Shown here: piece by piece, positions 1 through 64,000 of the stretch | How positions within the stretch are numbered: position 1 is the first letter of the stretch | Layout of the letters: the number at the start of each line of letters is the position of its first letter | From: Solidesulfovibrio sp. | Lineage (GTDB): Bacteria; Desulfobacterota; Desulfovibrionia; Desulfovibrionales; Desulfovibrionaceae | Length of the DNA stretch: 64,000 nt | NCBI RefSeq assembly: GCF_029978005.1 | Contig: NZ_JARKOZ010000123.1 | Location: 3,210-67,209, forward strand | Direction of reading: 5' to 3' | Position numbers and translations under genes: made by a program | Notes under the pieces: generated by a model | Told to the model about the DNA's origin: nothing | The model's database searches: none | Seen by the model: the letters and a program-made list of their open reading frames with translations, nothing else

Positions 1-129
1 CACGCACCATGGGATTACAACGTCTTCGCACAGTTACTAGAGCCAGGCTTGAACGAGCTTGGGAGACGAGGTGATCGATACCTATTTTGTGATTTATATC
101 GACAAGATATATTGTAAAAGTAAGTATTT

Positions 130-306
130 TAATTGGATTCAAGTCAATCGTACAGCAGAAATTTGTTGCAATTTTTCCAAGTAAGACTTTGGTCGCAGAA
201 GGAATTGCTTGAGCAGCTATTCTCGACGCACGATAAGCTCGATGAAGATTTGAAGGCCGAATTTACGTTGAAGTGGATATGGACTGTTACTCCTCAAGAT
301 CAATAA
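130..306 (+). pseudogene. Decayed C-terminal remnant of an Mrr-like restriction endonuclease
   Basis: Manual translation gives GFKSIVQQKF, then a frameshift, then QFFQVRLWSQKELLEQLFSTHDKLDEDLKAEFTLKWIWTV* (stop 304-306). This resembles C-termini of Mrr-family proteins as I recall them. Not database-confirmed. Confidence 0.4.
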
Positions 307-382
307 TGATGCTCTCGGAGTTCAATACTGAGAAGTTTGTGGAGGTTCTGCGAACTATTTTTTTAGATTTTCCCGTAAAGAG

Positions 383-614
383 CGCTGCAATCTGGACAAC
401 CCCTGGATAGCCTGGAATCCCCTGGGCACTGTTATTTTTGTTGGGGAGATGCTCTCTTTTTTTAAAAAAGTTCAATAAAATTAGGTGAATAAGACTTCCC
501 TGGCGGCTGCACCTGGAGGATGCTGTGCAGTTGATGAGTCGTCGTGGGGCGAGGCAGGGCAGGGGCCCTGGCCTTTTCCCCTGGGCCGACGCTGCAATAT
601 GGATAACCCCTGGA
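383..614 (+). repeat. 25-bp imperfect direct repeat pair (383-407 and 590-614)
   Basis: cgctgcaatCtggaCaacccctgga versus cgctgcaatAtggaTaacccctgga, 23/25 identical. Confidence 0.9.
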
Positions 615-713
615 GAACCGTTCCCCTTCGTCGCCAGGCAGGGTATGTCCGGGGGGGTTATCCGATCATCTTAAAAATATTAGTAAATTCAGATGGATGC
701 TGGGTTAAGAATG

Positions 714-760
714 GCCTTCTAAGCAGACGGCCGCAGGTTCGAATCCTGCCGGGCGCACCA
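714..760 (+). mobile_element. attR-like 3' fragment of tRNA-Arg(TCT); not an intact tRNA
   Basis: Anticodon loop CTTCTAA (716-722), T-arm GCAGG-TTCGAAT-CCTGC, acceptor 3' strand CGGGCGC and ACCA end at 760. There is no 5' acceptor strand or D-arm, and the 5' anticodon-stem strand (ATGGC) does not pair fully with GCAGA. Confidence 0.85.
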
Positions 761-772
761 AAAAATAAAATC

Positions 773-806
773 AAGGGGTTAGGTCGCATTGGGCCTGACC
801 CCTTTT
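773..806 (+). terminator. Rho-independent terminator-like hairpin after the tRNA fragment
   Basis: aaggggttaggtc-gcattg-ggcctgacccctt followed by T residues. Confidence 0.65.
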
Positions 807-840
807 AGCATGTGGATAACCGGGTGGGTAACTTGAAGTA

Positions 841-966
841 AGGCGGTCGAGCTGCCTGCTTCATCTTTCAGTCCTGCTTGATGCCGCAAGCCGCTAGCCT
901 AAGCATATCGCGGCCCCATCGGGCGTTTGCCCGGTGCATAGCCTCCATGAGGCGTTCTGCTTTTGA
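841..966 (-). pseudogene. umuC: C-terminal remnant of umuC (Y-family polymerase, DUF4113-like tail)
   Basis: Minus strand translates KAERLMEAMHRANARWGRDMLRLAACGIKQD*KMKQAARPP, resembling the UmuC tail (LM..D..N.R.GR...R.AA.G....W.M.Q). The conserved Trp is replaced by TGA. Confidence 0.5.
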
Positions 967-1151
967 CGTGGCGGCGTTCCTCGGGGCATCCCATTCAAGA
1001 AGGCGGCTCCCCGGTTCAGTCGGTGCCGATCATGCTGTCATAGCCGTGGCGTCATTATATGCCGGGACACGGCTGGGGCACACCTCATTGCAGAGCCCGC
1101 GCCAGCGGACCGGGCCTCCCGCCGGCCATGAAGCAGCAGGCTCGTCATGTC

Positions 1152-1448
1152 CTATTTTCTGGACAGCAGCCAACCGAACAGCAGGCCGGCGAGGCAGGCC
1201 CCGCCCATGGCGTAGTATGGTCTCTCGCGGATAACCGCGTCCGTTGCCCGGACTTTTTCAAGAAATCGGCCTTCAGCCCGGCTGACGGCATCCTTTGCGG
1301 ACTCCAGTCGGCTGGCCAGGGCATCCCGGGCGGACTTGATCCGGGACTCCTGCTCCCCGGCGGTCGCATCGACCAGGGCCTGAGCCTGGTCCAGAAGGTG
1401 ATGGATTTCTCTGGCCGCGGTCTTCGAAACATCTTGAACAAGAGCCAT
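1152..1448 (-). CDS. DUF883 (ElaB/YqjD-like) membrane-anchored protein
   Basis: 98 aa helical N-terminus followed by ...IRERPYYAMGGACLAGLLFGWLLSRK, the typical DUF883 C-terminal TM motif. Confidence 0.8.
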   Translation of the reverse strand: MALVQDVSKTAAREIHHLLDQAQALVDATAGEQESRIKSARDALASRLESAKDAVSRAEGRFLEKVRATDAVIRERPYYAMGGACLAGLLFGWLLSRK

Positions 1449-2128
1449 AAGATACTACTCCCCTTGCATCGAGTTGCAAAGAAAATCCCTTCAAGATCGA
1501 CTGCAAAATTGAGGGATTTTTCAAACAGTATCACTGGAGAATCCTTTGTGTCGAGGGTCTTCGCCATATTTTGTGCATATCAACAAATATAGATTCCAAC
1601 GTGCTGCTATTGTTTGGTAAGTTTATTGAGGCGGTGTGGGCTTGTCGATTGTGCAATGCTTGGCTGGTTTTTAGGCACGGCATTGACAAATGGACCTAAC
1701 TCCTCGGTGAGTCAGGAGATCGACTGAGCGGCAAGGCGTCTCCGGGTTTGGCGACGCGGATGAGCGCCTTGCAGACCTCCCGCGGCATGGGGAAGCCTCC
1801 CCCGGGAAGGAAGACCGGTGACGCAAAGACGAGTCGGGGCATCCCAAGCCAACCGGACGATTCTCCTGCCCTGCGCGGCCCCGCCCTTCGGGTGGGGGAG
1901 CCCCGGGTTCATCCCGGGCCTTGCCAGCCAATGCGAATCCCTACGAATCATGCTTCGCCCAGACTCTTTGGGATTAACTTGCCGACAAACGGCTTTTCTG
2001 CTGGCAAAATTTCAAAGGATGAGTATAACAGTTTTTGTATGGATTTCTGTTTCTCCATGCAATTGCGCAAAACAAGTATGTTTTCTGCAGTGCCATACCC
2101 AACCTTGCAGCAAGCATAGACTGTGACC

Positions 2129-3640
2129 ATGAAGAATCATCCTGAGAATGATGCCGAAAGATTGAGGGCCGTCATCGAGACTGTTGGCAGTATTATGAAC
2201 TCGATATCTGGCCCCCTGGCGCTCCTGAATTCCGATCTCGTCATCGTCAAAGCCAACGTATCGTTTTGTCATACGTTTGGCCTGCCGCAGAACAAGGCAG
2301 AAGGAACATCAATACTCGATTTTGGCCAGAGTGATGGCGAACGCAAGCGACTCAAGGAGTTATTGGATCGTGTCCTGAAAGGAAAAGCACAATTTCAGTC
2401 CATTGATGTTCCTTATTATGCCAAAGGATCTGGTCATAAAATCATCCATTTGAGTGCAAATGTCGTTCACAAAACAGAAAACTGTTTGCATCTCATCATT
2501 GTTTCTGTGGATGATTTGACGTATATAGAGCAACTTAAAGAAGACAGCCTGACAATATCCAAAAAAATTTGCTTGAGCGTTGCTGCATCACAGGAAGAAT
2601 CAGAGAAAAGACAAGCTTCTTCCGATGCGGCGTTTGCAGAAATTAAAAAGCTTAAGGATCAGCTCGAAGCCGAGCGAGCCTATTTGCAGGACGAGATCAA
2701 ACTGGAATACAATCATGACGATATTGTCGGCAAAAGCGATGCCGTCAAAAGTGTCTTCTATAAGGTCGAAATGATCGCCGGGACAGACACCAACGTCCTG
2801 GTCCTGGGCGAAACAGGCACGGGCAAGGAACTGGTGGCCCGGGCCATTCACAGCCTGAGCCTGCGCAAGGACCGCGCCCTGGTCAAAATGAACTGCGCCG
2901 CCTTGCCTTCCAATCTGATTGAAAGTGAACTTTTCGGCCATGAAAAAGGCGCTTTCACTGGCGCGTATTCCAAGCGATTGGGCCGTTTCGAGGTGGCCAA
3001 CGGCGCCACCCTGTTCCTGGATGAAATCGGCGAACTGCCCCTGGAACTCCAGCCCAAGCTGCTTCGTGTAATACAAAACGGCGAGTTCGAACGACTCGGC
3101 AGTTCCAGCACCATCAAGGTGGATGTCAGGATCATTGCCGCCACCAATCGCGATCTCGAAGAGGAAGTGCGGAAAGGCCATTTTCGCGACGACCTTTGGT
3201 ACAGACTCAATATCTTCCCCATCACGGTGCCCCCGCTTCGCGAACGCACCGAAGACATACCACTTCTTGTGGACTACTTTGTCAAAAAAATTGCCAAACG
3301 GCTTGGCAAATCAATCGAATTCATACCACTCAATGTCATGGACGCCTTGCAGAACTATCACTGGCCAGGAAACATCCGTGAACTGGAAAATGTCCTTGAG
3401 CGCGGCGTCATCAATTCTTCAGGACCGAAACTGCGACTCATTGATGAGCTCAAGAAACCCTTTAAATCCCTGCCCAGCAACCAGAGGACCCTGGAAGCGG
3501 TCGAACGGGAATACATACTGCTGGTGCTTGCCCAGACCAACTGGAAAGTCGGCGGCAAGGACAGCGCCGCCGAAATACTTGGACTCGACAGAAGCACCTT
3601 GCGCGCCCGTATGCGCAAGCTCAATATCCATAAGCCATGA
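2129..3640 (+). CDS. PAS-domain sigma54-dependent transcriptional activator (FhlA/NtrC-type bEBP)
   Basis: N-terminal PAS-like region, Walker A GETGTGKE, ESELFGHEKGAFTGA, LFLDEIGE, C-terminal Fis-type HTH AAEILGLDRSTLRARM. Confidence 0.93.
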   Translation: MKNHPENDAERLRAVIETVGSIMNSISGPLALLNSDLVIVKANVSFCHTFGLPQNKAEGTSILDFGQSDGERKRLKELLDRVLKGKAQFQSIDVPYYAKGSGHKIIHLSANVVHKTENCLHLIIVSVDDLTYIEQLKEDSLTISKKICLSVAASQEESEKRQASSDAAFAEIKKLKDQLEAERAYLQDEIKLEYNHDDIVGKSDAVKSVFYKVEMIAGTDTNVLVLGETGTGKELVARAIHSLSLRKDRALVKMNCAALPSNLIESELFGHEKGAFTGAYSKRLGRFEVANGATLFLDEIGELPLELQPKLLRVIQNGEFERLGSSSTIKVDVRIIAATNRDLEEEVRKGHFRDDLWYRLNIFPITVPPLRERTEDIPLLVDYFVKKIAKRLGKSIEFIPLNVMDALQNYHWPGNIRELENVLERGVINSSGPKLRLIDELKKPFKSLPSNQRTLEAVEREYILLVLAQTNWKVGGKDSAAEILGLDRSTLRARMRKLNIHKP

Positions 3641-3899
3641 CGCCGCATCCTCCCGTCCTTCCGGTTCCTTGCCCTGGCCCGTGCCGACGCGCGCACGTGA
3701 TGGTTGCAACGTCGCCTGTCGCGGCGTCGCCCTGTCTTGGGGCCCCCACCCGCAGGCAGCGCCACCTTGCCGTTGGGGCACACCATGACACGCCCCCCTG
3801 GCCCGCCCGACGCTGATCCTGCCGGACCGTCGGCATTTGGCGCAAAGGCGGCAAAGATCCTGCGCGTTCGGCGGGCCATCAGAAGAAAGGACAAAGACA

Positions 3900-5509
3900 A
3901 TGAAAAGCGCAGCAAACCTTATGAAGCGCATCCGTTCGATGCCGCTCCGCGGGCTTGCCGGGGCGCTGGCCGCAGCCGTCTGCCTGACCGGGGCCTTTTT
4001 CCACACTCCGGCCGCCCTGGCCGCCACAACGCCCTTCACCCTGGAAAATGTGGAGCAGGCCGCCAGGGAACTGGCCGCGGTTCCTTTCCAGGCGCCGCCG
4101 CCCATTCCGGAAGCCCTGCGCAACCTCGATTATGACGCCTGGCGGAAAATCCGCTTCAGGCCCGACCACGCCTTCTGGGCCAAAAGCGCCTCGCCCTACC
4201 AGCTCCAGTTCTTTCATCCGGGCTTTCTCTACGACCGCACCGTCAAGCTGCATGTCGTCGACGGCAACACGGTCGTCTCCCTGCCCGTGACCAAGGACAT
4301 GTTCGATTACAGCCAGGTCAAGGAACTTCCGGAAAAGCTTCCGGCGGAAATCGGGGCTGCCGGCTTCCGCGTCCATACCGCCATCAATACCAAGGCCTAT
4401 CTCGACGAGTTCGTCGTCTTCCTGGGCGCCTCCTACTTCCGCGCCGTGGCCAAGGGTCAGGTCTACGGCCTGTCGGCCCGGGGACTGGCGATCAACACCG
4501 CCGAAGCCGTGGGCGAGGAGTTCCCCTGGTTCCGCGAATTCTGGATCGTCAAGCCGACCCCGGGCAACGCCGCCAAAGGCCTGACCGTCTACGCCCTCCT
4601 GGACAGCCCCAGCCTGGCCGGGGCCTTTGCCTTCACCATCATGCCCGGCCGGGAAACCGTCATGGACGTCGCCTCCCGGATCTACCTGCGGACTCCGGTC
4701 AAGAAGCTCGGCATCGCCCCCCTGACCAGCATGTTCCTGTATGGCGAAAATTCCCTGCCGAGCGCCGCATGGACTGGCGGCCCGAGGTGCATGATTTCGA
4801 CGGCCTGCTGCTCCATTTCGCAAGCGGCGAATGGCTCTGACGACCGGCCCAGAATCCCGCCAATCTCCTGGTCGGCAGTTTTGAAGCGGATGCCGTCAAA
4901 GGCTTCGGGCTGCTCCATCGCGACACGGATTTCAACAGCTACCAGGATACCGAGGCCCGCTACGAGAAGCGCCCGAGCCTTTGGATCGAGCCGCGCGGCA
5001 ACTGGGGAGCGGGGCGGGTGGAGATGGTGCTGATCCCGTCCGAGCAGGAAATCCACGACAATGTCGTGGCCTATTTCAGCCCCAAGGAACAGGCTGCGCC
5101 AGGGACAGCCATGCGTTTTGACTACCGCATGCGCTGGCTGGACGCCCCCGGCGGACTGCCGCCCGGGGTGCGGACCACAGCCACCCGGTCCTCCCAGCCC
5201 GACAAGAACAGCCGCCAGTTTGTCATTGACTTCGCGGGCGGCAAGCTGCCCGCCCTCAAGGCGGACGCCAAGGCCGAAGCGGTCGTCAGCGTCGGCCCGG
5301 GAGCCACGCTCCTTGAGCAGCAGTGTTTCCGCAATCCCGTCACCGGCGGCTTTCGCTTGACATTTAAAATCGGTTTCGACGGCGGCTCCACCTTGCAAGG
5401 CATCCTGCCGGAAAAACGCGGTCCCATCGAGCTGCGGGCGTTTTTGAAGTTCGAAGACAAAAGCGTCAGCGAGACCTGGAGCTACGCCGTAACGCCGGGG
5501 AAATCATGA
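3900..5509 (+). pseudogene. opgG: Periplasmic glucan biosynthesis protein G (OpgG/MdoG), frameshifted with a premature stop
   Basis: Motifs FLGASYFRAV, YGLSARGLA, EFPWFREFWI, PLTSMFLYGE. Frameshift at ~4760, then DWRPEVHDFDGLL...GEWL*RP (TGA 4838-4840), continuing through RPSLWIEP and EIHDNVVA to SETWSY. Confidence 0.9.
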
Positions 5510-7968
5510 GCCGGGGCGCGATTCCCCCGCCCGACCAGGCAAAGCCCTGGCTCGACGGACTGGGGGCGCGGCTGGTCGCCTATGCGCGCCGGCTCCCCCT
5601 GTCCGAGGCGGCCCGGCTGGAGACGGCCCTGGACACCCTGGGCAGGCTCCCGGTCGGACCCGGCGATCCCGACACGGCGATCCGGCTGGCCATGACCGAT
5701 CTGATGACGCGCCTTGACGCCCCGCGTCCCGATCCCGAACTGCGTCCCACGCCGGTCCTTTTGCGTACGCCCATGGCCCCGGAAGCCATGGGGCTGCGGG
5801 TCTGGCGCAAGGCCGTGGCCAAGGCCGTGGGCAAGCCGCCTCCTCGGGAGGGACATGCCCCCAAAAGCTCCACGGCGCCCCGCGCAGCTTCCAACCAGGC
5901 CTGGAGCGCCGTCGCCGGCCGTCGCCGCGTCGTGCTCGCCTTTCTCGTTTTCCTGCCGACCGCGTTCGCGGTTCTGCGCATGGCCTCGGTCCTGCCCCAC
6001 GAAGGCGGCACGGTGCTGGAAAAAATGCTGCTGGCGGTCTTCGCCATGCTCTTTGCCTGGATTTCCGTCGGGTTCTGGACGGCCATGGCCGGCTTCGCCA
6101 CCCTGGTCAAACGCTTCGACCGCTTTGCCGTCACCCGGCCCCGGCCATCGGATATGCCGCCCCGGCCGGATGCGCGCACGGCCATCGTGTTCCCGGTCTA
6201 CGGCGAGGACATGGACCGGGTCACGGCCGGCATCGAAGCCGTCTACCGCTCCCTCGAGCGCGACGCCGACATCGGCCGGTACGATTTCTTCATCTTGAGC
6301 GACACCCGTGACCCGGAAGCCTGGGCCGAGGAGGAAGTGGCTTGGGCCGCACTGCGGGAGCGTCTGGACGCCCCGGAGCGCGTCTTCTACCGCCGTCGCC
6401 GGGTCAACACCAAGATGAAAAGCGGCAACATCGCGGACTTCTGCCGCCGCTTCGGCGCGCACTACATCTACATGCTGGTCATGGACGCCGACAGCGTCAT
6501 GAGCGGCGAAACCATCGCGCGCATGGTGGCCGTCATGGAAGCCCGGCGGGAAGTGGGCATCCTGCAGTCAGTCCCGGCCATTGTCGGGCGCGAGACCTTT
6601 CTGGCCAGACTGCAGCAGTTCGCCAGCCACCTCTACGGGCCCATGTTCTCGGCGGGCCTGGGCTTTTGGCTCCTGGGCGACGCCCAATTCTGGGGCCACA
6701 ACGCGCTCATTCGCATCCGTCCCTTCATGCGCCACTGCGCCCTGCCCCGGCTGTCCGGCAAGCCGCCCCTTGGCGGCGAAATATCCAGCCACGACTTCGT
6801 CGAGACGGCGCTTATGCGCCGGGCCGGCTGGAGCGTCTGGCTGGCCTATGATCTGCCCGGGAGCTACGAGGAAGCGCCGCCCAACCTGCTGGCCGAACTG
6901 GCCCGGGACCGGCGGTGGTGCAAGGGCAACATGCAGCATCTGCGGCTGGTCTTCACCCGCGGCTTCATTCCGGTCCACCGGGCCTTGTTCCTAAACGGCG
7001 TCATGGCCTATGGTTCGGCCCTGTTGTGGTTCCTTTTCCTGGCCGTCTCCACGGCCGAGGCCATCATCGAGTCCCTGACGCCGCCCACCTATTTTCCGCC
7101 AACGCGCACGCTTTTTCCCGACTGGCCGATCTGGGAGCCGTGGTGGGCCTTGAGCCTGCTGGCCACCACCGGCGTGCTGCTTTTCCTGCCAAAGGCGTTT
7201 GCCGCCCTGCTCGTCCTGTTCAAGGGCCGTCTCCGGTTGTTCGGCGGCTTCTGGCGACTGCTTGGCAGCATGGCCATCGAGGTGTTCGTTTCCTCGCTCC
7301 TGGCTCCCATCCGGATGCTTTTCCACAGCAAGTTCGTCAGCATCACTCTGCTTGGCCGGGAGACCACCTGGGGCCGGCAGGCGCGCGACGATCGCTCGAC
7401 GGCCTGGTCCGACGCCATCCGCTTCCATCTCGGCGGCACGCTTTTGGCCGCGCTGTGGGCCGGCACGCTCTTCCTGTACAACCGGGAATTCTTCTGGTGG
7501 GTGTGCCCCGTTTTCGGGCCGCTGCTCCTGGCCGTTCCCCTGTCCGTGGTCACGAGCCTGCCAAGCCTTGGCCGGTGGCTCAAACGCCTCGGGCTGCTGC
7601 TTATTCCCGAAGAAGTGGACCCGCCGCGCGAACTGGCGGAGCTGGCGGCCTTTCATGAGCGAAACGCCCTGGCTGCCAGGCCCCTGGGCATTCCCCGGGA
7701 ACGCGGCGTGGCCCTGGCCGTGGTGGACCCGGCCGCCTGCGGCAGGCGTCTGGCCCTGCTTGGCCGACCGTCCCGGACGGCGCGCGTTGACGCCACGGTG
7801 CGCCAGGCGTTGGTGGACAAGGCCCTGGACCTTGGCCCGGCCGGCCTCACCCGAGCGGAAAAATCGGCCCTGCTCGAGGATCCCGCCGCCTTGACGGCCG
7901 TCCACCGCGCGCTGTGGCGGCTTCCCGAGCATGCCTTGCGGGAGCGGTGGTTTGCGAGTTGGCGCTAA
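5506..7968 (+). CDS. opgH: Glucans biosynthesis glucosyltransferase H (GT2)
   Basis: 820 aa; KSGNIADFCRRFG, MDADSVM, QFWGHNA, SHDFVE, RDRRWCKGN motifs; overlaps the opgG stop. Confidence 0.95.
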   Translation: MSRGAIPPPDQAKPWLDGLGARLVAYARRLPLSEAARLETALDTLGRLPVGPGDPDTAIRLAMTDLMTRLDAPRPDPELRPTPVLLRTPMAPEAMGLRVWRKAVAKAVGKPPPREGHAPKSSTAPRAASNQAWSAVAGRRRVVLAFLVFLPTAFAVLRMASVLPHEGGTVLEKMLLAVFAMLFAWISVGFWTAMAGFATLVKRFDRFAVTRPRPSDMPPRPDARTAIVFPVYGEDMDRVTAGIEAVYRSLERDADIGRYDFFILSDTRDPEAWAEEEVAWAALRERLDAPERVFYRRRRVNTKMKSGNIADFCRRFGAHYIYMLVMDADSVMSGETIARMVAVMEARREVGILQSVPAIVGRETFLARLQQFASHLYGPMFSAGLGFWLLGDAQFWGHNALIRIRPFMRHCALPRLSGKPPLGGEISSHDFVETALMRRAGWSVWLAYDLPGSYEEAPPNLLAELARDRRWCKGNMQHLRLVFTRGFIPVHRALFLNGVMAYGSALLWFLFLAVSTAEAIIESLTPPTYFPPTRTLFPDWPIWEPWWALSLLATTGVLLFLPKAFAALLVLFKGRLRLFGGFWRLLGSMAIEVFVSSLLAPIRMLFHSKFVSITLLGRETTWGRQARDDRSTAWSDAIRFHLGGTLLAALWAGTLFLYNREFFWWVCPVFGPLLLAVPLSVVTSLPSLGRWLKRLGLLLIPEEVDPPRELAELAAFHERNALAARPLGIPRERGVALAVVDPAACGRRLALLGRPSRTARVDATVRQALVDKALDLGPAGLTRAEKSALLEDPAALTAVHRALWRLPEHALRERWFASWR

Positions 7969-8358
7969 GTCTCTTGCCCGGCTCCTCCGGCAGCACCGCC
8001 CCAAACGATCGCCAAGAGCGGCGACGCCCTGGCTGTTTGACGCCTTCTCCCTCCCTTGACCTGACGGCGCAAGCCCGGTCCGGCCGGACAGGTTCTTCCT
8101 GCGCCGTTTGCTTCCTCTTGCCCGAAGTGCGGTTGAACAAGCGCTGACATCCCGCCGCGCCGGTCCGTACATGGCCTTTGCCTCGCAGCGGCATCCGGCC
8201 CCGGATCACGAGAGCCGCCTTGTCGGGTTCATCCGGCGTTCGCCCGCAGCAGGTCTTCGGAGTCACGGACGGGATGGAAGGCCAGCCCGACTGCGCCATT
8301 CTCCTTTTCGTCGAGGCCTCAGTGTCCCCTGCCACTGGACGCGCCTTTATATGCGTCG

Positions 8359-8393
8359 GCGGTCATATATGACCTTTGGTCAAATATGGCCGC
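8359..8393. promoter_or_regulatory. 35-bp imperfect palindrome, copy 1 (candidate sigma54 enhancer/UAS)
   Basis: GCGGTCATATATGACC-TTT-GGTCAAATATGGCCGC; same arms and 3-nt spacer as the copy at 16424-16458. Confidence 0.6.
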
Positions 8394-8487
8394 ATTCCCG
8401 TGGCAGACCGTGGAGAAGCTCGGCAAGTTGATCTTAATTGTCTCGACAAAACAGGGGGCTGTGCATTTATGAAAATAAAAAAGGACG

Positions 8488-8503
8488 TGGCACGCTAATT
8501 GTA
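8488..8503 (+). promoter_or_regulatory. sigma54 -24/-12 promoter candidate upstream of the BON gene
   Basis: TGGCACG-CTAA-TTGTA versus consensus TGGCACG-N4-TTGC(A/T). Confidence 0.65.
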
Positions 8504-8569
8504 TTGAGTTTATCGAAAGCAGCGAATGGTGCTGTTGAAGAGTTGCACGGCTTCTGGGGATGCTGGCGC

Positions 8570-9630
8570 ATGAAACATAAGACTTGCACTGGCAGTTTGG
8601 TAGTGGCCGCAATAATTGTTGCCATGTCGAGTGGCAGATCGTTTGCCTCAGGCGAGGATGATCATATTGTTGCAATGGCTAAGCAGTCATTCGTCTTTGA
8701 AACATATCTTGGGAACGACGGCATTACTGTGACTGCAAACGACGGGGTGGCACCCTGACCGGGACCGTCTCCGATGAGTCCGACAAGACGCTGGCCAAGG
8801 AAATCGTGATTGGCCTGCCCGGAGTCAAAAGCGTCGACAACCAATTGGCGCTGCGCGGAGATGGCCAAGACTCTTATTCGGAAGCATGGCTCATTACGAA
8901 AGTAAAAGCAACACTGCTGTATCATCGTAGCATCAACGACACAGCCACCGAGGTGTCCGCAGCCGATGGCGTAGTGTCTTTGTGTGTCAAAGCCACAAGC
9001 ACGGAGAAAAAGGATTTGACGACAGAATATGCCATGGATGTAGACGGATTCAAAAGAGTTCTCAATGAAATGGCCGTGAAAACGGCTCAGGAAATCCAAG
9101 ATAAGCAGATAAAGGGTGACAAACTGATCGGAGAAAAGACCATGGGCAGGAGATGGATGTTATGAACGGAGCGATCGACGACGCCTTCATCAGTGCCCTG
9201 GTCAAGACGACCCTGCTTTTGCACCGCTCGACCAACGCTCTCAACGCAACAGTGAATACGAAAGACGGCGTGGTCGCAGTGGAGGCAAGGTGCTCAATGC
9301 CGCGGAAAAAGATTTGGCGACGAAACTGGTGCGCGACGTCCGCGGCGTCAGGAGGGTGGTGAACAATATGACCGTCGCCGGGAGGACCAAGACGGCCGAG
9401 ATCGGCAGCAGCGGCAACTCGTCCGATGAGGCGGCCATCGCCCCAACGTCATGGCAGGGAGCATTGGCGGCCCGGCGCGCAAAGTGTCCCGGTCACCCTC
9501 CGGTTGCCAAGGAGCAGTCGTGCGACCTGGCTGCATCGTGGGCTCAAGCTTGGCCGTGAAGCAAGCAGTGAATGAGGCGGCCGCAGTGAAAGGTGTCAAG
9601 TCGGTAACAAACAATCTGATGACGAGATAG
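8570..9630 (+). pseudogene. Multi-BON-domain (OsmY-like) protein, several frameshifts
   Basis: Signal-like N-terminus, then repeated BON motifs (ITVTANDGV..TLTGTV, LPGVKSVDNQL, WLITKVKATLL, DDAFISALVKTTLL, VRGVRRVVNNM, VKGVKSVTNNL) spread over different frames (shifts near 8750, 9150, 9290). Confidence 0.8.
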
Positions 9631-9665
9631 CGATTCAGCTATAACGGAAATACGGGGAAAACACC

Positions 9666-9824
9666 ATGTCAATAGGAACTATTCTTCTTATTGTCCTTAT
9701 CCTTGTTCTTCTTGGTATGATACCAGCATGGCCGCATAGCCGGTCGTGGGGTTATGGCCCAAGCGGGATCGTAGGCACAATAATAATTGTTCTTCTGATA
9801 TTGCTCTTGATGGGCAAGCTTTAG
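9666..9824 (+). CDS. DUF3309 family small membrane protein
   Basis: MSIGTILLIVLILVLLGMIPAWPHSRSWGYGPSGIVGTIIIVLLILLLMGKL (52 aa, below the ORF-track cutoff); typical PxWPHSRxWGYxPSG motif. Confidence 0.9.
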   Translation: MSIGTILLIVLILVLLGMIPAWPHSRSWGYGPSGIVGTIIIVLLILLLMGKL

Positions 9825-9921
9825 GCGTCCTCAGATGCGACAGCTTGGATTCGCAAGAATGCAGGCTGGTGTTTATAAATAATGGAACAGCTCAACCAAA
9901 ATACATTTCAGGAGCGTATTC

Positions 9922-10101
9922 ATGAAGTCCAGCACAAAAAACATTGCTGAGGGCAAGTTGCACCAGGCCAAGGGCAAGGTCAAGGAGGTCGTCGGGGCTG
10001 CCATAAACAATCACGACCTGGAGATCGAGGGGAAGGGCGAAAATCTCGATGGCAAGATACAGGAAAAGATCGGCAAAATCGAGAAAGACATCGAGAAATA
10101 G
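9922..10101 (+). CDS. csbD: CsbD family stress protein
   Basis: MKSSTKNIAEGKLHQAKGKVKEVVGAAINNHDLEIEGKGENLDGKIQEKIG... (59 aa), RBS GGAG upstream. Confidence 0.9.
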   Translation: MKSSTKNIAEGKLHQAKGKVKEVVGAAINNHDLEIEGKGENLDGKIQEKIGKIEKDIEK

Positions 10102-10258
10102 ACCAGCCGTCAGGGCCGTGCCCCCTCCCTTGGATGGCCGTAAGCCGCCTGGAGGAGCACGGCCCGCAACGCCGTCGAAGGGGGAGCCGGGGATAGTCCT
10201 GGCCCCGGGACGAAACTTCCTCTGGCAAGGCGGCGCTTCGCATCCCATCGGCAACGCC

Positions 10259-11140
10259 ATGAACGCACACAGCCCGCCGCTGATCCTGGCACTCGCGACA
10301 ATCCTGCTTGCGACGCCAACTCCGGGGTTTGCGCAAGTCAGAACGGATCGGTCACGACATGAGAGCAGGGGAAACGACGATACGACAACGCCCGTCCGCG
10401 TCCAGCGTATCGGCAGGACAGATATATACCATTTTGAAAACGCTGCATCCGTCTATTTCTTCGAGGCAAAAATGGTCATTAACGCCGACGGTGCGCCCAA
10501 AGCCTATCACAGGGACACGGGGCGCGGCGTCGACCATCTCGCCAACGCGGGCAGCACGGGCAACTGGTGGGGAATCGTCACCGATACGGGCGATTCTGGC
10601 GGCAACCCCATCCTGCAAGGCGCAGGCGATCCCGCTCCTGGTTTCTATGTCTCGGGAACTGCCCTGCAGGACAGCACCAAGTCCAACGGCGACCAGAACC
10701 GATATGTGAATTCAGAAACAGTTCCATTCTATGTTCTGCCAAGAAGAATACATCTTCCGGTAAAAATAGGCGATTTCGGATTTGTGATCAACCAAAGAAA
10801 CAACGCCAGTTCCGGATGCATCTTCGCCGATATCGGCCCTGAAGACCGCATCGGCGAGGGCTCCATCGCTCTGGCCAAAGCCCTAGGCATCCAGAGCGAC
10901 CCGAAAGCTAAAGGTTCAGAGGATACGTATGTCTATGTCATCTTCTCCAACAGTGCCATGGGTTGGCCGCTTGATCTGGAGTTCATCAACGTACACGCCA
11001 AGGCGCTGTTCGAAAAATGGGGAGGTATGGAGCGATTGCAACAGGTCCTGCCTCTGGCCGTGATGTGTGCAGGCAAGCGTTACAAATGGAAGAATTACGA
11101 TAGTGTGCATTCAAAGCCGAGACAGTATGTTGATCGATAG
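10259..11140 (+). CDS. Secreted glycoside hydrolase family 75 (chitosanase-like) protein
   Basis: Signal peptide; INADGAP, ETVPFYVLP, IFADIGP..RIGEGSIALA motifs characteristic of GH75. Confidence 0.7.
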   Translation: MNAHSPPLILALATILLATPTPGFAQVRTDRSRHESRGNDDTTTPVRVQRIGRTDIYHFENAASVYFFEAKMVINADGAPKAYHRDTGRGVDHLANAGSTGNWWGIVTDTGDSGGNPILQGAGDPAPGFYVSGTALQDSTKSNGDQNRYVNSETVPFYVLPRRIHLPVKIGDFGFVINQRNNASSGCIFADIGPEDRIGEGSIALAKALGIQSDPKAKGSEDTYVYVIFSNSAMGWPLDLEFINVHAKALFEKWGGMERLQQVLPLAVMCAGKRYKWKNYDSVHSKPRQYVDR

Positions 11141-11277
11141 ATATTTGGCCTGAGAAGATCGTCCAATGCATTTATAAATTCTATGCGAGCTTGAGGCGCG
11201 ATGCAAACAGAAAATATGGTGCAAGAATATTGAACGGACAATACGGAACACTCTAACATTTAAATATGGAGGAAGCT

Positions 11278-11661
11278 ATGATAAAGCAAAACTTCTTGTT
11301 ACCCATGTTTATAGCTGCATTCATTTTCATCGGGGCCGACGCCGGCTTTGCGCAAAAGCAAGCGGACCATCCCGCTCCGGATGTCGACGGCGAGATCTGG
11401 ATGAAATCGTCCGACCTGGAAAAGAAGGCGTTCCTGTATGGAGCGGGAAGCGCCCTTGTCCTGGAATACCATCTCCGTCAGAAGCACGGGCAAGATGCAT
11501 CAAGGCTCGTCAAAGGATGGGTTGACGGACTCAAGGACATGAGTTGGTCGGATTTGTCCAATCATGTCGACGACTATTACAGGCAGAATCCAGACAAGAT
11601 GCAGAGGAATGTGTTCGATGTCATCTGGCATGAAGTCATAGCCAAAAACCAGAAGAACTGA
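11278..11661 (+). CDS. Hypothetical exported protein
   Basis: RBS GGAGGA, signal peptide ending AFA/GFA, coding-like composition. Confidence 0.7.
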   Translation: MIKQNFLLPMFIAAFIFIGADAGFAQKQADHPAPDVDGEIWMKSSDLEKKAFLYGAGSALVLEYHLRQKHGQDASRLVKGWVDGLKDMSWSDLSNHVDDYYRQNPDKMQRNVFDVIWHEVIAKNQKN

Positions 11662-11671
11662 GGACACCATC

Positions 11672-12028
11672 ATGCAATCCATAGCGATCTCGACACTTAT
11701 TCTCCTGTTTCTGAGTCTCTCCGCCTGTACGCGCATGACGCCCACCCAGCAGGGGGCCCTCTCCGGTGCGGCCATTGGCGCTGGCGCGGGCGTTGGCATC
11801 AGCGCTTTGGCCGGCGGCAACCTTGGGGTCGGAGCGTTGGTCGGCGGCGCACTGGGCGGCGTTGCCGGAGGACTCTACGGCAACGAACAGGAACAACGCG
11901 ACAGAGCGGCGCAAAATGTCCGTAACCAAGATAAAGCCAACAGCATCAAGAAGCACCAGCGGGATATGCGTAAAAGACAAATCAACCAATTCAACAAACA
12001 AGAAAACAACAGCGCCAAGAATTATTGA
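11672..12028 (+). CDS. Glycine-zipper lipoprotein
   Basis: Lipobox LSAC, GALSGAAIGAGAG...GALVGGALGGVAGG glycine zipper. Confidence 0.8.
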   Translation: MQSIAISTLILLFLSLSACTRMTPTQQGALSGAAIGAGAGVGISALAGGNLGVGALVGGALGGVAGGLYGNEQEQRDRAAQNVRNQDKANSIKKHQRDMRKRQINQFNKQENNSAKNY

Positions 12029-12239
12029 TTCCCGCTGCGTCGCATTTGAGCTGGATTCGCCCGCTCTCCCGCGGCCTGCCTGTAATACCGCCGGAAACGG
12101 GCCCAGCCTCCGCTTGGTCATGCGCTGAGAGAGCGGGGCATTCGATGTTGAAAAAAATGGATATATCTTGAGAATTCTCCGCTCTCGGGCATATCGACCA
12201 ACATGACCTCGTCGCCCGAGACAGCCATGGGGGGGCGCT

Positions 12240-14276
12240 TCAGCCCCGGGCTGCCTCGGCCGCGACCTCGGTCATCACCCAGCAGCGCAGGACCTCGGCC
12301 ACGCTCCAGGCCTGGGCGATGCAGCCTCGGGCCAGATAGGGCGGCTCGGCATCGAACACCTCGTTGATGGATCCGACGCAGGCCGCGTCCAGATTGCTCA
12401 TGAGACCGGTCAGAAATCCCCGGGCCTCGCCTTGCCGACCCGGATGGAGCTTGAGCCAGGCCTCCACGTAGGGGCCGATGAGCCAGGCCCAGACCGTGCC
12501 CTGGTGGTAGGCGGCGTCCCTGGAACGCAGATCGCCGTAATACTTGGCCTTGTAATCCGGATGCCCGGGAGCCAGGGAGCGCAGCCCCACGGGCGTCAGC
12601 AGTTCCCTGGTCACCACCTCCATCACCGACGGCCACCGGGACGCGTCCAGAACGGGATGATCCAGGGAAATGGCCAGCACCTGATTGGGACGGCAGGCCG
12701 CGTCGTCGCGACCGTCCTCGCCGTCGACCACGTCGTAGAGATAGCCGCCCGATGCGTGCCAGAAGCGGGCGTTGAACGCGTCCCGGACCTGGTCGGCCCG
12801 CTGGCCGATGTCCTCGGCGGCCGGGGCGTCGCCGGATTGCGTGAGCCAGCCCTGCAGCAGACGCAGGGCGTTGTACCACAAGGCGTTTATTTCCACGGCC
12901 TTGCCGCGTCTGGGCGTGACCACCCAGTCATCCACTTTGGCGTCCATCCAGGTCAGCTGGTAGCCCGGGGCTCCCTGGCGCAGCAGACCGTCGCCAGGGT
13001 CCATGCCGATGCCGAAATCCGTGCCCCTCATGTGCTTTTCGATGATGTCCCGAAATTTGGGAAGCAACAGCCGCAAGGTGGCCTGGTCATTGGTCGCGCC
13101 CAGGTAGCGGTGGAAGGCGTGGAAAAACCACAAGGTCGCGTCGGCGGTATGATACAGCCCGTCCTTCTCTCCTTCGGGAAACATGTTGGGAATAAGTCCG
13201 TTTCGGACGTATTCGGCGAAAGTCCGCAAAATCCAGCCGGCTTCGTTGATGCGCCCGGTCAGCAGGGTCAGCCCTTCGAGGCTGATCATGGTGTCGCGGC
13301 CCCAATCGGTGAACCAGTGATACCCGGCGATAATCGTGCGCACGTCGTCGCCGGCGGCCTTGGCCCGCACGACGGCCTGGATGCGTCCCACCGGCGTGAT
13401 CAGAAACTGGTCCGCCGCCAGGACCAACTGAGCGGCAGGGCCGCTTTTCAGGGCCGGCGCGGCCAGACGCAGCAGGCTGTCGCGGCGTTCGGACTCGGAC
13501 CGGTAGGCCGACTCCGGGGACTGGGCCTGGATGGCTTCCCAGCTTTCCGTGGAGGCCACCAGGGTGGTCTCCTGGCCCAGCGTCAGATCGGTGCGGAAGT
13601 AGCCGGGGCTCCACAGCGACCCCTTCCAGGCGTAGCCCCGGTTGCGCTCCGTGCGGTAGGGAATGGCCGCCGTCACCTTGCCGTCGCAGGTAAACGCTGT
13701 GGCTTGGCCGTGCAGCTGCAGGCGCAGGACGGGATACTGCGGCTCCCCGGTGATCTCGAACTGGTCTTTGTAGACCGACAGCCGATAGGCGGCCGAGGGC
13801 TCCGGGCAGACCAGGGCGTCGTGGGAACGAAACTGCATGGCCGGGCGCAGGTTCAACCGCAACATTCCCTCGCCGCGCAGCAGTCGGTAGGTCACATGAA
13901 CGGTATTTTGCTGGTAGGGCATGAGCAGCCGCTTTTCCAGGACAAAACCGTCGATTTCATAGAGCCAGACCGGCAGGCCGTGGTCCAGGCGAAAGGCGGT
14001 CAGAGGGTAGACGTTTTCCGGGGCGACGCCGGCCAGCTCTTCCGCGCCGGTATGGACCACCCGGCGGCAGGGCAGGCGCAGGCGCTCGGACAGGCCGTTG
14101 AGCATCATCACCCGGCCCAGGGGATTGGGCAGGGCCGCCACCAGCAGGCCGTGATAGCGCCGGGTGATGGTTCCGGTCACGGTTCCCGAGGCATAGCCGC
14201 CAAGGCCGTTGGTGACCAGCCATTCCCGCAGCAGATGCGGGTCCTGGCCGGGGGTCGTCTCATGGTGGTCAGTCAT
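12240..14276 (-). CDS. Amylo-alpha-1,6-glucosidase / glycogen debranching enzyme (GH133-like)
   Basis: EWLVTNGLGGYASGT, RRYHGLL, IAGYHWFTDWGRDTMISLEG, LTWMDAKV, AYHQGTVW, QAWSVAE. The start is coupled to the treZ stop. Confidence 0.92.
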   Translation of the reverse strand: MTDHHETTPGQDPHLLREWLVTNGLGGYASGTVTGTITRRYHGLLVAALPNPLGRVMMLNGLSERLRLPCRRVVHTGAEELAGVAPENVYPLTAFRLDHGLPVWLYEIDGFVLEKRLLMPYQQNTVHVTYRLLRGEGMLRLNLRPAMQFRSHDALVCPEPSAAYRLSVYKDQFEITGEPQYPVLRLQLHGQATAFTCDGKVTAAIPYRTERNRGYAWKGSLWSPGYFRTDLTLGQETTLVASTESWEAIQAQSPESAYRSESERRDSLLRLAAPALKSGPAAQLVLAADQFLITPVGRIQAVVRAKAAGDDVRTIIAGYHWFTDWGRDTMISLEGLTLLTGRINEAGWILRTFAEYVRNGLIPNMFPEGEKDGLYHTADATLWFFHAFHRYLGATNDQATLRLLLPKFRDIIEKHMRGTDFGIGMDPGDGLLRQGAPGYQLTWMDAKVDDWVVTPRRGKAVEINALWYNALRLLQGWLTQSGDAPAAEDIGQRADQVRDAFNARFWHASGGYLYDVVDGEDGRDDAACRPNQVLAISLDHPVLDASRWPSVMEVVTRELLTPVGLRSLAPGHPDYKAKYYGDLRSRDAAYHQGTVWAWLIGPYVEAWLKLHPGRQGEARGFLTGLMSNLDAACVGSINEVFDAEPPYLARGCIAQAWSVAEVLRCWVMTEVAAEAARG

Positions 14277-16164
14277 CCTTACGTTTCTCCCAGGGGGCCG
14301 GGCGCAGGGCCACGGCGGCATGGCCCGGAATGCGCCAGTTGTCCTTGGTGTCGAGAGGGGGCGTCCCGGTGCCGCCATAGCGCGGGTCCTCGCTCGACCA
14401 CAGAATCTGCCAGGCGTGGCCGACCGGCGGAGCCAGCAGCGGCTCCGGGGCCGAGATCAGGTGCAGATCCCGCCCGAGATTGACCAGCAGCAGCCGGTCG
14501 TCGTCGCCCTCGCCAAAAAACCGCAGCAGCAGACATTCGTCCGCCAAGACCGAGCCGTCCAGGCCGCCTGGTTTCTGGGCGGCAAAGACGGTGTCTTCAC
14601 GGCGTAGCCGCAGCAGATCCTTGTGCAGATCGTAGATCGGGCGGTTACGCTCGCGCTCGCTGAAATCCAGCTTGCAGTGGGCAAAGACCTCCGGATCGCC
14701 GGGATCCGGTGCGTGGGCCCGCATCTCCCGGGTGGCCAGGCTGCGAAATTGCTGCAATGCCTTGGCCCGCCCTTTCCGGACCAGCCGGGCCAGTTCCGGT
14801 TCGTGGTCGGAAAAGAAATGAAAGGGGGCCGAAGCGCCGAATTCCTGTCCCTGGAAGAGCATGGGAGTGCACGGGGCCAGCAGCAACAGCGCGGTCATGG
14901 CCCGCAGACGGCCGGGACTGGTCAGAAACTGGATCCGTTCGCCGCGTCCGGAATTGGCGATCTGGTCGTGATTTTGGATATAAACGACGAAGTGCGCCGG
15001 CGCCAGATGCAGGCACGGCGTGCCGCGACGCTGTTTCTGCCAGGCATAGCGTTGTCCCTGGTAGAGATAGCCGTATTTGAGCATGGACAGAAATTCCTGC
15101 GCTCTCCCCGCATAGTCCGAATAATAGGCTTCGCTGCGCCCGGTCAGGGCGACCGTGGCGGCGTGGTGGAAATCGTCGTTCCACAGGCCGTCCAGGCCGC
15201 TGCCGCCCTCTGCGGCCGGGCGTGCCAGATTTGCGTCCTGGGATTCGTTTTCAGCCACGACAATGGTCTTGCGACCGCCTGCCGCCTGCCGCACCCGCCT
15301 CACTATGGCGGTTACGATGTATTCCGGCGAATCGTCGAAGATCTGCTGGGTGGCGTCCAGGCGCAGGCCGTCGATGTGGTATTCCGCGACCCAATAAGCG
15401 GCGTTGATCAGGAAAAATTCCCGCACCGGTCCGGAATGTTCGCCATCGAAATTGATGGCCTGCCCCCATTCGTTTTCATACTTGCTGGTGAAAAAGTCGG
15501 CCGCGAACTCGCTGAGATAATTCCCGCTTGGCCCCACATGGTTATAGACCACGTCCAGGATCACTCCCAGGCCGCAGTGATGGGCCTCGTCCACGAAACG
15601 GCGCAAATCATCCGGTTCCCCGTAGATTCCAACCGGTGCAAAGAGACCGACTCCGTCGTAGCCCCAGCCGAAATGGCCGGGAAAATCCGCCACCGGCATG
15701 AGTTCGACGACAGTGACGCCGCACGCCGCCAGTTCGGCCAGTTCCCGCCCGGCCGCAGCCCAGGTGCCTTCCTGGGTGAACGTCCCGATGTGCATTTCAT
15801 AGATGATCTGGCCTTCGATGCCGACTCCGGGCCAGTGGCCGTCACGCCAGGGAAAGGCGGCTGGATCCACCACCTGGGACGGCCCATGGGGACCGTCCGG
15901 CTGGAAGCGCGAGGCCGGATCGGGAAAGGCGTCCTGGCCGCTCAAGCGGTAGCGATACCGGGTGCCGGCGGCGGCCTGGGGCGCCAGGACGGCGTGGTAC
16001 CCGTCGTCCTGCAGGGCCATGGGGATTTCCCTCGTCGCGCCCGGCCCGGACTCGAGGACAACGGCAACCGACCGATGCCGGGGAGCCCAAAGGCGAAAAT
16101 GGACCCCGCCGCCGGGCAGGATTTCGGCTCCGATGGGGAAGCGCCGTGTTGGCATAACGTTCAT
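14269..16164 (-). CDS. treZ: Malto-oligosyltrehalose trehalohydrolase (GH13)
   Basis: FRLWAP, DPASRFQPDGPHG, YEMHIGTFT, WGYDGV, DVVYNH, DGLRLDATQ, VAE, QNHDQ, PMLFQGQE. Confidence 0.9.
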   Translation of the reverse strand: MNVMPTRRFPIGAEILPGGGVHFRLWAPRHRSVAVVLESGPGATREIPMALQDDGYHAVLAPQAAAGTRYRYRLSGQDAFPDPASRFQPDGPHGPSQVVDPAAFPWRDGHWPGVGIEGQIIYEMHIGTFTQEGTWAAAGRELAELAACGVTVVELMPVADFPGHFGWGYDGVGLFAPVGIYGEPDDLRRFVDEAHHCGLGVILDVVYNHVGPSGNYLSEFAADFFTSKYENEWGQAINFDGEHSGPVREFFLINAAYWVAEYHIDGLRLDATQQIFDDSPEYIVTAIVRRVRQAAGGRKTIVVAENESQDANLARPAAEGGSGLDGLWNDDFHHAATVALTGRSEAYYSDYAGRAQEFLSMLKYGYLYQGQRYAWQKQRRGTPCLHLAPAHFVVYIQNHDQIANSGRGERIQFLTSPGRLRAMTALLLLAPCTPMLFQGQEFGASAPFHFFSDHEPELARLVRKGRAKALQQFRSLATREMRAHAPDPGDPEVFAHCKLDFSERERNRPIYDLHKDLLRLRREDTVFAAQKPGGLDGSVLADECLLLRFFGEGDDDRLLLVNLGRDLHLISAPEPLLAPPVGHAWQILWSSEDPRYGGTGTPPLDTKDNWRIPGHAAVALRPAPWEKRKDD

Positions 16165-16417
16165 GTAGTTGCTCGCAGGTTTTTCCCAGCCCCCTAAAGC
16201 GACATAACAACAGGGCTGGCTCTTTGGATCAACACCATTATTACAGGCCAGAGTTCCAAAGCGTCAATGCGGATTTTGCAAAAGTAGGGGCCTGTCAGCC
16301 CTGTCTTCGGCCGCATCCCCCCAGGGAAGGGGGCAAACTCTTGAGTCTACGCCAATATTCCCATTTCTTGCAACGCAAATATCGCCAGCCAGTATTTTCA
16401 AAACGCTTGAGAGCAGA

Positions 16418-16464
16418 CAATCTGCGGTCATATATCACCAATGGTGATATATGACCGCAGATTG
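16418..16464. promoter_or_regulatory. Perfect inverted repeat (23-bp arms, 1-nt centre); copy 2 of the 35-bp palindrome
   Basis: caatctgcggtcatatatcacca-a-tggtgatatatgaccgcagattg. Confidence 0.75.
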
Positions 16465-16555
16465 GGACCGCTTATTGGAGGCTTCCGTTCCTGGTGATAT
16501 AAAATTAATTAATGATATAGATAGAATAATCCTGACTGACCAGAACGCTTTTGCA

Positions 16556-16571
16556 TGGCACGGAACATGAA
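16556..16571 (+). promoter_or_regulatory. sigma54-like promoter candidate upstream of the PRC-barrel gene
   Basis: TGGCACG-GAAC-ATGAA; perfect -24 half, degenerate -12 half. Confidence 0.4.
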
Positions 16572-16755
16572 ATGAAGAAAGAGTGTTTTACGAAATCCAA
16601 GTGTGTCCATGGGAACGGGCGTCCTCCTGGACTGGCTCCGGACAAAAGGCGCCGGCCTCCAGGACATCTGCTCCAGCTAGAGGCCAGCGGCTTTGGGCGG
16701 CAGTGGCCTGCAGCGGGATGCCACTTGGATACTAACTGTAACCGAGGAGTTCTTC

Positions 16756-17157
16756 ATGTCTGTTGCGCCTAAGATTCTTATCGTTGCCATGGCACTGTCC
16801 CTGAGCCTGATTGCCGGTGCGGCCCTTGCGCAAACACCGCCGGTCGTCGGCACCATCGGTATCACCAGTGAGGAAAGCAAACTGCTCGCCAAGGGCTGGA
16901 GCATCAAGAAGGACATCCTGGGCAAGGACGTCTACAACGATGCCAATGCAAAAGTCGGTGTTGTCGAGGACATCGTTGTGACGCCAGACAAGGCAATGTC
17001 TTATGCCATCGTCAGCACCGGCGGCTTCCTGGGCATGGCCAAGCATGACGTCGTCATCCCGGTCAACCAGTTCAAGATAAAGGATGCCCGCGTCTCTTTG
17101 CCAGGAGCCACCAAGGAATCCGTCAAGGCGATGCCAGAATTCAAGTACGCCGACTAA
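16756..17157 (+). CDS. PRC-barrel domain exported protein
   Basis: Signal peptide; ILGKDVYNDANAKVGVVEDIVV...YAIVSTGGFLGM..HDVVIP; RBS GAGGAG. Confidence 0.9.
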   Translation: MSVAPKILIVAMALSLSLIAGAALAQTPPVVGTIGITSEESKLLAKGWSIKKDILGKDVYNDANAKVGVVEDIVVTPDKAMSYAIVSTGGFLGMAKHDVVIPVNQFKIKDARVSLPGATKESVKAMPEFKYAD

Positions 17158-17370
17158 CCGTTTCACCAGATGCCCCTGGCCAGCGTCCAGCCAGGGGCAT
17201 CTTGCTGGGATGTTGCAACGACGTCCAAAACAGGCTGCTCTTTTTACGCAACACCTGCCTTTACGACATGCCCCATGCGCACTGACAATCAGGCCATGGC
17301 ATACGCGGATTCCTCAAGTCGAATGAGTCCGAAAAGGATGACAACCATCTGCCCGTTCAGGGGAATGCTT

Positions 17371-17934
17371 ATGACTACCAGCTTGACCAGTACACTGGCC
17401 AGAATCCTGCTTATCGCTTCGTTGCTGCTGCTCGGCACGGCATGCCAGCCCCAAAACAGACGGTACGAAACCTCTTTCCGTCAGGAGGGGTACGTTCCAG
17501 AATCAACCAGCGTCAGGAGATTTGTCCGAACCGATTCACAACAAGACTATTACGTCGATAGCAGGGGCGGAATGCACCTCGTGACCAGACAGGTGGCGCA
17601 ACCGATCAGTCCGAACGGCATTCTTTACTATGTTGAAGACGACGATCGACCCTATTCCCTTGATGAGAACCAGAGGCTCTACACTCGGGACCAGTCCGGT
17701 CGCATGTATTATATCGAAGACGTAAGGCCTGGGCGGAGCGTTGAATCCCAAGTCATTGTCTACGAAAGGGCGCCCTACAGGGATATGATGCCGGCTTATT
17801 CGCAAGAGTCATGCGCCAGCCAGTACGAAAAGTGCATGTCCGGCTGCCAAGGCTTGTCTCGCCGGGAAGCGTATACGTACCAGACATGCGTCAATAATTG
17901 CGAGACCATCAGAAGCGGCTGCAGCGGACGCTAG
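17371..17934 (+). CDS. Hypothetical lipoprotein with a C-terminal six-Cys motif
   Basis: Lipobox GTAC; C-terminal CX6CX3C...CX3CX6C. Confidence 0.7.
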   Translation: MTTSLTSTLARILLIASLLLLGTACQPQNRRYETSFRQEGYVPESTSVRRFVRTDSQQDYYVDSRGGMHLVTRQVAQPISPNGILYYVEDDDRPYSLDENQRLYTRDQSGRMYYIEDVRPGRSVESQVIVYERAPYRDMMPAYSQESCASQYEKCMSGCQGLSRREAYTYQTCVNNCETIRSGCSGR

Positions 17935-17947
17935 GTCGCGGAGATAT

Positions 17948-18800
17948 TTATCGTAGCCCGCAAATCCTCCGGCTCCCCTGGCCAATGGTCGTTGCCAGCC
18001 GCGGCTGGATGCGACGCGGCAGAGGGGACGAAAGGATGGCGGCTGACGCCAAGAGCCGGAGTGAAGGTGGTAGCAGGCGCTCAAGAAAACCGCTTGGCGT
18101 GGGTGGCGGAGGCATGGACCTCGTCGGCGATCTGGGCGTTGTCGTCAAGGCCGAGCAGCAGCAGACACTGGTGCTCGACCGGCAAAACGGCAAGCAGCGC
18201 CTGATCCAGCAGGCCCACGCCGCAGGAGACCGGCAGCGCCTTCCTGGGGTCGGCCGCCAGCCAGGCGGCGCAAAACGTGCCGGGACTCCCGGACGTCGTC
18301 GACTCCTTCCTCGTCGCAGTCGCTGGACTCGGCCCACTCCAGGCCGATGCTGCCCGGAAACGCGTCGCATATGTCACGCGCGTCGTGGCCTGGATGAGCG
18401 ACGGGGCATTCTTTTCGGCCTCCTCGAAAAGTCCCCGGTACGAACTCGCCAGCCGGACATGCACGCCGTTGGCCGTGGTCATGGTGGGCAGCCTGATGCC
18501 AAATCCCTCGGCCTCGCCGCGGGCCATGAGGGCGTGGGCGGCGAGCCGGGCGGCCTCGGTCTTGCCCGCGGCGTTCGTATTCACGAAGAGGCAACGGCTT
18601 GGCCCGCTTTCCGATCAGGCCACCGCCCCGGCGTGTGGGCCGGGAGCGGCGTCGGGGCGCATTCCTTCTCGATATGCGGCAGCAGCTCGTGAAGGCCGCG
18701 CTCACGTCGCGCCGCCTCGGACAGCGGATTCCACATGGAGCCCAGTCGCCTGGTGTGCACGTTCTCGTGGCTCGTCTGGGGGGAAATGAAACGGCCGGAC
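17948..18800 (-). pseudogene. cas3: Relic of a CRISPR-associated helicase Cas3 (type I, I-E-like), frameshifted and truncated
   Basis: Minus strand gives GKTEAARLAAHALMARGEAEG (Walker A, ~18560), LPTMTTANG (motif Ia), CAAWLAADPRKAL...GVGLLDQALLAVLPVEHQCLLLLGL, IADEVHA (DEVH, 18114-18125) and AAILSSPLP (degenerate motif III), across several frames. Confidence 0.75.
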
Positions 18801-18835
18801 GACTGGCCGTCGCCCGGCCTCGGGACGTCGGAAGG

Positions 18836-19228
18836 TCAGAAGATGTTGTTGGTGTTGACCCAGCCATACATGTTGAGGCTCGGCACATGCACCAAGGCCC
18901 AGCCTTCGAGGTCGTTGACCAGGATCTCAACCGGGGTTCCGAGCGGCATCTTGGCCAGGACGCCGCAATACAGCCCTTCGCAGTTGCGAAGGGGCAGGTC
19001 GGTCATGCTGGCCCGGGCCGTCGCCTGAGGGGTCAACGTCCAGGCCTCGGCCAATATGGCCTGCTGCTGCGAACTCATGACCATGGGCGGGGTCCCCATG
19101 GGAGTCCTCGCTGGATTTTGCTGCATGCTTTGCGGCGCCATCTGGGCCTGGGCCACGGCGGTGAAAGCAACGATCAAGGCCGACAAGAGCATAAGGGCAA
19201 ACATCAGAAAGACGAGGCGGGTATTCAT
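18836..19228 (-). CDS. Exported SH3 (type 3) domain protein
   Basis: Signal peptide; LPLRNCEGLYCGVLAKMPLGTPVEILVNDLEGWALVHV...GWV. Confidence 0.75.
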   Translation of the reverse strand: MNTRLVFLMFALMLLSALIVAFTAVAQAQMAPQSMQQNPARTPMGTPPMVMSSQQQAILAEAWTLTPQATARASMTDLPLRNCEGLYCGVLAKMPLGTPVEILVNDLEGWALVHVPSLNMYGWVNTNNIF

Positions 19229-19517
19229 AACAACTCCTTCATGTTGAGCCGCGCCGGCCTGCGGGCGGCAGTGTCGATCCTGCTCCCCGAGGGAGAGGAC
19301 CCCACGCTATTTTCGTTATACTCCTCAATTCTTGTCCGTCAACGTCTATTGTTCCAATTTCCGACTTCAAACGTATCCGGCAGGCCGGATTTTAAACAAC
19401 AGTAAGCAATTGTTGATGAAATTGAAGTCGTGGCGAACATATAGGATTTAATCTTTTTATTCCCGCGGGTGATAGTCATGCATCCATGCTGCAAAGCTGT
19501 TTCCGCCTTTGGTCGAG

Positions 19518-19532
19518 GCAAAAGTGTGGCCA
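19518..19532 (-). promoter_or_regulatory. sigma54 -24/-12 promoter candidate
   Basis: Minus strand TGGCCAC-ACTT-TTGC, ~290 bp upstream of the SH3 gene. Confidence 0.35.
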
Positions 19533-19896
19533 TGCATTCCCATGAGCCGTTCCATGCCTTGGCATGACGTCCGGTGTATGATTGTCGTTGAGCCCAATCT
19601 GCGGGAGGCCATGGCCGCCATCGGGCAGGCGACGTCAAGGGGACGGGCTGTTTTTGCCTGACCCCTTGTCCGTGCGGATGACCGGGCAGGATGACCTGGA
19701 GCCGGATTGATAAAAAATCTAAGAAGTTAAGCGAGATGTTGGATGGAAAACAGGATGCGGGGCTCGACGCTGGGGCGAAGAGCGAAAGCTGTCGGCAACA
19801 AGGGGGGGGCCGGGGCGGGGAGGCCCGCAACAATTCAGGGGGAGTCAAAAACTGACGCTGACTCCCACCTCGCCGCCGTAGCTGACGGTTTGCGAA

Positions 19897-20486
19897 TCAA
19901 AGGCCATGGCCGAGGCCGAGCCCCGCACCATCACCCGTTCGCTGATCTTGTAGGAAGTGCCCACGCAGGCCGTGGCCCAGTCGGATTTCACCGGGGCGGC
20001 GGCCATGAAGTAGGCCGGGGCAGTGGTCGAAGTGAGGGCGTCCTTGACCTTGCGGCCCGCCGACGGAGGCCAGATAGTTCTGGATCTGCTGATCGGTGGC
20101 CACGTTCGTCAGCGCAGACACGCCGGAAAGAGCGGGGTCGTTGTCGGAAGCGCGCAGCGGCGCGGAAAAGGCCCCGCCGTTGGCGAAGTTGAAACCGCCG
20201 CCTCCAATGGGCCTGCCGTTCAGGCCGAACCGCGCCGCCAGCATCGTGGAATTCATCACGCCTGGCCCGACGAACGCACCGCTGGCTCCGGCCGCCACGG
20301 CGGCGGCGATTCCGCATCCTGTGTCGCACTGCCTGTCGTATTGTAGCGGAAGTAGCCGCTGTCCAAGGTGCTGTCGCCGAACCCTGCATATTGGTTGAAC
20401 AATCCGGTCGCGCCGGACGACACGGGCCTGCTGAGGACCGCGATAGAAAGGAATGCGACAGCCAGGGCGAAGCGCTTTATTTTCAT
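19897..20486 (-). pseudogene. GDSL/SGNH esterase (EstA/ApeE autotransporter-like), frameshifted and truncated
   Basis: Signal peptide and FGDSTLDSG (block I); after a frameshift, NFANGGA (block II) and DQQIQNYL; no downstream blocks or beta-barrel. Confidence 0.7.
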
Positions 20487-21380
20487 GAGGGCGCTGTCCT
20501 TGGATCACTGTTTGCGAGTGATCTTGCTTCAGAGCCATCATGCGCCCTGATTTGTAACACGCGCTGACTGGATAAATATAAGAACTATCGTGGCACGGCA
20601 AACAGTTATCAGATACGGTCGACTCAAAAGACGGTTCTTTGCGTCATGGATTCGTCTGAAAATCAAGTCTGTTGTTGTCGCCCTGATGCTCCGAATAGAG
20701 TCAAATACGACTTTCGGCTTATTGGTGGGAACTCTCGCCAAGTTCAAGTACGTCAGACATCTTTGTTTCTTGGGGCGTCATAAAGTAAATATACAAAAGG
20801 AAATTTTAGTAGATTTTTTAGAGTAACGATTTGAGTGAGTAAAAAGTTGCTCGACAAGTTGTGCTTGCTATGCCGAGGACTCGATGCATGTTCCAATACT
20901 TGACTTTACTTGAGGTGAATGGAGACTGTCATTGCCAGAACCCATAAAGTAATACTTTTAATCCAAGAAGCAGTATTTCGCTGGCTTGGCCATGCAAGCT
21001 TCACGGGTATTTTCAACGTGGCCCGTGCGACAATCGCAAGAGTCTCTGGAGAATCGTTTTTATGCATCATCAGACAGGGGCTGTCGGCAAATGTCGTCCA
21101 ACATAAAAAATTATTTAGTAAATTCAATATGTAGGAGTGCGCGGAATGGCCGTCCAGGCAGACGGCCGGGGGGGGGGGGCCGCGGGCGCACCGGAAGGGA
21201 TTTCAAGGGGACAGACGGAGTCGGCTGCCCCATTCTTTTTTTGCCTGTGGACAGCGGGGGGCGACATGTCGGCCGGGCCGACGAAAAAGCGGGGGAGCGA
21301 CCTGCGAGAATGACGCACGGTCACCGCTCGTCGGGCAGGGGCCCGGTATGCGGCACCGCGTGGCGAGAGGATGGAGAGGA

Positions 21381-21415
21381 CAAAAGGAGCGCGGATTCGC
21401 ACCGCGCTCCTTTTG
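21381..21415. terminator. Bidirectional intrinsic terminator downstream of the larA-like gene
   Basis: caaaaggagcgcgg-attcgca-ccgcgctccttttg. Confidence 0.8.
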
Positions 21416-21442
21416 CCGAGGAAACCGGCGTCGAAACGGCGT

Positions 21443-22870
21443 TTACTTTTTAAGGTGCAGATGCACGCCCATGCCGCCGGTGAAGCAGTCCGGCGTGCAC
21501 AGGATGCGCGGGTTGGCCCCCACGTGGCGCTTGGCCCGGGCCATGGCCTCCTCGAAGGTGGCGGTGGGGGTGAAGCCCATGCCGCGGGCGAAGCGCGGCT
21601 GCTTGGCCCCGGCCACGTACACGGCGCTGGTGCGCAGGGCGGGCACGCTGCCGCCGCTGATCATCGACATGGCGTGGTAGGGGTGGTAGGTGTTGTAATT
21701 GGAGTACTTGTAGCAGTACTCGGGGTGGGCGGCCAGGGCGTCGGCGTCCTGGGAGGCCAGGAATTCCGCCGGGGTGCAATACTTCTGCAGGGCCTCGTAG
21801 GTCTCCTCGTAGGACGGGAACCAGTTGGCGTTGAACCAGCCGTCGCACACCGACACGGCGATGATGACGCCGCCCTCGCGGAAGGCCCCCCAGCAGCGCG
21901 AGAGCTGGCCGCCGATGGCCAGGCTCATGAGGATGGGGTTGGTGCCCATGCCCGGGCCGTAGTGGAAGTTGCGGGGCACGCCCATGATGAGCACGTCGGC
22001 CGGCTCGGCCATGTCGATGGCGTAGTTGGTGCGTTTTTCCGCCAGGGGCCAGGTGGCCTTTTCGATTTCGCCCAGAAGGCCGGCCTGCACGTCCAGGACC
22101 TGCGCCCTTTTGCCGATGACCGCGTCCACGCCGAAGATCTTCTTGCCGATGCCTTTCTCAATGGCCTCGCCGATGGAGCGGAACTGGTGGCGCTGATGGG
22201 AATGGGGGGAGGCCCCAAGCCAGTCGTCGCGGTGCATGGTCTTGGGGCAGTGGTGGGAACTGATGCAGCGCCAGGTGGTGTGGCCGGTGACGAGCATCTT
22301 GTAGCCGCCGGAAAAGCCGCCGTAGGGGTTGCCGGCGCAGTGCCCGACCACGATGGGGAGATCCGCCTCGGCCAGAAGCCGGCTCACCTGCACGATGTTG
22401 CCCATGGCGTCGCGGCCGAGGTCCACGATGTCCGGGGATTCGGCGTCGTGGTTGAGGAGCCTGTCCGGCCAGAACATGTCCACGATCTTCTTGCCGAGGT
22501 ACCAGTTCCACTCCTCGAGGGTGTTGTGCCGGTGCAGGCCCGGGGCGCACAGCAGGGTGATGTCCTCCAGGCGCACGCCGGCGGCGAGCAGTTCCTCGAC
22601 GATGATGGGGATGGCCACCTTGCGGTGGCACTGCGGCCCGGCTCCGCCCTTGACGCGGTCGGGGAAGCCGATGACCACCTTCTGGCCGGGCTTGGCCAGC
22701 TCGCGCAGGGGCGGCGTGCCCAGGGGGTTGGCCAGGGCCCGTCGCGTGGCCGCGGCCGGGTCCACGGCGGGGGGATCGGTGTCCACTTCGGCCAGACGCA
22801 GCACGGTCGCGCCGTCCGGCAGTTCCACACGCATTTTCGTATCGCCGTAGTCCAACAAAACGTCTTGCAT
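21443..22870 (-). CDS. LarA-superfamily (nickel-pincer lactate racemase-like, DUF2088) protein with atypical active-site motifs
   Basis: LANPLGTPPLRELA, FPDRVKG, APGLHR, NHDA, GFSGGYK, SSHH motifs; 475 aa. Confidence 0.85.
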   Translation of the reverse strand: MQDVLLDYGDTKMRVELPDGATVLRLAEVDTDPPAVDPAAATRRALANPLGTPPLRELAKPGQKVVIGFPDRVKGGAGPQCHRKVAIPIIVEELLAAGVRLEDITLLCAPGLHRHNTLEEWNWYLGKKIVDMFWPDRLLNHDAESPDIVDLGRDAMGNIVQVSRLLAEADLPIVVGHCAGNPYGGFSGGYKMLVTGHTTWRCISSHHCPKTMHRDDWLGASPHSHQRHQFRSIGEAIEKGIGKKIFGVDAVIGKRAQVLDVQAGLLGEIEKATWPLAEKRTNYAIDMAEPADVLIMGVPRNFHYGPGMGTNPILMSLAIGGQLSRCWGAFREGGVIIAVSVCDGWFNANWFPSYEETYEALQKYCTPAEFLASQDADALAAHPEYCYKYSNYNTYHPYHAMSMISGGSVPALRTSAVYVAGAKQPRFARGMGFTPTATFEEAMARAKRHVGANPRILCTPDCFTGGMGVHLHLKK

Positions 22871-22941
22871 GACCAGTCACCTTGGTTTGCGTTGTCCGGC
22901 AAGAAGCCTGCCGATGCCAAAGCGGCGCGCAGGGGCCTGCG

Positions 22942-23694
22942 CTACCACCACTTGATTTTTTCCGTCACGTAGTTGCGGATGGCCACGAAGTCGGGATCGT
23001 CGAAACGCCGCGGCCGCGGCAGGTCGACCACCACCTCCTCCTTGACGGTCGTGGGCTTGGTGGAAAGGATGAGGATGCGCTGGGCCATGTACACGGCCTC
23101 TTCGATGTTGTGGGTGATGAAGACCACGGTGGTGCCCAGCTCCTGCCAGAGGCGGATGACCTCGTCCTCCAGGAAGAAGCGCAGCTTGACGTCCATCTGC
23201 CCGTAGGGCTCGTCCATGAGCAGCAGGTCCGGGTGCATGGCGAAGGCCCGGCCGATGATGATGCGCTGCTCGGAGCTCACGGAGAGCTGGTGGGGGTAGC
23301 GGTCGCGCAGGTCCTGGAGGCCGAGCATCTTGATGATCATCTCCACGCGCTCGTCGATGACGTCCTTGGCCAGCTTCTTGATCTCCAGGCCGAAGCGCAG
23401 GTTTTTTTCCACCGTGAGCCAGGGGAAGGCCGAGGGCTCCTGGAACACGAAGGCCAGGTTGTGCTTTTTCGGGTCGGCGGACTCGCCGTCGATGAAAAGG
23501 TCCCCGCGCGTGGGGCTGTAGATGCGGGTGAGCAGGTTCAGGAAGGTGGTCTTGCCGCAGCCCGTGGGGCCGACCACGCAGACGAACTCCCCCCGCTTGA
23601 TGTTGAAGGAGATGTCGTCCAGGACGTGCAGGCGGCCGAAGTACTTGGTCAGGTTCCTGACTTCGACCTTGATGTCGCTGTCGGGGGTGCTCAT
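22942..23694 (-). CDS. NitT/TauT-family ABC ATPase with degenerate signature motif
   Basis: Walker A GPTGCGKT, Q-loop FQE, signature LSVSSEQR, Walker B LLLMDE, H-loop ITH. Confidence 0.92.
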   Translation of the reverse strand: MSTPDSDIKVEVRNLTKYFGRLHVLDDISFNIKRGEFVCVVGPTGCGKTTFLNLLTRIYSPTRGDLFIDGESADPKKHNLAFVFQEPSAFPWLTVEKNLRFGLEIKKLAKDVIDERVEMIIKMLGLQDLRDRYPHQLSVSSEQRIIIGRAFAMHPDLLLMDEPYGQMDVKLRFFLEDEVIRLWQELGTTVVFITHNIEEAVYMAQRILILSTKPTTVKEEVVVDLPRPRRFDDPDFVAIRNYVTEKIKWW

Positions 23695-23778
23695 GCGGCG
23701 CTCCATGGAAGACGACGCGCCTTGGCGCGCCTGATCGTTATGGCGAAGGTCTGTCCGGGGCATGGCGTTCTCGCCTCC

Positions 23779-24540
23779 CTAGATCGCCAGATCCATGTTG
23801 TCGGCGATCTTCTTGCGGATGGCCAAAAAGTCCGGGTCCGTCATGTGGCGCGGGCGCGGCAGGCCGATCTCGTAGATCTCCTTGATGTGGGCCGGCCCGT
23901 TGGAGAGCAGCACGATGCGGTCGCCGAGGTAGACGGCTTCCTCGATGTTGTTGGTCACGAAGAGCACGGTGCGCTTTTCCTGCTGCCAGATGCGCTGGAT
24001 CTCGTCCTCCATGGCGTAGCGCGTCTGGGCGTCGAGCTGGCCGAAGGGCTCGTCCATGAGCAGGATCTCCGGATTGCCGGTGTAGGCGCGGGCGATGCCC
24101 ACGCGCTGCTTCATGCCGCCCGAGAGCTCGAACGGGTAGCTCTTCTCGAAGCCCTGCAGGCCGACCAGGTCGATGTACTTCTGGGCTTCGGCGCGCCAGA
24201 CGGCCTTGTCCGTGCCGGCGATCTGCGGGCCGAAGGCCACGTTGTCGAGGACGGTCTTCCAGGGCATGAGCGCCAGCTTCTGGAAGACCATGGCGATGCG
24301 GGGGTCGCTGCCCTCGATGCGGCAGGCGTCGAGAAAGACCCCGCCGTCGATGGGGCGTTCCAGGCCGCCGACGATGTTGAGCAGCACGCTCTTGCCGCAC
24401 TGTCCGGGGCCCAGGATGACGAGGAACTCGTTGTCGAAGACGTCGAGGCTGACGTCCACCACGGCGTCGCGCACCGCGTTGCCGACCACGTAGCTCTGGC
24501 AGATGTGGCGCAGGCTCAGTTTGACTGTTTTCGCGTCCAT
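23779..24540 (-). CDS. NitT/TauT-family ABC ATPase with degenerate H-loop
   Basis: Walker A GPGQCGKS, signature LSGGMKQR, Walker B ILLMDE, H-loop reads VTNN (His to Asn). Confidence 0.92.
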   Translation of the reverse strand: MDAKTVKLSLRHICQSYVVGNAVRDAVVDVSLDVFDNEFLVILGPGQCGKSVLLNIVGGLERPIDGGVFLDACRIEGSDPRIAMVFQKLALMPWKTVLDNVAFGPQIAGTDKAVWRAEAQKYIDLVGLQGFEKSYPFELSGGMKQRVGIARAYTGNPEILLMDEPFGQLDAQTRYAMEDEIQRIWQQEKRTVLFVTNNIEEAVYLGDRIVLLSNGPAHIKEIYEIGLPRPRHMTDPDFLAIRKKIADNMDLAI

Positions 24541-25328
24541 GGGCACAGCAGCAGCTCCGTAAGTTGGGTGATGATCGCGAGCAGGGCTCCGACCAGACCG
24601 ATGAAGATCATGGAGAGCAGCACCAGCGGCATGTCCAGGGAGTCCATGCCCCGGATGATGAGAAAGCCCACGCCGGATTTGCCGCCGAGCATCTCGGCCG
24701 CGAGCACCACCATCCAGGCCGCGCTGGTGGAGGTGCGGATGCCGGCGAAGATGGCGTCCAGGGCCGAGGGAATGGCGATCTTGAAGAGTTTCTGGCGGGC
24801 GTTGGCGTTGAACATGGTGCCCACGTCCAGGTAGATCTTCTGGACGAAGCGCATGCCGGCGTGGGTGTTGACCACGATGGCCGGGATGGAGCCGATGAAG
24901 ACCAGCAGGATCTTGGGGAATTCCCCCAGCCCGAACCAGATGGTGATCAGCGGGATCCAGGCCAGGGGCGGCACCGAGCGGAAGGCGGTGAAAAGCGGCG
25001 TGAGCAGGGAGTCGCTTTTCCTGTACCAGCCGGTCAGGATGCCGAAGGCGATGCCGAACAGCCAGGCGCAGATCAGGGCGATGCACACCCGTTGCAGGCT
25101 GGCCCAGACGTGGCCGAAGATCGTGAGCCCCTTGATGGGGTGCCGCATGATCAGGAGGAACCGGTCCCAGGTGGCCCCGGGCGAGGGGAACCGGGCGTTC
25201 TCGCCCTGGGAGACGTACACCCAAAGCGCCAGCAAAAGCCCCAGGGACAGGAAGGGGAGCACCCTGTGGATGCGCTTCCACAGGAGCTCGCGGCGTTCCA
25301 TGTCGCTCATCACGATTGGCTGGTTCAT
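24516..25328 (-). CDS. NitT/TauT-family ABC permease
   Basis: PPLAWIPLITIWFG, EAA-like loop, LAAEMLGGKSGVG. Confidence 0.92.
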   Translation of the reverse strand: MNQPIVMSDMERRELLWKRIHRVLPFLSLGLLLALWVYVSQGENARFPSPGATWDRFLLIMRHPIKGLTIFGHVWASLQRVCIALICAWLFGIAFGILTGWYRKSDSLLTPLFTAFRSVPPLAWIPLITIWFGLGEFPKILLVFIGSIPAIVVNTHAGMRFVQKIYLDVGTMFNANARQKLFKIAIPSALDAIFAGIRTSTSAAWMVVLAAEMLGGKSGVGFLIIRGMDSLDMPLVLLSMIFIGLVGALLAIITQLTELLLCPWTRKQSN

Positions 25329-26167
25329 TGCTTCTTCCACCCCAGGACCCTGTTTTCCACGACGTTGAGCAGCGCCACGAACAGGGTGCCGATGACGCCG
25401 ATGACCGCGATGCCGAGGATGACGATGTCCGCCCGGGCGAACTGGCGGCCCATGATGATCATGTAGCCAAGGCCGCTGTCCGCCGCGAGCATCTCCGCCG
25501 CGACCAGGGTCGCCCAGGAGTTGCCGAGCGCCACGCGGATGCCGGCGAAGACCATGGTCATGGCCGACGGGCAGCCCACCTTCCAGAAGATGGTGAAGTT
25601 GGACGCGCCGCAGGTCTTGGCCACGTTGATAAGCACGGGGTTCGTCTGGCGGATGCCGGTGTAGGCGTTGATCAGGCACGGCACGAAGGCGGCGAAGAAC
25701 ACGATGAAGGCCTTGGCCTTGAGGTCGATGCCGAGCCAGACGATGGTCAGGGGAATCCAGGACACGGGCGGGATGGGCCGGATGATCTCGAAGACCGGGC
25801 GCATGAAGCTGTCGAAGGCCCGGTACCAGCCCATGAGCAGCCCCAGGGGGATGCCGATGACGATGGCCAGGCCGAACCCCGTGAGGGCGACGGTCAGGCT
25901 CGACAGGATGTTGACCCCAAGCACCGCGCCGTCGGGGCTCGGATCGACCAGCTTGACGAAGAACAGGCCGACGATCTCGAGGGGCGAGGCCAGGAAGCGT
26001 TCCGAGAGCAGCCCGGAGGCGGCAATGGCCTGCCAGAGGAGCAGGAAGCCCAGGATGCCGAGGACGGACAGCGCGGTCGCCGTGCGTTTGTCCCGTTTCT
26101 TCTGGCGCTTCACCAGGGCGACGCGTTCGGCTTCGCTGAGCCGTGCCGTGGACGGTGGTTGTGTCAT
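25325..26167 (-). CDS. NitT/TauT-family ABC permease
   Basis: IRPIPPVSWIPL, VAAEMLAADSGLG. Confidence 0.92.
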   Translation of the reverse strand: MTQPPSTARLSEAERVALVKRQKKRDKRTATALSVLGILGFLLLWQAIAASGLLSERFLASPLEIVGLFFVKLVDPSPDGAVLGVNILSSLTVALTGFGLAIVIGIPLGLLMGWYRAFDSFMRPVFEIIRPIPPVSWIPLTIVWLGIDLKAKAFIVFFAAFVPCLINAYTGIRQTNPVLINVAKTCGASNFTIFWKVGCPSAMTMVFAGIRVALGNSWATLVAAEMLAADSGLGYMIIMGRQFARADIVILGIAVIGVIGTLFVALLNVVENRVLGWKKQ

Positions 26168-26299
26168 GGCCGTATTGCCCCCTGCGCCTCTCCCGCGCCT
26201 AGTCGCGGGAGAGGCCGGATGGTTGGGTGGACGCGTGGTCGCCGGGCGACCCTTCGGCGGCGGGGACGCGCGATGCGCCCCCTGCCGGGCCCTTCGCGG

Positions 26300-27445
26300 C
26301 TACTGCGCGGCGAGCCCCTGCGCCTGCATCACCTGCTTGGCCGCCTCGGCGATGGCCGGGTCGATCAGGTGGTTCTTGATGATCTTCTCCTTGTCCTCCC
26401 CGGAGTACTTGTTCTGGGAGATGAAGAAGTCCATGCCGGCGAAGATCTCGCGCTCGGCCTGGGTGAGGGGGACGCCCTTGTAGGGGCCGCTCTCGTCCGT
26501 GGTGGCCACGGTCATGATGTCGATGGACTTTTTGAGCGGCGGCCCGGCGAACCACTCCATGACGCGCTGGGCGATGCTCGGCGTGCAGGCGATGCCCTCG
26601 TCCTGGCAGCTTTCCAGGAAGTGCTGGGCGGCTTTTTTGAGGTTGGCGTCGTTGGCCTTGATCCACTGGCAGGTGAGGTGGAAGACGAGGTAGGCGGTGG
26701 TGAGCAGTTCCTTCTTCTCTTTCAGGGACGTCTGGGTGGCCAGGGTGCCGCAGGGGGCCACCACATCGAGGTTGCGGCCGTCGGCGATGCGCACGAAGCC
26801 CTTGTCGTCGGCGGTGAAGGCGATGGCGTTCCACACGGCCAGGCCGTCGCCCTGCTTGCCCATGAAGCCGGTCAGGGCGCTGGCCACGTCCATGTTGATG
26901 GATTTGACGTCCTTAAGCCCCAGGCCGACGTTTTTGAGCGCCGCCACCAGGGTGGCCTGGGCGGTGGTGCCCAGGGGATAGAGCCAGGTCGTGCCCTTCC
27001 AGTTGTCCGGGTTCTTCATGTCCTTGGACAGGGGGCTGCCCGGGCGCACGAAAAGCGCCAGGTTCTTTTCGTAGTCCGAGATGCCGATGACCCGGATGTC
27101 GTAGCCGACCATGCCGGCCAAAAGGCCGCCCAGGCCGCAGCCGGCGATGTCCCAGTTGGCGTTGGCCTCCATCATGGCCGGGCCGTTGGTGAAGGTCTCG
27201 TACTTGAGCTCGATGTTGAGCTCCTTGAAGAAGCCTTCCTTGTCGGCGATGTAGAAGGGGATGGACAAGGGCGAACCGGCGAAGAAGCCAACCCGCAGCA
27301 CCTGCTTTTTGGCGAAGGGCTTGAGGCCGAAGGTGGTTTTGGCGCCTTCCGCCGCGGGGTCGGCGGCAAAGGCGCCGGCGCAGGCCCAGGTCAGCGTCAG
27401 CATGCCGCACAGAACCATGGTCAGGAAACGGTGTGTTCTTGTCAT
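26300..27445 (-). CDS. ABC substrate-binding protein (SsuA/TauA/NMT1-like)
   Basis: Signal peptide; FYIADKEGFFKELNIELKYETFTNGPAMMEA; GTTAQ. Confidence 0.88.
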   Translation of the reverse strand: MTRTHRFLTMVLCGMLTLTWACAGAFAADPAAEGAKTTFGLKPFAKKQVLRVGFFAGSPLSIPFYIADKEGFFKELNIELKYETFTNGPAMMEANANWDIAGCGLGGLLAGMVGYDIRVIGISDYEKNLALFVRPGSPLSKDMKNPDNWKGTTWLYPLGTTAQATLVAALKNVGLGLKDVKSINMDVASALTGFMGKQGDGLAVWNAIAFTADDKGFVRIADGRNLDVVAPCGTLATQTSLKEKKELLTTAYLVFHLTCQWIKANDANLKKAAQHFLESCQDEGIACTPSIAQRVMEWFAGPPLKKSIDIMTVATTDESGPYKGVPLTQAEREIFAGMDFFISQNKYSGEDKEKIIKNHLIDPAIAEAAKQVMQAQGLAAQ

Positions 27446-27556
27446 CGTTGCCTCCTTCTTCGGGTTCGCTCGTCGTGATGGCGCGCCGACAGGCCCCGCG
27501 TCCGGGGATGCGCCGTTCGTTGCCATTGCCAGACGTCGCCCGCTGCGGCGGGCCGT

Positions 27557-29515
27557 TTATCCGTCGCTTCCGGGGGCCATGGCCCCGCTCATGGCGTTGC
27601 CCTCGCAGTCCCTGGGGGCGGGCACGCCGAGGATGGCGGCCAGGGTCGGGGCGATGTCGATGATGTTGGCCGGGATGTCGCGCTCGCCCGGGGCCACGCC
27701 CGGGCCGTGGGCGACGAGCAGGCAGTGCATGTCCGGCTCGTGGGGCAGGGCGGTGTGCACGCCCGTGAAATGGCGGCCGAGCACGGCCGGCTCGAACATC
27801 TCCGGGCTTTCCACGATGCGCTCGGTGCCGTCGCGGTACTTTACCGCCGCCCGGTAGACGAAGGGGCAGTTCATGTAGCGGCGGCGGATGGCGAAGAGCA
27901 CGTCGCCCACGCGCTCGAAGCCCTTGCGCTCGTAGACGCCGAACTGGGAGGCCAGCTGGCGCGGCAGGGCGACCTCCACCACGCGCTCGCCGGTGTCCGG
28001 GTCGCGCCAGGCGAGCAGGGCGTCGATGATCTCGTTTTGCACCTTCTCGTAATCCGCCGGATCGACCGAGCCATGGGGATCGCGGCCGCGCAGGTTGACG
28101 AAGAGGTGGGCGTGGCAGGGCTCCAGGGGGAAGCACTTGGTCCTGCTCCAGTCCACGACCATCTCCCCGGTGGCGGGGTCGATCTCGTAGGCGAGCAGTC
28201 CCGCCTCCTTGAGGAACTTCTTCATGTAGGGGCTCGAGGCCAGGGCGGAGAAGCCGTGGTCCGAGACCAGGACCACCAGGGTCTCGTCGAGGTCCACGTC
28301 CTTGAGGATGCGGCCCACGGCGTCGTCCACCTGGGCGTAGCCCTGGCGTAGGACATCGGTCCAATACTCCAGGCGCTCGGGGTCGTAGTGGGGCGAGGTG
28401 GGGTCCAGGGCCCCGTACATGACGTGCTGCAGGTGGTCCACGGTGCCGACCCAGGCGTAGACGGAGTCGATGTCGGCGCGCCCGAGGGCGTACTTCGTGG
28501 CCCCGGCCCACCAGTCGGCCAGCTGGCGCAGCTGGTCCATGTAGGTGGGCAGCTCCACCCAGCCGTCCATGAACGACCAGGGGTCGTCCACCTCGATGTA
28601 GGGGCCGGCCATGGCCTCGACCTCGGGCGTGATGGACGGGGGCAGGGTGTAGGCCTCGGCGCTGTTGACGGCGCTGGCGTACAGGCGAAAGGCTTTGGCG
28701 TCCGGGTCCAGGGCGGCCAGGTGGAGGCGGAAGCGGCCCCGGCGGGGCTTGCCGTCCTTGTCCGTGAAATCCTCTTCGATCCAGCCGCTCCAGCCGCCCG
28801 GGGACAGCACGGCCACGGCCGCGGCCGCGTCCTTGGCCGGGGCGATGGTGGCCGTGTCGTAGCCGCCGGTCGCGCCGGCCGTGAGGGCGACCTGGTAGCG
28901 CGGCCCGTTGGCGTAGACCGGGGGCACGTCGATGGCGAATTCCAGGGGGGGCAGGGCGCTCGGGGGAAGGTTCGTCCAGCCCGCCGCCGGCGCGGGCGCG
29001 ACCTGCACGGCCCGGCCGGGCACCTGGTCGCAGGGGAGCTTTTCCGTGGAGAACACGGCGCTGCCGGCCACGTCCCAAAGCGGCATGTAGAAATAGCGGA
29101 AGGGAGGGTTCAGCGAGGCGGCGATCTGGATGCCGTGCTCCTCGGCCAGGTTCATGGGCCAGGTGACGGGCCAGTTGACCAGGGCCACCCGGCGGCCCAC
29201 GGCGTTCTCGCTTTCCCAGAGGGTCTCGGCCAGGAGCAGGCGCTTGTCGAAGGAGGTCTGCCAGGAGTCGAGGGCCTCGCCGGGCATGCGAACCATGAGG
29301 CTCGGGATGCCGCAGGTGCCGGGGCCGGCCCCGGTGACGATGGCGCACCAGGCCGCCGCGGTGAGCGGCGGAAAGGTGGGGATGACGCGCGTGCTGAAGC
29401 CGCCTTGCATGAGGCGCGCGATGTTGGGCAGGCTTCCTTCCTTGGCGAACCGCTTGACGTAATCGGGCAGGGCGGCGTCGACGCCGAGCATGAGGAGTTT
29501 TTTCGCCCGGGCCAT
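27557..29515 (-). CDS. Alkaline phosphatase superfamily protein (type I phosphodiesterase/nucleotide pyrophosphatase-like)
   Basis: LGVDAA, PPLTAAAW (Thr nucleophile candidate), VDHLQH, VSDHG, C-terminal His motifs; no signal peptide. Confidence 0.85.
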   Translation of the reverse strand: MARAKKLLMLGVDAALPDYVKRFAKEGSLPNIARLMQGGFSTRVIPTFPPLTAAAWCAIVTGAGPGTCGIPSLMVRMPGEALDSWQTSFDKRLLLAETLWESENAVGRRVALVNWPVTWPMNLAEEHGIQIAASLNPPFRYFYMPLWDVAGSAVFSTEKLPCDQVPGRAVQVAPAPAAGWTNLPPSALPPLEFAIDVPPVYANGPRYQVALTAGATGGYDTATIAPAKDAAAAVAVLSPGGWSGWIEEDFTDKDGKPRRGRFRLHLAALDPDAKAFRLYASAVNSAEAYTLPPSITPEVEAMAGPYIEVDDPWSFMDGWVELPTYMDQLRQLADWWAGATKYALGRADIDSVYAWVGTVDHLQHVMYGALDPTSPHYDPERLEYWTDVLRQGYAQVDDAVGRILKDVDLDETLVVLVSDHGFSALASSPYMKKFLKEAGLLAYEIDPATGEMVVDWSRTKCFPLEPCHAHLFVNLRGRDPHGSVDPADYEKVQNEIIDALLAWRDPDTGERVVEVALPRQLASQFGVYERKGFERVGDVLFAIRRRYMNCPFVYRAAVKYRDGTERIVESPEMFEPAVLGRHFTGVHTALPHEPDMHCLLVAHGPGVAPGERDIPANIIDIAPTLAAILGVPAPRDCEGNAMSGAMAPGSDG

Positions 29516-29516
29516 G

Positions 29517-30401
29517 CTAGTGTCCTCCCTTCCAGAGGTTGCCCATGCATTTCCACATGACGGAGGTGTCCTCGCCGCCGAAGCCCTGGGCGCAGGAGGT
29601 CCGGTTGAGGAAGTCCACGGCGCGGCCGAGAAGCGGCGGCGCTCCGGCCCCTTCGGCCATCTCCACGCCCAGGCGGACGTCCTTGGCCAAAAGGGCCACG
29701 GTGAAGGTGGGGTCGTCGTAGCGCTCGTCGCTCACGCGCTGGCCGAGTTCGCGGAAGAGGTTGCTGACGGTGCCGGCCTGGCTGGCGGTGATGACGTCGT
29801 AGAGCCGGTTCGGGGCGACGCCGACCTTCTCGGCCACGGCCATCATCTCGGCGGTCATGGCGTTGATGGCGCCGAACATCATCTGGTTGAGGAGCTTGAC
29901 CTTGTGGCCGGCGCCGCTGTCGCCCATGTGCACGACGTGGGCGGCGACGAGGCGAAGCAGCGGCTCGACCCGGGCGCAGGCCTCGGCGTCGCCGCCCACG
30001 GGTAGGGCCCATTTGCCGATGGTGGCGGGGCGGCCGAGCACCGGGGCGTCCAGGTAGGCCACCTCCCACTCCAGGGCGGCCTCGGCCATGGCCCGGGTGG
30101 TTTCCGGGGCGCTCGTGCACATGTCGACGATCACGGTTCCGGGCGCGGCCGCTTCCAGCAGGCCGCCCGTGCCGAGCACGCAGGCGGCGATCTCCGCCGG
30201 CCCCGGCAGGAACAGGATGATGCAGCCGCTGGCCCGGGCCAGGGCCTCCAGGCTCTCGTGCATGGTCACGCCGAGTGCCGCGGCCTTGGCCACGCAGGGG
30301 GCGAAGGCGTCGTAGCCGTGGACGGCCAGGCCGTGTTCCAGGAAGGTCGCGGCGACAGCGCGCCCCATGACTCCGGTGCCGACAATGCCTACGGTTTTCA
30401 T
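29517..30401 (-). CDS. NAD(P)-dependent beta-hydroxyacid dehydrogenase (3-hydroxyisobutyrate DH family)
   Basis: GTGVMG Rossmann motif, DMCT, DAPVLG, GAGHKVKLLNQ, LLAKDV. Confidence 0.9.
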   Translation of the reverse strand: MKTVGIVGTGVMGRAVAATFLEHGLAVHGYDAFAPCVAKAAALGVTMHESLEALARASGCIILFLPGPAEIAACVLGTGGLLEAAAPGTVIVDMCTSAPETTRAMAEAALEWEVAYLDAPVLGRPATIGKWALPVGGDAEACARVEPLLRLVAAHVVHMGDSGAGHKVKLLNQMMFGAINAMTAEMMAVAEKVGVAPNRLYDVITASQAGTVSNLFRELGQRVSDERYDDPTFTVALLAKDVRLGVEMAEGAGAPPLLGRAVDFLNRTSCAQGFGGEDTSVMWKCMGNLWKGGH

Positions 30402-30482
30402 AGCGATCCTCTGTGCTCCATCGTCGCCGGCGAACGTGCCGGCCCTGCGCCCGACGCCCCGCCTTCCCCACGGCGCGCCGGA

Positions 30483-31496
30483 CTATGCCTGGCTGCAGGA
30501 CTTGCGCAGCATCAGCTGGGTATCCAGACACAACCTCCGTGGCACGCCGTCGCCGGATTCGATCATGTCCATGAGCAGGCTCACGGCGAGATGGCCGATA
30601 TCCCAGCTCGGGACGCGCACCGTGGTCAGGGGAGGGGACGTGTAGTTGGTGAATTCGATGTCGTCGAAGCCCATGAGGGAAATGTCCTCGGGCACTCGCA
30701 AGCCGCGCTCCCGGACGGCGGCCATGGCGCCGATGGCCATGAAGTCGCTGGCGGCGAACACGGCCGTGGGGGGCTTGGGCAGGCGCAGCAGGCGGGACAT
30801 GGCCTCCTTGCCGTTGAGCATGGTGGGATGGCGCTCGATGACAAGCGCGGGATCGCAGGGGATGCCGCGCGCCTCCAGGGCCGCCGCGTAGCCGTCGTAG
30901 CGCCGCCTGGCCCGCAGGATGCCCGAGCGCGGGCCGACGATGAGGCCGACGCGGCGGTGTCCGAGTTCCAGCAGGTAGTCGGTGGCCTCGAAGGCGGCCT
31001 GGTAGTTGTCGATGCCCACGTAGCTCAAGGGGACGGTTTCGGGCAGGATTTCCCAGGCGACCAGGCAATGCAGGCCCTTTTCGGCCATGGACAGGATGAG
31101 CTCCTCGTTGGCCTGGCAGTAGCCGGTGAGGATGACGCCGGCCATGCGGCGCTCCAGGCATTTGTGCAGCAGCACGGCTTCGATTTCAGGATCGTAGCGG
31201 GTGTTGCTGACCATGACGGGGAAGCCGCGTTCGTAGGCGTATTCCTCGATGGCCCCCACGGTGCTGGCGAAGACGGTGCCGCCGGTGGTGGGGATGAACA
31301 CGCCGATGACCGAGGATTTCCGCCGGGAGAGGTCGGCGGCGGCGGCGTTGTAAATGTAGTTGTTTTCGCGGATGATGCGTTCGATGTTCTCCCGGGTCGC
31401 CTTGCTGACGAGGTGGGGGGAGTGCAGTGCCCGGGAGACGGTGGCCGGCGAGACTCCTGCCATCTGGGCGACGTCCTGGATGGTGATCTGCGCCAT
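30483..31496 (-). CDS. LacI-family transcriptional regulator
   Basis: ITIQDVAQMAGVSPATVSRAL HTH, YIYNAAAADL hinge, VGIDN, SDFMAIG, GFDD, PPLTTV. Confidence 0.95.
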   Translation of the reverse strand: MAQITIQDVAQMAGVSPATVSRALHSPHLVSKATRENIERIIRENNYIYNAAAADLSRRKSSVIGVFIPTTGGTVFASTVGAIEEYAYERGFPVMVSNTRYDPEIEAVLLHKCLERRMAGVILTGYCQANEELILSMAEKGLHCLVAWEILPETVPLSYVGIDNYQAAFEATDYLLELGHRRVGLIVGPRSGILRARRRYDGYAAALEARGIPCDPALVIERHPTMLNGKEAMSRLLRLPKPPTAVFAASDFMAIGAMAAVRERGLRVPEDISLMGFDDIEFTNYTSPPLTTVRVPSWDIGHLAVSLLMDMIESGDGVPRRLCLDTQLMLRKSCSQA

Positions 31497-31597
31497 GTGA
31501 CTCCCTGTGCCTCGTTGTCGGCATGGGCTGGCCGGCGCGTGTGCGGCGGCGTATTTCCCATGCGGCCTTGCTGACGTTGCCGGAAGAACGCATTGAA

Positions 31598-31611
31598 TGA
31601 AACCGATTTCA
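31598..31611. promoter_or_regulatory. LacI-type operator 1
   Basis: TGAAACCGATTTCA fits TGNAANCGNTTNCA. Confidence 0.7.
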
Positions 31612-31860
31612 TCCAGCCCGGACGAATTGTCAAGAAAAAGCACGCAAACACCTGAGTTCATACGAAATTTATAAAAGTATCTCTTTCATGTCACGTTTTC
31701 TTTTGGTAATCATGTTTTAGACATGCCTGTTGCACAAATAATGGTGAAATGCCTTTCCGGTCGGCCGGCGACCGGCCAACTGCGCCTGGCGGGGCGAGCA
31801 TGGCCGAGAGACCGGCATCCGGGGGATGCGGGCCCTTGACAGGGGCCGGCCGTTGCGGAA

Positions 31861-31874
31861 TGAAAGCGATTGCA
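31861..31874. promoter_or_regulatory. LacI-type operator 2
   Basis: TGAAAGCGATTGCA fits TGNAANCGNTTNCA; just upstream of the TauE gene. Confidence 0.65.
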
Positions 31875-31905
31875 GTGACGGTCGGAGCAATGACGGCTCC
31901 GGGAA

Positions 31906-32676
31906 ATGCCAGCCAGGAGGCGGACCATGTGGCTTTTGGCGGCGACCGTGCTGGTCGTCGGCGTGCTGACCGGCCTGACCGGCGTGGGCGGCATCCTGGT
32001 CATCCCCGTCCTGCGGAGCGCCGCCGGGCTTTCCGTGCAGGCCGCCATGGCGACCGCCTTGTGCAGTTTCTTCTTCGTGGGGGCCGTGGCGGTCTGGCTG
32101 CAGCAGCGGCGTCAGGCCATAGACTGGGCTCCGGCCCTGCCCCTGGCCGCGAGCGCCGCCGTGGCCAGCCCGCTCGGGGCCGTGGCCAACGCCTACGCCC
32201 CGGTCGCCCTGTTGCAGCTGGTGCTGTCGCTGTTGATCGTCTTTGCCGGGACTTCGGCGCTTTTTCCGCCCAAGGCCGGCGCGCTGCTTCGGTTTGACCC
32301 GGCGAGCAGGCGGCACAAGGCGATCATGGTCGGCATCGGCTCGGTGGTGGGTTTCTTCTCGGGGCTGACCGGCGCGGGCGGCCCGGTCCTGTCGATCCCC
32401 ATCATGGTGGCCCTGGGCTTTCCCCCCCTGCTTTCCATCGCCGCCGGCCAGGTGTTGCAGGTGGCCGTCGCGGCCTGCGGCACACTTGGCAACCTGTTCT
32501 ACGGCGTGGTCGATTTCCCCGTGGTCGCCTGGATCACGGTGGTGCAGATCCTCGGGCTCGTCGTCGGCATCCGCCTGTTCCCCCTGGTGTCGCCCCAGCG
32601 CCTGCGCCGCCTGGTCGCCTCCATCTGCCTGCTCGTGGGGGCGTATGGTTGCTTGCGCGCGCTCCTCTCATCGTAG
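31906..32676 (+). CDS. TauE/SafE family (sulfite/organosulfonate exporter-like) membrane protein
   Basis: Duplicated GVLTGLTGVGG / GFFSGLTGAGG motifs, about 8 TM segments; the start may be 31927. Confidence 0.88.
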   Translation: MPARRRTMWLLAATVLVVGVLTGLTGVGGILVIPVLRSAAGLSVQAAMATALCSFFFVGAVAVWLQQRRQAIDWAPALPLAASAAVASPLGAVANAYAPVALLQLVLSLLIVFAGTSALFPPKAGALLRFDPASRRHKAIMVGIGSVVGFFSGLTGAGGPVLSIPIMVALGFPPLLSIAAGQVLQVAVAACGTLGNLFYGVVDFPVVAWITVVQILGLVVGIRLFPLVSPQRLRRLVASICLLVGAYGCLRALLSS

Positions 32677-32875
32677 CACGGTCGCGCCAGGCCGCCAGGC
32701 GCGCGGGTGCGGATGGCCCTGAGATGGTGCCGGCAGGTGGGACAGGTTGACGGCGCGGTTGGCAACCTGTCGAAAAAGGCCGTGAGCTGCCCGAAAACGC
32801 GAAATCGCCCTCGCGATTGCCCTGGCAAGAGAAGATTGCCGCGCCGGAGCTTTTCCGCGGCATGTCGTCCGTGGG

Positions 32876-33300
32876 TTATTTGGTCTGGAAAAATTGTTGG
32901 CGCGCCGCGTCGCTGTCCGGTATCGGCATGACGCCGGTCTTGCGCGCCGTTTCATACGCCGCCGCCAACTCCTTCTCGCCGACCGAGGCCGCCTCCTCGA
33001 AAGTGGAATCCTCAAGCATGGTGGTTTCGAGATACAATTGCCGCTTGCCAGCGGGGTCGAGCGAGACGCCGACGAGCATGTGCCCGGGCAACAGGACCAG
33101 CGACGTTTCCAGGCCGATCTTGGCGAATACTGAGGCAAGCAGGCAACTCCCCTCCACGCAGTTGGCCTGCCGGCCTCCCAGGGCCTCGCTGATGAAGCGC
33201 ACGTTTTGCACCCAGACGCCGTTGGGCTCCACCGACGGCGTGGGCAGATGCGAATAGCGTATGCCGCGCCGTCGCGCCGAGGTCGGCCATGAATGCGCCA
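32876..33300 (-). pseudogene. Fragment of a transglutaminase-like (Cys-His) domain protein
   Basis: GIRYS...QNVRFISEAL..RQANCVEGSCLLASV...LLPGHMLVG...YLETT; upstream part is degraded and abuts the IS relic. Confidence 0.5.
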
Positions 33301-33689
33301 ACGCCTCCGGGTCGGAGGCTCCCATGTTCGGCGTTGCGGCGAAGCGGTTTCCTGGCCGGTCCGTCGCCCCTCGTCGTAACCATCGCGCAGTCTGCCCTTC
33401 TGTCGCGCCCATGCGGCGCGACCCACGCTCCCCCTCCCTGCAGCGGCTCCAGCATGCCGCGCCGCATCGGCGCAGGGCCGTGTCCCTTGCATGTCGCGCG
33501 ACAGGCGTTTTCCTGGGTCGCCGACGCATCGACGCCATTTTCCCAAGGAGAATCACCGTATGAGACGAGGCATTTCGACGATGTGCATTCTGGCCCTGAC
33601 CCGGAAGAGGCCCGGTTCGGTCGGACAGGTTGGCGGCGAGGTTTAGCTATGGTCCCGGTGGACGCCCATGCCGCCTTGAAGGCCGTTTG

Positions 33690-34602
33690 GGAGAGGGGCC
33701 GAAAACGGTGTAAACCCCCCTGTTGACGTTTCAGCAGAAGTAGTCCTTCAACCTGTCCTGGAAGGAGACCGAAAGCTGGGCCATGATCTCCGACCGGTTC
33801 CTCGTTCTCACGGTCCATCGCTTCGAGGCCTTGGTGACTGCGAGATGGAGCGCCTTGAACAGGGCGATATCGGTCGGAAAGACGCTTTTGCCCTTCATGG
33901 TCTTTCTCGCCCGGCTGTTGCGGCTCTCAATGGAATTGGTGGCGTCGATCAGCCGTCTCAGAACATCAGGATACTTGAAGAGAGTGGCCAGTCGTCCCTC
34001 TTTCGCTTCCTGGACATGATCACATGCGGGTATTTCCTGCCCCCACGTTTCCTCGAATTGGGCCAGAGCCATGAGGCCTGCGTCCTCCGTGGGAGCCGTG
34101 TAGATCGAGCGCAGGCAAATGCAACCTCCTTGCGTTCCTCCAGGTCGATGCCCGCCACCAGGGAGGCGGCCACGTTCTTGACCCGGCCATCCCGTCGGAA
34201 CTCGAGGAACAGCGCGTCCATGAACACGATGGCGTACACCGGCTCCTACGGCCGGTTCGGCCATTCCTTGGCCTTGTCGATGACGGCGTCGGTGATCCGA
34301 CTGACCGTCTCGGGCGAAATGTCGTGGTTGTAGATTCCCTTGGCCTCGTGCTGGTTATCAGCGATGCTCATCCCCTTGGCATACATGGAAAGGATGCGCT
34401 TCTCGAAGCCGGTCATCCCGGCTCCCGGAGCCGTCTCGACCACGCCCTTGATCATCGAACGGAGAACGCCATTGAGGTCCTCCTGGCTGGTGATCTCTCC
34501 CCCGAGCATCATCCTGGCAAGCTTGTCACGGTTGAGCAGCACGAAAAGCTGCCGGGACTTTCGCCCATTAGCGGATGCTTACACGGATTTGGTTACAGAC
34601 TC
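33690..34602 (-). mobile_element. IS256-family insertion sequence relic (internally deleted, frameshifted)
   Basis: Transposase fragments ILSMYAKGMS...ISPETVSRITDAV..KAKEWPNRP, YAIVFMDA, IYTAPT, TNSIESRN...FPT; imperfect terminal IRs ending in GTGTAA (gagtctgtaaccaaatccgtgtaa; ggagaggggccgaaaacggtgtaa). Confidence 0.85.
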
Positions 34603-34863
34603 TGCCAGCTATGTCTCGTATACATCCCCTTTCGGCAGGCGTTGGTGGCAGTATCCCGGAGTTTCCCCCTATTTCTGGAATACAATTGATGTCATCCTGG
34701 ATCGAGCCGGCGATACGGATAGCCCTCATGTGCTCTTCAATCCATGCTGGTCGTTCCATCGTCAGTCTGCTAGTAAGTCCGAGGGCAATAAAGAAAATTG
34801 TGTTAGTCTGGAGAGCATTTTTCGAAACATCGTTTATGTGACGCCATGGTAAAGTTTTGGAAG

Positions 34864-36135
34864 CTATACCTCGTTATATTGTAATTGAATGTCACGAATC
34901 ACGACTCCCAGGATGCGATTGTCTGTTGAACATGGATCGATCTCCGAGGGAATGAAAGTTGAGTCGCAGGACAACTCGAAGGTTGTCGTCTCACCATCTC
35001 GTGTTATTCCTTCCAAAGGAATGCTTAGAGAGTATTCTCCGTTTCCAGAGAAATTGTAATTTGCCAACAGCCTTCCATTGCTGTGAATAGTTATTGCTAG
35101 CGGCATGTCGATAGGGCGCGCGTGCATAATAGAAAAGTGAATGGTATTGAAGTGACATTTCTTTTTTACGACTATGATGCAGCGCGTGCTTGTCCAGCCG
35201 TCGTTCGTTACATCGACAGTCAGAAAATCAGAGTTCAATGCCAGGCGGCGATCTTTCCGAAGGATGCTCTTGATGGCGGCTCTTTCTTTTTTGTCATAAT
35301 AGCGCATGGCTTTTTTGATTAAGCCGAGTGCCTTTTGTTTTGTATAGAATTCTCTTGTTTGTTTTTGTTTTTCAAGTGTTTCTTCAATATAAGAAACTAT
35401 CCAATCCACTGGAGTGTTTGAGAAGTGACGGTTCACAACCGCCATGCTTTCTAAAAAAACAAGTTCTCGCTGGGCAACAGTCTTGCAGTCGTCATGCAGA
35501 CGGGAGAGCGCCAAACATTTCGGCATGTAGCCTATGCGGTCGGGAAAGGTTTTGAAGGCACGGATCCAATAATCATAGTCCATAGCTGTGACGAGACTGG
35601 GGTCCAGCAAACCTATCTCTTGGATGATGTCGGAACGAAAAAAAACAGCCGGCTGACAGAGGAAGCATCCATTGCGCAGGGCATATGCTTCCCCGGGCGG
35701 GCGGACTGGGTAGGCTCCGAGCGCCAAGCCTGCTTCATTGATCCACATCGCATCGCCGTAGACCATGATGTGGTCAGGATTCGTCGAAAAATAGGCAACA
35801 ATTTGCGATATGGCACCAGGCAATAAGATGTCATCCGAATTCAACCAACACAGGATGGACCCCTTGGCCGTGCAAAAACCTTGATTTATCGCCATGGCCT
35901 GCCCGCCATCCGGCTGAGATGTCCAGCGAAATATTTTGGGCCATGGAGCTTCTGTGTGCGATAGAATTTCTATGGATTGATCGGTTGAGCCGCCATCCAT
36001 GACAATATGCTCTATCAAGCTATAGTTTTGGCTTAGTACGCTTTCTATAGTTTGGTCTATATATTCGCCTTGGTTAAATGAAGGCGTGACAACTGAAACA
36101 AGTGGTCTGTTAGGAATAAGTGTCAGCATTTTCAT
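34864..36135 (-). CDS. Glycosyltransferase family 2 with C-terminal extension (AT-richer, probably acquired)
   Basis: VSVVTPSFNQGEYI, DGGSTD, AINQGF, WLNSDD, CQPAVFF, MDYDYW. Confidence 0.9.
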   Translation of the reverse strand: MKMLTLIPNRPLVSVVTPSFNQGEYIDQTIESVLSQNYSLIEHIVMDGGSTDQSIEILSHTEAPWPKIFRWTSQPDGGQAMAINQGFCTAKGSILCWLNSDDILLPGAISQIVAYFSTNPDHIMVYGDAMWINEAGLALGAYPVRPPGEAYALRNGCFLCQPAVFFRSDIIQEIGLLDPSLVTAMDYDYWIRAFKTFPDRIGYMPKCLALSRLHDDCKTVAQRELVFLESMAVVNRHFSNTPVDWIVSYIEETLEKQKQTREFYTKQKALGLIKKAMRYYDKKERAAIKSILRKDRRLALNSDFLTVDVTNDGWTSTRCIIVVKKKCHFNTIHFSIMHARPIDMPLAITIHSNGRLLANYNFSGNGEYSLSIPLEGITRDGETTTFELSCDSTFIPSEIDPCSTDNRILGVVIRDIQLQYNEV

Positions 36136-37447
36136 TCAAGTATTACTTTTTCAAACGGCCATATAGTAGATAGAGTTATTTTCAAACGACAGACGATTCG
36201 TACGCCGTTCTCTGCCTCAAGTTCAGTCTTGCCTGTCAGACTTTATTTGAACGGTTTCATCCCCGCCTGCTCACACAACGATCTCCCGTTGTCCAGTCAA
36301 TCTCGAGCACCGTGACGTTCGCCATGTTCCCATGTGCTATCCGGCATAGCATTATAGATGCTTTCGTAAGTCAATGGCGCCAGCTGTTGCCGTGCAGTCG
36401 AGCGCGGATCGGCATCGATTTGAGGCCCGATATGTCGCTCGATAGATACAAATAATTTATCCCGTGTCGTCCGAAATCATTTGCTTGGCAAGACGGCGAG
36501 CCTCGACAAGGCCCGTCGGATAATGTTCTTCAAAGATCGTGTCTTCAAAAAGGCCTGCCAGCGCTATGGAATTTGCTCTCTGATTGTTTGGGACGGGCCG
36601 TCGGTGTCGTATCGCACCATGAGTGAACCGTGGCGAGCTGAAATCCTGTCGCATTCGTCTTGTCCTGGAAGCTGGAATGGATTTGAATTGATGACGCTCG
36701 GCCAAGTCGCTGTGTTTGCTTTCTACATGTGCTTCATCGACGACAGAGTTGGTTGGAGTTTTGACGAGTGTAAATAAGTCTCAGTATTTATAATAAACTT
36801 CAATGCCGCGCAAGTGGGATTCGCAAGGCCCAATTCGATGATTTGGTGCGGCAGAATTCTCCGCGGGCAAATGACGGGAGAGGGTCTCGCCTGGAAGGTG
36901 ACCGTCAAGGATACGAACCTGTATTCTCGGATTTTGGGAATGAACGAATCGCGGCCTGTCGTGATGCTCCACTGGACGTGGCGAACGGTCGAGGGGATGT
37001 CCCTGTCGACCATTGCGCTGGCGTCCGATGGCGCTGCCCGTGCCGCGGTCGCGAACCGGCTTGCCGGGCCCATGTCGAGCCCGGGGGGGCGTCGCTCGAC
37101 GCCTGCCCGTTCAAGACCTTCCTCCATGCCGGGTTGTTCGCATGGAGTGTCCGCAGCGCGCATGCTTCCGGTCGATGCGACCTGGCCGAGCCCATGGACG
37201 CTTGGTCCCCAGGTGTTGCCGAGTGCTCCGCCGTGGCCGGTCCCTCTTGAAGGGCCAGCGCAGAAGTGCGTTCCTCTGTGGCCCGAACATCTTCGAGCGC
37301 AAAACTGCGGGGTGGTCCCATGACCAGGCGTAGGGAAACAGCGTCGGCCGGGGAGCCCTCCATGACAGGCTCGATCCGCTGCCGGGCAAACTAGCCGGCC
37401 TGCGGGCCCAGGACTCGGGGAACGCCCCCCCCCGGCGACGGGCCGCG

Positions 37448-37762
37448 CTACTTGATCGGGGAAAACGAAGCGGCGCGCAGTATCTTGTTCTCCTGCTTCT
37501 CCAGCAGGGGCATGACCCTGGGCAGGAACTCGGCCTGCCATGTCGGGTCGGCGTAGAGGGCCGCCCGTTTTCGCGTGCGGTCGTCCAGGCTTTCGTAGGC
37601 CCAGATGTGCGTCACCTGGTTCAATGCCCCGATCTCCGTGTACCAGAACCCGACGAGCCTGGCGTACCGGGAAAGGATGGGCAGGCCGGTAGATTCGAAG
37701 ACGTCGAGGTACTGCTGCAATACGCCAGGGCGCAAAGTGTAGGTCCGCATTTCGAAATACAT
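37448..37762 (-). CDS. NIPSNAP family protein
   Basis: YFEMRTYTLRPG...VGFWYTEIGALNQVTHIWAYESLDDR. Confidence 0.92.
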   Translation of the reverse strand: MYFEMRTYTLRPGVLQQYLDVFESTGLPILSRYARLVGFWYTEIGALNQVTHIWAYESLDDRTRKRAALYADPTWQAEFLPRVMPLLEKQENKILRAASFSPIK

Positions 37763-37861
37763 GATGCCGACTCCTCGTATCGCGTTTGGCTTGAACCGTC
37801 CGATCGGCGCATTCCCTTGCCAAGCCTTGGGCCGCGACCCGCCAGGACGCGCCAGGCCGGG

Positions 37862-38827
37862 CTACAGCGTCTTGGCGAGCATCTCCATGTGGCTGGCCGA
37901 CAGGCCGAGCTGGTTGGGATGGCGCAGGATCTTGGGAAAGAGCTCCTCGCGCAGCCATTTGTGGGCCGGATCGTTCTGGAAGCACTCGTGCCACCACAGG
38001 GAGATCTTCACCTTGGACGCCTCGAAGGGCAGGGGCAGGGCGACGAGACTGTCCTCGTTGCGGCTGTTGCGGACCACGTGCCAGGGGATGACCGCGATCA
38101 GGTCGGTCTGGCGCACCACGCCGAAGGCCGCGCCGTAGGAATTGACCGTCAGCTTGACCGTGCGCTTGAACCCCATCTCGCGAAGGGGCTTGTCCACGAT
38201 CTCGTTCCAGCCGCCTCCGGTCACGACCACCACCTGCGGATAGGCGATGAAGTCCTCGACCCGGAACGTCTCCTTGCGGGCCAGGGGATGCTCGCGCCGG
38301 ACGACCACGGCCAGCCGGTCTTCGTCCACCACCCGTTGGTACATGTTGCCGGGAAATTTGTTGTCGATGCTGATGGCCAGATGGATTTCCCCGGAGATGA
38401 TCTGTTCCTTGGCCGCGGCGTCCCAGTTGCGGATGGTGAACTGGAGCTTGCTTTCCATGGAGAGAAGAAAGGTCAGCACGTCGCACAGCACGTACTGCAC
38501 GACGTAGTCCGGAGCCGACAAGATGAACTCTCGCGTGTGCATCCCTGGCTGAAAGAAATTCGAGAAGAGGGAATCGATGCCGTCCAGGACAAAATCGAGT
38601 TTTTCCTTCAGGCACTTGGCCGGCAAGGTCAGGATGTATTCCTTGCCGGAACGCACGAGCAGGGGGTCCTGGAAATACTCGCGCAAGCTGGCCAGGTTGC
38701 GGCTCATGGTCGGCTGGGTCAGGTTGAGCTTGACGGCCGCATTGCTCACGTTGCGTTCGTCAAGAAGGGCCTTGAGCGAAATCAAGAGATTGAGATTGAG
38801 CTTGGACAGGTCGACAAGGTGATGCAT
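37862..38827 (-). CDS. LysR-family regulator 1
   Basis: LNLNLLISLKALLDERNVSNAAVKLNLTQPTMSRNLASLREYFQDPLLVRSG; DPAHKWLRE. Confidence 0.95.
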   Translation of the reverse strand: MHHLVDLSKLNLNLLISLKALLDERNVSNAAVKLNLTQPTMSRNLASLREYFQDPLLVRSGKEYILTLPAKCLKEKLDFVLDGIDSLFSNFFQPGMHTREFILSAPDYVVQYVLCDVLTFLLSMESKLQFTIRNWDAAAKEQIISGEIHLAISIDNKFPGNMYQRVVDEDRLAVVVRREHPLARKETFRVEDFIAYPQVVVVTGGGWNEIVDKPLREMGFKRTVKLTVNSYGAAFGVVRQTDLIAVIPWHVVRNSRNEDSLVALPLPFEASKVKISLWWHECFQNDPAHKWLREELFPKILRHPNQLGLSASHMEMLAKTL

Positions 38828-39028
38828 ATCCACCCCCCCGCTGATTTACAAGCTACAGGCCTCGGGACGGAAATCCTCCGCGCGGCTGCTCCCGGACCGC
38901 CCTCCGAGCGGAAATCCGTCGCGGCGGCACGAAAGAAGCGTTTTGCCCAACAAGCTGATATATTTAACTTTTGCCTTATTATCCTATAAAGCAAACTGCG
39001 ACAAGGTCTCGCACCATTGTCTTTTTCG

Positions 39029-39043
39029 ATGCTCGTTATGCAT
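39029..39043. promoter_or_regulatory. LysR-type T-N11-A box (ATGC-N7-GCAT)
   Basis: ATGC-TCGTTAT-GCAT between divergent LysR1 and the SLC13 permease. Confidence 0.5.
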
Positions 39044-39324
39044 AATATGAAGCAGCCGCTTCATTGCCCTTCCCTCCCGCCCGCATCGCCCCTGCCGTGA
39101 CCGAACCTTCGGTTGGTTGTTCGCCAGAAGCATCTATACGAATTGTTGATACCGACCTTTCGCAAATTGGCCTTGAAAAAGGCCGCGCCGGTTGCGTTAT
39201 AAAGAGCTTGCGAAAGGCTTTCCTGCATGACCTGGAATCAAGTCATTACTTACGCTACGGCAGTCGGCACTCGAGTGCTTGTTCGAAAGAGGAATCGACA
39301 TTCTACATTTCAAAGGAGGAGGTC

Positions 39325-40707
39325 GTGGGAAAGAACAAAAGTCTCATCGGATTCGTAGGCGGCATTGTCCTTGCGTTGCTTGTCTGGGCAATACCAATGG
39401 AGGGATTGGCTCCCGAAGGAAAGAAGTGTCTGGCGCTCAGCCTTCTGGCCGTCGTCTGGTGGGCCATGAGCGTCGCCCATCCGGGATACGTGTCGCTGTT
39501 TCTGCTCGGCAGCTACGTGGTGCTGGGCGTGGCGCCGGGCGGCGTCGTCTTCGGCCTGTGGGGCACGCCGCTGGTCTACCTGGTGGTGGGCGGCTACCTC
39601 ATCGCCTCGGCCGTGCGGGACAGCGGCCTGGGCAAGCGCATCGCCTACCACTACATCCTGCGCTACATCAATTCCTACAACAGCATCGTCGTCGGGGCCT
39701 ATGTCCTCGGCTTCCTGCTGAGCTTTCTCATCCCGCATCCCTGGCCGCGCAGCTTCCTGATCATGTCCGTCATGGCCATGATCATCCGCAGCGCCAACCT
39801 GCCCCTCAAGGACGCGGCCAACATCGGCCTGGCCGTGTTCGCCGGCTCTGCGCCCACCTCCACCATCCTGCTCACCGGCGACAGCATCATCAACGTCGTC
39901 ACCGTGGGCATGTCCGGGGCCAACGTCAGCTGGCTGGGCTGGCTGTGGTACATGGGCATCCCGGGCATCATCGCCTCGGCCCTGACCATGTTCCTGCAGC
40001 TCATGCTCTATAAGCCGACCTGCCAGTTCTGCCTGGACAAGGCGGCGGTGGCCAAGAACCTGGCCGACATGGGGCCCCTTTCCCCGACCGAACGCCGCTG
40101 CCTGTTCTGGGTGGGACTGGCCATCGTGGCCTGGGTCACGGACAGCGTGCACCACATCCATCCCGGCTGGGTCGCCCTGTACGCGGCCATCGCCATGAGC
40201 CTGCCGCGCATCGGCGGCGTGCTCACCCCGGCCTCGTGGAGCGACGTGCCCATCGCCACTCTGTTCTTCCTGACCGCCGCCCTGGCCATCGGCAAGGTGG
40301 GCGACCACGCGGGCATGAACCAGTGGCTGGCCTCGGTCCTGCTGCCGAGCCACGCCCCGTCCAACCCCTTCCTGTTCGCCGGCTTCGTCTCCATCATCGC
40401 CGTGGCCCTGCACATGTGCCTGGGCAGCGTGCTGGCGGTCATGGGCATCGCCATCCCCACGCTCATCCAGTTCGGCACCACGGCCGGCCTGCCGCCGCTG
40501 GTCCCGGCTCTGCTCGTCTTCACGGCCATCTCCATCCACTTCGTGCTGCCCTTCCACCACATGAACGTGCTGGTGGGCCTGGGCGAGAAGCAGGGCATGT
40601 ACGGAGACCGCGAGGTGATCAGGCTGGGCGTGCCTTTGACGGCCGTGGTCTTCATCGTGACCATGCTGGTGCAGATCCCCTGGTGGAAGCTCATCGGCCT
40701 GCTGTAG
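39325..40707 (+). CDS. SLC13/DASS family permease A
   Basis: GTG start after GGAGGAGG; 460 aa hydrophobic; SGLGKRIA, LTGDSIIN, LPFHHMNVLVG. Confidence 0.88.
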   Translation: MGKNKSLIGFVGGIVLALLVWAIPMEGLAPEGKKCLALSLLAVVWWAMSVAHPGYVSLFLLGSYVVLGVAPGGVVFGLWGTPLVYLVVGGYLIASAVRDSGLGKRIAYHYILRYINSYNSIVVGAYVLGFLLSFLIPHPWPRSFLIMSVMAMIIRSANLPLKDAANIGLAVFAGSAPTSTILLTGDSIINVVTVGMSGANVSWLGWLWYMGIPGIIASALTMFLQLMLYKPTCQFCLDKAAVAKNLADMGPLSPTERRCLFWVGLAIVAWVTDSVHHIHPGWVALYAAIAMSLPRIGGVLTPASWSDVPIATLFFLTAALAIGKVGDHAGMNQWLASVLLPSHAPSNPFLFAGFVSIIAVALHMCLGSVLAVMGIAIPTLIQFGTTAGLPPLVPALLVFTAISIHFVLPFHHMNVLVGLGEKQGMYGDREVIRLGVPLTAVVFIVTMLVQIPWWKLIGLL

Positions 40708-40734
40708 TCCGCAACCAACCGGGAGAACACGCCC

Positions 40735-41322
40735 ATGCACGCGAAAAACCGCCTGGTCGTCGGCATAAGCGGCGCAAGCTGCGCCAACCTGGGCATCATG
40801 CTGCTTCAGGCCATGCGCCAGGTCGAAGGCTGGGAGACCCATCTGGTCTACAGCCAGGGCGCCAGACGGACCATCGAGCACGAAACGGACATGACCTGCG
40901 CCGAGGTCGAGGCCCTGGCCACGGCGGCCTATCCCATCGAGGACGTGGGGGCCACCATCGCCAGCGGCACCTTCGTCACCGCCGGCATGGCCGTGGTGCC
41001 CTGCAGCATGAAGACCCTGGCCGGCATCAGCCACGGCTATTCGGAAAACCTGCTCCTGCGCGCCGCGGACGTGGTTCTCAAGGAACGGCGCAAGCTCGTG
41101 CTGGCCGTGCGCGAGACGCCGCTGAACCTCGTGCACCTGCGCAACATGGTCGACCTGGCCTCCATGGGTGTGGTCATCATGCCGCCGGTTTTGACCTTCT
41201 ACAACCACCCCAAGACCCTCGAGGACGTGCAGCGCCACATCGTAGGCAAGATCATGCACGAGTTCGGCCTCGAGGCCCCGGGCTTCAAACGCTGGAACGG
41301 ACAGCAAATCCGGGAGCGATGA
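40735..41322 (+). CDS. ubiX: Flavin prenyltransferase (UbiX/BsdB/LpdB family)
   Basis: VVGISGAS, IASGT, PCSMKTLA, RAADVVLKERRKLVLAVRETPL. Confidence 0.95.
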   Translation: MHAKNRLVVGISGASCANLGIMLLQAMRQVEGWETHLVYSQGARRTIEHETDMTCAEVEALATAAYPIEDVGATIASGTFVTAGMAVVPCSMKTLAGISHGYSENLLLRAADVVLKERRKLVLAVRETPLNLVHLRNMVDLASMGVVIMPPVLTFYNHPKTLEDVQRHIVGKIMHEFGLEAPGFKRWNGQQIRER

Positions 41323-41323
41323 C

Positions 41324-41731
41324 ATGATCGAGATCACGGATTTCCGCGACCGCCTCCTGCTGACGCTGAGGGCCGTGCCCATGGGAGAGGACTTCTCCGT
41401 GGCCCTCTACGGCGGGGGCAGGGCGCACATCGGGGCGGTGGCCCTGGCCCTGCCCCGGCCGAGCCTGGCCGATTCCCGGACGGGCAGCGCCACGGCCTCG
41501 GTCCTGGCCTCCCCCGGCCACAAGGAGGATCTGCTGGCCCGCGAACTGGCGCTGAAGCTCGCCAGCGAACTCGGCGTCACCGTGGCGGTGGCCTGCGGCA
41601 TCCACCTGGACGCCGCCACGGAAACGGAAATCCGGGAGGTGCGCTCCCTGGCCCTGGAAATGGCCGAGAGCCTGACCGCCGAAATACGACTGCTCCGTCA
41701 ACCCTCGTCCCGGACGCCTGGCGAGCCCTGA
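41324..41731 (+). CDS. lpdD: LpdD-like prenylated-flavin chaperone
   Basis: GGGRAHIGAVALA, PGHKEDLLA, ACGIHLDAAT..EI; located between ubiX and a UbiD gene. Confidence 0.7.
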   Translation: MIEITDFRDRLLLTLRAVPMGEDFSVALYGGGRAHIGAVALALPRPSLADSRTGSATASVLASPGHKEDLLARELALKLASELGVTVAVACGIHLDAATETEIREVRSLALEMAESLTAEIRLLRQPSSRTPGEP

Positions 41732-41800
41732 GCCCGCCTTGGCTCCGGACGACGACCGACCCGTAACCTGCAACGCGAACCCGCAACGAGGAGGTTCCCC

Positions 41801-43225
41801 ATGTTCAAGGATTTGCGGCAGTTCCTGGAAAAACTCGAACAGGAAGGGCAACTCGTCCACTACACGGACGAGGTCATGCCCGAACCGGACATCCGGGCCA
41901 TCAGCCGCGCCTCGGCCGACATCGGCCCCACCGGTCCGGCCGTGCTCATCGAGAACGTCAAGGGCTACAAGGGCAAGAAGATCGCGGTCAACGTGCACGG
42001 CTCCTGGGCCAACCATGCGCTCATGCTCGGCATGCCCAAGACCACCAGCCTCAAGGAGCAGTTCTTCGAGCTGGCCAGGCGCTGGGACAGCTATCCCGGC
42101 GAGGTCAGGTGGGTCGATGATCCGGCCTGCCAGGAGGTCATCCTCGACGACTTCAACCTGCTCGAGCTCCTGCCCGTCTACAAGGTCAACGAGAACGACG
42201 GCGGGTTCTACCTGTCCAAGGCTTCGGTGGTGTCCAAGGACCCGGACGACCCCGACAACTTCGACAAGCAAAACGTGGGCATCTACCGCCTGCAGGTCCA
42301 GGACGCCAACACCATCGCCATGCAGGGCCTGCCCTTCCACGACATCGCCATCCACATGCGCAAGGCCGAGGAGCGCGGCGAAGCCCTGCCCGTGGCCATC
42401 TGCCTGGGCGTGGATCCCATGCTGTCGTTCATGGCCAGCACGCCCATCGCCTACGACCAGTCCGAGTACAAGTACACCGCGGCCATAAACGGCGTGCCCA
42501 TGGAGCTGGCCAAGACCACCGACGGCAAGCTCGACGTGCCGGCCGGGGCGGAATACGTGCTCGAAGGCGAGATCGTGCCGCGCGTGCGCGTGTGCGAAGG
42601 CCCCTTCGGCGAGTTCCCGGGCAGCTACTCCGGGGCCCGCAAACAGGTCATCATCAAGATCCACCGGGTCACCCATCGCCGCGATCCGATCTTCGAGAAC
42701 CTCTACCTGGGCCGGCCCTGGACCGAGATCGACACCCTGCTGGGCCTTAACACCTGCATCCCGATCCACAAGCAGCTGCGCGAGACCATGCCCGAGGTCA
42801 AGGCGGTCAACGCCCTGTACCAGCACGGGCTCACGGTCATCATCGCCATGGAGAGCCGGCTCGGCGGCTACGCCAAGTCCGTGGCTTTCCGGGCCGCCTC
42901 CACGCCCCACGGCATCTCCTACGTCAAAAACATCATCCTGGTGGACGCCGACGTGGATCCCTTCAACCTGGTCCAGGTCATGTGGGCCATGTCCACCCGC
43001 ATCCGCGGGCCGCAGGACGTCATCGTCGTCCCGTCCACGCCGGGCATGCCGCTCGATCCGGGTTCCGAACCTCCCGGAATGGGCTGCAAGGTCATCATCG
43101 ACTGCACCACGCCGGTGGCCCCCGAGCCCAAGATGCGCGACGTGAAGATGGTGGAGCTCATCCCCGAGTCCGCCGCCTTCCAGAAGATCCTGTCGGACAT
43201 GCACCAGAAGATTGCCGCCCGCTAG
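41801..43225 (+). CDS. UbiD-family non-oxidative hydroxyarylic acid decarboxylase subunit C (BsdC/VdcC/EcdC type)
   Basis: VNVHGSWANHALMLG, INENDGG-like motif, QNVGIYR, EGPFGEFPGSYSG, YLGRPWTEID, PLDP; followed by a D subunit. Confidence 0.9.
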   Translation: MFKDLRQFLEKLEQEGQLVHYTDEVMPEPDIRAISRASADIGPTGPAVLIENVKGYKGKKIAVNVHGSWANHALMLGMPKTTSLKEQFFELARRWDSYPGEVRWVDDPACQEVILDDFNLLELLPVYKVNENDGGFYLSKASVVSKDPDDPDNFDKQNVGIYRLQVQDANTIAMQGLPFHDIAIHMRKAEERGEALPVAICLGVDPMLSFMASTPIAYDQSEYKYTAAINGVPMELAKTTDGKLDVPAGAEYVLEGEIVPRVRVCEGPFGEFPGSYSGARKQVIIKIHRVTHRRDPIFENLYLGRPWTEIDTLLGLNTCIPIHKQLRETMPEVKAVNALYQHGLTVIIAMESRLGGYAKSVAFRAASTPHGISYVKNIILVDADVDPFNLVQVMWAMSTRIRGPQDVIVVPSTPGMPLDPGSEPPGMGCKVIIDCTTPVAPEPKMRDVKMVELIPESAAFQKILSDMHQKIAAR

Positions 43226-43245
43226 GTGCGGCAAAGGAGAAAGAC

Positions 43246-43473
43246 ATGAAATGCATTCGCTGCCTCGAGGGTGAGGCTTCCGTGGTGGCCAAGGCGCCCG
43301 ACGGAAGCGGCGCCTGGGAAATATACAAGTGCGCCCGCTGCAACTACGGCTGGCGCAACACCGAACCGGCCAAGATGCTCGATCCGGCCACCAGGGACCC
43401 GTTCTTTCAGATGGTCAACGTGGACCTGGACAAGCTGTTGACGCCGTGCCCCATCCCGCCGCTGCGCAAGTAG
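43246..43473 (+). CDS. Decarboxylase subunit D (BsdD/VdcD type)
   Basis: 75 aa, MKCIRC...WEIYKCARCNYGWR...PIPPL; RBS AAGGAG. Confidence 0.85.
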   Translation: MKCIRCLEGEASVVAKAPDGSGAWEIYKCARCNYGWRNTEPAKMLDPATRDPFFQMVNVDLDKLLTPCPIPPLRK

Positions 43474-43512
43474 CCGCCTGAACACCGAGTCCGTGCCGGA
43501 CTCCCCGCCGCA

Positions 43513-43542
43513 GACGGAGCGCGCCGCCAGGCGCGCTCCGTC
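43513..43542. terminator. Hairpin between the convergent D-subunit and LysR2 genes
   Basis: gacggagcgcgcc-gcca-ggcgcgctccgtc. Confidence 0.6.
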
Positions 43543-43727
43543 GTTGCGTTTGGCCGCCCGGCGTCGTCGCCACGGATGTTCATGAGGCCGCTGCGCTGGC
43601 GGCGCGCCGGAAGGACGGCTTTGTTCGTGCCGCCTCGCTCGCCCGATCGGCCGGCCGAGTCAGCCGCACCGTCGCCCGCGTCGCCCCTCGACGCTTCCCG
43701 GGGAGCCGTCGGCGTTGCCGGGCCGGG

Positions 43728-44765
43728 TTATTCCGCCGTCTCCGCCAGCCAGTCGCCGCGACATTGCGCCCCGGGGCAAAAGCGTTCCTCCACGGAAGGC
43801 GCGGCCGGGCGGACGGAGCCATGGGAGCGTTCGGCCGACAGGCCGCGATGCTTGGGATGGCCGAGCAGCTTCGGGAACAGGACCTCGCGCAGCCATTTGT
43901 GGGCGCAGTCGTTGTGATGGCTCTCGTGCCACCACAGGGACATCTTGACCGTCTGGGTCTCGAAAGGCAGAGGGAAAAGCTTGAGATCCCGGGCGTCGGG
44001 GCTGTTGCGGGCCACGTGCATGGGCACGACCGCCAAGAAGTCGGTGTTCTCCACCACGTTGAAGGCCAGGCGGTAGGAAGGCACCCGCAGCTTGACGTTG
44101 CGGCGAAGCCCCAGATTGTGCAGCGGCCGGTCCACGACCTTCTCCCAGCCTCCGCCCGTCACCACGCTGACGTGGGGGTGGGCGACGAAATCCTCCAGGC
44201 GCAAGGCGTCCTGGCCGACCAGGGGATGCCGGGCCCCTGCCACGCACACCAGGTAATCCTCGTCCACGACCCGGCGGAACATGTTGGAAGGGAACGTGTC
44301 GTCGATGCTGATGGCCAGGTGGATCTCGCCGGCGATCAGCATCTTTTTGGCGAAGCGGTCCCAGTTGACGATGGTGAAATTGATCTTGTCGAACTGGGCA
44401 TTGATGAACATCAGGGAATCGTTGAGAATATAAAGAGAGACGTAGTCCGGTGCGGCTATGATGAATTCCTTGGTCTGGCGGCTCGGCACGAAGTTCGAGG
44501 AGAGCATGCACTGGATGGAGCCCACGAACTCGTCGAGCTTGGGGACCAACTCGTGGGCTTTGGCCGACAGGATGTTGCCCTTGCCGGAGCGTACGAGCAG
44601 GGGATCCTGGAAATACTCCCGCAGTTGGGCGAGATTGCGGCTCATGGTCGATTGAGTGATGTTCAGGCGCTGCGCCGCATTGCTGACATTGCATTCGTCC
44701 AGCAGCGCCTTGAGGGAAAGCAGGAGATTCAAATTGATCTGTGCGAGCGCGACCAGGTCGATCAT
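43728..44765 (-). CDS. LysR-family regulator 2 (paralog of regulator 1)
   Basis: INLNLLLSLKALLDECNVSNAAQRLNITQSTMSRNLAQLREYFQDPLLVRSG; DCAHKWLRE. Confidence 0.95.
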   Translation of the reverse strand: MIDLVALAQINLNLLLSLKALLDECNVSNAAQRLNITQSTMSRNLAQLREYFQDPLLVRSGKGNILSAKAHELVPKLDEFVGSIQCMLSSNFVPSRQTKEFIIAAPDYVSLYILNDSLMFINAQFDKINFTIVNWDRFAKKMLIAGEIHLAISIDDTFPSNMFRRVVDEDYLVCVAGARHPLVGQDALRLEDFVAHPHVSVVTGGGWEKVVDRPLHNLGLRRNVKLRVPSYRLAFNVVENTDFLAVVPMHVARNSPDARDLKLFPLPFETQTVKMSLWWHESHHNDCAHKWLREVLFPKLLGHPKHRGLSAERSHGSVRPAAPSVEERFCPGAQCRGDWLAETAE

Positions 44766-44963
44766 ACTGCAGACTCCCCGTCAGGGACGGCGGTCAGGAC
44801 TGCCGGCCCTAAAGCCACAAAGACCACGATATTCAAACGACTTCTTTTTTATAACAAATCAGCTCTCGGCTTTCAAGAAACATTATCCGCCGCTTTTATA
44901 GGCTTTCGGCGGCGTGTTTCTTTCATGACTGCATGCAGCCCTTTCATACTCAAGCAGCGCAAA

Positions 44964-44990
44964 GAGGACCCGCCGGGAAGGCGGGTCCTC
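44964..44990 (-). terminator. Hairpin downstream of the AroY-type decarboxylase
   Basis: gaggacccgcc-gggaa-ggcgggtcctc. Confidence 0.6.
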
Positions 44991-45131
44991 GTCAGACCGT
45001 TCGGGTCCGCGGCGTCTCCGACGCCGCGCCCCTGTTCCGGAATGACCCGCCTCCAAGCGGGCCTCCAAGCTGGCATGCCGCCAGGTGCCGTTTCCCTCAA
45101 AACACGGACGTACGCTGCAAGGGTGGCAAGG

Positions 45132-46613
45132 CTAGCCCTTCAGGAACCGGGTGTAGTCCACTTCCTTGAACGGGGCGCGCTGGAACCTGTCCTTGAGGGC
45201 GAAGGGCACGGTGCAGTCGAAGATGGCCTTGCAGGCGATGCCGTTGCCGCGGATGGACGGGCTCATTTCCGGAGTTTGGGACGGGTCGAGGGGGTGGCAG
45301 CGCACGCCCGGGATGGGCACCACGTCGACGTCGGCCTGGAACCGGGTGGTCATGGCCCACAGCACGTCGTTGGTGTCGAAGGGGTCCACGTCCTCGTCCA
45401 CGAGGATGACGTGCTTGAGTTCCGAGAAGGCCGAGAAGGCGAGCAGGGCGGCTTGCCGCTGCCGGCCCTCGTCCGGGGGCGCGGACTTCTTCACCTGGAG
45501 CACGGCCAGGTATTTGCCGCCGCCCGAGGGATGGGCGTAGACGTTCTGCAGGAATCCCGGCAGGGCCCGGCCGACCATGCCGATGATGCTGGCCTCGGTG
45601 GGGATGCCGGCCATGCTGACGTGCTCTTCGCTGGGGCCGATGCAGGTCTGCATGATGGGGTGCGGGCGGTGGGTGACGGCCTTGACCTTGATCACGGGCA
45701 GGGCCGGCTTGGCCGGGCCGTTGTAGCCCGGGAACTCGGGCATGGCCTTGCCGGTCTTGGAAAACTGGTCCTCGGCCACCCGCACGTCGGGCAACAGCTC
45801 CCCTTCGATGACGATCTCGGCGTTGGCGATGGCCTTGGCGTCCACGGTCAGGCATTTGGCCAGTTCCACGGGCGTTTCGCGCAGCGCGCCGGCGATGCCG
45901 AGTTCGTTGAAGCCCAGCGGCGTGGACGGGGCCTCGAAGCAGGCCGCGATGTGGACCGCCGGGTCGAGGCCTATGCTGATGGAGATGGGCTGGGGCTTGC
46001 CGGCCTTTTCCGCCTTCATGCGGAAGGCGTCGAGGTGGCGGCCCGGGACGAAGTACATGGAGATCTCGTCCGCGCCCTGGACGCACAGGCGGTGGATGGT
46101 CACGTCCTCCTCGCCGGTTTCCGGGTCCGCGCCGTAGCACAGGCCCATGGTGATGTAAGGGCCGGCGTCCTCGGGCGTGTTGGTGGGGGCGGGGATGAGC
46201 TTTCGCAGGTCGAAGCCCGGGTCCGTGGCGTAGTGGACCACCTCCTGGCAGGCGGCCTTCTCGCGCGCCACCATGACCGGGGCCACGGGGTGCTCGAGGG
46301 CCCGGCACATGTGGGAGCCGAGCTTTTCCGGCGCGGCGCCGAGCAGCATGGCCACGCGCTTGCGGCTGGCCAGCATGCCGATGACCACCCGGGCGTCGTC
46401 GTAGCCCTTGATGTTGGTGAAGACCATGGCCGGACCGGCCTTGGTGGGACGCATGACCGTGCCGCCCGCGCCCACGTAGCGGTAGACGCCGGACAGTTCG
46501 GCCATGGGATCCACGGTGACGTCGGTGGTCAGCAGTTGCCCCTCGACGCCTTCGAGCAGGCGCAGGGCGGAACGCAGGTCGGTGACGGCGACCTTTTGCG
46601 AAGCATCGGACAT
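45132..46613 (-). CDS. UbiD-family decarboxylase, protocatechuate/gallate type (AroY/LpdC)
   Basis: VDPMAELSGVYRYVGAGGTVMRPT..GPAM, DAGPYITMGL, DVTIHR, MPEFPGYNG, EEHVSMAGIPTEAS, HPLDPSQ; RBS AGGAGGAG. Confidence 0.9.
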   Translation of the reverse strand: MSDASQKVAVTDLRSALRLLEGVEGQLLTTDVTVDPMAELSGVYRYVGAGGTVMRPTKAGPAMVFTNIKGYDDARVVIGMLASRKRVAMLLGAAPEKLGSHMCRALEHPVAPVMVAREKAACQEVVHYATDPGFDLRKLIPAPTNTPEDAGPYITMGLCYGADPETGEEDVTIHRLCVQGADEISMYFVPGRHLDAFRMKAEKAGKPQPISISIGLDPAVHIAACFEAPSTPLGFNELGIAGALRETPVELAKCLTVDAKAIANAEIVIEGELLPDVRVAEDQFSKTGKAMPEFPGYNGPAKPALPVIKVKAVTHRPHPIMQTCIGPSEEHVSMAGIPTEASIIGMVGRALPGFLQNVYAHPSGGGKYLAVLQVKKSAPPDEGRQRQAALLAFSAFSELKHVILVDEDVDPFDTNDVLWAMTTRFQADVDVVPIPGVRCHPLDPSQTPEMSPSIRGNGIACKAIFDCTVPFALKDRFQRAPFKEVDYTRFLKG

Positions 46614-46682
46614 TGCAACTCCTCCTGGTTTCATGCGTATGTCTGCGGCCGGTGCCGGCCGTAAACGGTTGTTGCCCGCCCG

Positions 46683-48065
46683 TTACAGAAGGCCGATGAT
46701 CTTCCACCAGGGCACGACCACGGCCAGGGGCAGGATGAAGACGATGGCGGTCAGGGGGACGCCGAAGCGGATGACGTCCTTGTCCGTGTACAGACCCTGC
46801 TTCTCGCCCAGACCCACCAGGATGTTCATGTGGTGGAAGGGCAGGATGTAGTGGATGAAGATGGCGATGTAGACGAGCAGCGACGGCACCAGCGGGTTCA
46901 TGCCGGCCGAGTCGCCGAACTGGATGAGCGTGGGGATGGCGATGCCCATGACGGCCATGACGCTGCCCAGGCACATGTGGATGGCCAGGGCGATGCAGGT
47001 GACGAACAGGGCGAACAGGAAGGCGTTGGCCGGGGCGGCGGAGGGCAAGAGCACGCTGGCCACCCAGGCGTTCATGCCGGAGACGGCCCCGACCCGGCCG
47101 ATGGCCAGGGCGGCGGTCAGAAAGAAGGCGGTCTCGATGGGCACGTCGCGCCAGGAGCTCGGCTTGAGCACGCCGCCCACCTTGGGCAGGGCCAGCCCCA
47201 TGGCCACGACCAGGGCGATCCAGCCGCAATGGATCTTGTGCAGGCTGTCCGTGGCCCACAGCACGATGGCCAGGCCGATCCAGAGGATGCAGCGCCACTC
47301 CGCGCCGGTCAGGGGGCCGAGGTCGGCCAGGAGCTTGCGCATCTCCTCCTTGTTCACGTGCACCTCGGCCGTGGGCTTGTAGAGCATGAGCTGCAGGGCC
47401 AGCGTCAGGATCGTGGCGGCGATGCCGGGCAGGCCCATCATCCACAGCCAGCCGAGCCAGCTGACGGCCTGGCCGGACATCTCCACGGCCACCGGGTTGA
47501 CCGTGGCGTCGCCCGTGAGGAGCACCATGGAGGTGGGCACGGAGCCGGCGAACACGGCCAGGCCGATGTTGACGGCGTCCTTCACGGGGATCTTGGCGCT
47601 TTTGACGATGATGCCCACCACGGACATGATCAGGAAGCTGCGCGGCCAGGGATGGGGGATGATGAAGCTCAGCAGCAGCCCGAGCACGTACATGCCGACG
47701 ATGATGCTGCGGTAGGAATTGACGTACTTGATGATGTAGGAATAGGCGATGCGCTTGCCCAGGCCCGACTCGTTCACGGCCGATGCGATGAGGTAGGCGC
47801 CGATGATCATGTAGATGATGGGCGTCGTCCACAGGCCGAACACGATGTTCGACGGCGCAACGCCGAGGAGGACGTACAAGGTCAGCAGGATGACCGAGGT
47901 GTAGCCGGGATGCATGACCTTGGTCGCCCACCAGATGACGGCCAGCAAGCTGATGGCCAGGCATCGCTGCCCGGCGGGCGCGATGTCGCCGAGTGGCAAT
48001 ATGCCGACGAGCAGAGCCACAATGATGCCGCCGATGAATCCGATCATACTGATGTTTTTCGCCAT
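46683..48065 (-). CDS. SLC13/DASS family permease B (paralog of A)
   Basis: 460 aa; shares SGLGKRIAY, IPHPWPRSFLIMSV, LPFHHMN.LVGLGEKQG with permease A. Confidence 0.88.
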   Translation of the reverse strand: MAKNISMIGFIGGIIVALLVGILPLGDIAPAGQRCLAISLLAVIWWATKVMHPGYTSVILLTLYVLLGVAPSNIVFGLWTTPIIYMIIGAYLIASAVNESGLGKRIAYSYIIKYVNSYRSIIVGMYVLGLLLSFIIPHPWPRSFLIMSVVGIIVKSAKIPVKDAVNIGLAVFAGSVPTSMVLLTGDATVNPVAVEMSGQAVSWLGWLWMMGLPGIAATILTLALQLMLYKPTAEVHVNKEEMRKLLADLGPLTGAEWRCILWIGLAIVLWATDSLHKIHCGWIALVVAMGLALPKVGGVLKPSSWRDVPIETAFFLTAALAIGRVGAVSGMNAWVASVLLPSAAPANAFLFALFVTCIALAIHMCLGSVMAVMGIAIPTLIQFGDSAGMNPLVPSLLVYIAIFIHYILPFHHMNILVGLGEKQGLYTDKDVIRFGVPLTAIVFILPLAVVVPWWKIIGLL

Positions 48066-48306
48066 CCCTCTCGTGCTCCTTCCTGAATGAGTATTTGTTC
48101 AATTCATCATGCTTCTCCGGTCCGGTGTCCATCGCATATTCCGCATCGCCAACGTGCATGATTTGCAAGTCCGTTCCTGTCGAAGCGCAGTAGGGGCGGC
48201 CTGCGTCCCCTACGGTTTCGGAGTCGTCCGACCGGGCGCGAAAGAGGCCCCTTGCCGGCGAGCCTCGCCGGCAAGGGGCCTGGCGGCGCGGCCGTGCCGG
48301 GCGGGG

Positions 48307-50403
48307 CTACTTCCCGGCGTTCCCGACGAGCCGCAAGGGGCCGGCCGCGGGCAGGCCCGGCAGGACATCGGTGGCGGACTGCATGCCGTCGATGAGGCTT
48401 CTCAGGCGTTTGGTCTGGCCGGCCAGCTCGGCCACGACATTTGCCGAATGGTGCTGCGCCTGCGCGGATTCCCCGGCCAGGCGGTTGATGTCCGCGATGC
48501 TGCGGTTGATCTCCTCGGTGGTGATGGACTGCTGCTCGGCCGCCGTGGCGATGGCCCGGACCTGGTCCGTGGTCCGGTCGACCAGGCCGACGATGGCGGC
48601 CAGGGTTTCGCCGGACTGGCCGGCCAGGGCGGTGGCCTCGTCGATGCGCTTGGCCGCCAGTTCGACGTTGTCGATGTTCTGGCGGGTGCCGTGCTGGATG
48701 CTGCCGATGGCCTCGCCCACCTCCTTGGTGGCGGCCATGGTCTTTTCGGCGAGCTTTCGCACCTCGTCGGCCACCACGGCGAAGCCGCGCCCGGCCTCGC
48801 CGGCCCGCGCCGCCTCGATGGCGGCGTTAAGCGCCAGCAGGTTGGTCTGGTCGGCGATGTCCGAGATCACGGACATGATGCGGCCGATGCCCTCGGCCTG
48901 CTGGCCCAGCTCGCGCATGTCCCCCTTGAGGGACAGGGCCTTGGCCTGGACCTCGCCGATGCTCCGGATGACCCGGGTGACGATGTCCGAGCCGTCGCTG
49001 GCCGTGCGGCGGGCCTGATCCGCGGTTTCGGCCGCGTCCGAGGCGCTCTGGGCCACGGCCAGGACCGTGGCGTTCATTTCTTCCATGGAGGTGGCCGTCT
49101 CGCCGATGCGGTTGGACTGTTCCTGGGAGCCCTGGCTGGACTGGGCGAGCTGGGACGAAATGTCCCCTGTGGCGGCGTCGACGGCCGAGACGATGCCCTC
49201 GAGCTGGTCTGCGGCTTGGAGCATGCCGGCCTGGCGGGCGTGCTCGGCCTGCCGCCTGGCCTCCTCGGCCTCGGCCGTGGCCTGTCGAGCTTTTTCGGTC
49301 TCGGCCGCGGCCAGGGATTCCTTGGATTCGGCCTCGCCGATCTTGCCCTTGAGGTTTTCCACCATCTTGGCCATGGCCCGCTGGAGGGAGCCGATCTCGT
49401 CGCGGCGGTCGGCCCCGAGGGCGGTGTCCAGGTCGCCGTCGGCGATGCGGCTGGCCGCCGCGACCAGCGCGCCGACCGGCCGCAGCACGTTGATGGACAG
49501 GATGGCCCAGACGCCGCACACGAAGATCAGGACGATCCCTCCGGACATGGCCAGGATGGCGAGGCCGAGATGCCTGGCGTCGGCGAAGGCCTCGTTGGCG
49601 TTGACGACCATGCCCACGACCCAGCCGGTATGTTCCGACCGCTTGAAGAGGATGATCCGGCGCTGGCCGTCCTCGACCACGTCGAGGGAGCCGGCCGACT
49701 GGGTGGCGATGCGGCTGCCGTAGGCGGCATCCTTGAAGATGTTGCGCTTGCCCACGAATTCGCGCTGGGGGTGGGCCAGGATCAGGCCGTCGGCCGAGGC
49801 GACGGAGGCGTAGCCCTTGGCCGAGGTCAGGGGATCGACGAACTCCTTGGTGAAAAGTCCCAGGCGGATGCCCGCGACCAGCACGCCCAGGGGCTTGCCG
49901 CCGTCGCCCACGGGCACGGCGACCACGAAGACCGGCTCGCCCTTGTCGGCGCTTAAAAGCGGCGAGGAAAGATAGGGCCGCCCCTCCATGGCCTTCCTGA
50001 AGTATTCCCGGGCGGCGAAGTCCTTGCCGGTGAGGGAGTCGTTGGAACTGGTCAGGATGACGCCCTTGGCGTCGATGAGGAACAGGTTGTCGTAGTTGGG
50101 GTGCCGGGAGACGACGTCGGCGAGCAAGGCCCTGGCCGCGGCCAGGGCCTCGCTTTCGGAGGCGGACTGCTTCGCGGCCGCGACGATGGTGGCCGTGTGG
50201 CTTATGGAAAGAACCTCGTTGCGCGTGTCCTCTATCCAGAGGTCTACGGTGGACAGGAGCGAAGCCAGATTGGTTCTGGCCATTTCAAGGGAGATCTCTT
50301 GCAGCGAATCGGTGCTTCGCTGGTAGGTGAACCAGGTGGTGATGGACATGCCTGCAATGATGAGCGCAATCGTAGGCAATATGAATTTGGCCTTCAATTT
50401 CAT
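48307..50403 (-). CDS. Methyl-accepting chemotaxis protein (Cache-type sensor, HAMP)
   Basis: Two TM segments, Cache-like periplasmic region, [50 protein letters not shown]. Confidence 0.96.
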
Positions 50404-50713
50404 GTTGCACCTGCTTTAGATGATTTTCTCTCACATGGTGTCGACCGGTCTGCCTTCCTTGTCCTGTTTTGCGGCGAACATCTTCTGCATTATATGTATT
50501 CAAGGGTAAATTTACCGGTCAAGGCGATTGCATTGCATTCTATGCATATCGAGTATGCCGAAGACGAATGCGGCGTCCGCAAGGCGCATGCCGCCGGTGT
50601 CGCTTGTCGGAATGAAAAAGCGGCCCGCCCCGACCTCGGGACGGGCCGCTCCCCGGCGGCCGCGCGGCGGCGGACGGCGAATCCGCGACGCGAGGCGGAT
50701 GCGCGAAGCCGGC

Positions 50714-52216
50714 TCAATACTTGTAGGTGAAGCCCAGGGCGACCTTCCAGGAACCGCCCATGTCGTCGACTTTGTGGACCAGGCGGCGTCCCCAGACGCT
50801 CTCCTGGAAATCGCCCTTGGCCCAGCCGGTCTCCATGCGGATCTTGAGATTCTCGTAGAGGGAGTATTCGCTGTCGAGGTTCACGGCGAACTCGTGCTCG
50901 TTGCTGGTCAGGTCTCGGCCCATGCTGAAATACGGGTTGCTGCCGGCGTAGAGGTCGCCGGCGCCCAGGTAGTAGTTGAGGAAGCGCACGGCCTTGGGCG
51001 AGTTGTTGCCGTGGATGTAGGCGAAGGTCAGGGTGTTGGAGAGTTTTTCGACCAAGGAGATGTTCTTGAGCGACGCGGCCAGGCCGTAGGTGCCGACCGG
51101 ATCCACGCCCATGTTGGAGTTTCTGCCCAGCGCCTGGCCGCCGTCAAACAGGAACGAGCCGCCGCCGGGTCCCCAGGCCGGGCGGGAGTGGGGCATGCGC
51201 TCGGAGCCGTTCATGGTGGAGGAGTCCTCGCCGGTTCCCCACCAGGCGAAGAGTTGCGGCGTGAGCAGGTCCCAGCCGGTGAATTCCGTGCCGAAGTCGA
51301 TGAACCAGCCGCCGCGCTTGCTTTTCTTGCGGTCGTCCGTCGCGCCGCCGCCGTACATCACATCGGCGTAGAAGCGTACCGGATCCAGGGCGTTGACCTC
51401 GAACGCGCCGCCGCCCCAGTAATAGAGGTTCTGCTGGTTCTTCCATTTGGTCGGCGTGACCAGGGTGCCGGCGGACAGCAGGTCTTCGGCCACGGCGGCC
51501 TGGAAGAAGGTGGAAGCGTAGGTGGTGTAGAAGGCGGTGCCCTTGCCGGCCACGCCCAGGATGGCCCAGGGGGTCACCTTGAAGCCCGGCGTGGTCACGG
51601 GCAGGGTCAGGAAGTACCAGTCCAGTTCGTCGTCGGACTGGCTGGTGGTGGTGTCGTAGGTGCGGTTGGTGTCGATCATGCGGGCGAAGCCGGCGTTGAG
51701 CGAGAGGAGGTCCGGGATCAGCGGCGCGCGCACGGTCAGGGCGGCGGCCGTGTCGTCGAAGAGCAGACTGCCGGAGAAGATGGGGCTCTGGGGAAAGCTC
51801 AGGTCCTGCAGGCCGGCCGTGACCTCGACGTCGCAGCCCGGCCATTTGAATTGCAGGAAGGCCTGGTAGACCAGGATGCCGTTGGCGTCGGGGTTGGCCG
51901 CGGTGTAGGTGCCGTTGCCCCAGGCGTTGTCGATCTTGATGCCCAGGCGAAACTTCACGGCCTCGTTGGCCACGAAGTCCGTGCGCACGCGCAGGCGCTG
52001 CCAGACCTCGAAGGTGTCCTCGGTCTTGGTGCCGGCCTTGGTCCAGGTCGGCGTGTTGGACGTCCAGGCGCCGTTGTTCCAGCCGGTGAAGTTGTGGCCG
52101 CTGAAGTAGACGCCGTAGACGCGCGCGTCGCCGACGAACTTCACTTCCGTGGCCGCCCGGGCCGGACCGGCCGCCAGGACTATGGCCAGCAAGACAAACA
52201 CTGCGGCAAATCGCAT
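50714..52216 (-). CDS. Outer-membrane homotrimeric porin (Desulfovibrio type)
   Basis: Signal peptide, ATEVKFVGDARV, QRLRVRTDFVANEAVKFRLG, C-terminal GFTYKY beta-signal. Confidence 0.85.
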   Translation of the reverse strand: MRFAAVFVLLAIVLAAGPARAATEVKFVGDARVYGVYFSGHNFTGWNNGAWTSNTPTWTKAGTKTEDTFEVWQRLRVRTDFVANEAVKFRLGIKIDNAWGNGTYTAANPDANGILVYQAFLQFKWPGCDVEVTAGLQDLSFPQSPIFSGSLLFDDTAAALTVRAPLIPDLLSLNAGFARMIDTNRTYDTTTSQSDDELDWYFLTLPVTTPGFKVTPWAILGVAGKGTAFYTTYASTFFQAAVAEDLLSAGTLVTPTKWKNQQNLYYWGGGAFEVNALDPVRFYADVMYGGGATDDRKKSKRGGWFIDFGTEFTGWDLLTPQLFAWWGTGEDSSTMNGSERMPHSRPAWGPGGGSFLFDGGQALGRNSNMGVDPVGTYGLAASLKNISLVEKLSNTLTFAYIHGNNSPKAVRFLNYYLGAGDLYAGSNPYFSMGRDLTSNEHEFAVNLDSEYSLYENLKIRMETGWAKGDFQESVWGRRLVHKVDDMGGSWKVALGFTYKY

Positions 52217-52931
52217 CGTTCCTCCCTTCGTTACAGGTTGCGCAACAGCCGATTGACGTTCCCTTTTCTCGCATCCCGTCGGGATGTTTCTTGATGCCCA
52301 TGGTAGAAAAGCGCCCGGGGCGAGATCGCAAGAGAACACCCCCGGACACGTGCAGCAATGAAGCGGCAGTCCGCCCCCCGTAGCGGAATCCCGGATCGAA
52401 TTTGCTTATAGGTCGTCAACAACAGAGAACTGTTTGAATTTATGCCCAGCCGACTGACGGGCTTCAAGAGCATTTTCTGCAACCTGACTATACCGAAAAA
52501 GCATCATTGCCCCTGTCGGCCGAGAGGAAAGGCGGCTGTTGTTTGAAAGGTCTTCCCTGGATGTCGATTACTGCGTCGCCGCCTCGGAAGAGGCCTTGAA
52601 CCGCTCTGGGGCGCGGGGCATCGGCAACTCGGATCTGGGAGCGGGCGGGGCAGCCGTTCCAGCCATTGGACCGGAGTCGGCATTTGCCTCTCCGCGGGAA
52701 CAACGATAGAAACAGGTCGCAAGGTTATCCGCCGGCCGGATGCGCGAATACCCCGAGGCCTGCCCCGGCCGGCCGGGCGTGTCCCTCCCGGGGCGGCGCA
52801 GGTCGCGCTTGCCGGGCCGGCGGAATCGGGTGCGGCGCGGCCGGCGCGACGATCGCCCCTCTCCGCTTTGTGGGTCGAGGACCGAAACGAGGCGCTTTAT
52901 CCGGTCGCAGTCACCCCCGACACCCGACGGC

Positions 52932-54917
52932 ATGCGCATGATGAGCATTCTCCGGCCGATGCCGGCCGTCCTCCTGGCGCTTGCGCTCCTTGCCCCTGTC
53001 CTGGGATGCGCCCGGTCCTCCGACGAGACGCCCGGAGCCAGGAGGGGCGTGCTCGACCTTTCGGGGTGGGCTCCGACCCGCGACGGCCCGGTCGCCCTGG
53101 CCGGAGAGTGGGAATTCTATTGGGACCGCCTGCTCGCGCCGGAGGATTTCACGGCCGGCCTCGCGCCGCCGTCCGGGTACATGCGCTTTCCCGGCTTCTG
53201 GAAGGGACAGGCGCTTGACGGCCAGCCTTTGCCCGGCGAGGGGCAGGCCACCTTCCGCCTGCGCCTCGCACCCGGCACGGACGCCGGTCCGCTGGCCGTG
53301 CGCATCGTCGGCGTTTCCGCCGCCTACCGCTTGTGGGCCAACGGGAAGCTCGTCGCCGCAAGCGGCGTGGTGGGGGAAAGCGCCGCCACGGAAACCCCGC
53401 ACCGCTCCCTGGTCCTGGCCCGGTTCGAAAGCGACGGCTCCCCGGTCGAACTGGTGCTCCAGGTGTCCAACCACTATTACGGCCGGGGAGGCATGCAAAA
53501 TCCCCTCAGGCTGGGCCTGCCGGAGCAACTCGAAAAGGAGCACATCCGCATCTGGGCCTTCGCCATGTTCTTCGTCGGCAGCCTGCTGGTGATGACCGTG
53601 TATCACTTCGCCCTGTATTTCCTGAGGAAGAAGGACGCCTCGCCTCTGTATTTCGGCTTCGGCTGCCTGGTGATCATCGGCGTGTACGTGACGCTGGACG
53701 CGTCCGACTGGCTGGTCGAACTCTTCTTGCCCCAGGCCGATCCCCTGGTCGTCGGCAAAATCGCCCTCATCTGCTTCGCCGTCCTGGCCTCGGTGCTGTA
53801 CCGCTTTTACCGATCGCTCTATCCGGATGAGTTCATTGTATTCATCCAGTATGTCTGCGACATCAGGAGCGTGGTGTTTGTTTGCATCATCCTGACGCAG
53901 CCGGGCATCGTCATCTACGGCGCGATGCGTTGGCTGGCGGTCGTCACCATTTTCCTCAACGCCTGCTTTCTGGTCATGCTCGTCCTGTGTCTGAAGCATG
54001 GCCGCGACGGCGCACGGATTCTTTTTCTCGGCTACATTCTCTTGTCCGTAACCTCGCTGAGCGACATCTATCGGAATCTCTTCACCTTCAACACGATGCA
54101 CCTCCTGCCCGTCGGCATGCTCGCCTTCGTGCTGTCCCAGGCCCTGGCCATGGCCCAGCGTTTTTCCACGGCCTTCAAGTCGGTGGAAAACCTGTCCCAG
54201 GCCCTGGAGGCCAACAACGCCGTCCTGCTGGCGGAAATGGACGAACGCACCCGGTTGGAGCGGGAGATCGTCAACGTCAGCGAGGAGGAGCGCCGCCGCC
54301 TGAGCCACGATCTGCACGACGGCCTGTGCCAGCAGCTTTCCGGCGCGAGGTTGCGCTGCTCGGCCCTGGAGCGCCGATCCATCGCGGAACCGGGCGTGGC
54401 CGAGGAAGTTTCGGATCTTTCCCTGCTGCTGGAGGACTCGGTCAGCCAGGCCTACGACCTCTCCCGCGGGCTTTGGCCGGTGGAGCACGCTCTGGGGGAC
54501 GTCGGCCCGTCCCTGGCCGAGCTGGCGCGGCGCGTCGGCCAATCGAGCGGCGTGGAGGTCGCGTATCGCGAGGATCTGGGCTGCGCGCCTTGCCGCAACG
54601 AGCACCTCGTCCAGTTCTACCGCATCGCCCAGGAGGCGGTGGCCAACGCCGTCAAGCATGCCAGGCCCACCCGGATCGACATAACCTTGGCTTGCGGGCC
54701 GGACCGGCGACTGACCCTGGCCGTTCGCGACGACGGCGTCGGCCGCCGGGCGGCGCGGCCGACAGGAGGCGGACTGGGCCTGCGGATCATGGCCTATCGG
54801 GCCAGGATGATCGGGGCGGAGCTTTCCATAGACGACGGCGCGGCCGGCGGGACCGTGGTGTCCTGTTTCCTGGCCTGCGCCGCCGACGGGACAAGACAGG
54901 AGGGTGCCGATGAATGA
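52932..54917 (+). CDS. 7TM-DISM sensor histidine kinase (HisKA_3)
   Basis: GVLDLSGW...LAGEWEFYW extracellular domain, 7 TM segments, ERRRLSHDLHDGL, QEAVANAVKH, DDGVG, GLGL. Confidence 0.88.
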   Translation: MRMMSILRPMPAVLLALALLAPVLGCARSSDETPGARRGVLDLSGWAPTRDGPVALAGEWEFYWDRLLAPEDFTAGLAPPSGYMRFPGFWKGQALDGQPLPGEGQATFRLRLAPGTDAGPLAVRIVGVSAAYRLWANGKLVAASGVVGESAATETPHRSLVLARFESDGSPVELVLQVSNHYYGRGGMQNPLRLGLPEQLEKEHIRIWAFAMFFVGSLLVMTVYHFALYFLRKKDASPLYFGFGCLVIIGVYVTLDASDWLVELFLPQADPLVVGKIALICFAVLASVLYRFYRSLYPDEFIVFIQYVCDIRSVVFVCIILTQPGIVIYGAMRWLAVVTIFLNACFLVMLVLCLKHGRDGARILFLGYILLSVTSLSDIYRNLFTFNTMHLLPVGMLAFVLSQALAMAQRFSTAFKSVENLSQALEANNAVLLAEMDERTRLEREIVNVSEEERRRLSHDLHDGLCQQLSGARLRCSALERRSIAEPGVAEEVSDLSLLLEDSVSQAYDLSRGLWPVEHALGDVGPSLAELARRVGQSSGVEVAYREDLGCAPCRNEHLVQFYRIAQEAVANAVKHARPTRIDITLACGPDRRLTLAVRDDGVGRRAARPTGGGLGLRIMAYRARMIGAELSIDDGAAGGTVVSCFLACAADGTRQEGADE

Positions 54918-55545
54918 CGCCGCTGCATCCGGAACGCGTATTTTCCTGATCGACGACCACCCGGCCATGCGAAACGGCCTGTCGCTGCTGCTGCGCCAGG
55001 TCGGGCACACGGTCTGCGGCGAGGCCGGCTGCCGGCAGGAGCTCCTGGACCGCCTCGACGGTTCCGGGGCCGCCGTGGCCCTGGTGGATCTCTCCCTGGC
55101 CGAGGAATCCGGGCTGGACCTGATCGACGACCTGGCGGCCCGGGGCATTCCGGCGCTCATCTATTCCATGCACGAGGACCGGGGGACCATCGAGCGGGCC
55201 TTCGCCCGGGGAGCCCGGGGATACGTCGCCAAGCGCGAGGTCGCGGACGTGCTGCTCACGGCCATCGAGGCGGTCGCCGCCGGGGAGCGCTACGCCAGCC
55301 CCGGGGCCCTGCGCAGCCTGGCCGGTCGGGTCCTTTCCCCGTACGATGGCGAGGAGGCCGCCTTGAGCCGGCGCGAGGAGCAGATCCTGGACGGGCTGGG
55401 GCGCGGCGAAACGAGCGCCGAGATGAGCAGGTCGCTCAACATCAGCGCCCATACCGTGGAAACGTACTACGGCCGGCTGATCCGCAAGCTCGGGCTCTCC
55501 AGCATGAAGGAACTGCGCAAGTTCGCCATCCGCCGGCACGGCTGA
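54910..55545 (+). CDS. NarL/LuxR-family response regulator
   Basis: LIDDHP, VDLSL, GYVAK, LSRREEQI...TVETY HTH. Confidence 0.92.
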   Translation: MNDAAASGTRIFLIDDHPAMRNGLSLLLRQVGHTVCGEAGCRQELLDRLDGSGAAVALVDLSLAEESGLDLIDDLAARGIPALIYSMHEDRGTIERAFARGARGYVAKREVADVLLTAIEAVAAGERYASPGALRSLAGRVLSPYDGEEAALSRREEQILDGLGRGETSAEMSRSLNISAHTVETYYGRLIRKLGLSSMKELRKFAIRRHG

Positions 55546-55729
55546 GCTTTCGGCGACTTCTCCGTCGCCGACAGGCGCATCGACCGCTTCCACGTCTGTG
55601 CCGTCCCGGGGAACCGGACGGCCATCACCGCGCCCGGCTCCGGCTCGGGTCGTCTTCCGGCCCGGCCGAGGCGACCGTCGCCGCCGCCGCCCCCCCGTCC
55701 CTGCCCCGACCGTGCCTGCCGGCCTCGCC

Positions 55730-57427
55730 TCACGCTCCGGGCCGGACCTGGGGGGGCTGGCTCGGCAGCACCAGGTGGAACTCGACCCCGGGCGTATGGC
55801 GGCAACTGGCCGGGCGCGACGGCGTGCGGCAGAAGATGAAGCCGTCGTGGGCCTCGGCCACGAGCTTGCTGAAGGCCAGCCCCAGGCCGATGCCCCGCCG
55901 GCCCAGGCCCTCCTCTGTCTTGACCGTGAAGAACTTCTCGAAAATCGTTTCCTGGTAGGCTTCGGGCACGCCGAAGCCGGTGTCCGCGATCACCGTCCAG
56001 ACGTAGCTTTGGCCGTCGGCCAGCCGGCCCTTGTACTGCCGGGGCAGGTAGGGGCTCGCGGCGATGCAGCCGGCCGCGAGGCTGGCGGTGCTCACCTGGA
56101 TGTTGCCGCCGACGACGTTGTAGTTGATGGCGTTGGACAGGATGTTGCTGATGGTCCTTTTGATGCGGAACAGGTCGCAATGCAGGGTCAGGCGCTGGCC
56201 GTGCTGGAGGAAGCGGACGTCGAGCCCCTTCTCCTCGGCGAGCAGCGAGTGCTCCTCGATGCACTGGCTGATGATCTTGTTGATGTCGTAGTGGCTTTTG
56301 TGCAGCTCGAACCGGCCGTTCTCGTCGCGGAAGATGTCGAGGAAGGCGTTGACCATGCTGCCGAGCTGGTCGTTGGTGTTGCGCGCCAGCTTGAGGATCT
56401 TCTCCTGGTTGTCGCTGATCGGGCCCAGGCGTCCGGCGGCCAGGAGCTCCAGGGCCCGGTCGATGGCCAGGATGGGGTTTCGCATGTCGTGGGTGAGCAT
56501 GCCGACCAGGTCTTCCTTCATCTTGGCGATGCGCTTTTCCTCGGTGATGTCGCGCAGGATGGCCACGTAGCGCACGGCCTTGCCGGATTCGTCGTTGACC
56601 CGGGAGATGGAGATCTGCACGGGAAAGGGCGTCCTTTTGGCGGTCAGGGCCGTGAGCTCGAAGCGGAAGTTGTCCTGGCCGCCGTGTTCCAGGCTCGTTT
56701 TGTAGGCGGCAAGGACGTGCTGGTCCTGGACGAACCGCATGAGGGACTGGCCGCAGAAGTCGTTGAGGGAACAGCCGAAGACCTCGGCGCAGCGGTCGTT
56801 GCTCGTGTCGATGATGCAGTCCGTGTCCACCGAGATGATGCAGTCCGAGACGCTGTTGATGAGCTTGTTCAGGTATTCCTTGGATTGCAGGGAAAGCATG
56901 ATCCTTTGCAGGGCCATGTCGCTTATGGTCTGCGTGATGACGGACATGAGGTTGACGATCTTGCGCAGCCGCGCCCGCTTGACCTGCGGAATCCGGCGCA
57001 GGGCCTGCAAATAGCCGTCGATGTCCGTGACGCCGATGCGCGTGGCCCGGGCCACGGCGTCCTGGGCGGGGATGGAGCCCTCCAGAACCTGGCCGCCGTT
57101 GAGGTTGGCGATGTGCTGCCCGGCCACGATGATGGGCGTGGCGCAGTCCACCAGACCGGCGTTGAGGCAGTCGTAGACGTAGGGCTCCTTGGAGTCCAGG
57201 GACATGCGGCCGCCGTAGGCGTCGCTGGCGTAGCACCGGGCGCGGCCCTCGGCGGTGGCCCGGCAATAGTCCTTGCAAAACGAGCAGAAGTTGGACTCGC
57301 TGGAGATGGGGCGGCCTTCGGTGTCGGCGATGACCGAACCGATGCCGCAGGCCTCGTTGACGGCCTGGAGGATCTCGTCGAGCTTCTCCTTGGGGATGAG
57401 GTCCAGGAGCTGGATGGATTCTTTCAT
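55730..57427 (-). CDS. PocR-domain + PAS histidine kinase
   Basis: N-terminal SNFCSFC..CRAT..GRARCYASD...YDCLNAGLVDCATPII...GGQV (PocR-type sensor); PAS; H-box LTHDMRNP, NILSNAINY, DTGFG, GIGLGL. Confidence 0.9.
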   Translation of the reverse strand: MKESIQLLDLIPKEKLDEILQAVNEACGIGSVIADTEGRPISSESNFCSFCKDYCRATAEGRARCYASDAYGGRMSLDSKEPYVYDCLNAGLVDCATPIIVAGQHIANLNGGQVLEGSIPAQDAVARATRIGVTDIDGYLQALRRIPQVKRARLRKIVNLMSVITQTISDMALQRIMLSLQSKEYLNKLINSVSDCIISVDTDCIIDTSNDRCAEVFGCSLNDFCGQSLMRFVQDQHVLAAYKTSLEHGGQDNFRFELTALTAKRTPFPVQISISRVNDESGKAVRYVAILRDITEEKRIAKMKEDLVGMLTHDMRNPILAIDRALELLAAGRLGPISDNQEKILKLARNTNDQLGSMVNAFLDIFRDENGRFELHKSHYDINKIISQCIEEHSLLAEEKGLDVRFLQHGQRLTLHCDLFRIKRTISNILSNAINYNVVGGNIQVSTASLAAGCIAASPYLPRQYKGRLADGQSYVWTVIADTGFGVPEAYQETIFEKFFTVKTEEGLGRRGIGLGLAFSKLVAEAHDGFIFCRTPSRPASCRHTPGVEFHLVLPSQPPQVRPGA

Positions 57428-57494
57428 GGCGTTGCCGGACGTCTTCGGGCGAGGACGGCGGGGGAGCGCGGCCCCCGGGGACGGCCGGGCGGAC

Positions 57495-58142
57495 CTACGC
57501 GAACAGGCCGCTTTCCCGGGCGAGGATGGCCGCCTCGAACCTGCTGCTGACGTTGAGCTTCTTGAAGATGTTTTTGACGTGGGTCTTGACGGTCTGCACG
57601 CTCAGGTACAGGGCGTCGGAGATTTCCTTGTTGTTCTTGCCCTCGGAAACGAGCTTGAGGATCTGCTTTTCCCGGTGGGTGAGGCTGTCGAGGTCCCGGC
57701 CGGGAGCAGGGGGCTCGGTCTCCACGTCGGCGGACAGGTTGACAAGGTAGGGCGAGACGATGGGCCGGCCGGCGTGGAAGGCGGCGATGAGCCCGGCCAG
57801 GCCGTCGATGTCGATGGTCTTGAGCACGTAGCCGTCGGCCCCGGCCTTCATGGCGTCCTTGATGTAATTGGTGTCGTTGTAGGTGGAAAGGGCCAGGAGC
57901 TTCATGGCCGGAAAGGCCTTGCGCAGGACGCGGATGGCCGGAATGCCCGACAGCCCCGGCATGTCGATGTCGATGAGCGCCACGTCGGGCACGGTCTTCT
58001 GGATTTTTTCGATGGTCTCGAAGCCGTTGTCCGACTCGCCGACGATGGCGATGGTCTCGATGCCTTCGAAGGCCAGGCGCAGGCCGATGCGCAGCAAGGG
58101 ATGGTCGTCCGCGATAAACACCCTGATCGGCTGGATCTCCAT
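57495..58142 (-). CDS. NarL/LuxR-family response regulator
   Basis: IADDHP, IDIDMPG, GYVLKT, LTHREKQIL..VSEGKNNKEIS..TVKTHV. Confidence 0.93.
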   Translation of the reverse strand: MEIQPIRVFIADDHPLLRIGLRLAFEGIETIAIVGESDNGFETIEKIQKTVPDVALIDIDMPGLSGIPAIRVLRKAFPAMKLLALSTYNDTNYIKDAMKAGADGYVLKTIDIDGLAGLIAAFHAGRPIVSPYLVNLSADVETEPPAPGRDLDSLTHREKQILKLVSEGKNNKEISDALYLSVQTVKTHVKNIFKKLNVSSRFEAAILARESGLFA

Positions 58143-58260
58143 GCGCCGCCGTCCCTTTTCCTGGAGGGTTCCCGGATCGCGCCGCTCGCGCTTCGCTTCT
58201 TTTCCCGACCCTATACGCGGCATCCCTTTCCGTGTCGACAACGGCCCCCGGGCCGCCCGC

Positions 58261-59229
58261 TCAGCCGCCGATGGTGACCCGCACCGGGGAGCCCTCCAGG
58301 AGCGCCGCCAGGGCGACGACCTCCTCCCGGGCGTGAGGGGAGACGCCGCGCAGCGGGTAGTCCTTTTCGAGTTGCCCCCATTTCGGCTCGCCCATGCGGT
58401 GGTAGGGCAAAAGGTCCAGGGCCGCGACATGGGAAAGTTCGGCCGCGAAGGCGGCCGTGCGGCGCAGGTTTTCCGGCCCGTCGTTGAGCCCCGGAACGAG
58501 GGGGACGCGCACGCGGATGGGCAGGCCCAGGGCGTCCACGCGCCGGAGGTTGTCCAGGATGCGGGCGTTGTCCACGCCGGTCAGGCGGCGGTGCGCCTGC
58601 GGGTCCATGTGCTTGACGTCGTAAAGCACCGTGTCCAGGTGGGCCATGACCGGGAGCATGACCTCCCAGTCGGCGTAGCCGCTGGTTTCCACGGCGGTGT
58701 CGAGCCCCCGTGCCTTGGCCGCCCGGGCCAGGGCGAGCAGGAACCGGGGCTGGGCGAAGGGCTCGCCCCCGGAAAAGGTCACCCCGCCGCCGGAGCGGTC
58801 GTAGAACTCCCGGTCGAGCTCCACCTCCTCCAGCACCTCGTCCACGGTCAGGTGGCGGCCGCAGATGGTGATGGCGTTGGCGTAGCACACGGCTTGGCAG
58901 GCGCCGCACTCGGGCAGGCGGCAGGCCGCCTTGTCGATGGCCACGCCGTGGGGCCCGTCGGCCGTGATGCACCGGGCCGGGCAGGTCTCCAGGCACTTGC
59001 CGCAGCCGATGCAGTTGTTGCGGATGTAGAGGAGCTCCGGGCGCGGGAGCATGTCCTCGGGATTCTGGCACCACTGGCAGCGCAGGGGGCAGCCCTTTAA
59101 AAAGACGATGGTGCGGATGCCCGGGCCGTCGTGGATGGAGAACCGCTGAAAGTCGCTGACGAGCCCGACGGGCTCCCCGGCCTGGGCGGCCTTGGGCGCG
59201 TACAGCTGGAACCGCTTGCGTAACGTCAT
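58261..59229 (-). CDS. Glycyl-radical enzyme activating enzyme (radical SAM, ferredoxin-like insert)
   Basis: HDGPGIRTIVFLKGCPLRCQWCQNPE (CX3CX2C); CIGCGKCLETCP and CGACQAVC; GVTFSGGEP. Confidence 0.95.
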   Translation of the reverse strand: MTLRKRFQLYAPKAAQAGEPVGLVSDFQRFSIHDGPGIRTIVFLKGCPLRCQWCQNPEDMLPRPELLYIRNNCIGCGKCLETCPARCITADGPHGVAIDKAACRLPECGACQAVCYANAITICGRHLTVDEVLEEVELDREFYDRSGGGVTFSGGEPFAQPRFLLALARAAKARGLDTAVETSGYADWEVMLPVMAHLDTVLYDVKHMDPQAHRRLTGVDNARILDNLRRVDALGLPIRVRVPLVPGLNDGPENLRRTAAFAAELSHVAALDLLPYHRMGEPKWGQLEKDYPLRGVSPHAREEVVALAALLEGSPVRVTIGG

Positions 59230-59310
59230 GCCTGTCCGTGTTTCCTTGGCTTGGTGGCCCGGGGGAGCCGCCCGCCCGGGGCGGGCGGCTCCGAACCGAA
59301 GCCGTCGGGC

Positions 59311-61725
59311 TTAGAACATCTGCTCGGTGCGGGAGATGATGTCCTCCTGGATGGCCTGGTCCAGGGAGGTGAAGAACGCGCTGTAGCCGGCCACGCGCAC
59401 CACCAGCCCCCGGTAGTTTTCGGGATGCGCCTGGGCGTCCCGCAGGGTTTCCTTGTTGATGACGTTGTACTGGATGTGGGTGCCGCCGCCGTTGAAGAGC
59501 GTCTCGGTCACGGCGATGAGGTTGGAAATGCCCTGGCTGTCCTTGAGGGCGTTGGGGTGGAACTTCATGTTGAGCAGGGTGCCGTTGGAGGCGATGACGT
59601 GGTCGAGCTTGGTCACGGACTTGACCGAGGCCGTGGGGCCGGAGTGGTCCATGCCCGAGACCGGGGAGACGCCGTCGGCCAGGGGCGCGCCGGCCTTGCG
59701 GCCGTCCGGGGTCGCGCCGACCACCGCGCCGAGCGGCACGTTGGCCGAGACCGGATAGAGCCCGGGCTGGAAGCCGCCGCCCCGGGGGTTGGTGTATTTC
59801 TCCACCTCGCGGCAGTAGGCCAGGGCCGCCTCGTGGGCGATGTCGTCGGCGTAGGGCTCGTCGTTGCCGTACTTGGGGGCGCGGTTGAGCAGCATCTGGC
59901 GCAGGCTCTCGCCGGCAACCCCGGCGAAGTCGTCGGCCAGGGCCGCCTTGATCTCGGCCAGGGTCACGGCCTTGTCCTCGTAGACGAGCTTTTTGAGCGC
60001 CGCCAGGGAGTCGGCCACGTTGGCCACGCCCACGCCCTGGGGACCGGTGAAGTTGTAGTGCGCGCCGCCCTGCTGCAGGGACAGGCCCTTGGCGATGCAG
60101 TCGTCGACCAGGGAGGACAGGAAGGGCAGGGGGGCGCGCTGGCCGTGAGCCACGTCCACGGCGTTGTCCGAGATCACCAGCAGCTTGACGAAGTGGGCCA
60201 TCTGCTTGCGGTAGGCGGCCATGAGGTCGTCGTAGGTGGCGAGCGTGGTCAGCTCGCCGGTGCTCGGGCCCAGGCGTTCGCCGGAAAGCGGGTCCACGCC
60301 GTCGTTTATGGTCAGCTCCAGCACCTTGGCGATGTTGAAGAAGGCCGCGTCGTGCCAGCCCTCGGTCTTGCCGCCCACCTGGGGCTCCACGCAGCCGATG
60401 ATGCCGTAGTCGCGGGCGTCCTCGCGGGTCAGGCCGCGGCTTAAAAGCGCCGGGATGATGAACCGGTCGTTGTAGTAGGCCGGCATGCCGAGCCCCAGGC
60501 GCGTGACCTCGGCCGCCTTCTCGTACAGGGCGCGCGGCGTGTCGCTGTGGACGCGGATGGAGATGGAGGGCTGGTAGAGCTTGGTGTTGGCCGTGGCCTG
60601 CAGGCACATGTAGGACAGGGGGTTGGTGGCGTCCTCGCCCTCGCGGTCCACGCCGCCGACGATGAGGTTCTGGAACATGGGATAGCCGCCGAAGGCCTTG
60701 GTGGAGCCTTCGTCGCGCACCTTGTTGATCTCGTTGAACTTGATGAAGAGCAGGTCCAGGAGCTCCTGGGCCTTTTCGGCCGTGACGGCCTTGTCGGCGA
60801 GCAGGTGCGGGAACAGGTACTGGTCGAAGCGCATGGGCGAGATGGAGTGCCCGTTGGATTCGATCTGCAGGACGAGCTGGATGAACCAGAAGGACTGGAG
60901 GGCTTCGGCGAAGCTCCCGGCCGGCTCGGCCGGCACCTTGGCGCACACGCGGGCGATTTCCAGCAGTTCGGCCTTGCGGCCCGGGTCGGCCTCCGTGGCG
61001 GCCATGTCGGCGGCCAGGGCGGAAAAGCGGCCGGCGAAGCGGATGACGGCTTTGTTGGCGGCGGTCACGGCGGTCAGGAACTGGTGCTTGGCCAGGTGGG
61101 CCGGGTTGGTGAGCTCGAGCTTGGCCAGCTCGGCCTCGGCCGCGGCGACGACGCCCGAAAGGCCTTTTTCCAGGACCAGGGCATAGTCCACGCTGATGTG
61201 CCCCACGCCGTTGAAATAGTAGTTGCCCACGGTGAAAACGCCCCGGCGCTGGGCCTCCTTGCTTTCCGGGGTCATGAGCGCCGTGGCCAGCTCGTTGGTG
61301 GTGCGGCCGTTCCAGTAGGGGAAGAGTTCGCGCAGGACGGCTTTTTTCTCCTCGGAGATGAGGAACACGTCGCCGGTGCGCTTTTCCAGGCGGTCGAGCT
61401 CGTCCTCCAGCCATTTGCAGGAGAATTCCGGGAACACCGGGGCCGAGCGGGGCTTGGTGCACTGGTTGCCGACGATGATCTCGTCGGGCTGGATGAAGAT
61501 GGTCATGTTGTCGAGGATCTTCTCCAGGGCCCTGGCCCGGCGCAGGATCACGGGCTGGTCCTCGGTCTCCTTGTAGGCGGCGGTGACGAGCTGGGCCCGC
61601 TCCACGCAGATTTCCGGGACGACGGCGATGAACCGTTCCCGGATGGCCTCCACCCGGGCGGTGGGTCCGGGCAGCTGCAACACGTCGATCTTCTCGAGCA
61701 AGGCTTGTTCGGCTGGGCTTGTCAT
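59311..61725 (-). CDS. Glycyl radical enzyme, diol (1,2-propanediol/glycerol) dehydratase class
   Basis: 804 aa; GVGHISVDY, SNGHSISP, GCVEP, EGWHDAAFFN, GLYPVSANV, C-terminal glycyl motif RVAGYS; RBS AGGAGG. Confidence 0.9.
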   Translation of the reverse strand: MTSPAEQALLEKIDVLQLPGPTARVEAIRERFIAVVPEICVERAQLVTAAYKETEDQPVILRRARALEKILDNMTIFIQPDEIIVGNQCTKPRSAPVFPEFSCKWLEDELDRLEKRTGDVFLISEEKKAVLRELFPYWNGRTTNELATALMTPESKEAQRRGVFTVGNYYFNGVGHISVDYALVLEKGLSGVVAAAEAELAKLELTNPAHLAKHQFLTAVTAANKAVIRFAGRFSALAADMAATEADPGRKAELLEIARVCAKVPAEPAGSFAEALQSFWFIQLVLQIESNGHSISPMRFDQYLFPHLLADKAVTAEKAQELLDLLFIKFNEINKVRDEGSTKAFGGYPMFQNLIVGGVDREGEDATNPLSYMCLQATANTKLYQPSISIRVHSDTPRALYEKAAEVTRLGLGMPAYYNDRFIIPALLSRGLTREDARDYGIIGCVEPQVGGKTEGWHDAAFFNIAKVLELTINDGVDPLSGERLGPSTGELTTLATYDDLMAAYRKQMAHFVKLLVISDNAVDVAHGQRAPLPFLSSLVDDCIAKGLSLQQGGAHYNFTGPQGVGVANVADSLAALKKLVYEDKAVTLAEIKAALADDFAGVAGESLRQMLLNRAPKYGNDEPYADDIAHEAALAYCREVEKYTNPRGGGFQPGLYPVSANVPLGAVVGATPDGRKAGAPLADGVSPVSGMDHSGPTASVKSVTKLDHVIASNGTLLNMKFHPNALKDSQGISNLIAVTETLFNGGGTHIQYNVINKETLRDAQAHPENYRGLVVRVAGYSAFFTSLDQAIQEDIISRTEQMF

Positions 61726-62386
61726 GACGGCGTCCTCCTGATGACGTTGGATGCGCGGGAAACCCCTTTCGACGACGGGCGGCTCGCGGTCCCGGGCCCG
61801 GCGAGGAAAACCGTTCGGCGACGTCGAACGGGCGGATCGTCTTGGAATCCGATGTTTGCCCATTACGTCTTTTTCGCGGAGTCACTCTATCACCAAGAAG
61901 GGTGATTTTTCTCCCCCGGCCGTGGTATTTCGCGCCGCTTGCCGCCCTGTGCCCGCATTTTTCCATTAGGAACCGTGACAGGAATCCCGCCGGGCGGGGC
62001 CGTCCGACGGACGGCGGCCGCTCGCGGCGGCGACGCGCCCGGGCAGGCCGGGTCGCCGGTTCGCCCGGCAGCGTCGCCGCTGTCGCCCCTGGGGCGGGGC
62101 TGTCTGCGTCCCGAACATAGGAATTTATCGGTACGCAAATGTTCGCTGATTCGTCGTCGTCTGGCCGGGTGGCGACTTCGCGTGGAGAGGATTTCGATTG
62201 TGGCAAACTTTCTAAAGTTTCATGGAAATCGTGCGCCCTTCACGGCCTGTCGCCCAGGCGCGCCAGCCGGGGGGTGCGCCGTTTTCCTGGGGTACTATTG
62301 ACGTAATAGTTTTACAATTGTATCCAGAACGTCACCATACGAGCGTTCGCCGCCCGGTCCCGCGCCGACGGCAAGGGAGCTTGTCC

Positions 62387-63334
62387 ATGACCTGGCACGA
62401 TGAGAGCGAAAACCAGCTCATCTCCCGCGTCGCCTGGCTGTATTTCAACGAGGAGCTCACCCAGGCCGAAATCGGCGAACGGCTTGGCCTCACCCGCCTC
62501 AAGGTCAACCGCCTGCTCCAGGCCGGGCGCGAGGCCGGCCTCATCCGGGTCGTCATCAACACCGCCTTCAAGGACTGCGTGGAGCTCGAAGCCGGCCTCG
62601 TCCGGGAGTACGGCCTGGTGCGCGCCATCGTCGTGCCCACCCCCGAGCGCGGCGGGCTGCACTACTACGACGCCGTCGGCCGGCCGGCCGGCGAATACGC
62701 CTCCCTGCAACTGCGCGACGGGCAGCGCTTCGGCGTGGGCTGGGGCTACACCATGCGCGCCGCCATAAACGGCATGGTCAGCCGGACCGTGCGCGGCGTC
62801 TCCGTGACCTCGCTCTACGGCGGCGTCCCCAGAAGCCCGGTCAACCCCTTCGACTCCACGGCCATGTTCGCCCGAAAGCTCCAGGCCGAGGTCTGCAACC
62901 ACCTGCCCGCGCCCATGTTCGTCTCCACCCCGGAGGTGCGCGAGACCATCGCCGCCCAGCCCTTTTTCCGCACCTTCTACCAGGAAGCCCTGGATGTGGA
63001 CATGATCCTGACGGCCGTGGGCGACATCTCCGCCCAGGCCACCAACATCGCGCTGGGGGCCATCACCCAGGACCAGCGCCGCGACCTGGCCCGGGCCGGG
63101 GCCGTGGGCGAATTCTTCGGCCGCTTCCTGGACGCGGCGGGAAACGTGGTGGACCACGAGGTCAACCGTTGCAGCATGTCCCCGGATTTCGCCGGGCTGT
63201 GCAAGGTCCCCCACATCGTCCTGGTCTCCGGGGGCATGGCCAAGACGCCCATACTGCAAGCCGTGCTGCGGCGCGGCTACGTCCACGTGTGCGTCACGGA
63301 CGCGGGCACGGCCGCCAGCCTGCTCAACGTTTAG
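62387..63334 (+). CDS. SorC/DeoR-like sugar-binding transcriptional regulator
   Basis: VAWLYFNEELTQAEIGERLGLTRLKVNRLL HTH; GVGWGYT; LPAPMFV; GAVGEFFG; TDAGTA. Confidence 0.92.
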   Translation: MTWHDESENQLISRVAWLYFNEELTQAEIGERLGLTRLKVNRLLQAGREAGLIRVVINTAFKDCVELEAGLVREYGLVRAIVVPTPERGGLHYYDAVGRPAGEYASLQLRDGQRFGVGWGYTMRAAINGMVSRTVRGVSVTSLYGGVPRSPVNPFDSTAMFARKLQAEVCNHLPAPMFVSTPEVRETIAAQPFFRTFYQEALDVDMILTAVGDISAQATNIALGAITQDQRRDLARAGAVGEFFGRFLDAAGNVVDHEVNRCSMSPDFAGLCKVPHIVLVSGGMAKTPILQAVLRRGYVHVCVTDAGTAASLLNV

Positions 63335-63347
63335 CCGAGGTGGAATC

Positions 63348-64000
63348 ATGGACAGACAGGAACACCTGCGCCGTCTCCAGGACGGGGAAACCTTCGACCT
63401 CCTGGTCGTCGGCGGCGGGGCCACGGGCTGCGGCATCGCCCTGGACGCCGCCACCCGGGGGCTTCGCGTCGCCCTGGTCGAGCGCGACGACTTCGCCCAG
63501 GGCACCAGCAGCAAGAGCACCAAGCTCGTGCACGGCGGGGTGCGCTACCTGGAAAAGGCCATCATGAAGGCCGACAAGGAGCAGTTCGACCTGGTGCGCG
63601 AGGGGCTTCGCGAACGCGGCCGGCTGCTCAAAAACGCCCCCCACCTGGCCCATCCCATCCGCCTCATGACCCCGGTCAGGACCTGGTTCCAGGCCGCCTA
63701 CATCTTTGCGGGCCTGGTGCTCTACGACCTGCTCGCCGGCCGCCTGGCCCTGGGCCGCAGCCGCCTGGTCGGCCGGGCCACGGCGCAAAAGCTCTTCCCG
63801 CAGCTCAACCTCGACGGCTACGCCGCCGCGGTCATCTACTACGACGGCCAGTTCAACGACGCGCGCATGGCCGTGGCCCTGGCCCGCACCGCCGCTTCCC
63901 ACGGGGCCGTGTGCGCCAACCACGTGGAAGTGACCGGCCTGGTCAAGGAAAATGGCCGCATCCGGGGGGCCGAGCTTCGCGACCGCATCGGCGGCCGGAC
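63348..64000 (+). CDS. glpD: FAD-dependent glycerol-3-phosphate dehydrogenase/oxidase (GlpD/GlpA-like), truncated at window end
   Basis: Manual translation MDRQEHLRRLQDGETFDLLVVGGGATGCGIALDAATRG...GTSSKSTKLVHGGVRYLE...YYDGQFNDARM. Confidence 0.9.
   Translation, partial: MDRQEHLRRLQDGETFDLLVVGGGATGCGIALDAATRGLRVALVERDDFAQGTSSKSTKLVHGGVRYLEKAIMKADKEQFDLVREGLRERGRLLKNAPHLAHPIRLMTPVRTWFQAAYIFAGLVLYDLLAGRLALGRSRLVGRATAQKLFPQLNLDGYAAAVIYYDGQFNDARMAVALARTAASHGAVCANHVEVTGLVKENGRIRGAELRDRIGGR

Follow-up and report, generated by a model that had tools for sequence, protein, structure and literature searches.

Paired palindromic sites as candidate enhancers of a PAS-domain sigma-54 activator proposed to control two small stress-protein operons in Solidesulfovibrio

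The window analysed here, a stretch of 64,000 nucleotides from the genome of a Solidesulfovibrio sp., contains two palindromic sites that very probably serve as upstream activating sequences (UAS, or enhancers) of the sigma-54 activator encoded at 2123-3640. Judging from comparative sequence analysis, the activator would switch on two operons of small stress-type proteins through these sites. The pairing of the sites with activator orthologs, their fixed geometry, a positioned IHF sequence and the stress-type targets all support this reading. The original prediction had proposed an undescribed general-stress regulon governed by sigma-54 and a PAS-bEBP. Comparison across genomes lends weight to that proposal, and our literature search turned up no account of the motif or of BON/CsbD genes being under sigma-54 control in sulfate reducers. 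This genome is not alone in having the regulon, however, and "general stress" is a label that comes from the gene families. The system is conventional in kind but is a new regulon.

The host genome is a Solidesulfovibrio MAG of 4.8 Mb with a GC content of 67.5%. The two sites lie at 8359-8393 and 16424-16458, as predicted and as rechecked on the sequence, and each 35-bp palindrome consists of two abutting 14-bp palindromes of the GGTCATATATGACC type, 17 bp apart. UAS 1 (8361-8391, unstranded) combines a perfect GGTCATATATGACC at 8361-8374 with a second palindrome at 8378-8391 that carries two mismatches, again at a spacing of 17 bp. In UAS 2 (16418-16464, unstranded) the palindromes at 16426-16439 and 16443-16456 are embedded in a larger perfect palindrome, whose predicted 23-nt arms were confirmed at 16418-16440 and 16442-16464. 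At up to two mismatches the 14-mer gives 8 strand-matches in the window, versus 0.25 expected from shuffles. Furthermore, a mismatch search and a PWM scan, the latter proposed with the original prediction, both returned exactly these two tandem pairs in the entire genome, while a control palindrome returned none. The PWM scan revealed no further regulon members in the genome scoring above 12 bits, and the training sites score at least 34 bits.

A -24 box, TGGCACG, starts at 8488 and at 16556, and the predicted offsets from the centres of the palindromes, 112 and 115 bp, are correct. Promoter P1 (8488-8503, plus strand; TGGCACG-CTAA-TTGTA, one mismatch) is predicted to start transcription near 8514 and P2 (16556-16571, plus strand; TGGCACG-GAAC-ATGAA, two mismatches) near 16582, so that the centres of UAS 1 and UAS 2 would lie at about -138 and -141, respectively. 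The -24 element is canonical in both promoters. The -12 boxes are non-canonical, reading TTGT in P1 (GT in place of GC) and ATGA in the weak -12 region of P2 versus TTGC, with correct spacing and the G at -13 retained; other sigma-54-like sites of the same genome mostly carry TTGC. The P1 box is kept in two relatives at 114-116 bp from the pair centre, and the P2 box is likewise kept in two relatives at 114-115 bp. The public runs of the source metagenome are of DNA, and the single run labelled as RNA contained two 150-nt contigs and is flagged as probably DNA.

The spacers between sites and promoters are AT-rich, as had been noted, with GC contents of 46% for site 1 and 38% for site 2, falling to 37% and 28% over their final 60 bp; the genome as a whole has 67.5%. 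A position homologous to the IHF box of the family lies at 8449-8461 (plus strand), -40 from the T of TGGCAC and with three mismatches to the IHF consensus WATCAANNNNTTR; its core CAAAACAG is conserved in two relatives. The second such position (16516-16528, plus strand) falls within the 28% GC tract and also carries three mismatches, whereas the orthologous sites of relatives, counted on aligned sequences, show one or two mismatches at the same position. Comparative genomics supports each element of the predicted arrangement of a UAS, an IHF-bendable spacer and a sigma-54 promoter, with degenerate IHF boxes and non-canonical -12 boxes in this genome. The genome encodes one rpoN (Sigma54_DBD match, 203 bits), six HU/IHF-family genes and no RpoS above the curated cut-off. 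Searches for Rfam families in the leaders and spacers gave nothing relevant. Control of the divergent treZ-like gene by UAS 2 was considered and rejected, as no -24/-12 box faces that side.

The same layout occurs in about a hundred sulfate-reducer genomes. Among 80 loci sampled around orthologs of the PAS-AAA+-HTH activator, the tandem pair is present in 67, and the 1.24 Mb of flanking DNA contains 90 pairs and no match to any of three control palindromes. The pair lies within 900 bp after the activator stop codon in 58 of 78 loci, at a median distance of about 100 bp. A TGGCAY-N5-TTGN box is found 105-128 bp from the pair centre for 81 of 94 pairs, with a near-invariant distance of 114-118 bp (mode 116) that cannot be due to chance; measured from the T of TGGCAC, the start of the proximal palindrome is 114 or 115 bp away in 59 of these 81. 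The co-occurrence that the original prediction had proposed to look for, both with the bEBP ortholog and with sigma-54 promoters, is present. The -12 box of the family reads TTGA in 60%, TTGC in 20% and TTGG in 20%. Additionally, WATCAANNNNTTR at no more than one mismatch occurs at -41/-40 in 36 of the 81 spacers, and at any other single position in at most 6. The genes behind the family sites are of stress and envelope types, including ABM, BON, CsbD, FtsH, HflK/C and the sll1863 family.

An even draw of 400 genomes from the phylum gave pairs in five and no control matches. All five encode a related PAS-bEBP, and in four of them a pair is located within a few kb of that gene on one and the same contig. 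Of the 24 other genomes of the genus, only G023 and G024 encode activator orthologs, and the tandem pair is present in these two and in one 67%-complete genome. Only three or four of the 25 genomes in the genus have the module. UAS 1 and UAS 2 are each retained between the corresponding genes of two relatives; in this otherwise diverged DNA the conserved blocks are the palindrome pair, a block in the middle of the spacer and the -24/-12 box. No upstream neighbour of the activator gene is conserved in 78 loci. A CheB/CheR-PAS protein and PAS-kinase pair was rejected as a conserved partner because it appears in only a few of the 78 loci, and linkage to a Kai clock was rejected because KaiB is on other contigs, about 3 Mb away or not found in five carrier genomes.

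The activator gene itself (2123-3640, plus strand, with an ATG at 2129) encodes a one-component bEBP with a PAS sensor (approximately residues 20-135), a coiled-coil linker, an AAA+ domain with GAFTGA and a Fis-type HTH. Pfam matches to PAS_4, Sigma54_activat (PF00158, 1.2e-71), AAA_lid_14 and HTH_8 (2e-08) bear out the earlier identification of a PAS-bEBP at 2129-3640, and the Walker motifs GETGTGKE and LFLDEIGE can be read in the translation along with GAFTGA and the HTH. The recognition helix, RSTLRARMRKL, is essentially invariant among orthologs and is shared by no paralog in the genome. In relatives sampled outside the genus the identity reaches only 43-55% and is confined to the AAA+ and HTH regions. 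All named bEBP equivalogs (FhlA, NifA, NorR, NtrC, PspF, ZraR and others) fall below their NCBIfam cut-offs, the best being FhlA with 413 bits versus 830. Site 1 is 4.7 kb away from the gene, and site 2 is 12.8 kb away. Since the genome encodes approximately 52 bEBPs, the assignment of this activator rests on comparative linkage and not on proximity alone.

The predicted BON, DUF3309, CsbD and PRC-barrel genes behind the two sites were called correctly according to Pfam. Operon 1 begins with a gene for an exported multi-BON (OsmY-like) protein (8571-9630, plus strand; Pfam BON), followed on the same strand by intact genes for a DUF3309 small membrane protein (9666-9824; Pfam 1.2e-22) and a CsbD-like protein (9922-10101; Pfam 1.9e-15), the latter being the sole CsbD homolog returned for the genome by the query used. 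The rest of operon 1, also on the plus strand, comprises an exported protein with a weak GH75-like match (ORF 10049-11140), an exported 131-residue protein (11266-11661) and a glycine-zipper lipoprotein (11672-12028), and its gene order is identical in two relatives. Operon 2, with a leader of approximately 175 nt, encodes an exported PRC-barrel protein (16756-17157, plus strand; Pfam PRC 1.5e-11) and a 254-residue exported protein (17170-17934, plus strand) for which profile searches returned no family match; both genes are kept behind the same site in two relatives. BON/OsmY, CsbD and small membrane proteins are typical members of RpoS, SigB or EcfG regulons. No PspA family was found among the annotated gene clusters behind the sites.

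The copy of the module in this genome is a reduced version of one that is common in Desulfobacterales-type bacteria, and it was probably acquired horizontally. It lies in low-GC islands of a high-GC chromosome. In the tree the Solidesulfovibrio trio sits on a long stem in a basal polytomy, and the donor of the presumed transfer therefore cannot be named. In the likeliest of the alternatives, which we nevertheless regard as unlikely, the architecture is real in the family but persists here as a decaying, largely non-functional remnant, with a drifted sensor in the activator, a pseudogene at the head of operon 1 and weakened promoters. The BON gene is broken into five segments by four frameshifts (frames 3>2>1>3>2 in a tblastn search with an intact 354-residue ortholog), and the broken sequence is identical in independently assembled contigs of two runs. 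In the PAS domain, 32 of 57 family-conserved positions are changed, so this lineage may have a circuit in decay or with altered wiring. The non-consensus -12 and IHF boxes, a 4.3-kb deletion that ends just upstream of UAS 1, and the absence from both operons of ABM, the hallmark first gene of the family, and of most other regulon families are also in keeping with decay. However, both UAS pairs are close to perfect, and three or four Solidesulfovibrio genomes have kept the -24/-12 boxes although the surrounding intergenic DNA has diverged. The activator retains 158 of 163 family-conserved residues in the AAA+ domain and 26 of 27 in the HTH, and the ORFs downstream of the BON gene, DUF3309 and CsbD among them, are intact. 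Furthermore, the PAS changes are shared with G023 and are hence old, which fits a changed rather than a lost input.

It is highly improbable that the palindromes are instead operators of a different DNA-binding protein, for instance a repressor of a sigma-70 promoter, with the TGGCACG boxes present by coincidence. The genome does encode many regulators, and the non-canonical -12 boxes would suit such a reading, but the activator gene is the only one that travels with the site (67 of 80 loci), its upstream neighbours being unconserved, and the sigma-54-type box recurs at its fixed distance beyond chance. A simple consensus scan for sigma-70-type promoters between either UAS and the first gene found none in spacer or leader. 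The further possibility, raised with the original prediction, that the palindromes bound a mobile unit extending from approximately 8.4 to 16.5 kb has next to nothing left to recommend it: two similar long palindromes do lie 8 kb apart in a patchwork of low-GC and high-GC DNA whose gene order varies among relatives, but each site has its own promoter, both units share one orientation, the intervening DNA includes native high-GC glgX/treZ-type genes on the opposite strand, neither a transposase nor a duplicated target is present, single sites of this type adjoin the activator gene in dozens of genomes, and in G023 the two sites precede the orthologous operons on separate contigs, site 2 with its flanks preserved. 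We rejected it on synteny and orientation, and no relative was seen that lacks exactly 8.36-16.46 kb and carries a duplicated target at the junction.

Under the enhancer reading, each site would be bound by two abutting activator dimers, one on each 14-bp palindrome through the Fis-type HTH. The N-terminal PAS domain would read or relay a signal, upon which the dimers may assemble into an active AAA+ ring. The AT-rich spacer, probably bent by IHF in most relatives, would then loop the activator onto sigma-54 RNA polymerase at the -24/-12 promoter approximately 115 bp downstream, where ATP hydrolysis would open the promoter. Operon 1, from the broken BON gene through DUF3309, CsbD and the exported proteins to the glycine-zipper lipoprotein, would thereby be turned on together with the PRC-barrel gene and the second exported protein of operon 2.

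Activator sites of bEBPs are dyad-symmetric and lie approximately 80-150 bp upstream of a sigma-54 promoter. As in the classical units of the NtrC-glnAp2, NifA-nifH, DctD and XylR-Pu type, the present system combines dyad sites centred about 140 bp upstream of the predicted start, a spacer that may be bent or bound by IHF, a predicted -24/-12 promoter and a GAFTGA-containing AAA+ activator with a C-terminal Fis-type HTH. In contrast to those units, the dimer sites abut (17 bp centre to centre) and are not separated by about three helical turns, the distance to the promoter is fixed within 2 bp either way across orders, the -12 box of the family is mostly TTGA rather than TTGC, and the targets are small stress and envelope proteins and not genes of nitrogen or carbon metabolism. 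PspF of E. coli is a sigma-54 activator that acts on the psp genes for small membrane-stress proteins through tandem upstream sites and an IHF site. The resemblance extends to tandem sites that would drive small stress-type proteins, but PspF has no sensor domain and is restrained by PspA, whereas the activator described here has a PAS domain and scores 301 bits against the NCBIfam pspF cut-off of 443. The targets also recall the RpoS, SigB and EcfG regulons in their BON/OsmY, CsbD and small membrane protein families, although the proposed control is by an activator and sigma-54, with no dedicated stress sigma factor.

Another parallel comes from Desulfovibrio vulgaris Hildenborough, where the one-component PAS-AAA+-HTH activator OrpR acts with IHF and sigma-54 at palindromes upstream of two orp operons (PMC8359166). 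In both cases a PAS-AAA+-HTH activator of a Desulfovibrionaceae genome is paired with a very small regulon, just two operons. OrpR recognises the motif GGGCGYRTTTTGCGCCC, and its PAS domain has three conserved cysteines for an Fe-S cluster (PMC8359166); the motif here is GGTCATATATGACC, the target genes are different, and the PAS domain of the present family contains no conserved cysteine, leading us to reject OrpR-like Fe-S sensing. DVU3305 of D. vulgaris, a two-component, sigma-54-dependent response regulator listed under "general stress response" (Kazakov 2015, PMC4641369), ties a sigma-54-dependent activator to stress-type genes in a sulfate reducer, but the protein described here contains a PAS domain and lacks a receiver domain.

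Dozens of sigma-54 activators are encoded by sulfate reducers and related bacteria, and for most of them no target is known; a conserved cassette located before BON, CsbD, FtsH, HflK/C and similar genes is a testable candidate for a switch of protective proteins in such anaerobes. We tentatively suggest, with more doubt than confidence, that in RpoS-less Desulfobacterota the PAS activator and sigma-54 may form a master switch for general stress and envelope protection, a counterpart of RpoS, SigB and EcfG. Its promoters would then be a distinct subclass, with abutting dimer sites, a helically phased distance of approximately 115 bp that does not vary between orders, and a -12 box lacking the canonical C, features that would lend such promoters particular switching properties. 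More than 80 promoters with near-invariant spacing and an unusual -12 box also provide a natural data set on how geometry constrains enhancer-dependent transcription. For this genome, the results assign a regulator and a likely mode of regulation to two operons of otherwise unannotated small proteins, in a module that was introduced, or has survived, as low-GC islands within a chromosome of high GC content.

Both 35-bp palindromes lie exactly where the original prediction had placed them, at 8359-8393 (UAS 1) and 16424-16458 (UAS 2). The perfect 23-nt arms claimed for the second were found at 16418-16440 and 16442-16464, and TGGCACG, the −24 element of the predicted promoters P1 and P2, starts at 8488 and 16556, the distance to the respective palindrome centre being 112 and 115 bp. 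Each site resolves into a tandem pair, in which two 14-bp palindromes of the GGTCATATATGACC type abut at a spacing of 17 bp. Within the window, the 14-mer gave 8 strand-matches at up to two mismatches, compared with 0.25 expected. A mismatch search and a PWM scan each recovered these two tandem pairs only from the entire 4.8-Mb, 67.5% GC genome; the scan returned nothing further above 12 bits, with training sites at 34 bits or more, and a control palindrome produced 0 tandem pairs genome-wide. UAS 1 is also bracketed by an outer inverted repeat (8330-8339 and 8396-8405; TGCCACTGGA and TCCCGTGGCA, 9/10 complementary), which is partly conserved in one relative only, Solidesulfovibrio G023.

Pfam agreed with the gene calls of the window. 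The activator (2123-3640, +) carries PAS, Sigma54_activat and HTH_8 domains and is followed by mdoG and mdoH (3837-7968, +; also Pfam). Operon 1 (8571-12028, +) encodes BON, DUF3309 and CsbD proteins and three more exported proteins or lipoproteins, glgX-like and treZ-like genes occupy 12240-16164 (−), and operon 2 (16756-17934, +) encodes a PRC-barrel protein and a 254-aa exported protein. The mdoG gene is present as two overlapping ORFs (3837-5033 and 5018-5509) of which one matches the N-terminal and the other the C-terminal part of the MdoG profile, a split that is probably a frameshift. The genome, from a wastewater metagenome, contains one rpoN, about 52 bEBPs and six HU/IHF-family genes; no protein scored above the curated RpoS cut-off. 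One wastewater run labelled RNA-Seq, flagged as probably DNA, yielded two contigs of 150 nt that match the DUF3309 and CsbD genes exactly (9690-9838 and 9954-10103) and no other operon 1 sequence.

The palindrome pair travels with the activator. Within the genus, orthologs were found in 2 of 24 other genomes (75% and 89% identity), and these two, together with one 67%-complete genome, are the only other carriers of the pair. Outside the genus, orthologs 58-79% identical occur in many Desulfobacterales, Desulfatiglandales, Syntrophales and Desulfobulbales genomes. Cultivable carriers include Desulfovibrio sp. DV, Desulfosarcina variabilis Montpellier and Desulfocicer vacuolatum DSM 3385. In 80 fetched loci around orthologs (1.24 Mb) there were 90 tandem pairs spread over 67 loci, while three control palindromes gave 0. 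The pair lies within 900 bp past the activator stop codon in 58/78 loci (median about 100 bp), and no conserved genes were found upstream of the activator in these 78. An even draw of 400 genomes across the phylum gave pairs in five and 0 for the control; all five encode a related PAS-bEBP, in four cases with a pair no more than a few kb from it on the same contig. Two of them have five pairs each clustered next to their PAS-bEBP over 32-41 kb (G245:C3:1831122-1863248 and G303:C1:193907-235240); these clusters appear to be multi-promoter "islands" of the same regulon in distant genomes. Furthermore, the recognition helix of the HTH domain (about aa 440-505) is almost unchanged throughout the family and is not found in any paralog of this genome. 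Assignment of the palindromes to the encoded PAS-bEBP is thus supported by co-occurrence, adjacency and the absence of control matches.

Spacing to the promoter is near-invariant. TGGCAY-N5-TTGN occurs 105-128 bp from the pair centre in 81 of 94 pairs, nearly all at 114-118 bp, and the T of TGGCAC is 114 or 115 bp from the start of the proximal palindrome in 59/81. An IHF consensus with at most one mismatch lies at −41/−40 in 36/81 spacers, every other single position being used at most 6 times. The −12 box across the family is TTGA (60%), TTGC (20%) or TTGG (20%), while other sigma-54-like sites in the genome mostly have TTGC. The proposed enhancer layout held for the family geometry and the −24 boxes, but in the window the −12 boxes are non-canonical (TTGT at P1, ATGA at P2) and the IHF-box positions degenerate (3 mismatches). 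Alignments of the orthologous intergenic DNA from three Solidesulfovibrio genomes per site show conserved islands: the pair, a mid-spacer block falling at the IHF-box position, and the −24/−12 box. When the DNA from each UAS to the first gene behind it was scanned with a simple consensus, no promoter of the sigma-70 type was found. Based on these results, both palindrome sites very probably serve the activator encoded at 2123-3640 as UAS and drive sigma-54 promoters. Just downstream of P2, block 16586-16612 (GTGTTTTACGAAATCCAAG...) of the ~175-nt leader is conserved in the ortholog from genome G014 and matched no Rfam family.

The non-canonical −12 and IHF boxes are among several signs that the copy in this genome may be partly decayed. 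Compared with its S. magneticus Maddingley ortholog, which is intact at 354 aa, the multi-BON gene (OsmY-like, four-BON; 8571-9630) has four frameshifts over about 1 kb and falls into five frame segments; its sequence is identical in contigs assembled independently from two runs. The PAS domain is altered at 32 of 57 positions at least 90% conserved among other orthologs; the corresponding figures are only 5/163 in AAA+ and 1/27 in HTH. On the other side, the UAS and −24 boxes are conserved among relatives, which argues for a circuit that is still under selection.

A PAS signature strongly conserved in the family (…IYDLGN.QW.IP.LRELLE…; L032-L110), resembling PAS domains behind CheB/CheR fusions, is lost in the Solidesulfovibrio proteins. 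The Desulfovibrio sp. DV ortholog (L053:9995-11510) is 89% identical over aa 161-505 and only 45% over aa 1-165, in a different reading frame; its sensor would be either mosaic or frameshifted. In the relatives G023 and G024, genes for a 1006-aa CheB-CheR-PAS_10-PAS protein and a 405-aa PAS histidine kinase sit between the activator and UAS 1 (L027:11539-15773; L026:7445-11844). In the window no more than about 150 bp of this DNA is left (8165-8306, about 45 codons), indicating a ~4.3-kb deletion whose end lies some 55 bp upstream of UAS 1. Contig C54 of this genome carries a paralogous CheB-CheR-PAS and PAS kinase pair.

The activator gene and both operons form low-GC patches (47-58%) in the 67.5% GC genome, and this, with the patchy distribution in the genus, would suggest horizontal acquisition of the module. 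In a quick tree, the three Solidesulfovibrio proteins share a long stem and a basal position without resolution, so no donor can be named. Comparison of window 12026-18895 with L026 and L027 showed that past operon 1 the DNA of G023 and G024 next has a short match to 18895-19032. The glgX-treZ-UAS2-PRC block is located elsewhere in both, on a separate contig in G023, apparently a rearrangement between close relatives.

The system appears to be a classical bEBP/UAS/IHF/sigma-54 unit of conventional mechanism. The closest characterised case in Desulfovibrionaceae, OrpR, has a different motif and is set apart by its Fe-S cysteine triad, and the activator scored below every NCBIfam equivalog cut-off. 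A variant in which the activator shares an operon with kai genes does not apply to this family: in five carrier genomes, KaiB hits were on other contigs, about 3 Mb away or absent. Stress-linked regulons in the D. vulgaris sigma-54 regulome were assigned to two-component activators (PMC4641369). Literature searches found no paper with the motif and none in which BON/CsbD genes of sulfate reducers are described as sigma-54-controlled; the regulon appears to be undescribed.

Behind family sites we found an ABM-domain protein (37 sites), in most cases encoded directly behind the activator, BON lipoproteins (16), B12-binding radical SAM/DUF4070 proteins (13), a 92-aa protein with no family assigned (9), FtsH, HflK-like SPFH, HflC-like SPFH and sll1863-family stress proteins (6 each), CsbD (5), DUF5670 (4), a third SPFH cluster (3) and further small membrane proteins. 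Together, the genes under predicted control share a theme of stress or envelope and membrane proteostasis. The regulon of this genome comprises two operons only, overlapping the wider set in BON and CsbD alone, and the window copy is a reduced version that was probably acquired.

Follow-up and report, generated by a model that had tools for sequence, protein, structure and literature searches.

In the uptake and cleavage of glycerophosphodiesters by Ugp and GlpQ, an importer that relies on a binding protein supplies a small phosphodiester to an esterase in the cytoplasm, with control by the substrate, and the locus described here is laid out in the same way. UgpB belongs to the CUT1 ABC family, as do some importers of related loci. 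However, the esterase of the present unit is of the AlkP/NPP type rather than a GDPD, its control is by LacI and not Pho, and a dehydrogenase and a nickel-pincer (NPN) enzyme come in addition. Sulfoglycolysis and the DHPS and sulfolactate pathways (sulfolactaldehyde reductase YihU, SuyAB, TauE-type exporters) share with the unit a member of the beta-hydroxyacid-dehydrogenase family and a permease of the TauE family; binding proteins of sulfonate type or resembling IseP are a further common feature of these pathways and of the unit or its related loci. In contrast, the unit lacks desulfonating or sulfosugar enzymes, and its AlkP-type enzyme is absent from those pathways. The catabolism of L-threonate and D-erythronate through LtnD, DenD, OtnI, OtnK and OtnC was reportedly worked out by Zhang et al. 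in 2016. It is resembled here by an LtnD-like dehydrogenase, by the DenD-like SDR of Desulfobacterota versions and by carboxylate-type importers in some lineages, but all scores are far under the curated cut-offs. The genome yielded no DUF1537 kinase, and OtnI and OtnC are absent from the clusters.

The unit occupies positions 21382-32666 of the window, the whole 64,000-nucleotide stretch of Solidesulfovibrio sp. DNA that was analysed. Profile searches with Pfam and NCBIfam confirmed all ten of its genes, which are given below with the regulatory sites.

21388..21403, minus strand, terminator-like hairpin and T-run, 40 nt past the LarA stop and inside the DCME-shared block
21443-22870, minus strand, LarA homologue, 475 aa (Lar_N, 121.5 bits)
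22942-23763, minus strand, ABC ATPase B (ABC_tran), alternative start at 23694
23779-24540, minus strand, ABC ATPase A, 253 aa (ABC_tran, inside an over-long ORF)
24516-25328, minus strand, ABC permease 2 (BPD_transp_1)
25325-26167, minus strand, ABC permease 1, TauC/SsuC-like (BPD_transp_1; TauC-like matches under cut-off)
26300-27445, minus strand, NMT1/SsuA-family binding protein, 381 aa (NMT1, 32.8 bits, cut-off 20.5)
27557-29515, minus strand, AlkP-superfamily enzyme of the NPP branch, 652 aa (Pfam Phosphodiest)
29517-30401, minus strand, beta-hydroxyacid dehydrogenase family enzyme, 294 aa (NAD_binding_2 and NAD_binding_11)
30483-31496, minus strand, LacI-family repressor, 337 aa (LacI HTH and Peripla_BP_3)
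31598-31611, no strand, operator O1, TGAAACCGATTTCA, about 100 nt upstream of lacI and downstream of the promoter-like site
31666..31694, minus strand, candidate promoter of lacI and the operon, sigma-70-like by consensus match alone
31861-31874, no strand, operator O2, TGAAAGCGATTGCA, 32-53 nt upstream of the tauE start, with the same arrangement in DCME
31906-32676, plus strand, TauE/SafE-family anion permease, divergent from lacI (TauE, 118 bits), possible start at 31927

The borders are sharp. Nucleotide homology with Solidesulfovibrio sp. DCME extends from 21382 to 32666 and not beyond, giving a shared block of 11.3 kb whose flanks differ between the two related genomes. The hairpin is likely the operon end. 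Tight packing, as described in an earlier note on this DNA, applies to the 1-nt gap between the dehydrogenase and AlkP genes, the abutting or overlapping permease genes, the 25-nt overlap of permease 2 with ATPase A and the 15-nt gap between the ATPase genes, but not to the remaining intergenic gaps of 71-132 nt. The 14-bp palindrome TGNAANCGNTTNCA has exactly two matches in the whole window (0.07 expected), both between lacI and tauE, in agreement with the two LacI operators reported earlier. The lacI start was chosen at a GGGAG ribosome-binding site, the 392-aa ORF being over-extended. LacI orthologues 49-52% identical occur inside Desulfobacterota versions of the cluster, and relatives with an orthologous LacI carry equivalent operator sites at equivalent places. 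LacI may bind one palindrome before lacI and the operon and the other before tauE, and the substrate or an intermediate would presumably release it. The cluster is a real, repressor-controlled and horizontally mobile unit, and the earlier view of one co-regulated set is supported.

The hydrolase, dehydrogenase and LarA genes are adjacent in 16 of the 17 informative loci, drawn from at least five phyla (Desulfobacterota, Clostridia, Halanaerobiales, Spirochaetota and Armatimonadota); conservation of the gene set, which the earlier note had proposed to check, is thus observed. Gene order is rearranged between loci while the side-by-side placement of the trio is kept. Because the trio stays together across these phyla, the cluster marks an undescribed breakdown pathway, and, as the earlier note supposed, no pathway with the same gene set was found in the searchable literature. 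The conserved core consists only of the AlkP enzyme, the dehydrogenase and the LarA homologue, none of which has a characterised close relative. Around it, importers change between NMT1 ABC, TRAP and sugar-type (CUT1) ABC systems, some with polyol-type CUT1 binding proteins, and regulators vary, with ROK, LacI and GntR sugar-type regulators among them. HAD phosphatase genes are present in three trio loci (Halanaerobium, Sphaerochaeta and a Lachnospiraceae MAG), and the Halanaerobium and Sphaerochaeta proteins score as phosphoglycolate-phosphatase-like. Desulfobacterota versions include an SDR similar to D-erythronate dehydrogenase. The trio occurs commonly in sediments, sludge and guts.

The AlkP enzyme was aligned with HMMER to the NPP of Xanthomonas axonopodis (PDB 2GSN), a member of the NPP/PafA/PhnA branch. 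Its AlphaFold model (pLDDT 88) has NPP, autotaxin and PafA as best Foldseek matches (probability 1.0), and the predicted core fold is shared with 2GSN (TM 0.73 on the target). Both proteins have a Thr nucleophile and six metal ligands. Identity is, however, only about 13%, and the AlkP enzyme exceeds 2GSN in length by 270 residues and carries a beta-rich insertion at about residues 150-290 and extra invariant motifs such as EPCHAH at 465-470. Its ligand set is complete, with D13, T52, D360, H364, D419, H420 and H587 invariant in 22 homologues, Thr52 as the nucleophile and a two-metal site. No signal peptide is predicted, and the enzyme is cytoplasmic, whereas Xanthomonas NPP is secreted; the cytoplasmic hydrolase with a full ligand set posited earlier is thereby upheld. 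Of the phospho- or sulfo-ester then suggested as substrate, the fold and ligands point to phosphoryl chemistry and not to a sulfo-ester. Paralogues 30% identical adjoin BCCT importers, suggesting that the wider AlkP family acts on small imported esters.

The dehydrogenase has 1VPD as its best PDB match and is below every curated cut-off, including those of the tartronate-semialdehyde reductase, HIBADH, L-threonate dehydrogenase and sulfolactaldehyde reductase models. The LarA homologue matches LarA(Sp) of Streptococcus plurextorum (PDB 9Q2U/9Q3K, E 1e-116) and LarA(Bw) of Blautia wexlerae (PDB 9Q3J, E 7.5e-108) over the full length; no other protein of the genome passes the Lar_N cut-off. Structures of this single-histidine subfamily were solved in 2025 (Gatreddi et al. 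2025, PMC12611868). The subfamily showed no lactate racemisation in vitro, and its function was still called unknown in papers up to mid-2026. Residues D71, K74, H113, N181, K191, H207, H303, Y304 and H399 coincide with the published active site (PMC12611868), including the cofactor Lys, the Ni-ligand His, the substrate-side His/Tyr/His and the Asn (Asn181 here) that replaces the second catalytic histidine. By these residues the protein is a member of the His-to-Asn subfamily and a predicted NPN enzyme, and the genome encodes larC, larE and larB, each above its curated cut-off. The earlier assignment of hydroxyacid stereo-inversion was an assumption that neither Asn181 nor the in vitro behaviour of the subfamily favours. 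LarA(Sp) and LarA(Bw) lie among glycolysis-like genes with a TIM-like partner (PMC12611868), whereas here an NPP-type hydrolase and a beta-hydroxyacid dehydrogenase accompany the LarA homologue and the TIM-like gene is missing. The cluster gives a fresh starting point for work on this orphan nickel enzyme. In another locus (L038), the same LarA subfamily adjoins PFK, a class II aldolase, a TIM-like gene, TauE and an NMT1-type ABC importer, a cassette that resembles sulfo-glycolysis.

The ABC importer is heteromeric: ATPases A and B are 38-41% identical and the two permeases only 27%. ATPase B has orthologues 72-88% identical in the DCME, Muriventricola, Clostridiales MAG and Sphaerochaeta loci. 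The binding protein starts at an ATG that has AAGGAGG as its ribosome-binding site. It carries a Sec signal peptide with cleavage after AFA and is exported, in support of the earlier interpretation. It is far under the SsuA_fam cut-off, and its best PDB matches, SsuA and NrtA, are both weak. To our knowledge, phosphoesters are not among the cargo of NMT1/SsuA-type binding proteins. The sulfonate-type import suggested earlier is unproven, since TRAP or CUT1 systems replace the importer in other phyla and its type thus says little about a sulfonate. The TauE of DCME is 84% identical, and the Muriventricola and Clostridiales versions carry TauE-family genes unrelated to this tauE. TauE occurs in three trio lineages and in LarA/TIM-type loci and is absent from most trio loci. 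It carries a LacI-type operator, in support of the earlier note, and is an accessory that recurs outside the core.

We tentatively favour a substrate-inducible catabolic operon for a small, anionic, hydroxylated organophosphate, most likely one in which a polyol or C3-C5 sugar acid is bound as a phosphoester or phosphodiester. Starting from the observed gene content, catalytic residues, operators, co-conservation and cofactor genes, we infer the substrate, the pathway direction, the step order and each enzyme's chemistry. The exported binding protein would pass a small, anionic, hydroxyl-rich solute to the ABC importer, with TRAP or sugar-type ABC importers feeding the same core enzymes in other lineages. 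The NPP-type enzyme would remove or cleave the phosphoryl group in the cytoplasm via Thr52 and its two-metal centre, and the dehydrogenase would oxidise (or reduce) the hydroxyl adjoining the acid group. The role of the LarA homologue is a guess: with its nickel-pincer cofactor supplied by larC-larE-larB, encoded elsewhere in the genome, it may carry out a redox-neutral hydride-shuttle step, either epimerisation by rotation of an oxo-intermediate or another isomerisation, that delivers the carbon skeleton to central metabolism. TauE could send out an anionic by-product.

An organophosphate is supported by the adjacency of the trio despite swapped importers and regulators, the conserved operators with an orthologous LacI, the fully conserved LarA active site together with larC, larE and larB, and an NPP-type fold with all its ligands and no signal peptide. 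The HAD phosphatases, polyol-type CUT1 binding proteins, DenD-like SDR, sugar-type regulators, BCCT-adjacent paralogues and a PfkB-kinase context of one AlkP orthologue agree with it. Against it, phosphate release does not explain the recurrent TauE or a SulP gene in the Halanaerobium locus, the binding protein is of NMT1/SsuA type, the dehydrogenase fits no curated model, a set of just three enzymes would have to end at central metabolites, and we can name no natural phosphoester that fits perfectly. These exporters would be accounted for by a C3-organosulfonate pathway of the 2,3-dihydroxypropanesulfonate, sulfolactate or sulfolactaldehyde type, which we consider rather unlikely. TauE (or SulP) would then export sulfite or sulfate, the dehydrogenase would act as a YihU-/SlcC-type enzyme on a hydroxysulfonate, the LarA homologue would work at the 2-hydroxy centre, and the AlkP enzyme would perform a novel reaction at sulfur, perhaps hydrolysing sulfopyruvate or another beta-oxo-sulfonate in a PhnA-like manner. 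Sulfolactaldehyde reductase is indeed of the same family as the dehydrogenase, the binding protein, permeases and ATPases are of SsuA/TauABC type, TauE stands under a LacI operator here and recurs in two other trio loci, and the L038 cassette is sulfo-glycolysis-like. However, an NPP core with two metals and a Thr nucleophile is built for phosphoryl transfer and is employed by no sulfonate pathway known to us, none of the loci has a known desulfonating enzyme (SuyAB, Xsc or a glycyl-radical lyase), most trio loci do without TauE, and HAD phosphatases and polyol-type CUT1 importers suit phosphoesters better. The TRAP binding protein of the Halanaerobium version has the isethionate binder IseP as its nearest match (E 4e-40) and keeps its Arg156, Arg177, Ser95 and Asn98 (PMC11668362), but four IseP ligand contacts are changed (Y153F, N217V, D77G and H244Y).

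A route for a 2-hydroxy-3-phosphono acid or related phosphonate appears improbable. The LarA homologue would set the configuration, the dehydrogenase would oxidise the compound to a beta-oxo-phosphonate, and the AlkP enzyme would cleave the C-P bond in the manner of phosphonoacetate hydrolase PhnA, yielding pyruvate or acetate and phosphate. PhnA is an NPP-like member of the AlkP superfamily with a Thr nucleophile and requires a beta-carbonyl, which the dehydrogenase could create; the AlkP fold is of the NPP branch, three enzymes would be enough to reach a central metabolite, and phosphonate binders are relatives of the NMT1-type binding proteins (a neighbouring binding protein has a weak Phosphonate-bd match). 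Yet the AlkP sequence matches include no PhnA model or PDB entry, such compounds seldom occur in nature, in contrast to the common trio, control is by LacI and not the Pho regulon, and TauE is left unexplained. We regard it as very improbable that the genes do not form one pathway, their adjacency reflecting co-transfer of loosely related genes, or that TauE has no relation to the substrate. Sulfite inhibits LarA, and TauE could keep it off a sulfite-sensitive nickel-pincer cofactor in a sulfate reducer. TauE and the importers do vary between lineages, the AlkP orthologue in the PfkB context lacks LarA and dehydrogenase, and Consotaella has a 70%-identical LarA without AlkP or dehydrogenase. 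Nevertheless, the trio remains side by side in nearly all loci despite its rearranged order, and the Desulfobacterota versions have all genes, including lacI, behind a single operator-bearing promoter.

The gene cluster is real, mobile and widely conserved, and its genes are predicted to be co-regulated. Pfam and NCBIfam scans recovered every gene named in the earlier note, with gene starts corrected by ribosome-binding sites and homology.

Genes of the unit identified by Pfam and NCBIfam scans (window coordinates)
30483-31496, minus strand, lacI (corrected start)
29517-30401, minus strand, beta-hydroxyacid dehydrogenase
27557-29515, minus strand, AlkP-superfamily protein of 652 aa
26300-27445, minus strand, NMT1/SsuA-family binding protein with a Sec signal peptide
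25325-26167 and 24516-25328, minus strand, two different permeases
23779-24540 and 22942-23763, minus strand, two different ATPases
21443-22870, minus strand, LarA homologue, followed by a terminator-like hairpin
31906-32676, plus strand, TauE-family gene, divergent from lacI

The tight packing described in that note holds in part: a single nucleotide separates the dehydrogenase and hydrolase genes, and the permease and ATPase genes abut or overlap, but the remaining gaps span 71-132 nt. An Rfam scan of window positions 20000-34000 identified no riboswitch or other RNA family. Directly flanking the tauE side of the unit is a Mutator-family transposase fragment (33731-34264, minus strand). On the same side, G+C content falls to 0.47-0.55 within 34000-37000, and a GT2 glycosyltransferase gene is located at 34864-36135.

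Nucleotide homology to the chromosome of the related Solidesulfovibrio sp. DCME covers window 21382-32666 and drops to zero beyond those borders. The DCME copy is flanked by Tex and an RND pump, unlike the copy in the window, which is followed by the transposase fragment and low-GC DNA. No orthologue of the hydrolase was found in 200 sampled genomes of the same family, which carry only paralogues of ~30% identity. Based on the sharp homology borders, the differing flanks and the lack of family orthologues, we conclude that the 11.3-kb unit, including tauE, has the hallmarks of a mobile block.

The hydrolase, the dehydrogenase and the LarA homologue (the trio) form a conserved core. Loci were gathered via hydrolase homologues and scored by tblastn and the collection's own gene calls. 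The trio genes are neighbours in 16 of the 17 loci with enough flank, and the gene set is thus kept in other genomes, the point on which the earlier note had staked its proposal.

Loci carrying the trio
Solidesulfovibrio: the window and DCME
Desulfobacterota: five MAGs
1.1-Mb metagenome contig (L043)
Halanaerobium polyolivorans
Armatimonadota: one MAG
Clostridia: Muriventricola aceti and four Clostridia MAGs
Sphaerochaeta: one MAG

The sole exception (L042) combines the hydrolase with PfkB kinases, a CUT1 binding protein and an AP_endonuc_2 protein. The genes around the trio vary. Clostridia and Sphaerochaeta encode the same heteromeric NMT1-type ABC system as the window (binding protein 45-50% and ATPases 66-77% identical), the Halanaerobium version has a TRAP system and the Armatimonadota version a CUT1 system. 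A second NMT1 system, simpler in make-up, is found in the Desulfobacterota MAGs; L025 and L026, at least, encode a CUT1 system and an SDR in addition. Regulators at the trio loci belong to the LacI, ROK, GntR-UTRA or GntR-PBP fusion types. Such swapping of importers and regulators is typical of a catabolic enzyme module paired with any importer that a lineage has on offer. Genes for nickel-pincer cofactor synthesis can be part of the neighborhood, with larB and larC located after the Halanaerobium cluster and larC after one of the Clostridiales clusters. In the Armatimonadota locus, the gene between the dehydrogenase and CUT1 importer genes (L008:5614-6777) encodes a protein of 387 aa that has a TM1506 domain, weakly matches an ECF S-component and has no NCBIfam hit. 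A look-up of sequencing runs placed the DNA in wastewater, sludge and groundwater metagenomes and returned no informative culture transcriptome.

The unit encodes a LacI-family regulator with a helix-turn-helix and a sugar-binding domain whose predicted targets are palindromes at the promoters under its control. Across the 64-kb window, exactly two copies of the LacI-type palindrome TGNAANCGNTTNCA are present where 0.07 would be expected: one at 31598-31611, ~100 nt upstream of lacI, and one at 31861-31874, 32-53 nt before the start of tauE. Both sites recur in the matching intergenic region of DCME, and in four Desulfobacterota MAGs with LacI proteins 49-51% identical to this one, one or two such sites closely precede the leading gene of their operon version. 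The two operators proposed earlier are thus borne out as real candidates by their enrichment, placement and conservation in relatives, which also suggest that the LacI regulon of this lineage includes tauE.

The LarA homologue scores 121.5 bits against Lar_N (Pfam cut-off 23.3) and is the only protein above this cut-off in the genome. Elsewhere in the genome, a 583-aa open frame contains a second Lar_N match (C113:11358-11534), which is weak and, at 21 bits, under the cut-off. A larC-larE-larB operon on another contig of the same genome (C72) has all three genes above the curated NCBIfam cut-offs. Canonical LarA from L. plantarum uses two catalytic histidines, His108 and His174, whereas the window protein has H113 but Asn181 in the second position. 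Identity as a canonical 2-hydroxyacid racemase or epimerase was rejected, as the second histidine is missing and the scores with every racemase equivalog model fall far short of the cut-off. A single base would be compatible with epimerisation if the enzyme resembled UDP-galactose 4-epimerase, which has one base and rotates its oxo-intermediate.

The protein instead matches over its full length PDB entries 9Q2U/9Q3K (E 1e-116, residues 6-474) and 9Q3J (7.5e-108), which are two single-histidine LarA homologues (Gatreddi et al. 2025, PMC12611868), LarA(Sp) from Streptococcus plurextorum and LarA(Bw) from Blautia wexlerae. All of the published active-site residues are kept (D71, K74, catalytic H113, N181, K191, H207, H303, Y304 and H399). 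K191, the thioamide link to the cofactor, aligns with Lys195 of LarA(Sp), and H207, the fourth nickel ligand, with His211. With N181 at the His174 position, the substrate-side His/Tyr/His set H303, Y304 and H399 and full-length similarity, the protein belongs to this subfamily. Its structures have been solved, but the reaction is not known; lactate racemisation was not found, a ligand that could not be identified was seen and a role in carbohydrate metabolism was suggested (PMC12611868). In 2026, a study of nickel-pincer aldo-keto reductases continued to list the function as unknown and suggested hydride transfer (PMC13524815).

The LarA subfamily also occurs in a second gene context. A Firmicutes-branch 50%-cluster representative (P0245), 43% identical to the window protein, is encoded on a gut-type contig (L038:3212-13471) with PFK, a TIM-family protein, LacI, a class II aldolase, TauE and an NMT1-type binding protein with two permeases. 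In Consotaella (L037:7214-12568), a 70%-identical LarA is paired with a TIM-like gene and larCEB, and this pair adjoins an L-arabinonate dehydratase, an HpcH aldolase and a Tct importer. The TIM-like proteins of these two loci are homologous (44% identical), and the gene was not found in the trio loci or in the window's own genome. These two contexts indicate that the subfamily has at least two alternative partners, either the TIM-like protein or the AlkP-type hydrolase with the dehydrogenase. TauE tracks the LarA enzyme and not the hydrolase.

The hydrolase lacks a signal peptide, and its first metal-binding strand begins right at the N-terminus. Its predicted structure (pLDDT 88) has an AlkP core fold with a beta-rich insertion of ~140 residues, and the nearest folds are NPP, autotaxin and PafA (Foldseek E 2e-16 to 2GSN). 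D13, T52, D360, H364, D419, H420 and H587 are invariant in 22 homologues (52-84% identity). T52, D419/H420 and H587 align with the nucleophile and ligands of Xanthomonas NPP by HMMER, and the equivalence of D360/H364 is set by motif. The protein thus has the Thr/Ser nucleophile and six Asp/His two-metal ligands of the NPP branch, from which phosphodiesterase or phosphatase activity is predicted. Identity as a type I sulfatase was rejected because the Cys/Ser-x-Pro-x-Arg formylglycine motif is missing (the nucleophile region reads FPPLTAAAW), and the Sulfatase domain match is partial and below cut-off (21.5 bits). We conclude that this is a predicted phosphoryl-transfer design that acts on a monoester, a diester or, as in PhnA, which cleaves a carbon-phosphorus bond, a C-P substrate.

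Hundreds of hydrolase homologues exist at 55-60% identity and none carries a functional name; a protein atlas search with the AlkP-type protein returned only its own family. The ~30%-identical paralogues, present in 39 of the 200 Desulfovibrionaceae genomes, adjoin a BCCT transporter and a sigma-54 activator, a hint that the wider family processes small imported esters. The conserved neighbours, as seen around L044:8073-9962 in one such genome, are this betaine/choline/carnitine (BCCT) transporter, a 226-aa protein without a Pfam hit and the sigma-54 activator, which has a PAS domain. The paralogues could act in the cytoplasm as esterases on a quaternary-amine ester taken up from outside, phosphocholine or glycerophosphocholine for instance.

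The dehydrogenase carries the NAD_binding_2 and NAD_binding_11 domains of the beta-hydroxyacid dehydrogenases (HIBADH, TSAR, LtnD and YihU family). It exceeds no curated equivalog cut-off; TSAR scores best (150 bits vs 341), and L-threonate dehydrogenase (134 vs 350) and SLA reductase (110 vs 348) also fall short. A canonical tetronate pathway, considered because of the LtnD/DenD-like dehydrogenases, was set aside, as the DUF1537 kinase was not found in the genome (96% completeness). Identity of the importer as SsuABC or TauABC was likewise rejected (its binding protein scores 54.6 bits with SsuA_fam vs a cut-off of 163.5), and in contrast to SsuABC it has two different permeases (27% identical) and two ATPases (22942-24540, 38-41% identical). 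Retention of the same pairs in Clostridia and Sphaerochaeta suggests that it is an obligate heteromer. A PDB sequence search with the binding protein gave weak SsuA and NrtA matches only and no clue to the ligand. TauE scores 118 bits (Pfam cut-off 32.6), placing it in the TauE/SafE family with predicted anion export.

We tentatively favour, with just under even confidence, the catabolism of a small anionic hydroxy-organophosphate. Uptake would be induced, the NPP-type enzyme would cleave the phosphoryl group, the dehydrogenase and nickel-pincer hydride chemistry would act on the carbon skeleton and TauE would export an anion. Several features point to a polyol or sugar-acid phosphoester: the predicted hydrolase chemistry, HAD phosphatase genes in three trio loci (two phosphoglycolate-phosphatase-like by score), CUT1 binding proteins closest to binders of sorbitol and other polyols, an SDR whose best model is D-erythronate dehydrogenase (below cut-off), the resemblance of the dehydrogenase to L-threonate and tartronate-semialdehyde enzymes (below cut-offs) and the sugar-type regulators at trio loci. 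A C3-sulfonate route appears unlikely. It would be consistent with the SsuA/TauABC type of the importer, with the presence of TauE-family genes in three of the trio lineages and of SulP in another, and with the Halanaerobium TRAP binding protein, which is closest to the isethionate binder IseP (PMC11668362). This protein keeps the anion-binding arginines, but four contact residues are changed, making isethionate itself an unlikely ligand, and TRAP binding proteins also bind glycerol phosphate and diglycerol phosphate (PMC11668362). The known DHPS, sulfolactate and sulfoquinovose pathways were rejected, as SuyAB, Xsc, HpsG/IslA and sulfosugar enzymes are missing from the ten genes and from 16 related loci.

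A hydroxy-phosphonate route is improbable. We also consider it a long shot that the trio is a hydrolytic route for beta-oxyanion hydroxy compounds, in which the nickel-pincer enzyme and the dehydrogenase would make a beta-oxo-sulfonate, such as the sulfopyruvate derivable from sulfolactate or DHPS, and the NPP-type enzyme would cleave its C-S bond in a PhnA-like manner. The freed sulfur oxyanion could then be exported by TauE or SulP or respired by the sulfate reducer itself. If this holds, desulfonation would have a new chemistry, and the single-histidine LarA subfamily its first physiological role.

In agreement with the earlier note's statement that no described pathway has this combination, we found no paper describing it in the literature searched. 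The cluster gives an orphan nickel enzyme a context, with one subfamily branch locked to two partner enzymes and high-affinity importers, and these partners narrow the search to small anionic hydroxy compounds. Cultured carriers are Halanaerobium polyolivorans Z-7514 and Muriventricola aceti H5_61. Also brought to light is a large, uncharacterised family of cytoplasmic NPP-type enzymes of 650 aa, whose hundreds of members (55-60% identity) come from sediments, sludge and guts. The pathway would matter for the cycling of phosphorus or sulfur in anoxic environments if its substrate turned out to be a plentiful organophosphate, sulfonate or phosphonate.

Directly upstream of larC-larE-larB on contig C72 is a gene for an aldo-keto reductase fused to a 4Fe-4S dicluster domain (L004:4264-5472, plus strand). 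A similar AKR-ferredoxin gene (L016:20747-21760) is found near the end of the Muriventricola trio locus, ~0.9 kb after tauE with one small ORF between them. Some AKRs that adjoin lar genes use the nickel-pincer cofactor (PMC13524815), and the C72 protein may therefore be a second client of this cofactor.

Follow-up and report, generated by a model that had tools for sequence, protein, structure and literature searches.

Our analysis of a 64,000-nt stretch of Solidesulfovibrio sp. DNA (hereafter, the window) reveals a four-gene operon, real and conserved, that combines a B12-independent diol dehydratase of the glycyl radical enzyme (GRE) type with its activase and a cytoplasmic PocR two-component sensor. 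We favour, with moderate confidence, the reading that these genes form a self-contained operon, induced by its substrate, for a vicinal-diol dehydratase that is B12-independent and not encapsulated and that acts most likely on 1,2-propanediol or ethylene glycol. The four genes are co-oriented, as the earlier note on this DNA had it, all lying on the minus strand. The features, with the evidence for each call, are as follows:

52740-55545, plus strand: 7TMR-DISM two-component system, flanking the operon.
55730..57427, minus strand: soluble PocR-PAS-HisKA-HATPase_c sensor histidine kinase, 565 aa (Pfam, hydropathy).
57495..58142, minus strand: NarL/LuxR-family response regulator, 215 aa, with REC and GerE HTH domains (Pfam Response_reg, GerE).
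58261..59229, minus strand: GRE-activating radical-SAM enzyme (activase), 322 aa (TIGR02494, Radical_SAM/Fer4 domains).
59311..61725, minus strand: GRE of the diol-dehydratase subfamily, 804 aa (Pfam/NCBIfam, PDB alignments, homologue length, tree).
61811..61831, minus strand: GC-rich hairpin followed by a T-run, in a leader of roughly 145 nt (terminator-like scan).
61882..61931, minus strand: conserved 45-50-bp element, AATACC..GRGGG..CNCNC..GGNGATRG (alignment, PWM).
62222..63334, plus strand: SorC/DeoR-type regulator, heading the divergent glp block outside the cassette (Pfam).

The GRE matches PFL-like (PF02901, 822 bits) and Gly_radical (PF01228, 118 bits) in Pfam, as well as the PFL2/diol-dehydratase subfamily model TIGR01774 (889 bits, cut-off 678); its score is below all NCBIfam equivalog cut-offs. 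The reading frame is open to 61863, and we place the start at the ATG at 61725 since this codon is preceded by AGGAGG and the close homologues are all 804 aa long. The activase gene begins 81 nt downstream of the GRE stop codon, and its product (TIGR02494: 349.5 bits, cut-off 174) carries the CX3CX2C motif as Cys47/51/54 plus two ferredoxin-like Cys clusters. Start codon analysis assigns the response regulator to the ATG at 58142 and not to 58430 (the orthologue at locus L008 has 219 aa), with Asp58 as the predicted phospho-acceptor. The kinase consists, in order, of a PocR domain (residues 9-172; PF10114, 158.6 bits, cut-off 23.9), a PAS domain (195-296), HisKA with His313, and HATPase_c, and hydropathy analysis found no transmembrane segment in it (maximum 1.32).

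The glycyl radical site of the GRE is Gly780, in an RVAGY motif, and the Cys loop GCVEP provides Cys445 and Glu447, the CxE motif of 1,2-eliminases; further key residues are His176, Ser294, Asp459 and Tyr657. In PDB alignments Cys445/Glu447/His176/Ser294/Asp459 correspond to C433/E435/H164/S282/D447 of the Clostridium butyricum glycerol dehydratase (GD). The pocket residues F351, A460 and V659 are propanediol-type at all three positions that separate glycerol from propanediol enzymes, and the two propanediol dehydratases with solved structures, 5I2A and 9RCO, share the signature HSFCEDAYV exactly. At the three positions Y/S/S is found in GD and its Clostridium relatives: the Y/S/S pocket occurs only in the Clostridium loci L087 and L089, and Tyr339/Ser448/Ser642 of GD are not matched by the window GRE. 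Taken as a comparison of three positions only, with solved structures from outside the clade of the window GRE, F351/A460/V659 points to 1,2-propanediol and/or ethylene glycol as the likeliest substrate.

Glycerol is a serious rival substrate because of the adjacent glp operon. The GRE would then be a glycerol dehydratase functionally like DhaB1/DhaB2, producing 3-hydroxypropionaldehyde for a reductive or 3-hydroxypropionate branch, beside the adjacent oxidative branch (glpD-glpF-glpK) and together with the nearby DhaT-like Fe-ADH. While the best PDB match of the GRE is indeed GD (1R8W, 998 bits versus about 892), pockets of the propanediol type effectively exclude glycerol: it was bound in them only at 1.5 M (PMC12756279), and the GRM3 enzyme showed no glycerol turnover (PMC5311937). 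Furthermore, a quick maximum-likelihood tree places the window GRE outside the Clostridium glycerol dehydratase clade, in clade B (29 rows, SH-aLRT 99), with the GD-type rows nested in clade C beside GRM3-like enzymes. Tree and pocket residues together led us to reject the GRE as an orthologue of GD, an idea raised by the best PDB match and the glp neighbours.

The glp neighbourhood itself can be read both ways. The SorC gene is followed by glpD (from 63348) and, past the end of the window, by glpF and glpK; the GRE operon stands back to back with this SorC-glpD-glpF-glpK block here and in a 95%-identical relative, and L053/G208 show the two operons in divergent orientation. This arrangement favours glycerol, but the adjacency is lineage-specific, being missing in Solidesulfovibrio sp. 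DCME, genome G115, the TomC-type genomes and Geobacteraceae; in genomes G207 and G204 the same glp block lies elsewhere. The Fe-ADH gene convergent with glpK resembles dhaT, with K. pneumoniae DhaT as the best PDB match of its product (189 bits) and 40% identity to a Clostridium DhaT-type ADH. In other genomes of the genus, however, it goes with the glp block and not with the GRE: in G207 it accompanies that block at a distance from the GRE operon, and we therefore rejected it as the cassette's missing dhaT. No ADH gene is present in the cassette here, in L008 or L054, or in the TomC-type operons. A glpF-like channel is encoded within the TomC-type and Geobacteraceae operons (the MIP channel of the TomC-type orthologous operons is 87-89% identical to the window's GlpF), which again suits glycerol, although GlpF-type channels pass propanediol too. 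No linked transporters besides MIP channels were seen in the relatives. Finally, glycerol fermentation has been reported for two Solidesulfovibrio species (PMC11252210), and a search of 25 genomes of the genus found no B12-dependent diol dehydratase, the positive control elsewhere in the family giving a match; some clade-B GRE may thus act on glycerol. For the window GRE we consider a glycerol dehydratase function the less likely one, and keep 1,2-propanediol or ethylene glycol as the preferred substrate.

Clade B comprises sequences from Desulfovibrionaceae, Geobacteraceae and Anaerolineae, with no characterised member among the tree rows. It splits into B1, with V659 and a NarL-type regulator, and B2, with A659, a sigma-54 regulator and an HbpS-like partner. 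Paralogues of both kinds, each with its own PocR system, are found together in G207 and G214, which suggests that they respond to different ligands. These observations, along with the score below every equivalog cut-off, would fit a GRE acting on some other small substrate sensed by the PocR kinase; examples would be 2,3-butanediol, longer 1,2-diols, and alcohols bearing an amino or sulfo group. We hold this to be improbable: the catalytic and pocket residues are identical to those of propanediol dehydratases, none of the sites compared was noted to hold a basic residue of the kind that a sulfonate or carboxylate would require, and MIP channels were the only linked transporters seen in the relatives.

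The association of dehydratase and sensor is conserved. Among 201 Desulfovibrionaceae genomes, a PocR domain gene lies within about 3 kb of all 14 GRE matches of at least 64% identity, so the linkage is more than chance, and it spans two gene orders and three regulator families. The cassette is present in 10 of the 25 genomes of the genus, and the same four genes occur with other flanks in Solidesulfovibrio sp. DCME, in G115/L054 and in Geobacteraceae. Metatranscriptome contigs of a close relative, from two RNA libraries, span the whole four-gene cassette and go no further than its flanks; these are assembled contigs of that relative rather than reads of this organism, with DNA carry-over possible. 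That linkage, the joint movement of the four genes between genomic contexts and the extent of the contigs all argue that the two-component system is more than a mere neighbour exerting no control over the GRE genes, an explanation that we regard as very improbable even though the genome encodes a second, orphan PocR kinase, at C98. The latter adjoins genes for a P-type ATPase and FtsY, and was rejected as part of a diol locus.

About 160-205 nt 5' of the GRE gene sits the conserved element, which has 19 invariant columns in an ungapped alignment of six B1 loci of Desulfovibrionaceae and Geobacteraceae and ends in TGATAGAGT, resembling an extended -10. Its PWM score is 64.7, and the next best in the genome 23.6, making it a single site; a wider regulon that would include aldehyde enzymes was rejected on the same scan, which returned the operon's own site only. 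The relative's contigs end at 61868 and 61853, just downstream of the element. We propose it as a candidate for both the promoter of the operon and the operator at which the response regulator acts; scanning with the sigma-70 consensus gave no promoter. Its reading as a riboswitch or RNA leader was rejected: the element has no Rfam match, RNAalifold gives -3.8 kcal/mol without covariation, and the RNA contigs begin downstream of it. The hairpin in the leader is possibly an attenuator or stabiliser. In the copy at L053 the stem seems, by eye only, to be kept with changes on both sides.

A search of the full assembly (4.82 Mb, 96.3% complete) gave no match to the BMC shell family (PF00936); six genomes sampled from the genus yielded no BMC shell genes either, and no BMC tblastn match lay within 10 kb of any B1 locus. 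The inter-domain insert of such GREs tracks BMC association: it measures 32-63 aa in 21 of the 23 BMC-linked loci with full flanks, and in the window GRE its length is zero. Together with the propanediol-type pocket and the lack of a B12 diol dehydratase in the 25 genomes, this bears out the earlier note's proposal of a stand-alone, PocR-controlled, B12-independent dehydratase module; the host was rightly taken for a sulfate reducer, dsrAB being present. Between the 7TMR-DISM system and the glp genes there are, as the note stated, no genes for BMC proteins, aldehyde dehydrogenases or alcohol dehydrogenases. Beyond these flanks, no BMC shell gene was found in the assembly; five ALDH genes lie elsewhere in it, unlinked, and the Fe-ADH gene is located just past glpK, outside the window. 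Elsewhere the genome also encodes four AOR-type aldehyde:ferredoxin oxidoreductases and nine Fe-ADHs, none of the nine having a DhaT-specific NCBIfam match.

In the mechanism that we propose, the soluble PocR-PAS kinase would sense a small cytoplasmic diol, presumably bound by its PocR domain, and phosphorylate the NarL-type regulator (His313 to Asp58), which would act at the conserved upstream element. GRE, activase, regulator and kinase would be switched on together, giving positive feedback. The activase with SAM would install the radical on Gly780; Cys445 would take hydrogen from C1 of the diol, and Glu447 and His176 would help the C2 hydroxyl leave, yielding an aldehyde, either propionaldehyde from 1,2-propanediol or acetaldehyde from ethylene glycol. 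The aldehyde would probably be passed to unlinked cytoplasmic enzymes, with no microcompartment involved.

The operon supplies candidate genes for the conversions of diols and glycerol that were described decades ago from Solidesulfovibrio species, formerly classed as Desulfovibrio. Having the same pocket without shell genes or insert, it also provides a natural counterpart for asking why most propanediol dehydratases are encapsulated. In addition it presents a PocR two-component circuit, compact and probably confined to one operon, with a candidate operator, in which PocR ligands can be studied. More speculatively, and with less confidence than we place in the operon's assignment, clade B may be a distinct, naturally non-encapsulated lineage of 1,2-propanediol/ethylene-glycol dehydratases, and thus the enzyme, long sought, that accounts for the diol dehydratase activities of Desulfovibrio species that degrade alcohols, with B1 and B2 each wired to its own PocR sensor to tell diols apart. 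If so, a microcompartment is dispensable for radical dehydratases that produce aldehydes, at least where the cell is rich in aldehyde:ferredoxin oxidoreductases.

Among known systems, the closest in layout is the 1,3-propanediol operon of C. butyricum, given as dhaS-dhaA-dhaB1-dhaB2-dhaT (Raynaud 2003, as cited in PMC4207490); the Clostridium-type dha loci that we examined are those of Ca. Clostridium helianthi (L087) and C. massiliodielmoense (L089). Both systems place a GRE and its activase under two-component control, with PocR as the N-terminal domain of the kinase; both lack a microcompartment and an inter-domain insert, and the catalytic residues (Cys, Glu, His, Asp, Gly) are the same as in GD. 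They differ in the kinase core (His_kinase, PF06580, in Clostridium; PAS-HisKA in the window), in the regulator (REC-AraC versus NarL/LuxR), in the position of the two-component genes (upstream versus downstream) and in the pocket (Y339/S448/S642 versus F/A/V); dhaT, an HbpS-like gene and dhaK are present in the Clostridium locus and absent from the window cassette. The PocR domains are only 27% identical, and the GREs belong to different tree clades. The GRM5 (Roseburia inulinivorans, 5I2A) and GRM3 (Raoultella planticola, 9RCO; Rhodopseudomonas palustris) enzymes share with the window GRE the active-site signature, the F344/V696-type pocket and a cognate activase of the same kind, and their clade is sister to that of the window GRE. 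Some GRM loci carry PocR-domain regulators (PMC4207490). In contrast to the window, which has neither BMC genes nor a linked aldehyde enzyme, these enzymes are encoded alongside genes for shell proteins, aldehyde dehydrogenase, PduL and the like; 5I2A has an inter-domain insertion of roughly 50 aa relative to the window GRE, and an inter-domain encapsulation peptide has been reported for GRM3 GREs (PMC5311937). The PocR/pdu system of Salmonella likewise ties a PocR sensory domain to diol catabolism, but it differs from the window in three ways: its PocR is an AraC regulator of the one-component type, its dehydratase depends on B12, and its pathway runs in encapsulated form. In correction of the earlier note, the lack of a BMC does not make the arrangement an anomaly: a BMC-free GRE with a PocR two-component system is the Clostridium dha archetype, and the architecture of the window operon is thus of an already known type rather than a new kind of system.

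Four co-oriented genes make up the cassette, and we found them on the minus strand at exactly the positions that the earlier note had claimed. The features in and beside the cassette are as follows.

55730–57427, minus strand: PocR-PAS-HisKA-HATPase histidine kinase
57495–58142, minus strand: NarL/LuxR response regulator
58261–59229, minus strand: radical-SAM activase of the glycyl radical enzyme
59311–61725, minus strand: glycyl radical enzyme (GRE)
61882–61931, minus strand: conserved 45–50-bp block upstream of the GRE
62222–63334, plus strand: SorC/DeoR-type regulator, heading the glp block beside the GRE cassette

The GRE reading frame stays open as far as 61863; we place its start at the ATG at 61725, which is preceded by a good ribosome-binding site, and close homologues are all 804 aa long. 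Start codon analysis put the start of the response regulator at 58142, downstream of the first ATG in its reading frame. As no hydrophobic segment was found in the PocR kinase, we consider it a cytoplasmic sensor. The SorC/DeoR-type regulator is followed by glpD, glpF and glpK on the plus strand as far as the contig end. In Solidesulfovibrio sp. DCME the cassette is flanked instead by kdp genes and a DUF1254 gene: the GRE cassette travels as a unit between genomic contexts. A 7TMR-DISM histidine kinase (52740–54917) and a LuxR regulator (54904–55545), both on the plus strand, also adjoin the cassette; compared with the locus of a 95%-identical relative (L053), where the same flanks lie ~530 bp apart, the segment carrying this pair (52505–55710) is a 3.2-kb insertion. 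A 541-aa ORF at 50714–52339 on the minus strand has gene-like codon bias (GC3 0.89) and no Pfam match.

The assembly comes from a wastewater metagenome (4.82 Mb, 224 contigs, 67.5% G+C, 96.3% complete), in which the window spans C37:3210-67209. Among named homologues the nearest belong to Solidesulfovibrio sp. (90%), Desulfovibrio sp. TomC (87%) and S. magneticus (68%). The genome encodes dsrAB, which bears out the earlier suggestion of a probable sulfate reducer. There are two full dsrAB loci (C177:31362-33788 and C69:2077-4509; dsrA 625 and 605 bits), and in a MAG with 4% estimated contamination this doubling could reflect true duplication, strain mixing or contamination. The genome holds four further GREs (C30:7656-10484, L021; C203:61236-64217, L022; C176:1783-4308, L019; C28:11254-13893, L020): two, at 1555 and 1466 bits, exceed the cut-off for 4-hydroxyphenylacetate decarboxylase; one neighbours a TauE sulfite exporter, a PrpR-type sigma-54 activator and its own activase, suggesting a sulfonate lyase; and the fourth is unassigned.

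The catalytic features of a GRE 1,2-eliminase are complete in the cassette enzyme: Gly780 (RVAGY), Cys445 and Glu447 (GCVEP), His176, Ser294 and Asp459. The best solved relative in a PDB search was the B12-independent glycerol dehydratase of C. butyricum (1R8W, 998 bits), followed by 9RCO (893 bits), a propanediol dehydratase of GRM3 type from Raoultella planticola (PMC12756279), and 5I2A (892 bits), the GRM5 enzyme of Roseburia inulinivorans. In a maximum-likelihood tree of 96 relatives (quick search), the GRE falls in clade B (29 rows, SH-aLRT 99), whose members come from Desulfovibrionaceae, Geobacteraceae and Anaerolineae and include no characterised enzyme in this tree. The Clostridium glycerol-dehydratase type forms, together with GRM3-like and GRM5-like enzymes, the separate and well-supported clade C; this placement argues against orthology with the C. 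butyricum glycerol dehydratase.

Three pocket positions, to which our comparison was limited, separate the glycerol dehydratase (Tyr339/Ser448/Ser642) from both solved propanediol dehydratases (Phe344/Ala/Val696). The GRE is of the propanediol type at all three (Phe351, Ala460, Val659), and among 76 relatives compared the Y/S/S pocket occurs in two Clostridium dha-type loci only. In propanediol-type enzymes, glycerol binding takes a concentration of 1.5 M (PMC12756279), and the R. palustris enzyme gave no product with glycerol (PMC5311937). Judging from the pocket residues and the biochemistry of enzymes sharing them, we lean towards 1,2-propanediol/ethylene glycol as the predicted substrate. 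Glycerol is a less likely but serious alternative: the glp genes adjoin the GRE operon here, but this adjacency is confined to this lineage; and a MIP channel that is 87–89% identical to the window's GlpF sits inside TomC-type operons, although GlpF-type channels do not discriminate between glycerol and diols. Glycerol is also favoured by the reported fermentation of this compound by S. fructosovorans and S. carbinolicus (PMC11252210), members of a genus without a detected B12 enzyme: we found no B12-dependent diol dehydratase in 25 genus genomes, with a positive control in the family scoring 1066 bits. As for the propanediol reading, it would fit what Qatibi is said to have described in 1991, namely that S. 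alcoholivorans makes some propionate from 1,2-propanediol. That the GRE acts on other substrates altogether seems improbable.

An alignment of 96 GREs revealed that the window enzyme lacks a 32–63-aa inter-domain insert, the insertion site corresponding to its residues 600–605 or thereabouts. Scoring shell genes within 10 kb at full-flank loci, we counted 21 microcompartment (BMC)-positive and 5 BMC-negative loci with the insert, against 2 and 11, respectively, without it; in the data set used here the insert tracks BMC association, which agrees with its proposed role as an internal encapsulation peptide (Zarzycki et al., PMC5311937). The genome-wide search for shell genes that the earlier note had suggested returned no BMC shell domain in the assembly (96.3% complete), nor did one appear in six sampled genus genomes. 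Across the family, shell genes are present in 57 of 201 genomes, mostly beside CutC-like or propanediol-dehydratase-like GREs carrying the insert. The closest that a clade-B locus comes to a BMC is 8 kb, at a locus of sub-clade B2, and that shell cluster is the neighbouring CutC-like GRE's. In Maridesulfovibrio-like genomes (G153:C9:475516-497210; L137, L060) a B2 cassette directly adjoins the microcompartment locus of a CutC-like GRE, placing a non-encapsulated radical enzyme next to an encapsulated one. Lack of a microcompartment is normal for clade B.

The earlier note had also raised the possibility of aldehyde-processing genes beyond the window. An iron-dependent alcohol dehydrogenase (Fe-ADH) gene does lie just past glpK: it is contiguous and convergent with glpK in L053, and here forms the start of contig C115. 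The ends of C115 and of the window's contig C37 enter the same IS-like inverted repeat, so that an IS element between glpK and the Fe-ADH probably broke the assembly. The repeat (~30 bp, CCTAGTGTYGCGTCCT...) is found at the C37 end (window coordinates ~67370–67500, beyond the window) and at C115:1-230; beyond it, one of the two contig ends has the start of a transposase-like ORF and the other an ORF stop. The best PDB match of this Fe-ADH is DhaT, a weak one (189 bits). In a related genome (G207) the Fe-ADH gene stands beside the SorC-glpD-glpF-glpK block and far from the GRE operon, so it is part of the glp unit rather than the cassette. Elsewhere the genome encodes nine Fe-ADH, five ALDH, one GldA-like and four AOR-type genes.

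The sensor is a constant companion of this GRE: a PocR domain gene lies within ~3 kb of all 14 GRE matches of at least 64% identity in 201 sampled Desulfovibrionaceae genomes. The wiring of sub-clade B1, the window's type, is GRE-activase-(MIP)-NarL regulator-PocR/PAS kinase and is present in Geobacteraceae too; in TomC-type B1 operons a recent glpF duplicate sits between activase and regulator. The B2 wiring, that of S. magneticus, consists of a divergent PocR/PAS kinase with a sigma-54 NtrC-type regulator, then an HbpS-like gene, GRE and activase. B1 is carried by 10 of the 25 genus genomes and B2 by six, two having both; B1 and B2 paralogues occur together, each with its own PocR system, in G207 (C1; L139, L146) and G214. 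With NarL, sigma-54 NtrC-type and REC-AraC regulators all seen, PocR has been joined to three output types beside this GRE family. A second PocR-PAS-HisKA kinase of the genome (C98:24823-26760; L018:9824-11761) adjoins a P-type cation ATPase and FtsY, with neither partner regulator nor diol gene nearby.

In six B1 loci of very different G+C content the upstream block sits 185–237 nt 5′ of the start of the GRE gene; their ungapped alignment has 19 invariant columns in the block and flanks that are not conserved. Its weight matrix finds one genomic site (64.7 bits), the next best (23.6) being AT-rich noise; no Rfam family matched the block, and it displayed no covariation as RNA. Its 3′ end, TGATAGAGT, resembles an extended −10. 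Metatranscriptome contigs (two assemblies) of a 95–97%-identical relative span 56622–61868 with flanks almost uncovered, and their upstream ends, 61868 and 61853 (approximate, as contig ends are), fall just past the block. We infer that the block would combine a promoter with an operator bound by the regulator, the predicted transcription start lying near 61870–61877. A terminator-like hairpin and T-run (61811–61831, minus strand) within the ~145-nt GRE mRNA leader may be an attenuator; in the L053 copy the stem appears to be kept, with paired changes, as judged by eye.

The earlier reading of a stand-alone, B12-independent dehydratase module in a sulfate reducer was essentially right. As noted by Axen et al. 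(PMC4207490), the Clostridium 1,3-propanediol operon has a PocR-domain two-component system. Two Clostridium dha-type loci (L087, Ca. Clostridium helianthi; L089, C. massiliodielmoense) encode DhaK, PocR-His_kinase, REC-AraC, GRE, activase, (HbpS-like) and Fe-ADH, with BMC genes absent; the BMC-free arrangement is already known from Clostridium and has precedent there. Neither this group nor the BMC-bound propanediol dehydratases includes the window module when clade, pocket or locus is the criterion; it resembles the former in having a PocR two-component system to drive a BMC-free GRE dehydratase, and the latter in the look of its active site.
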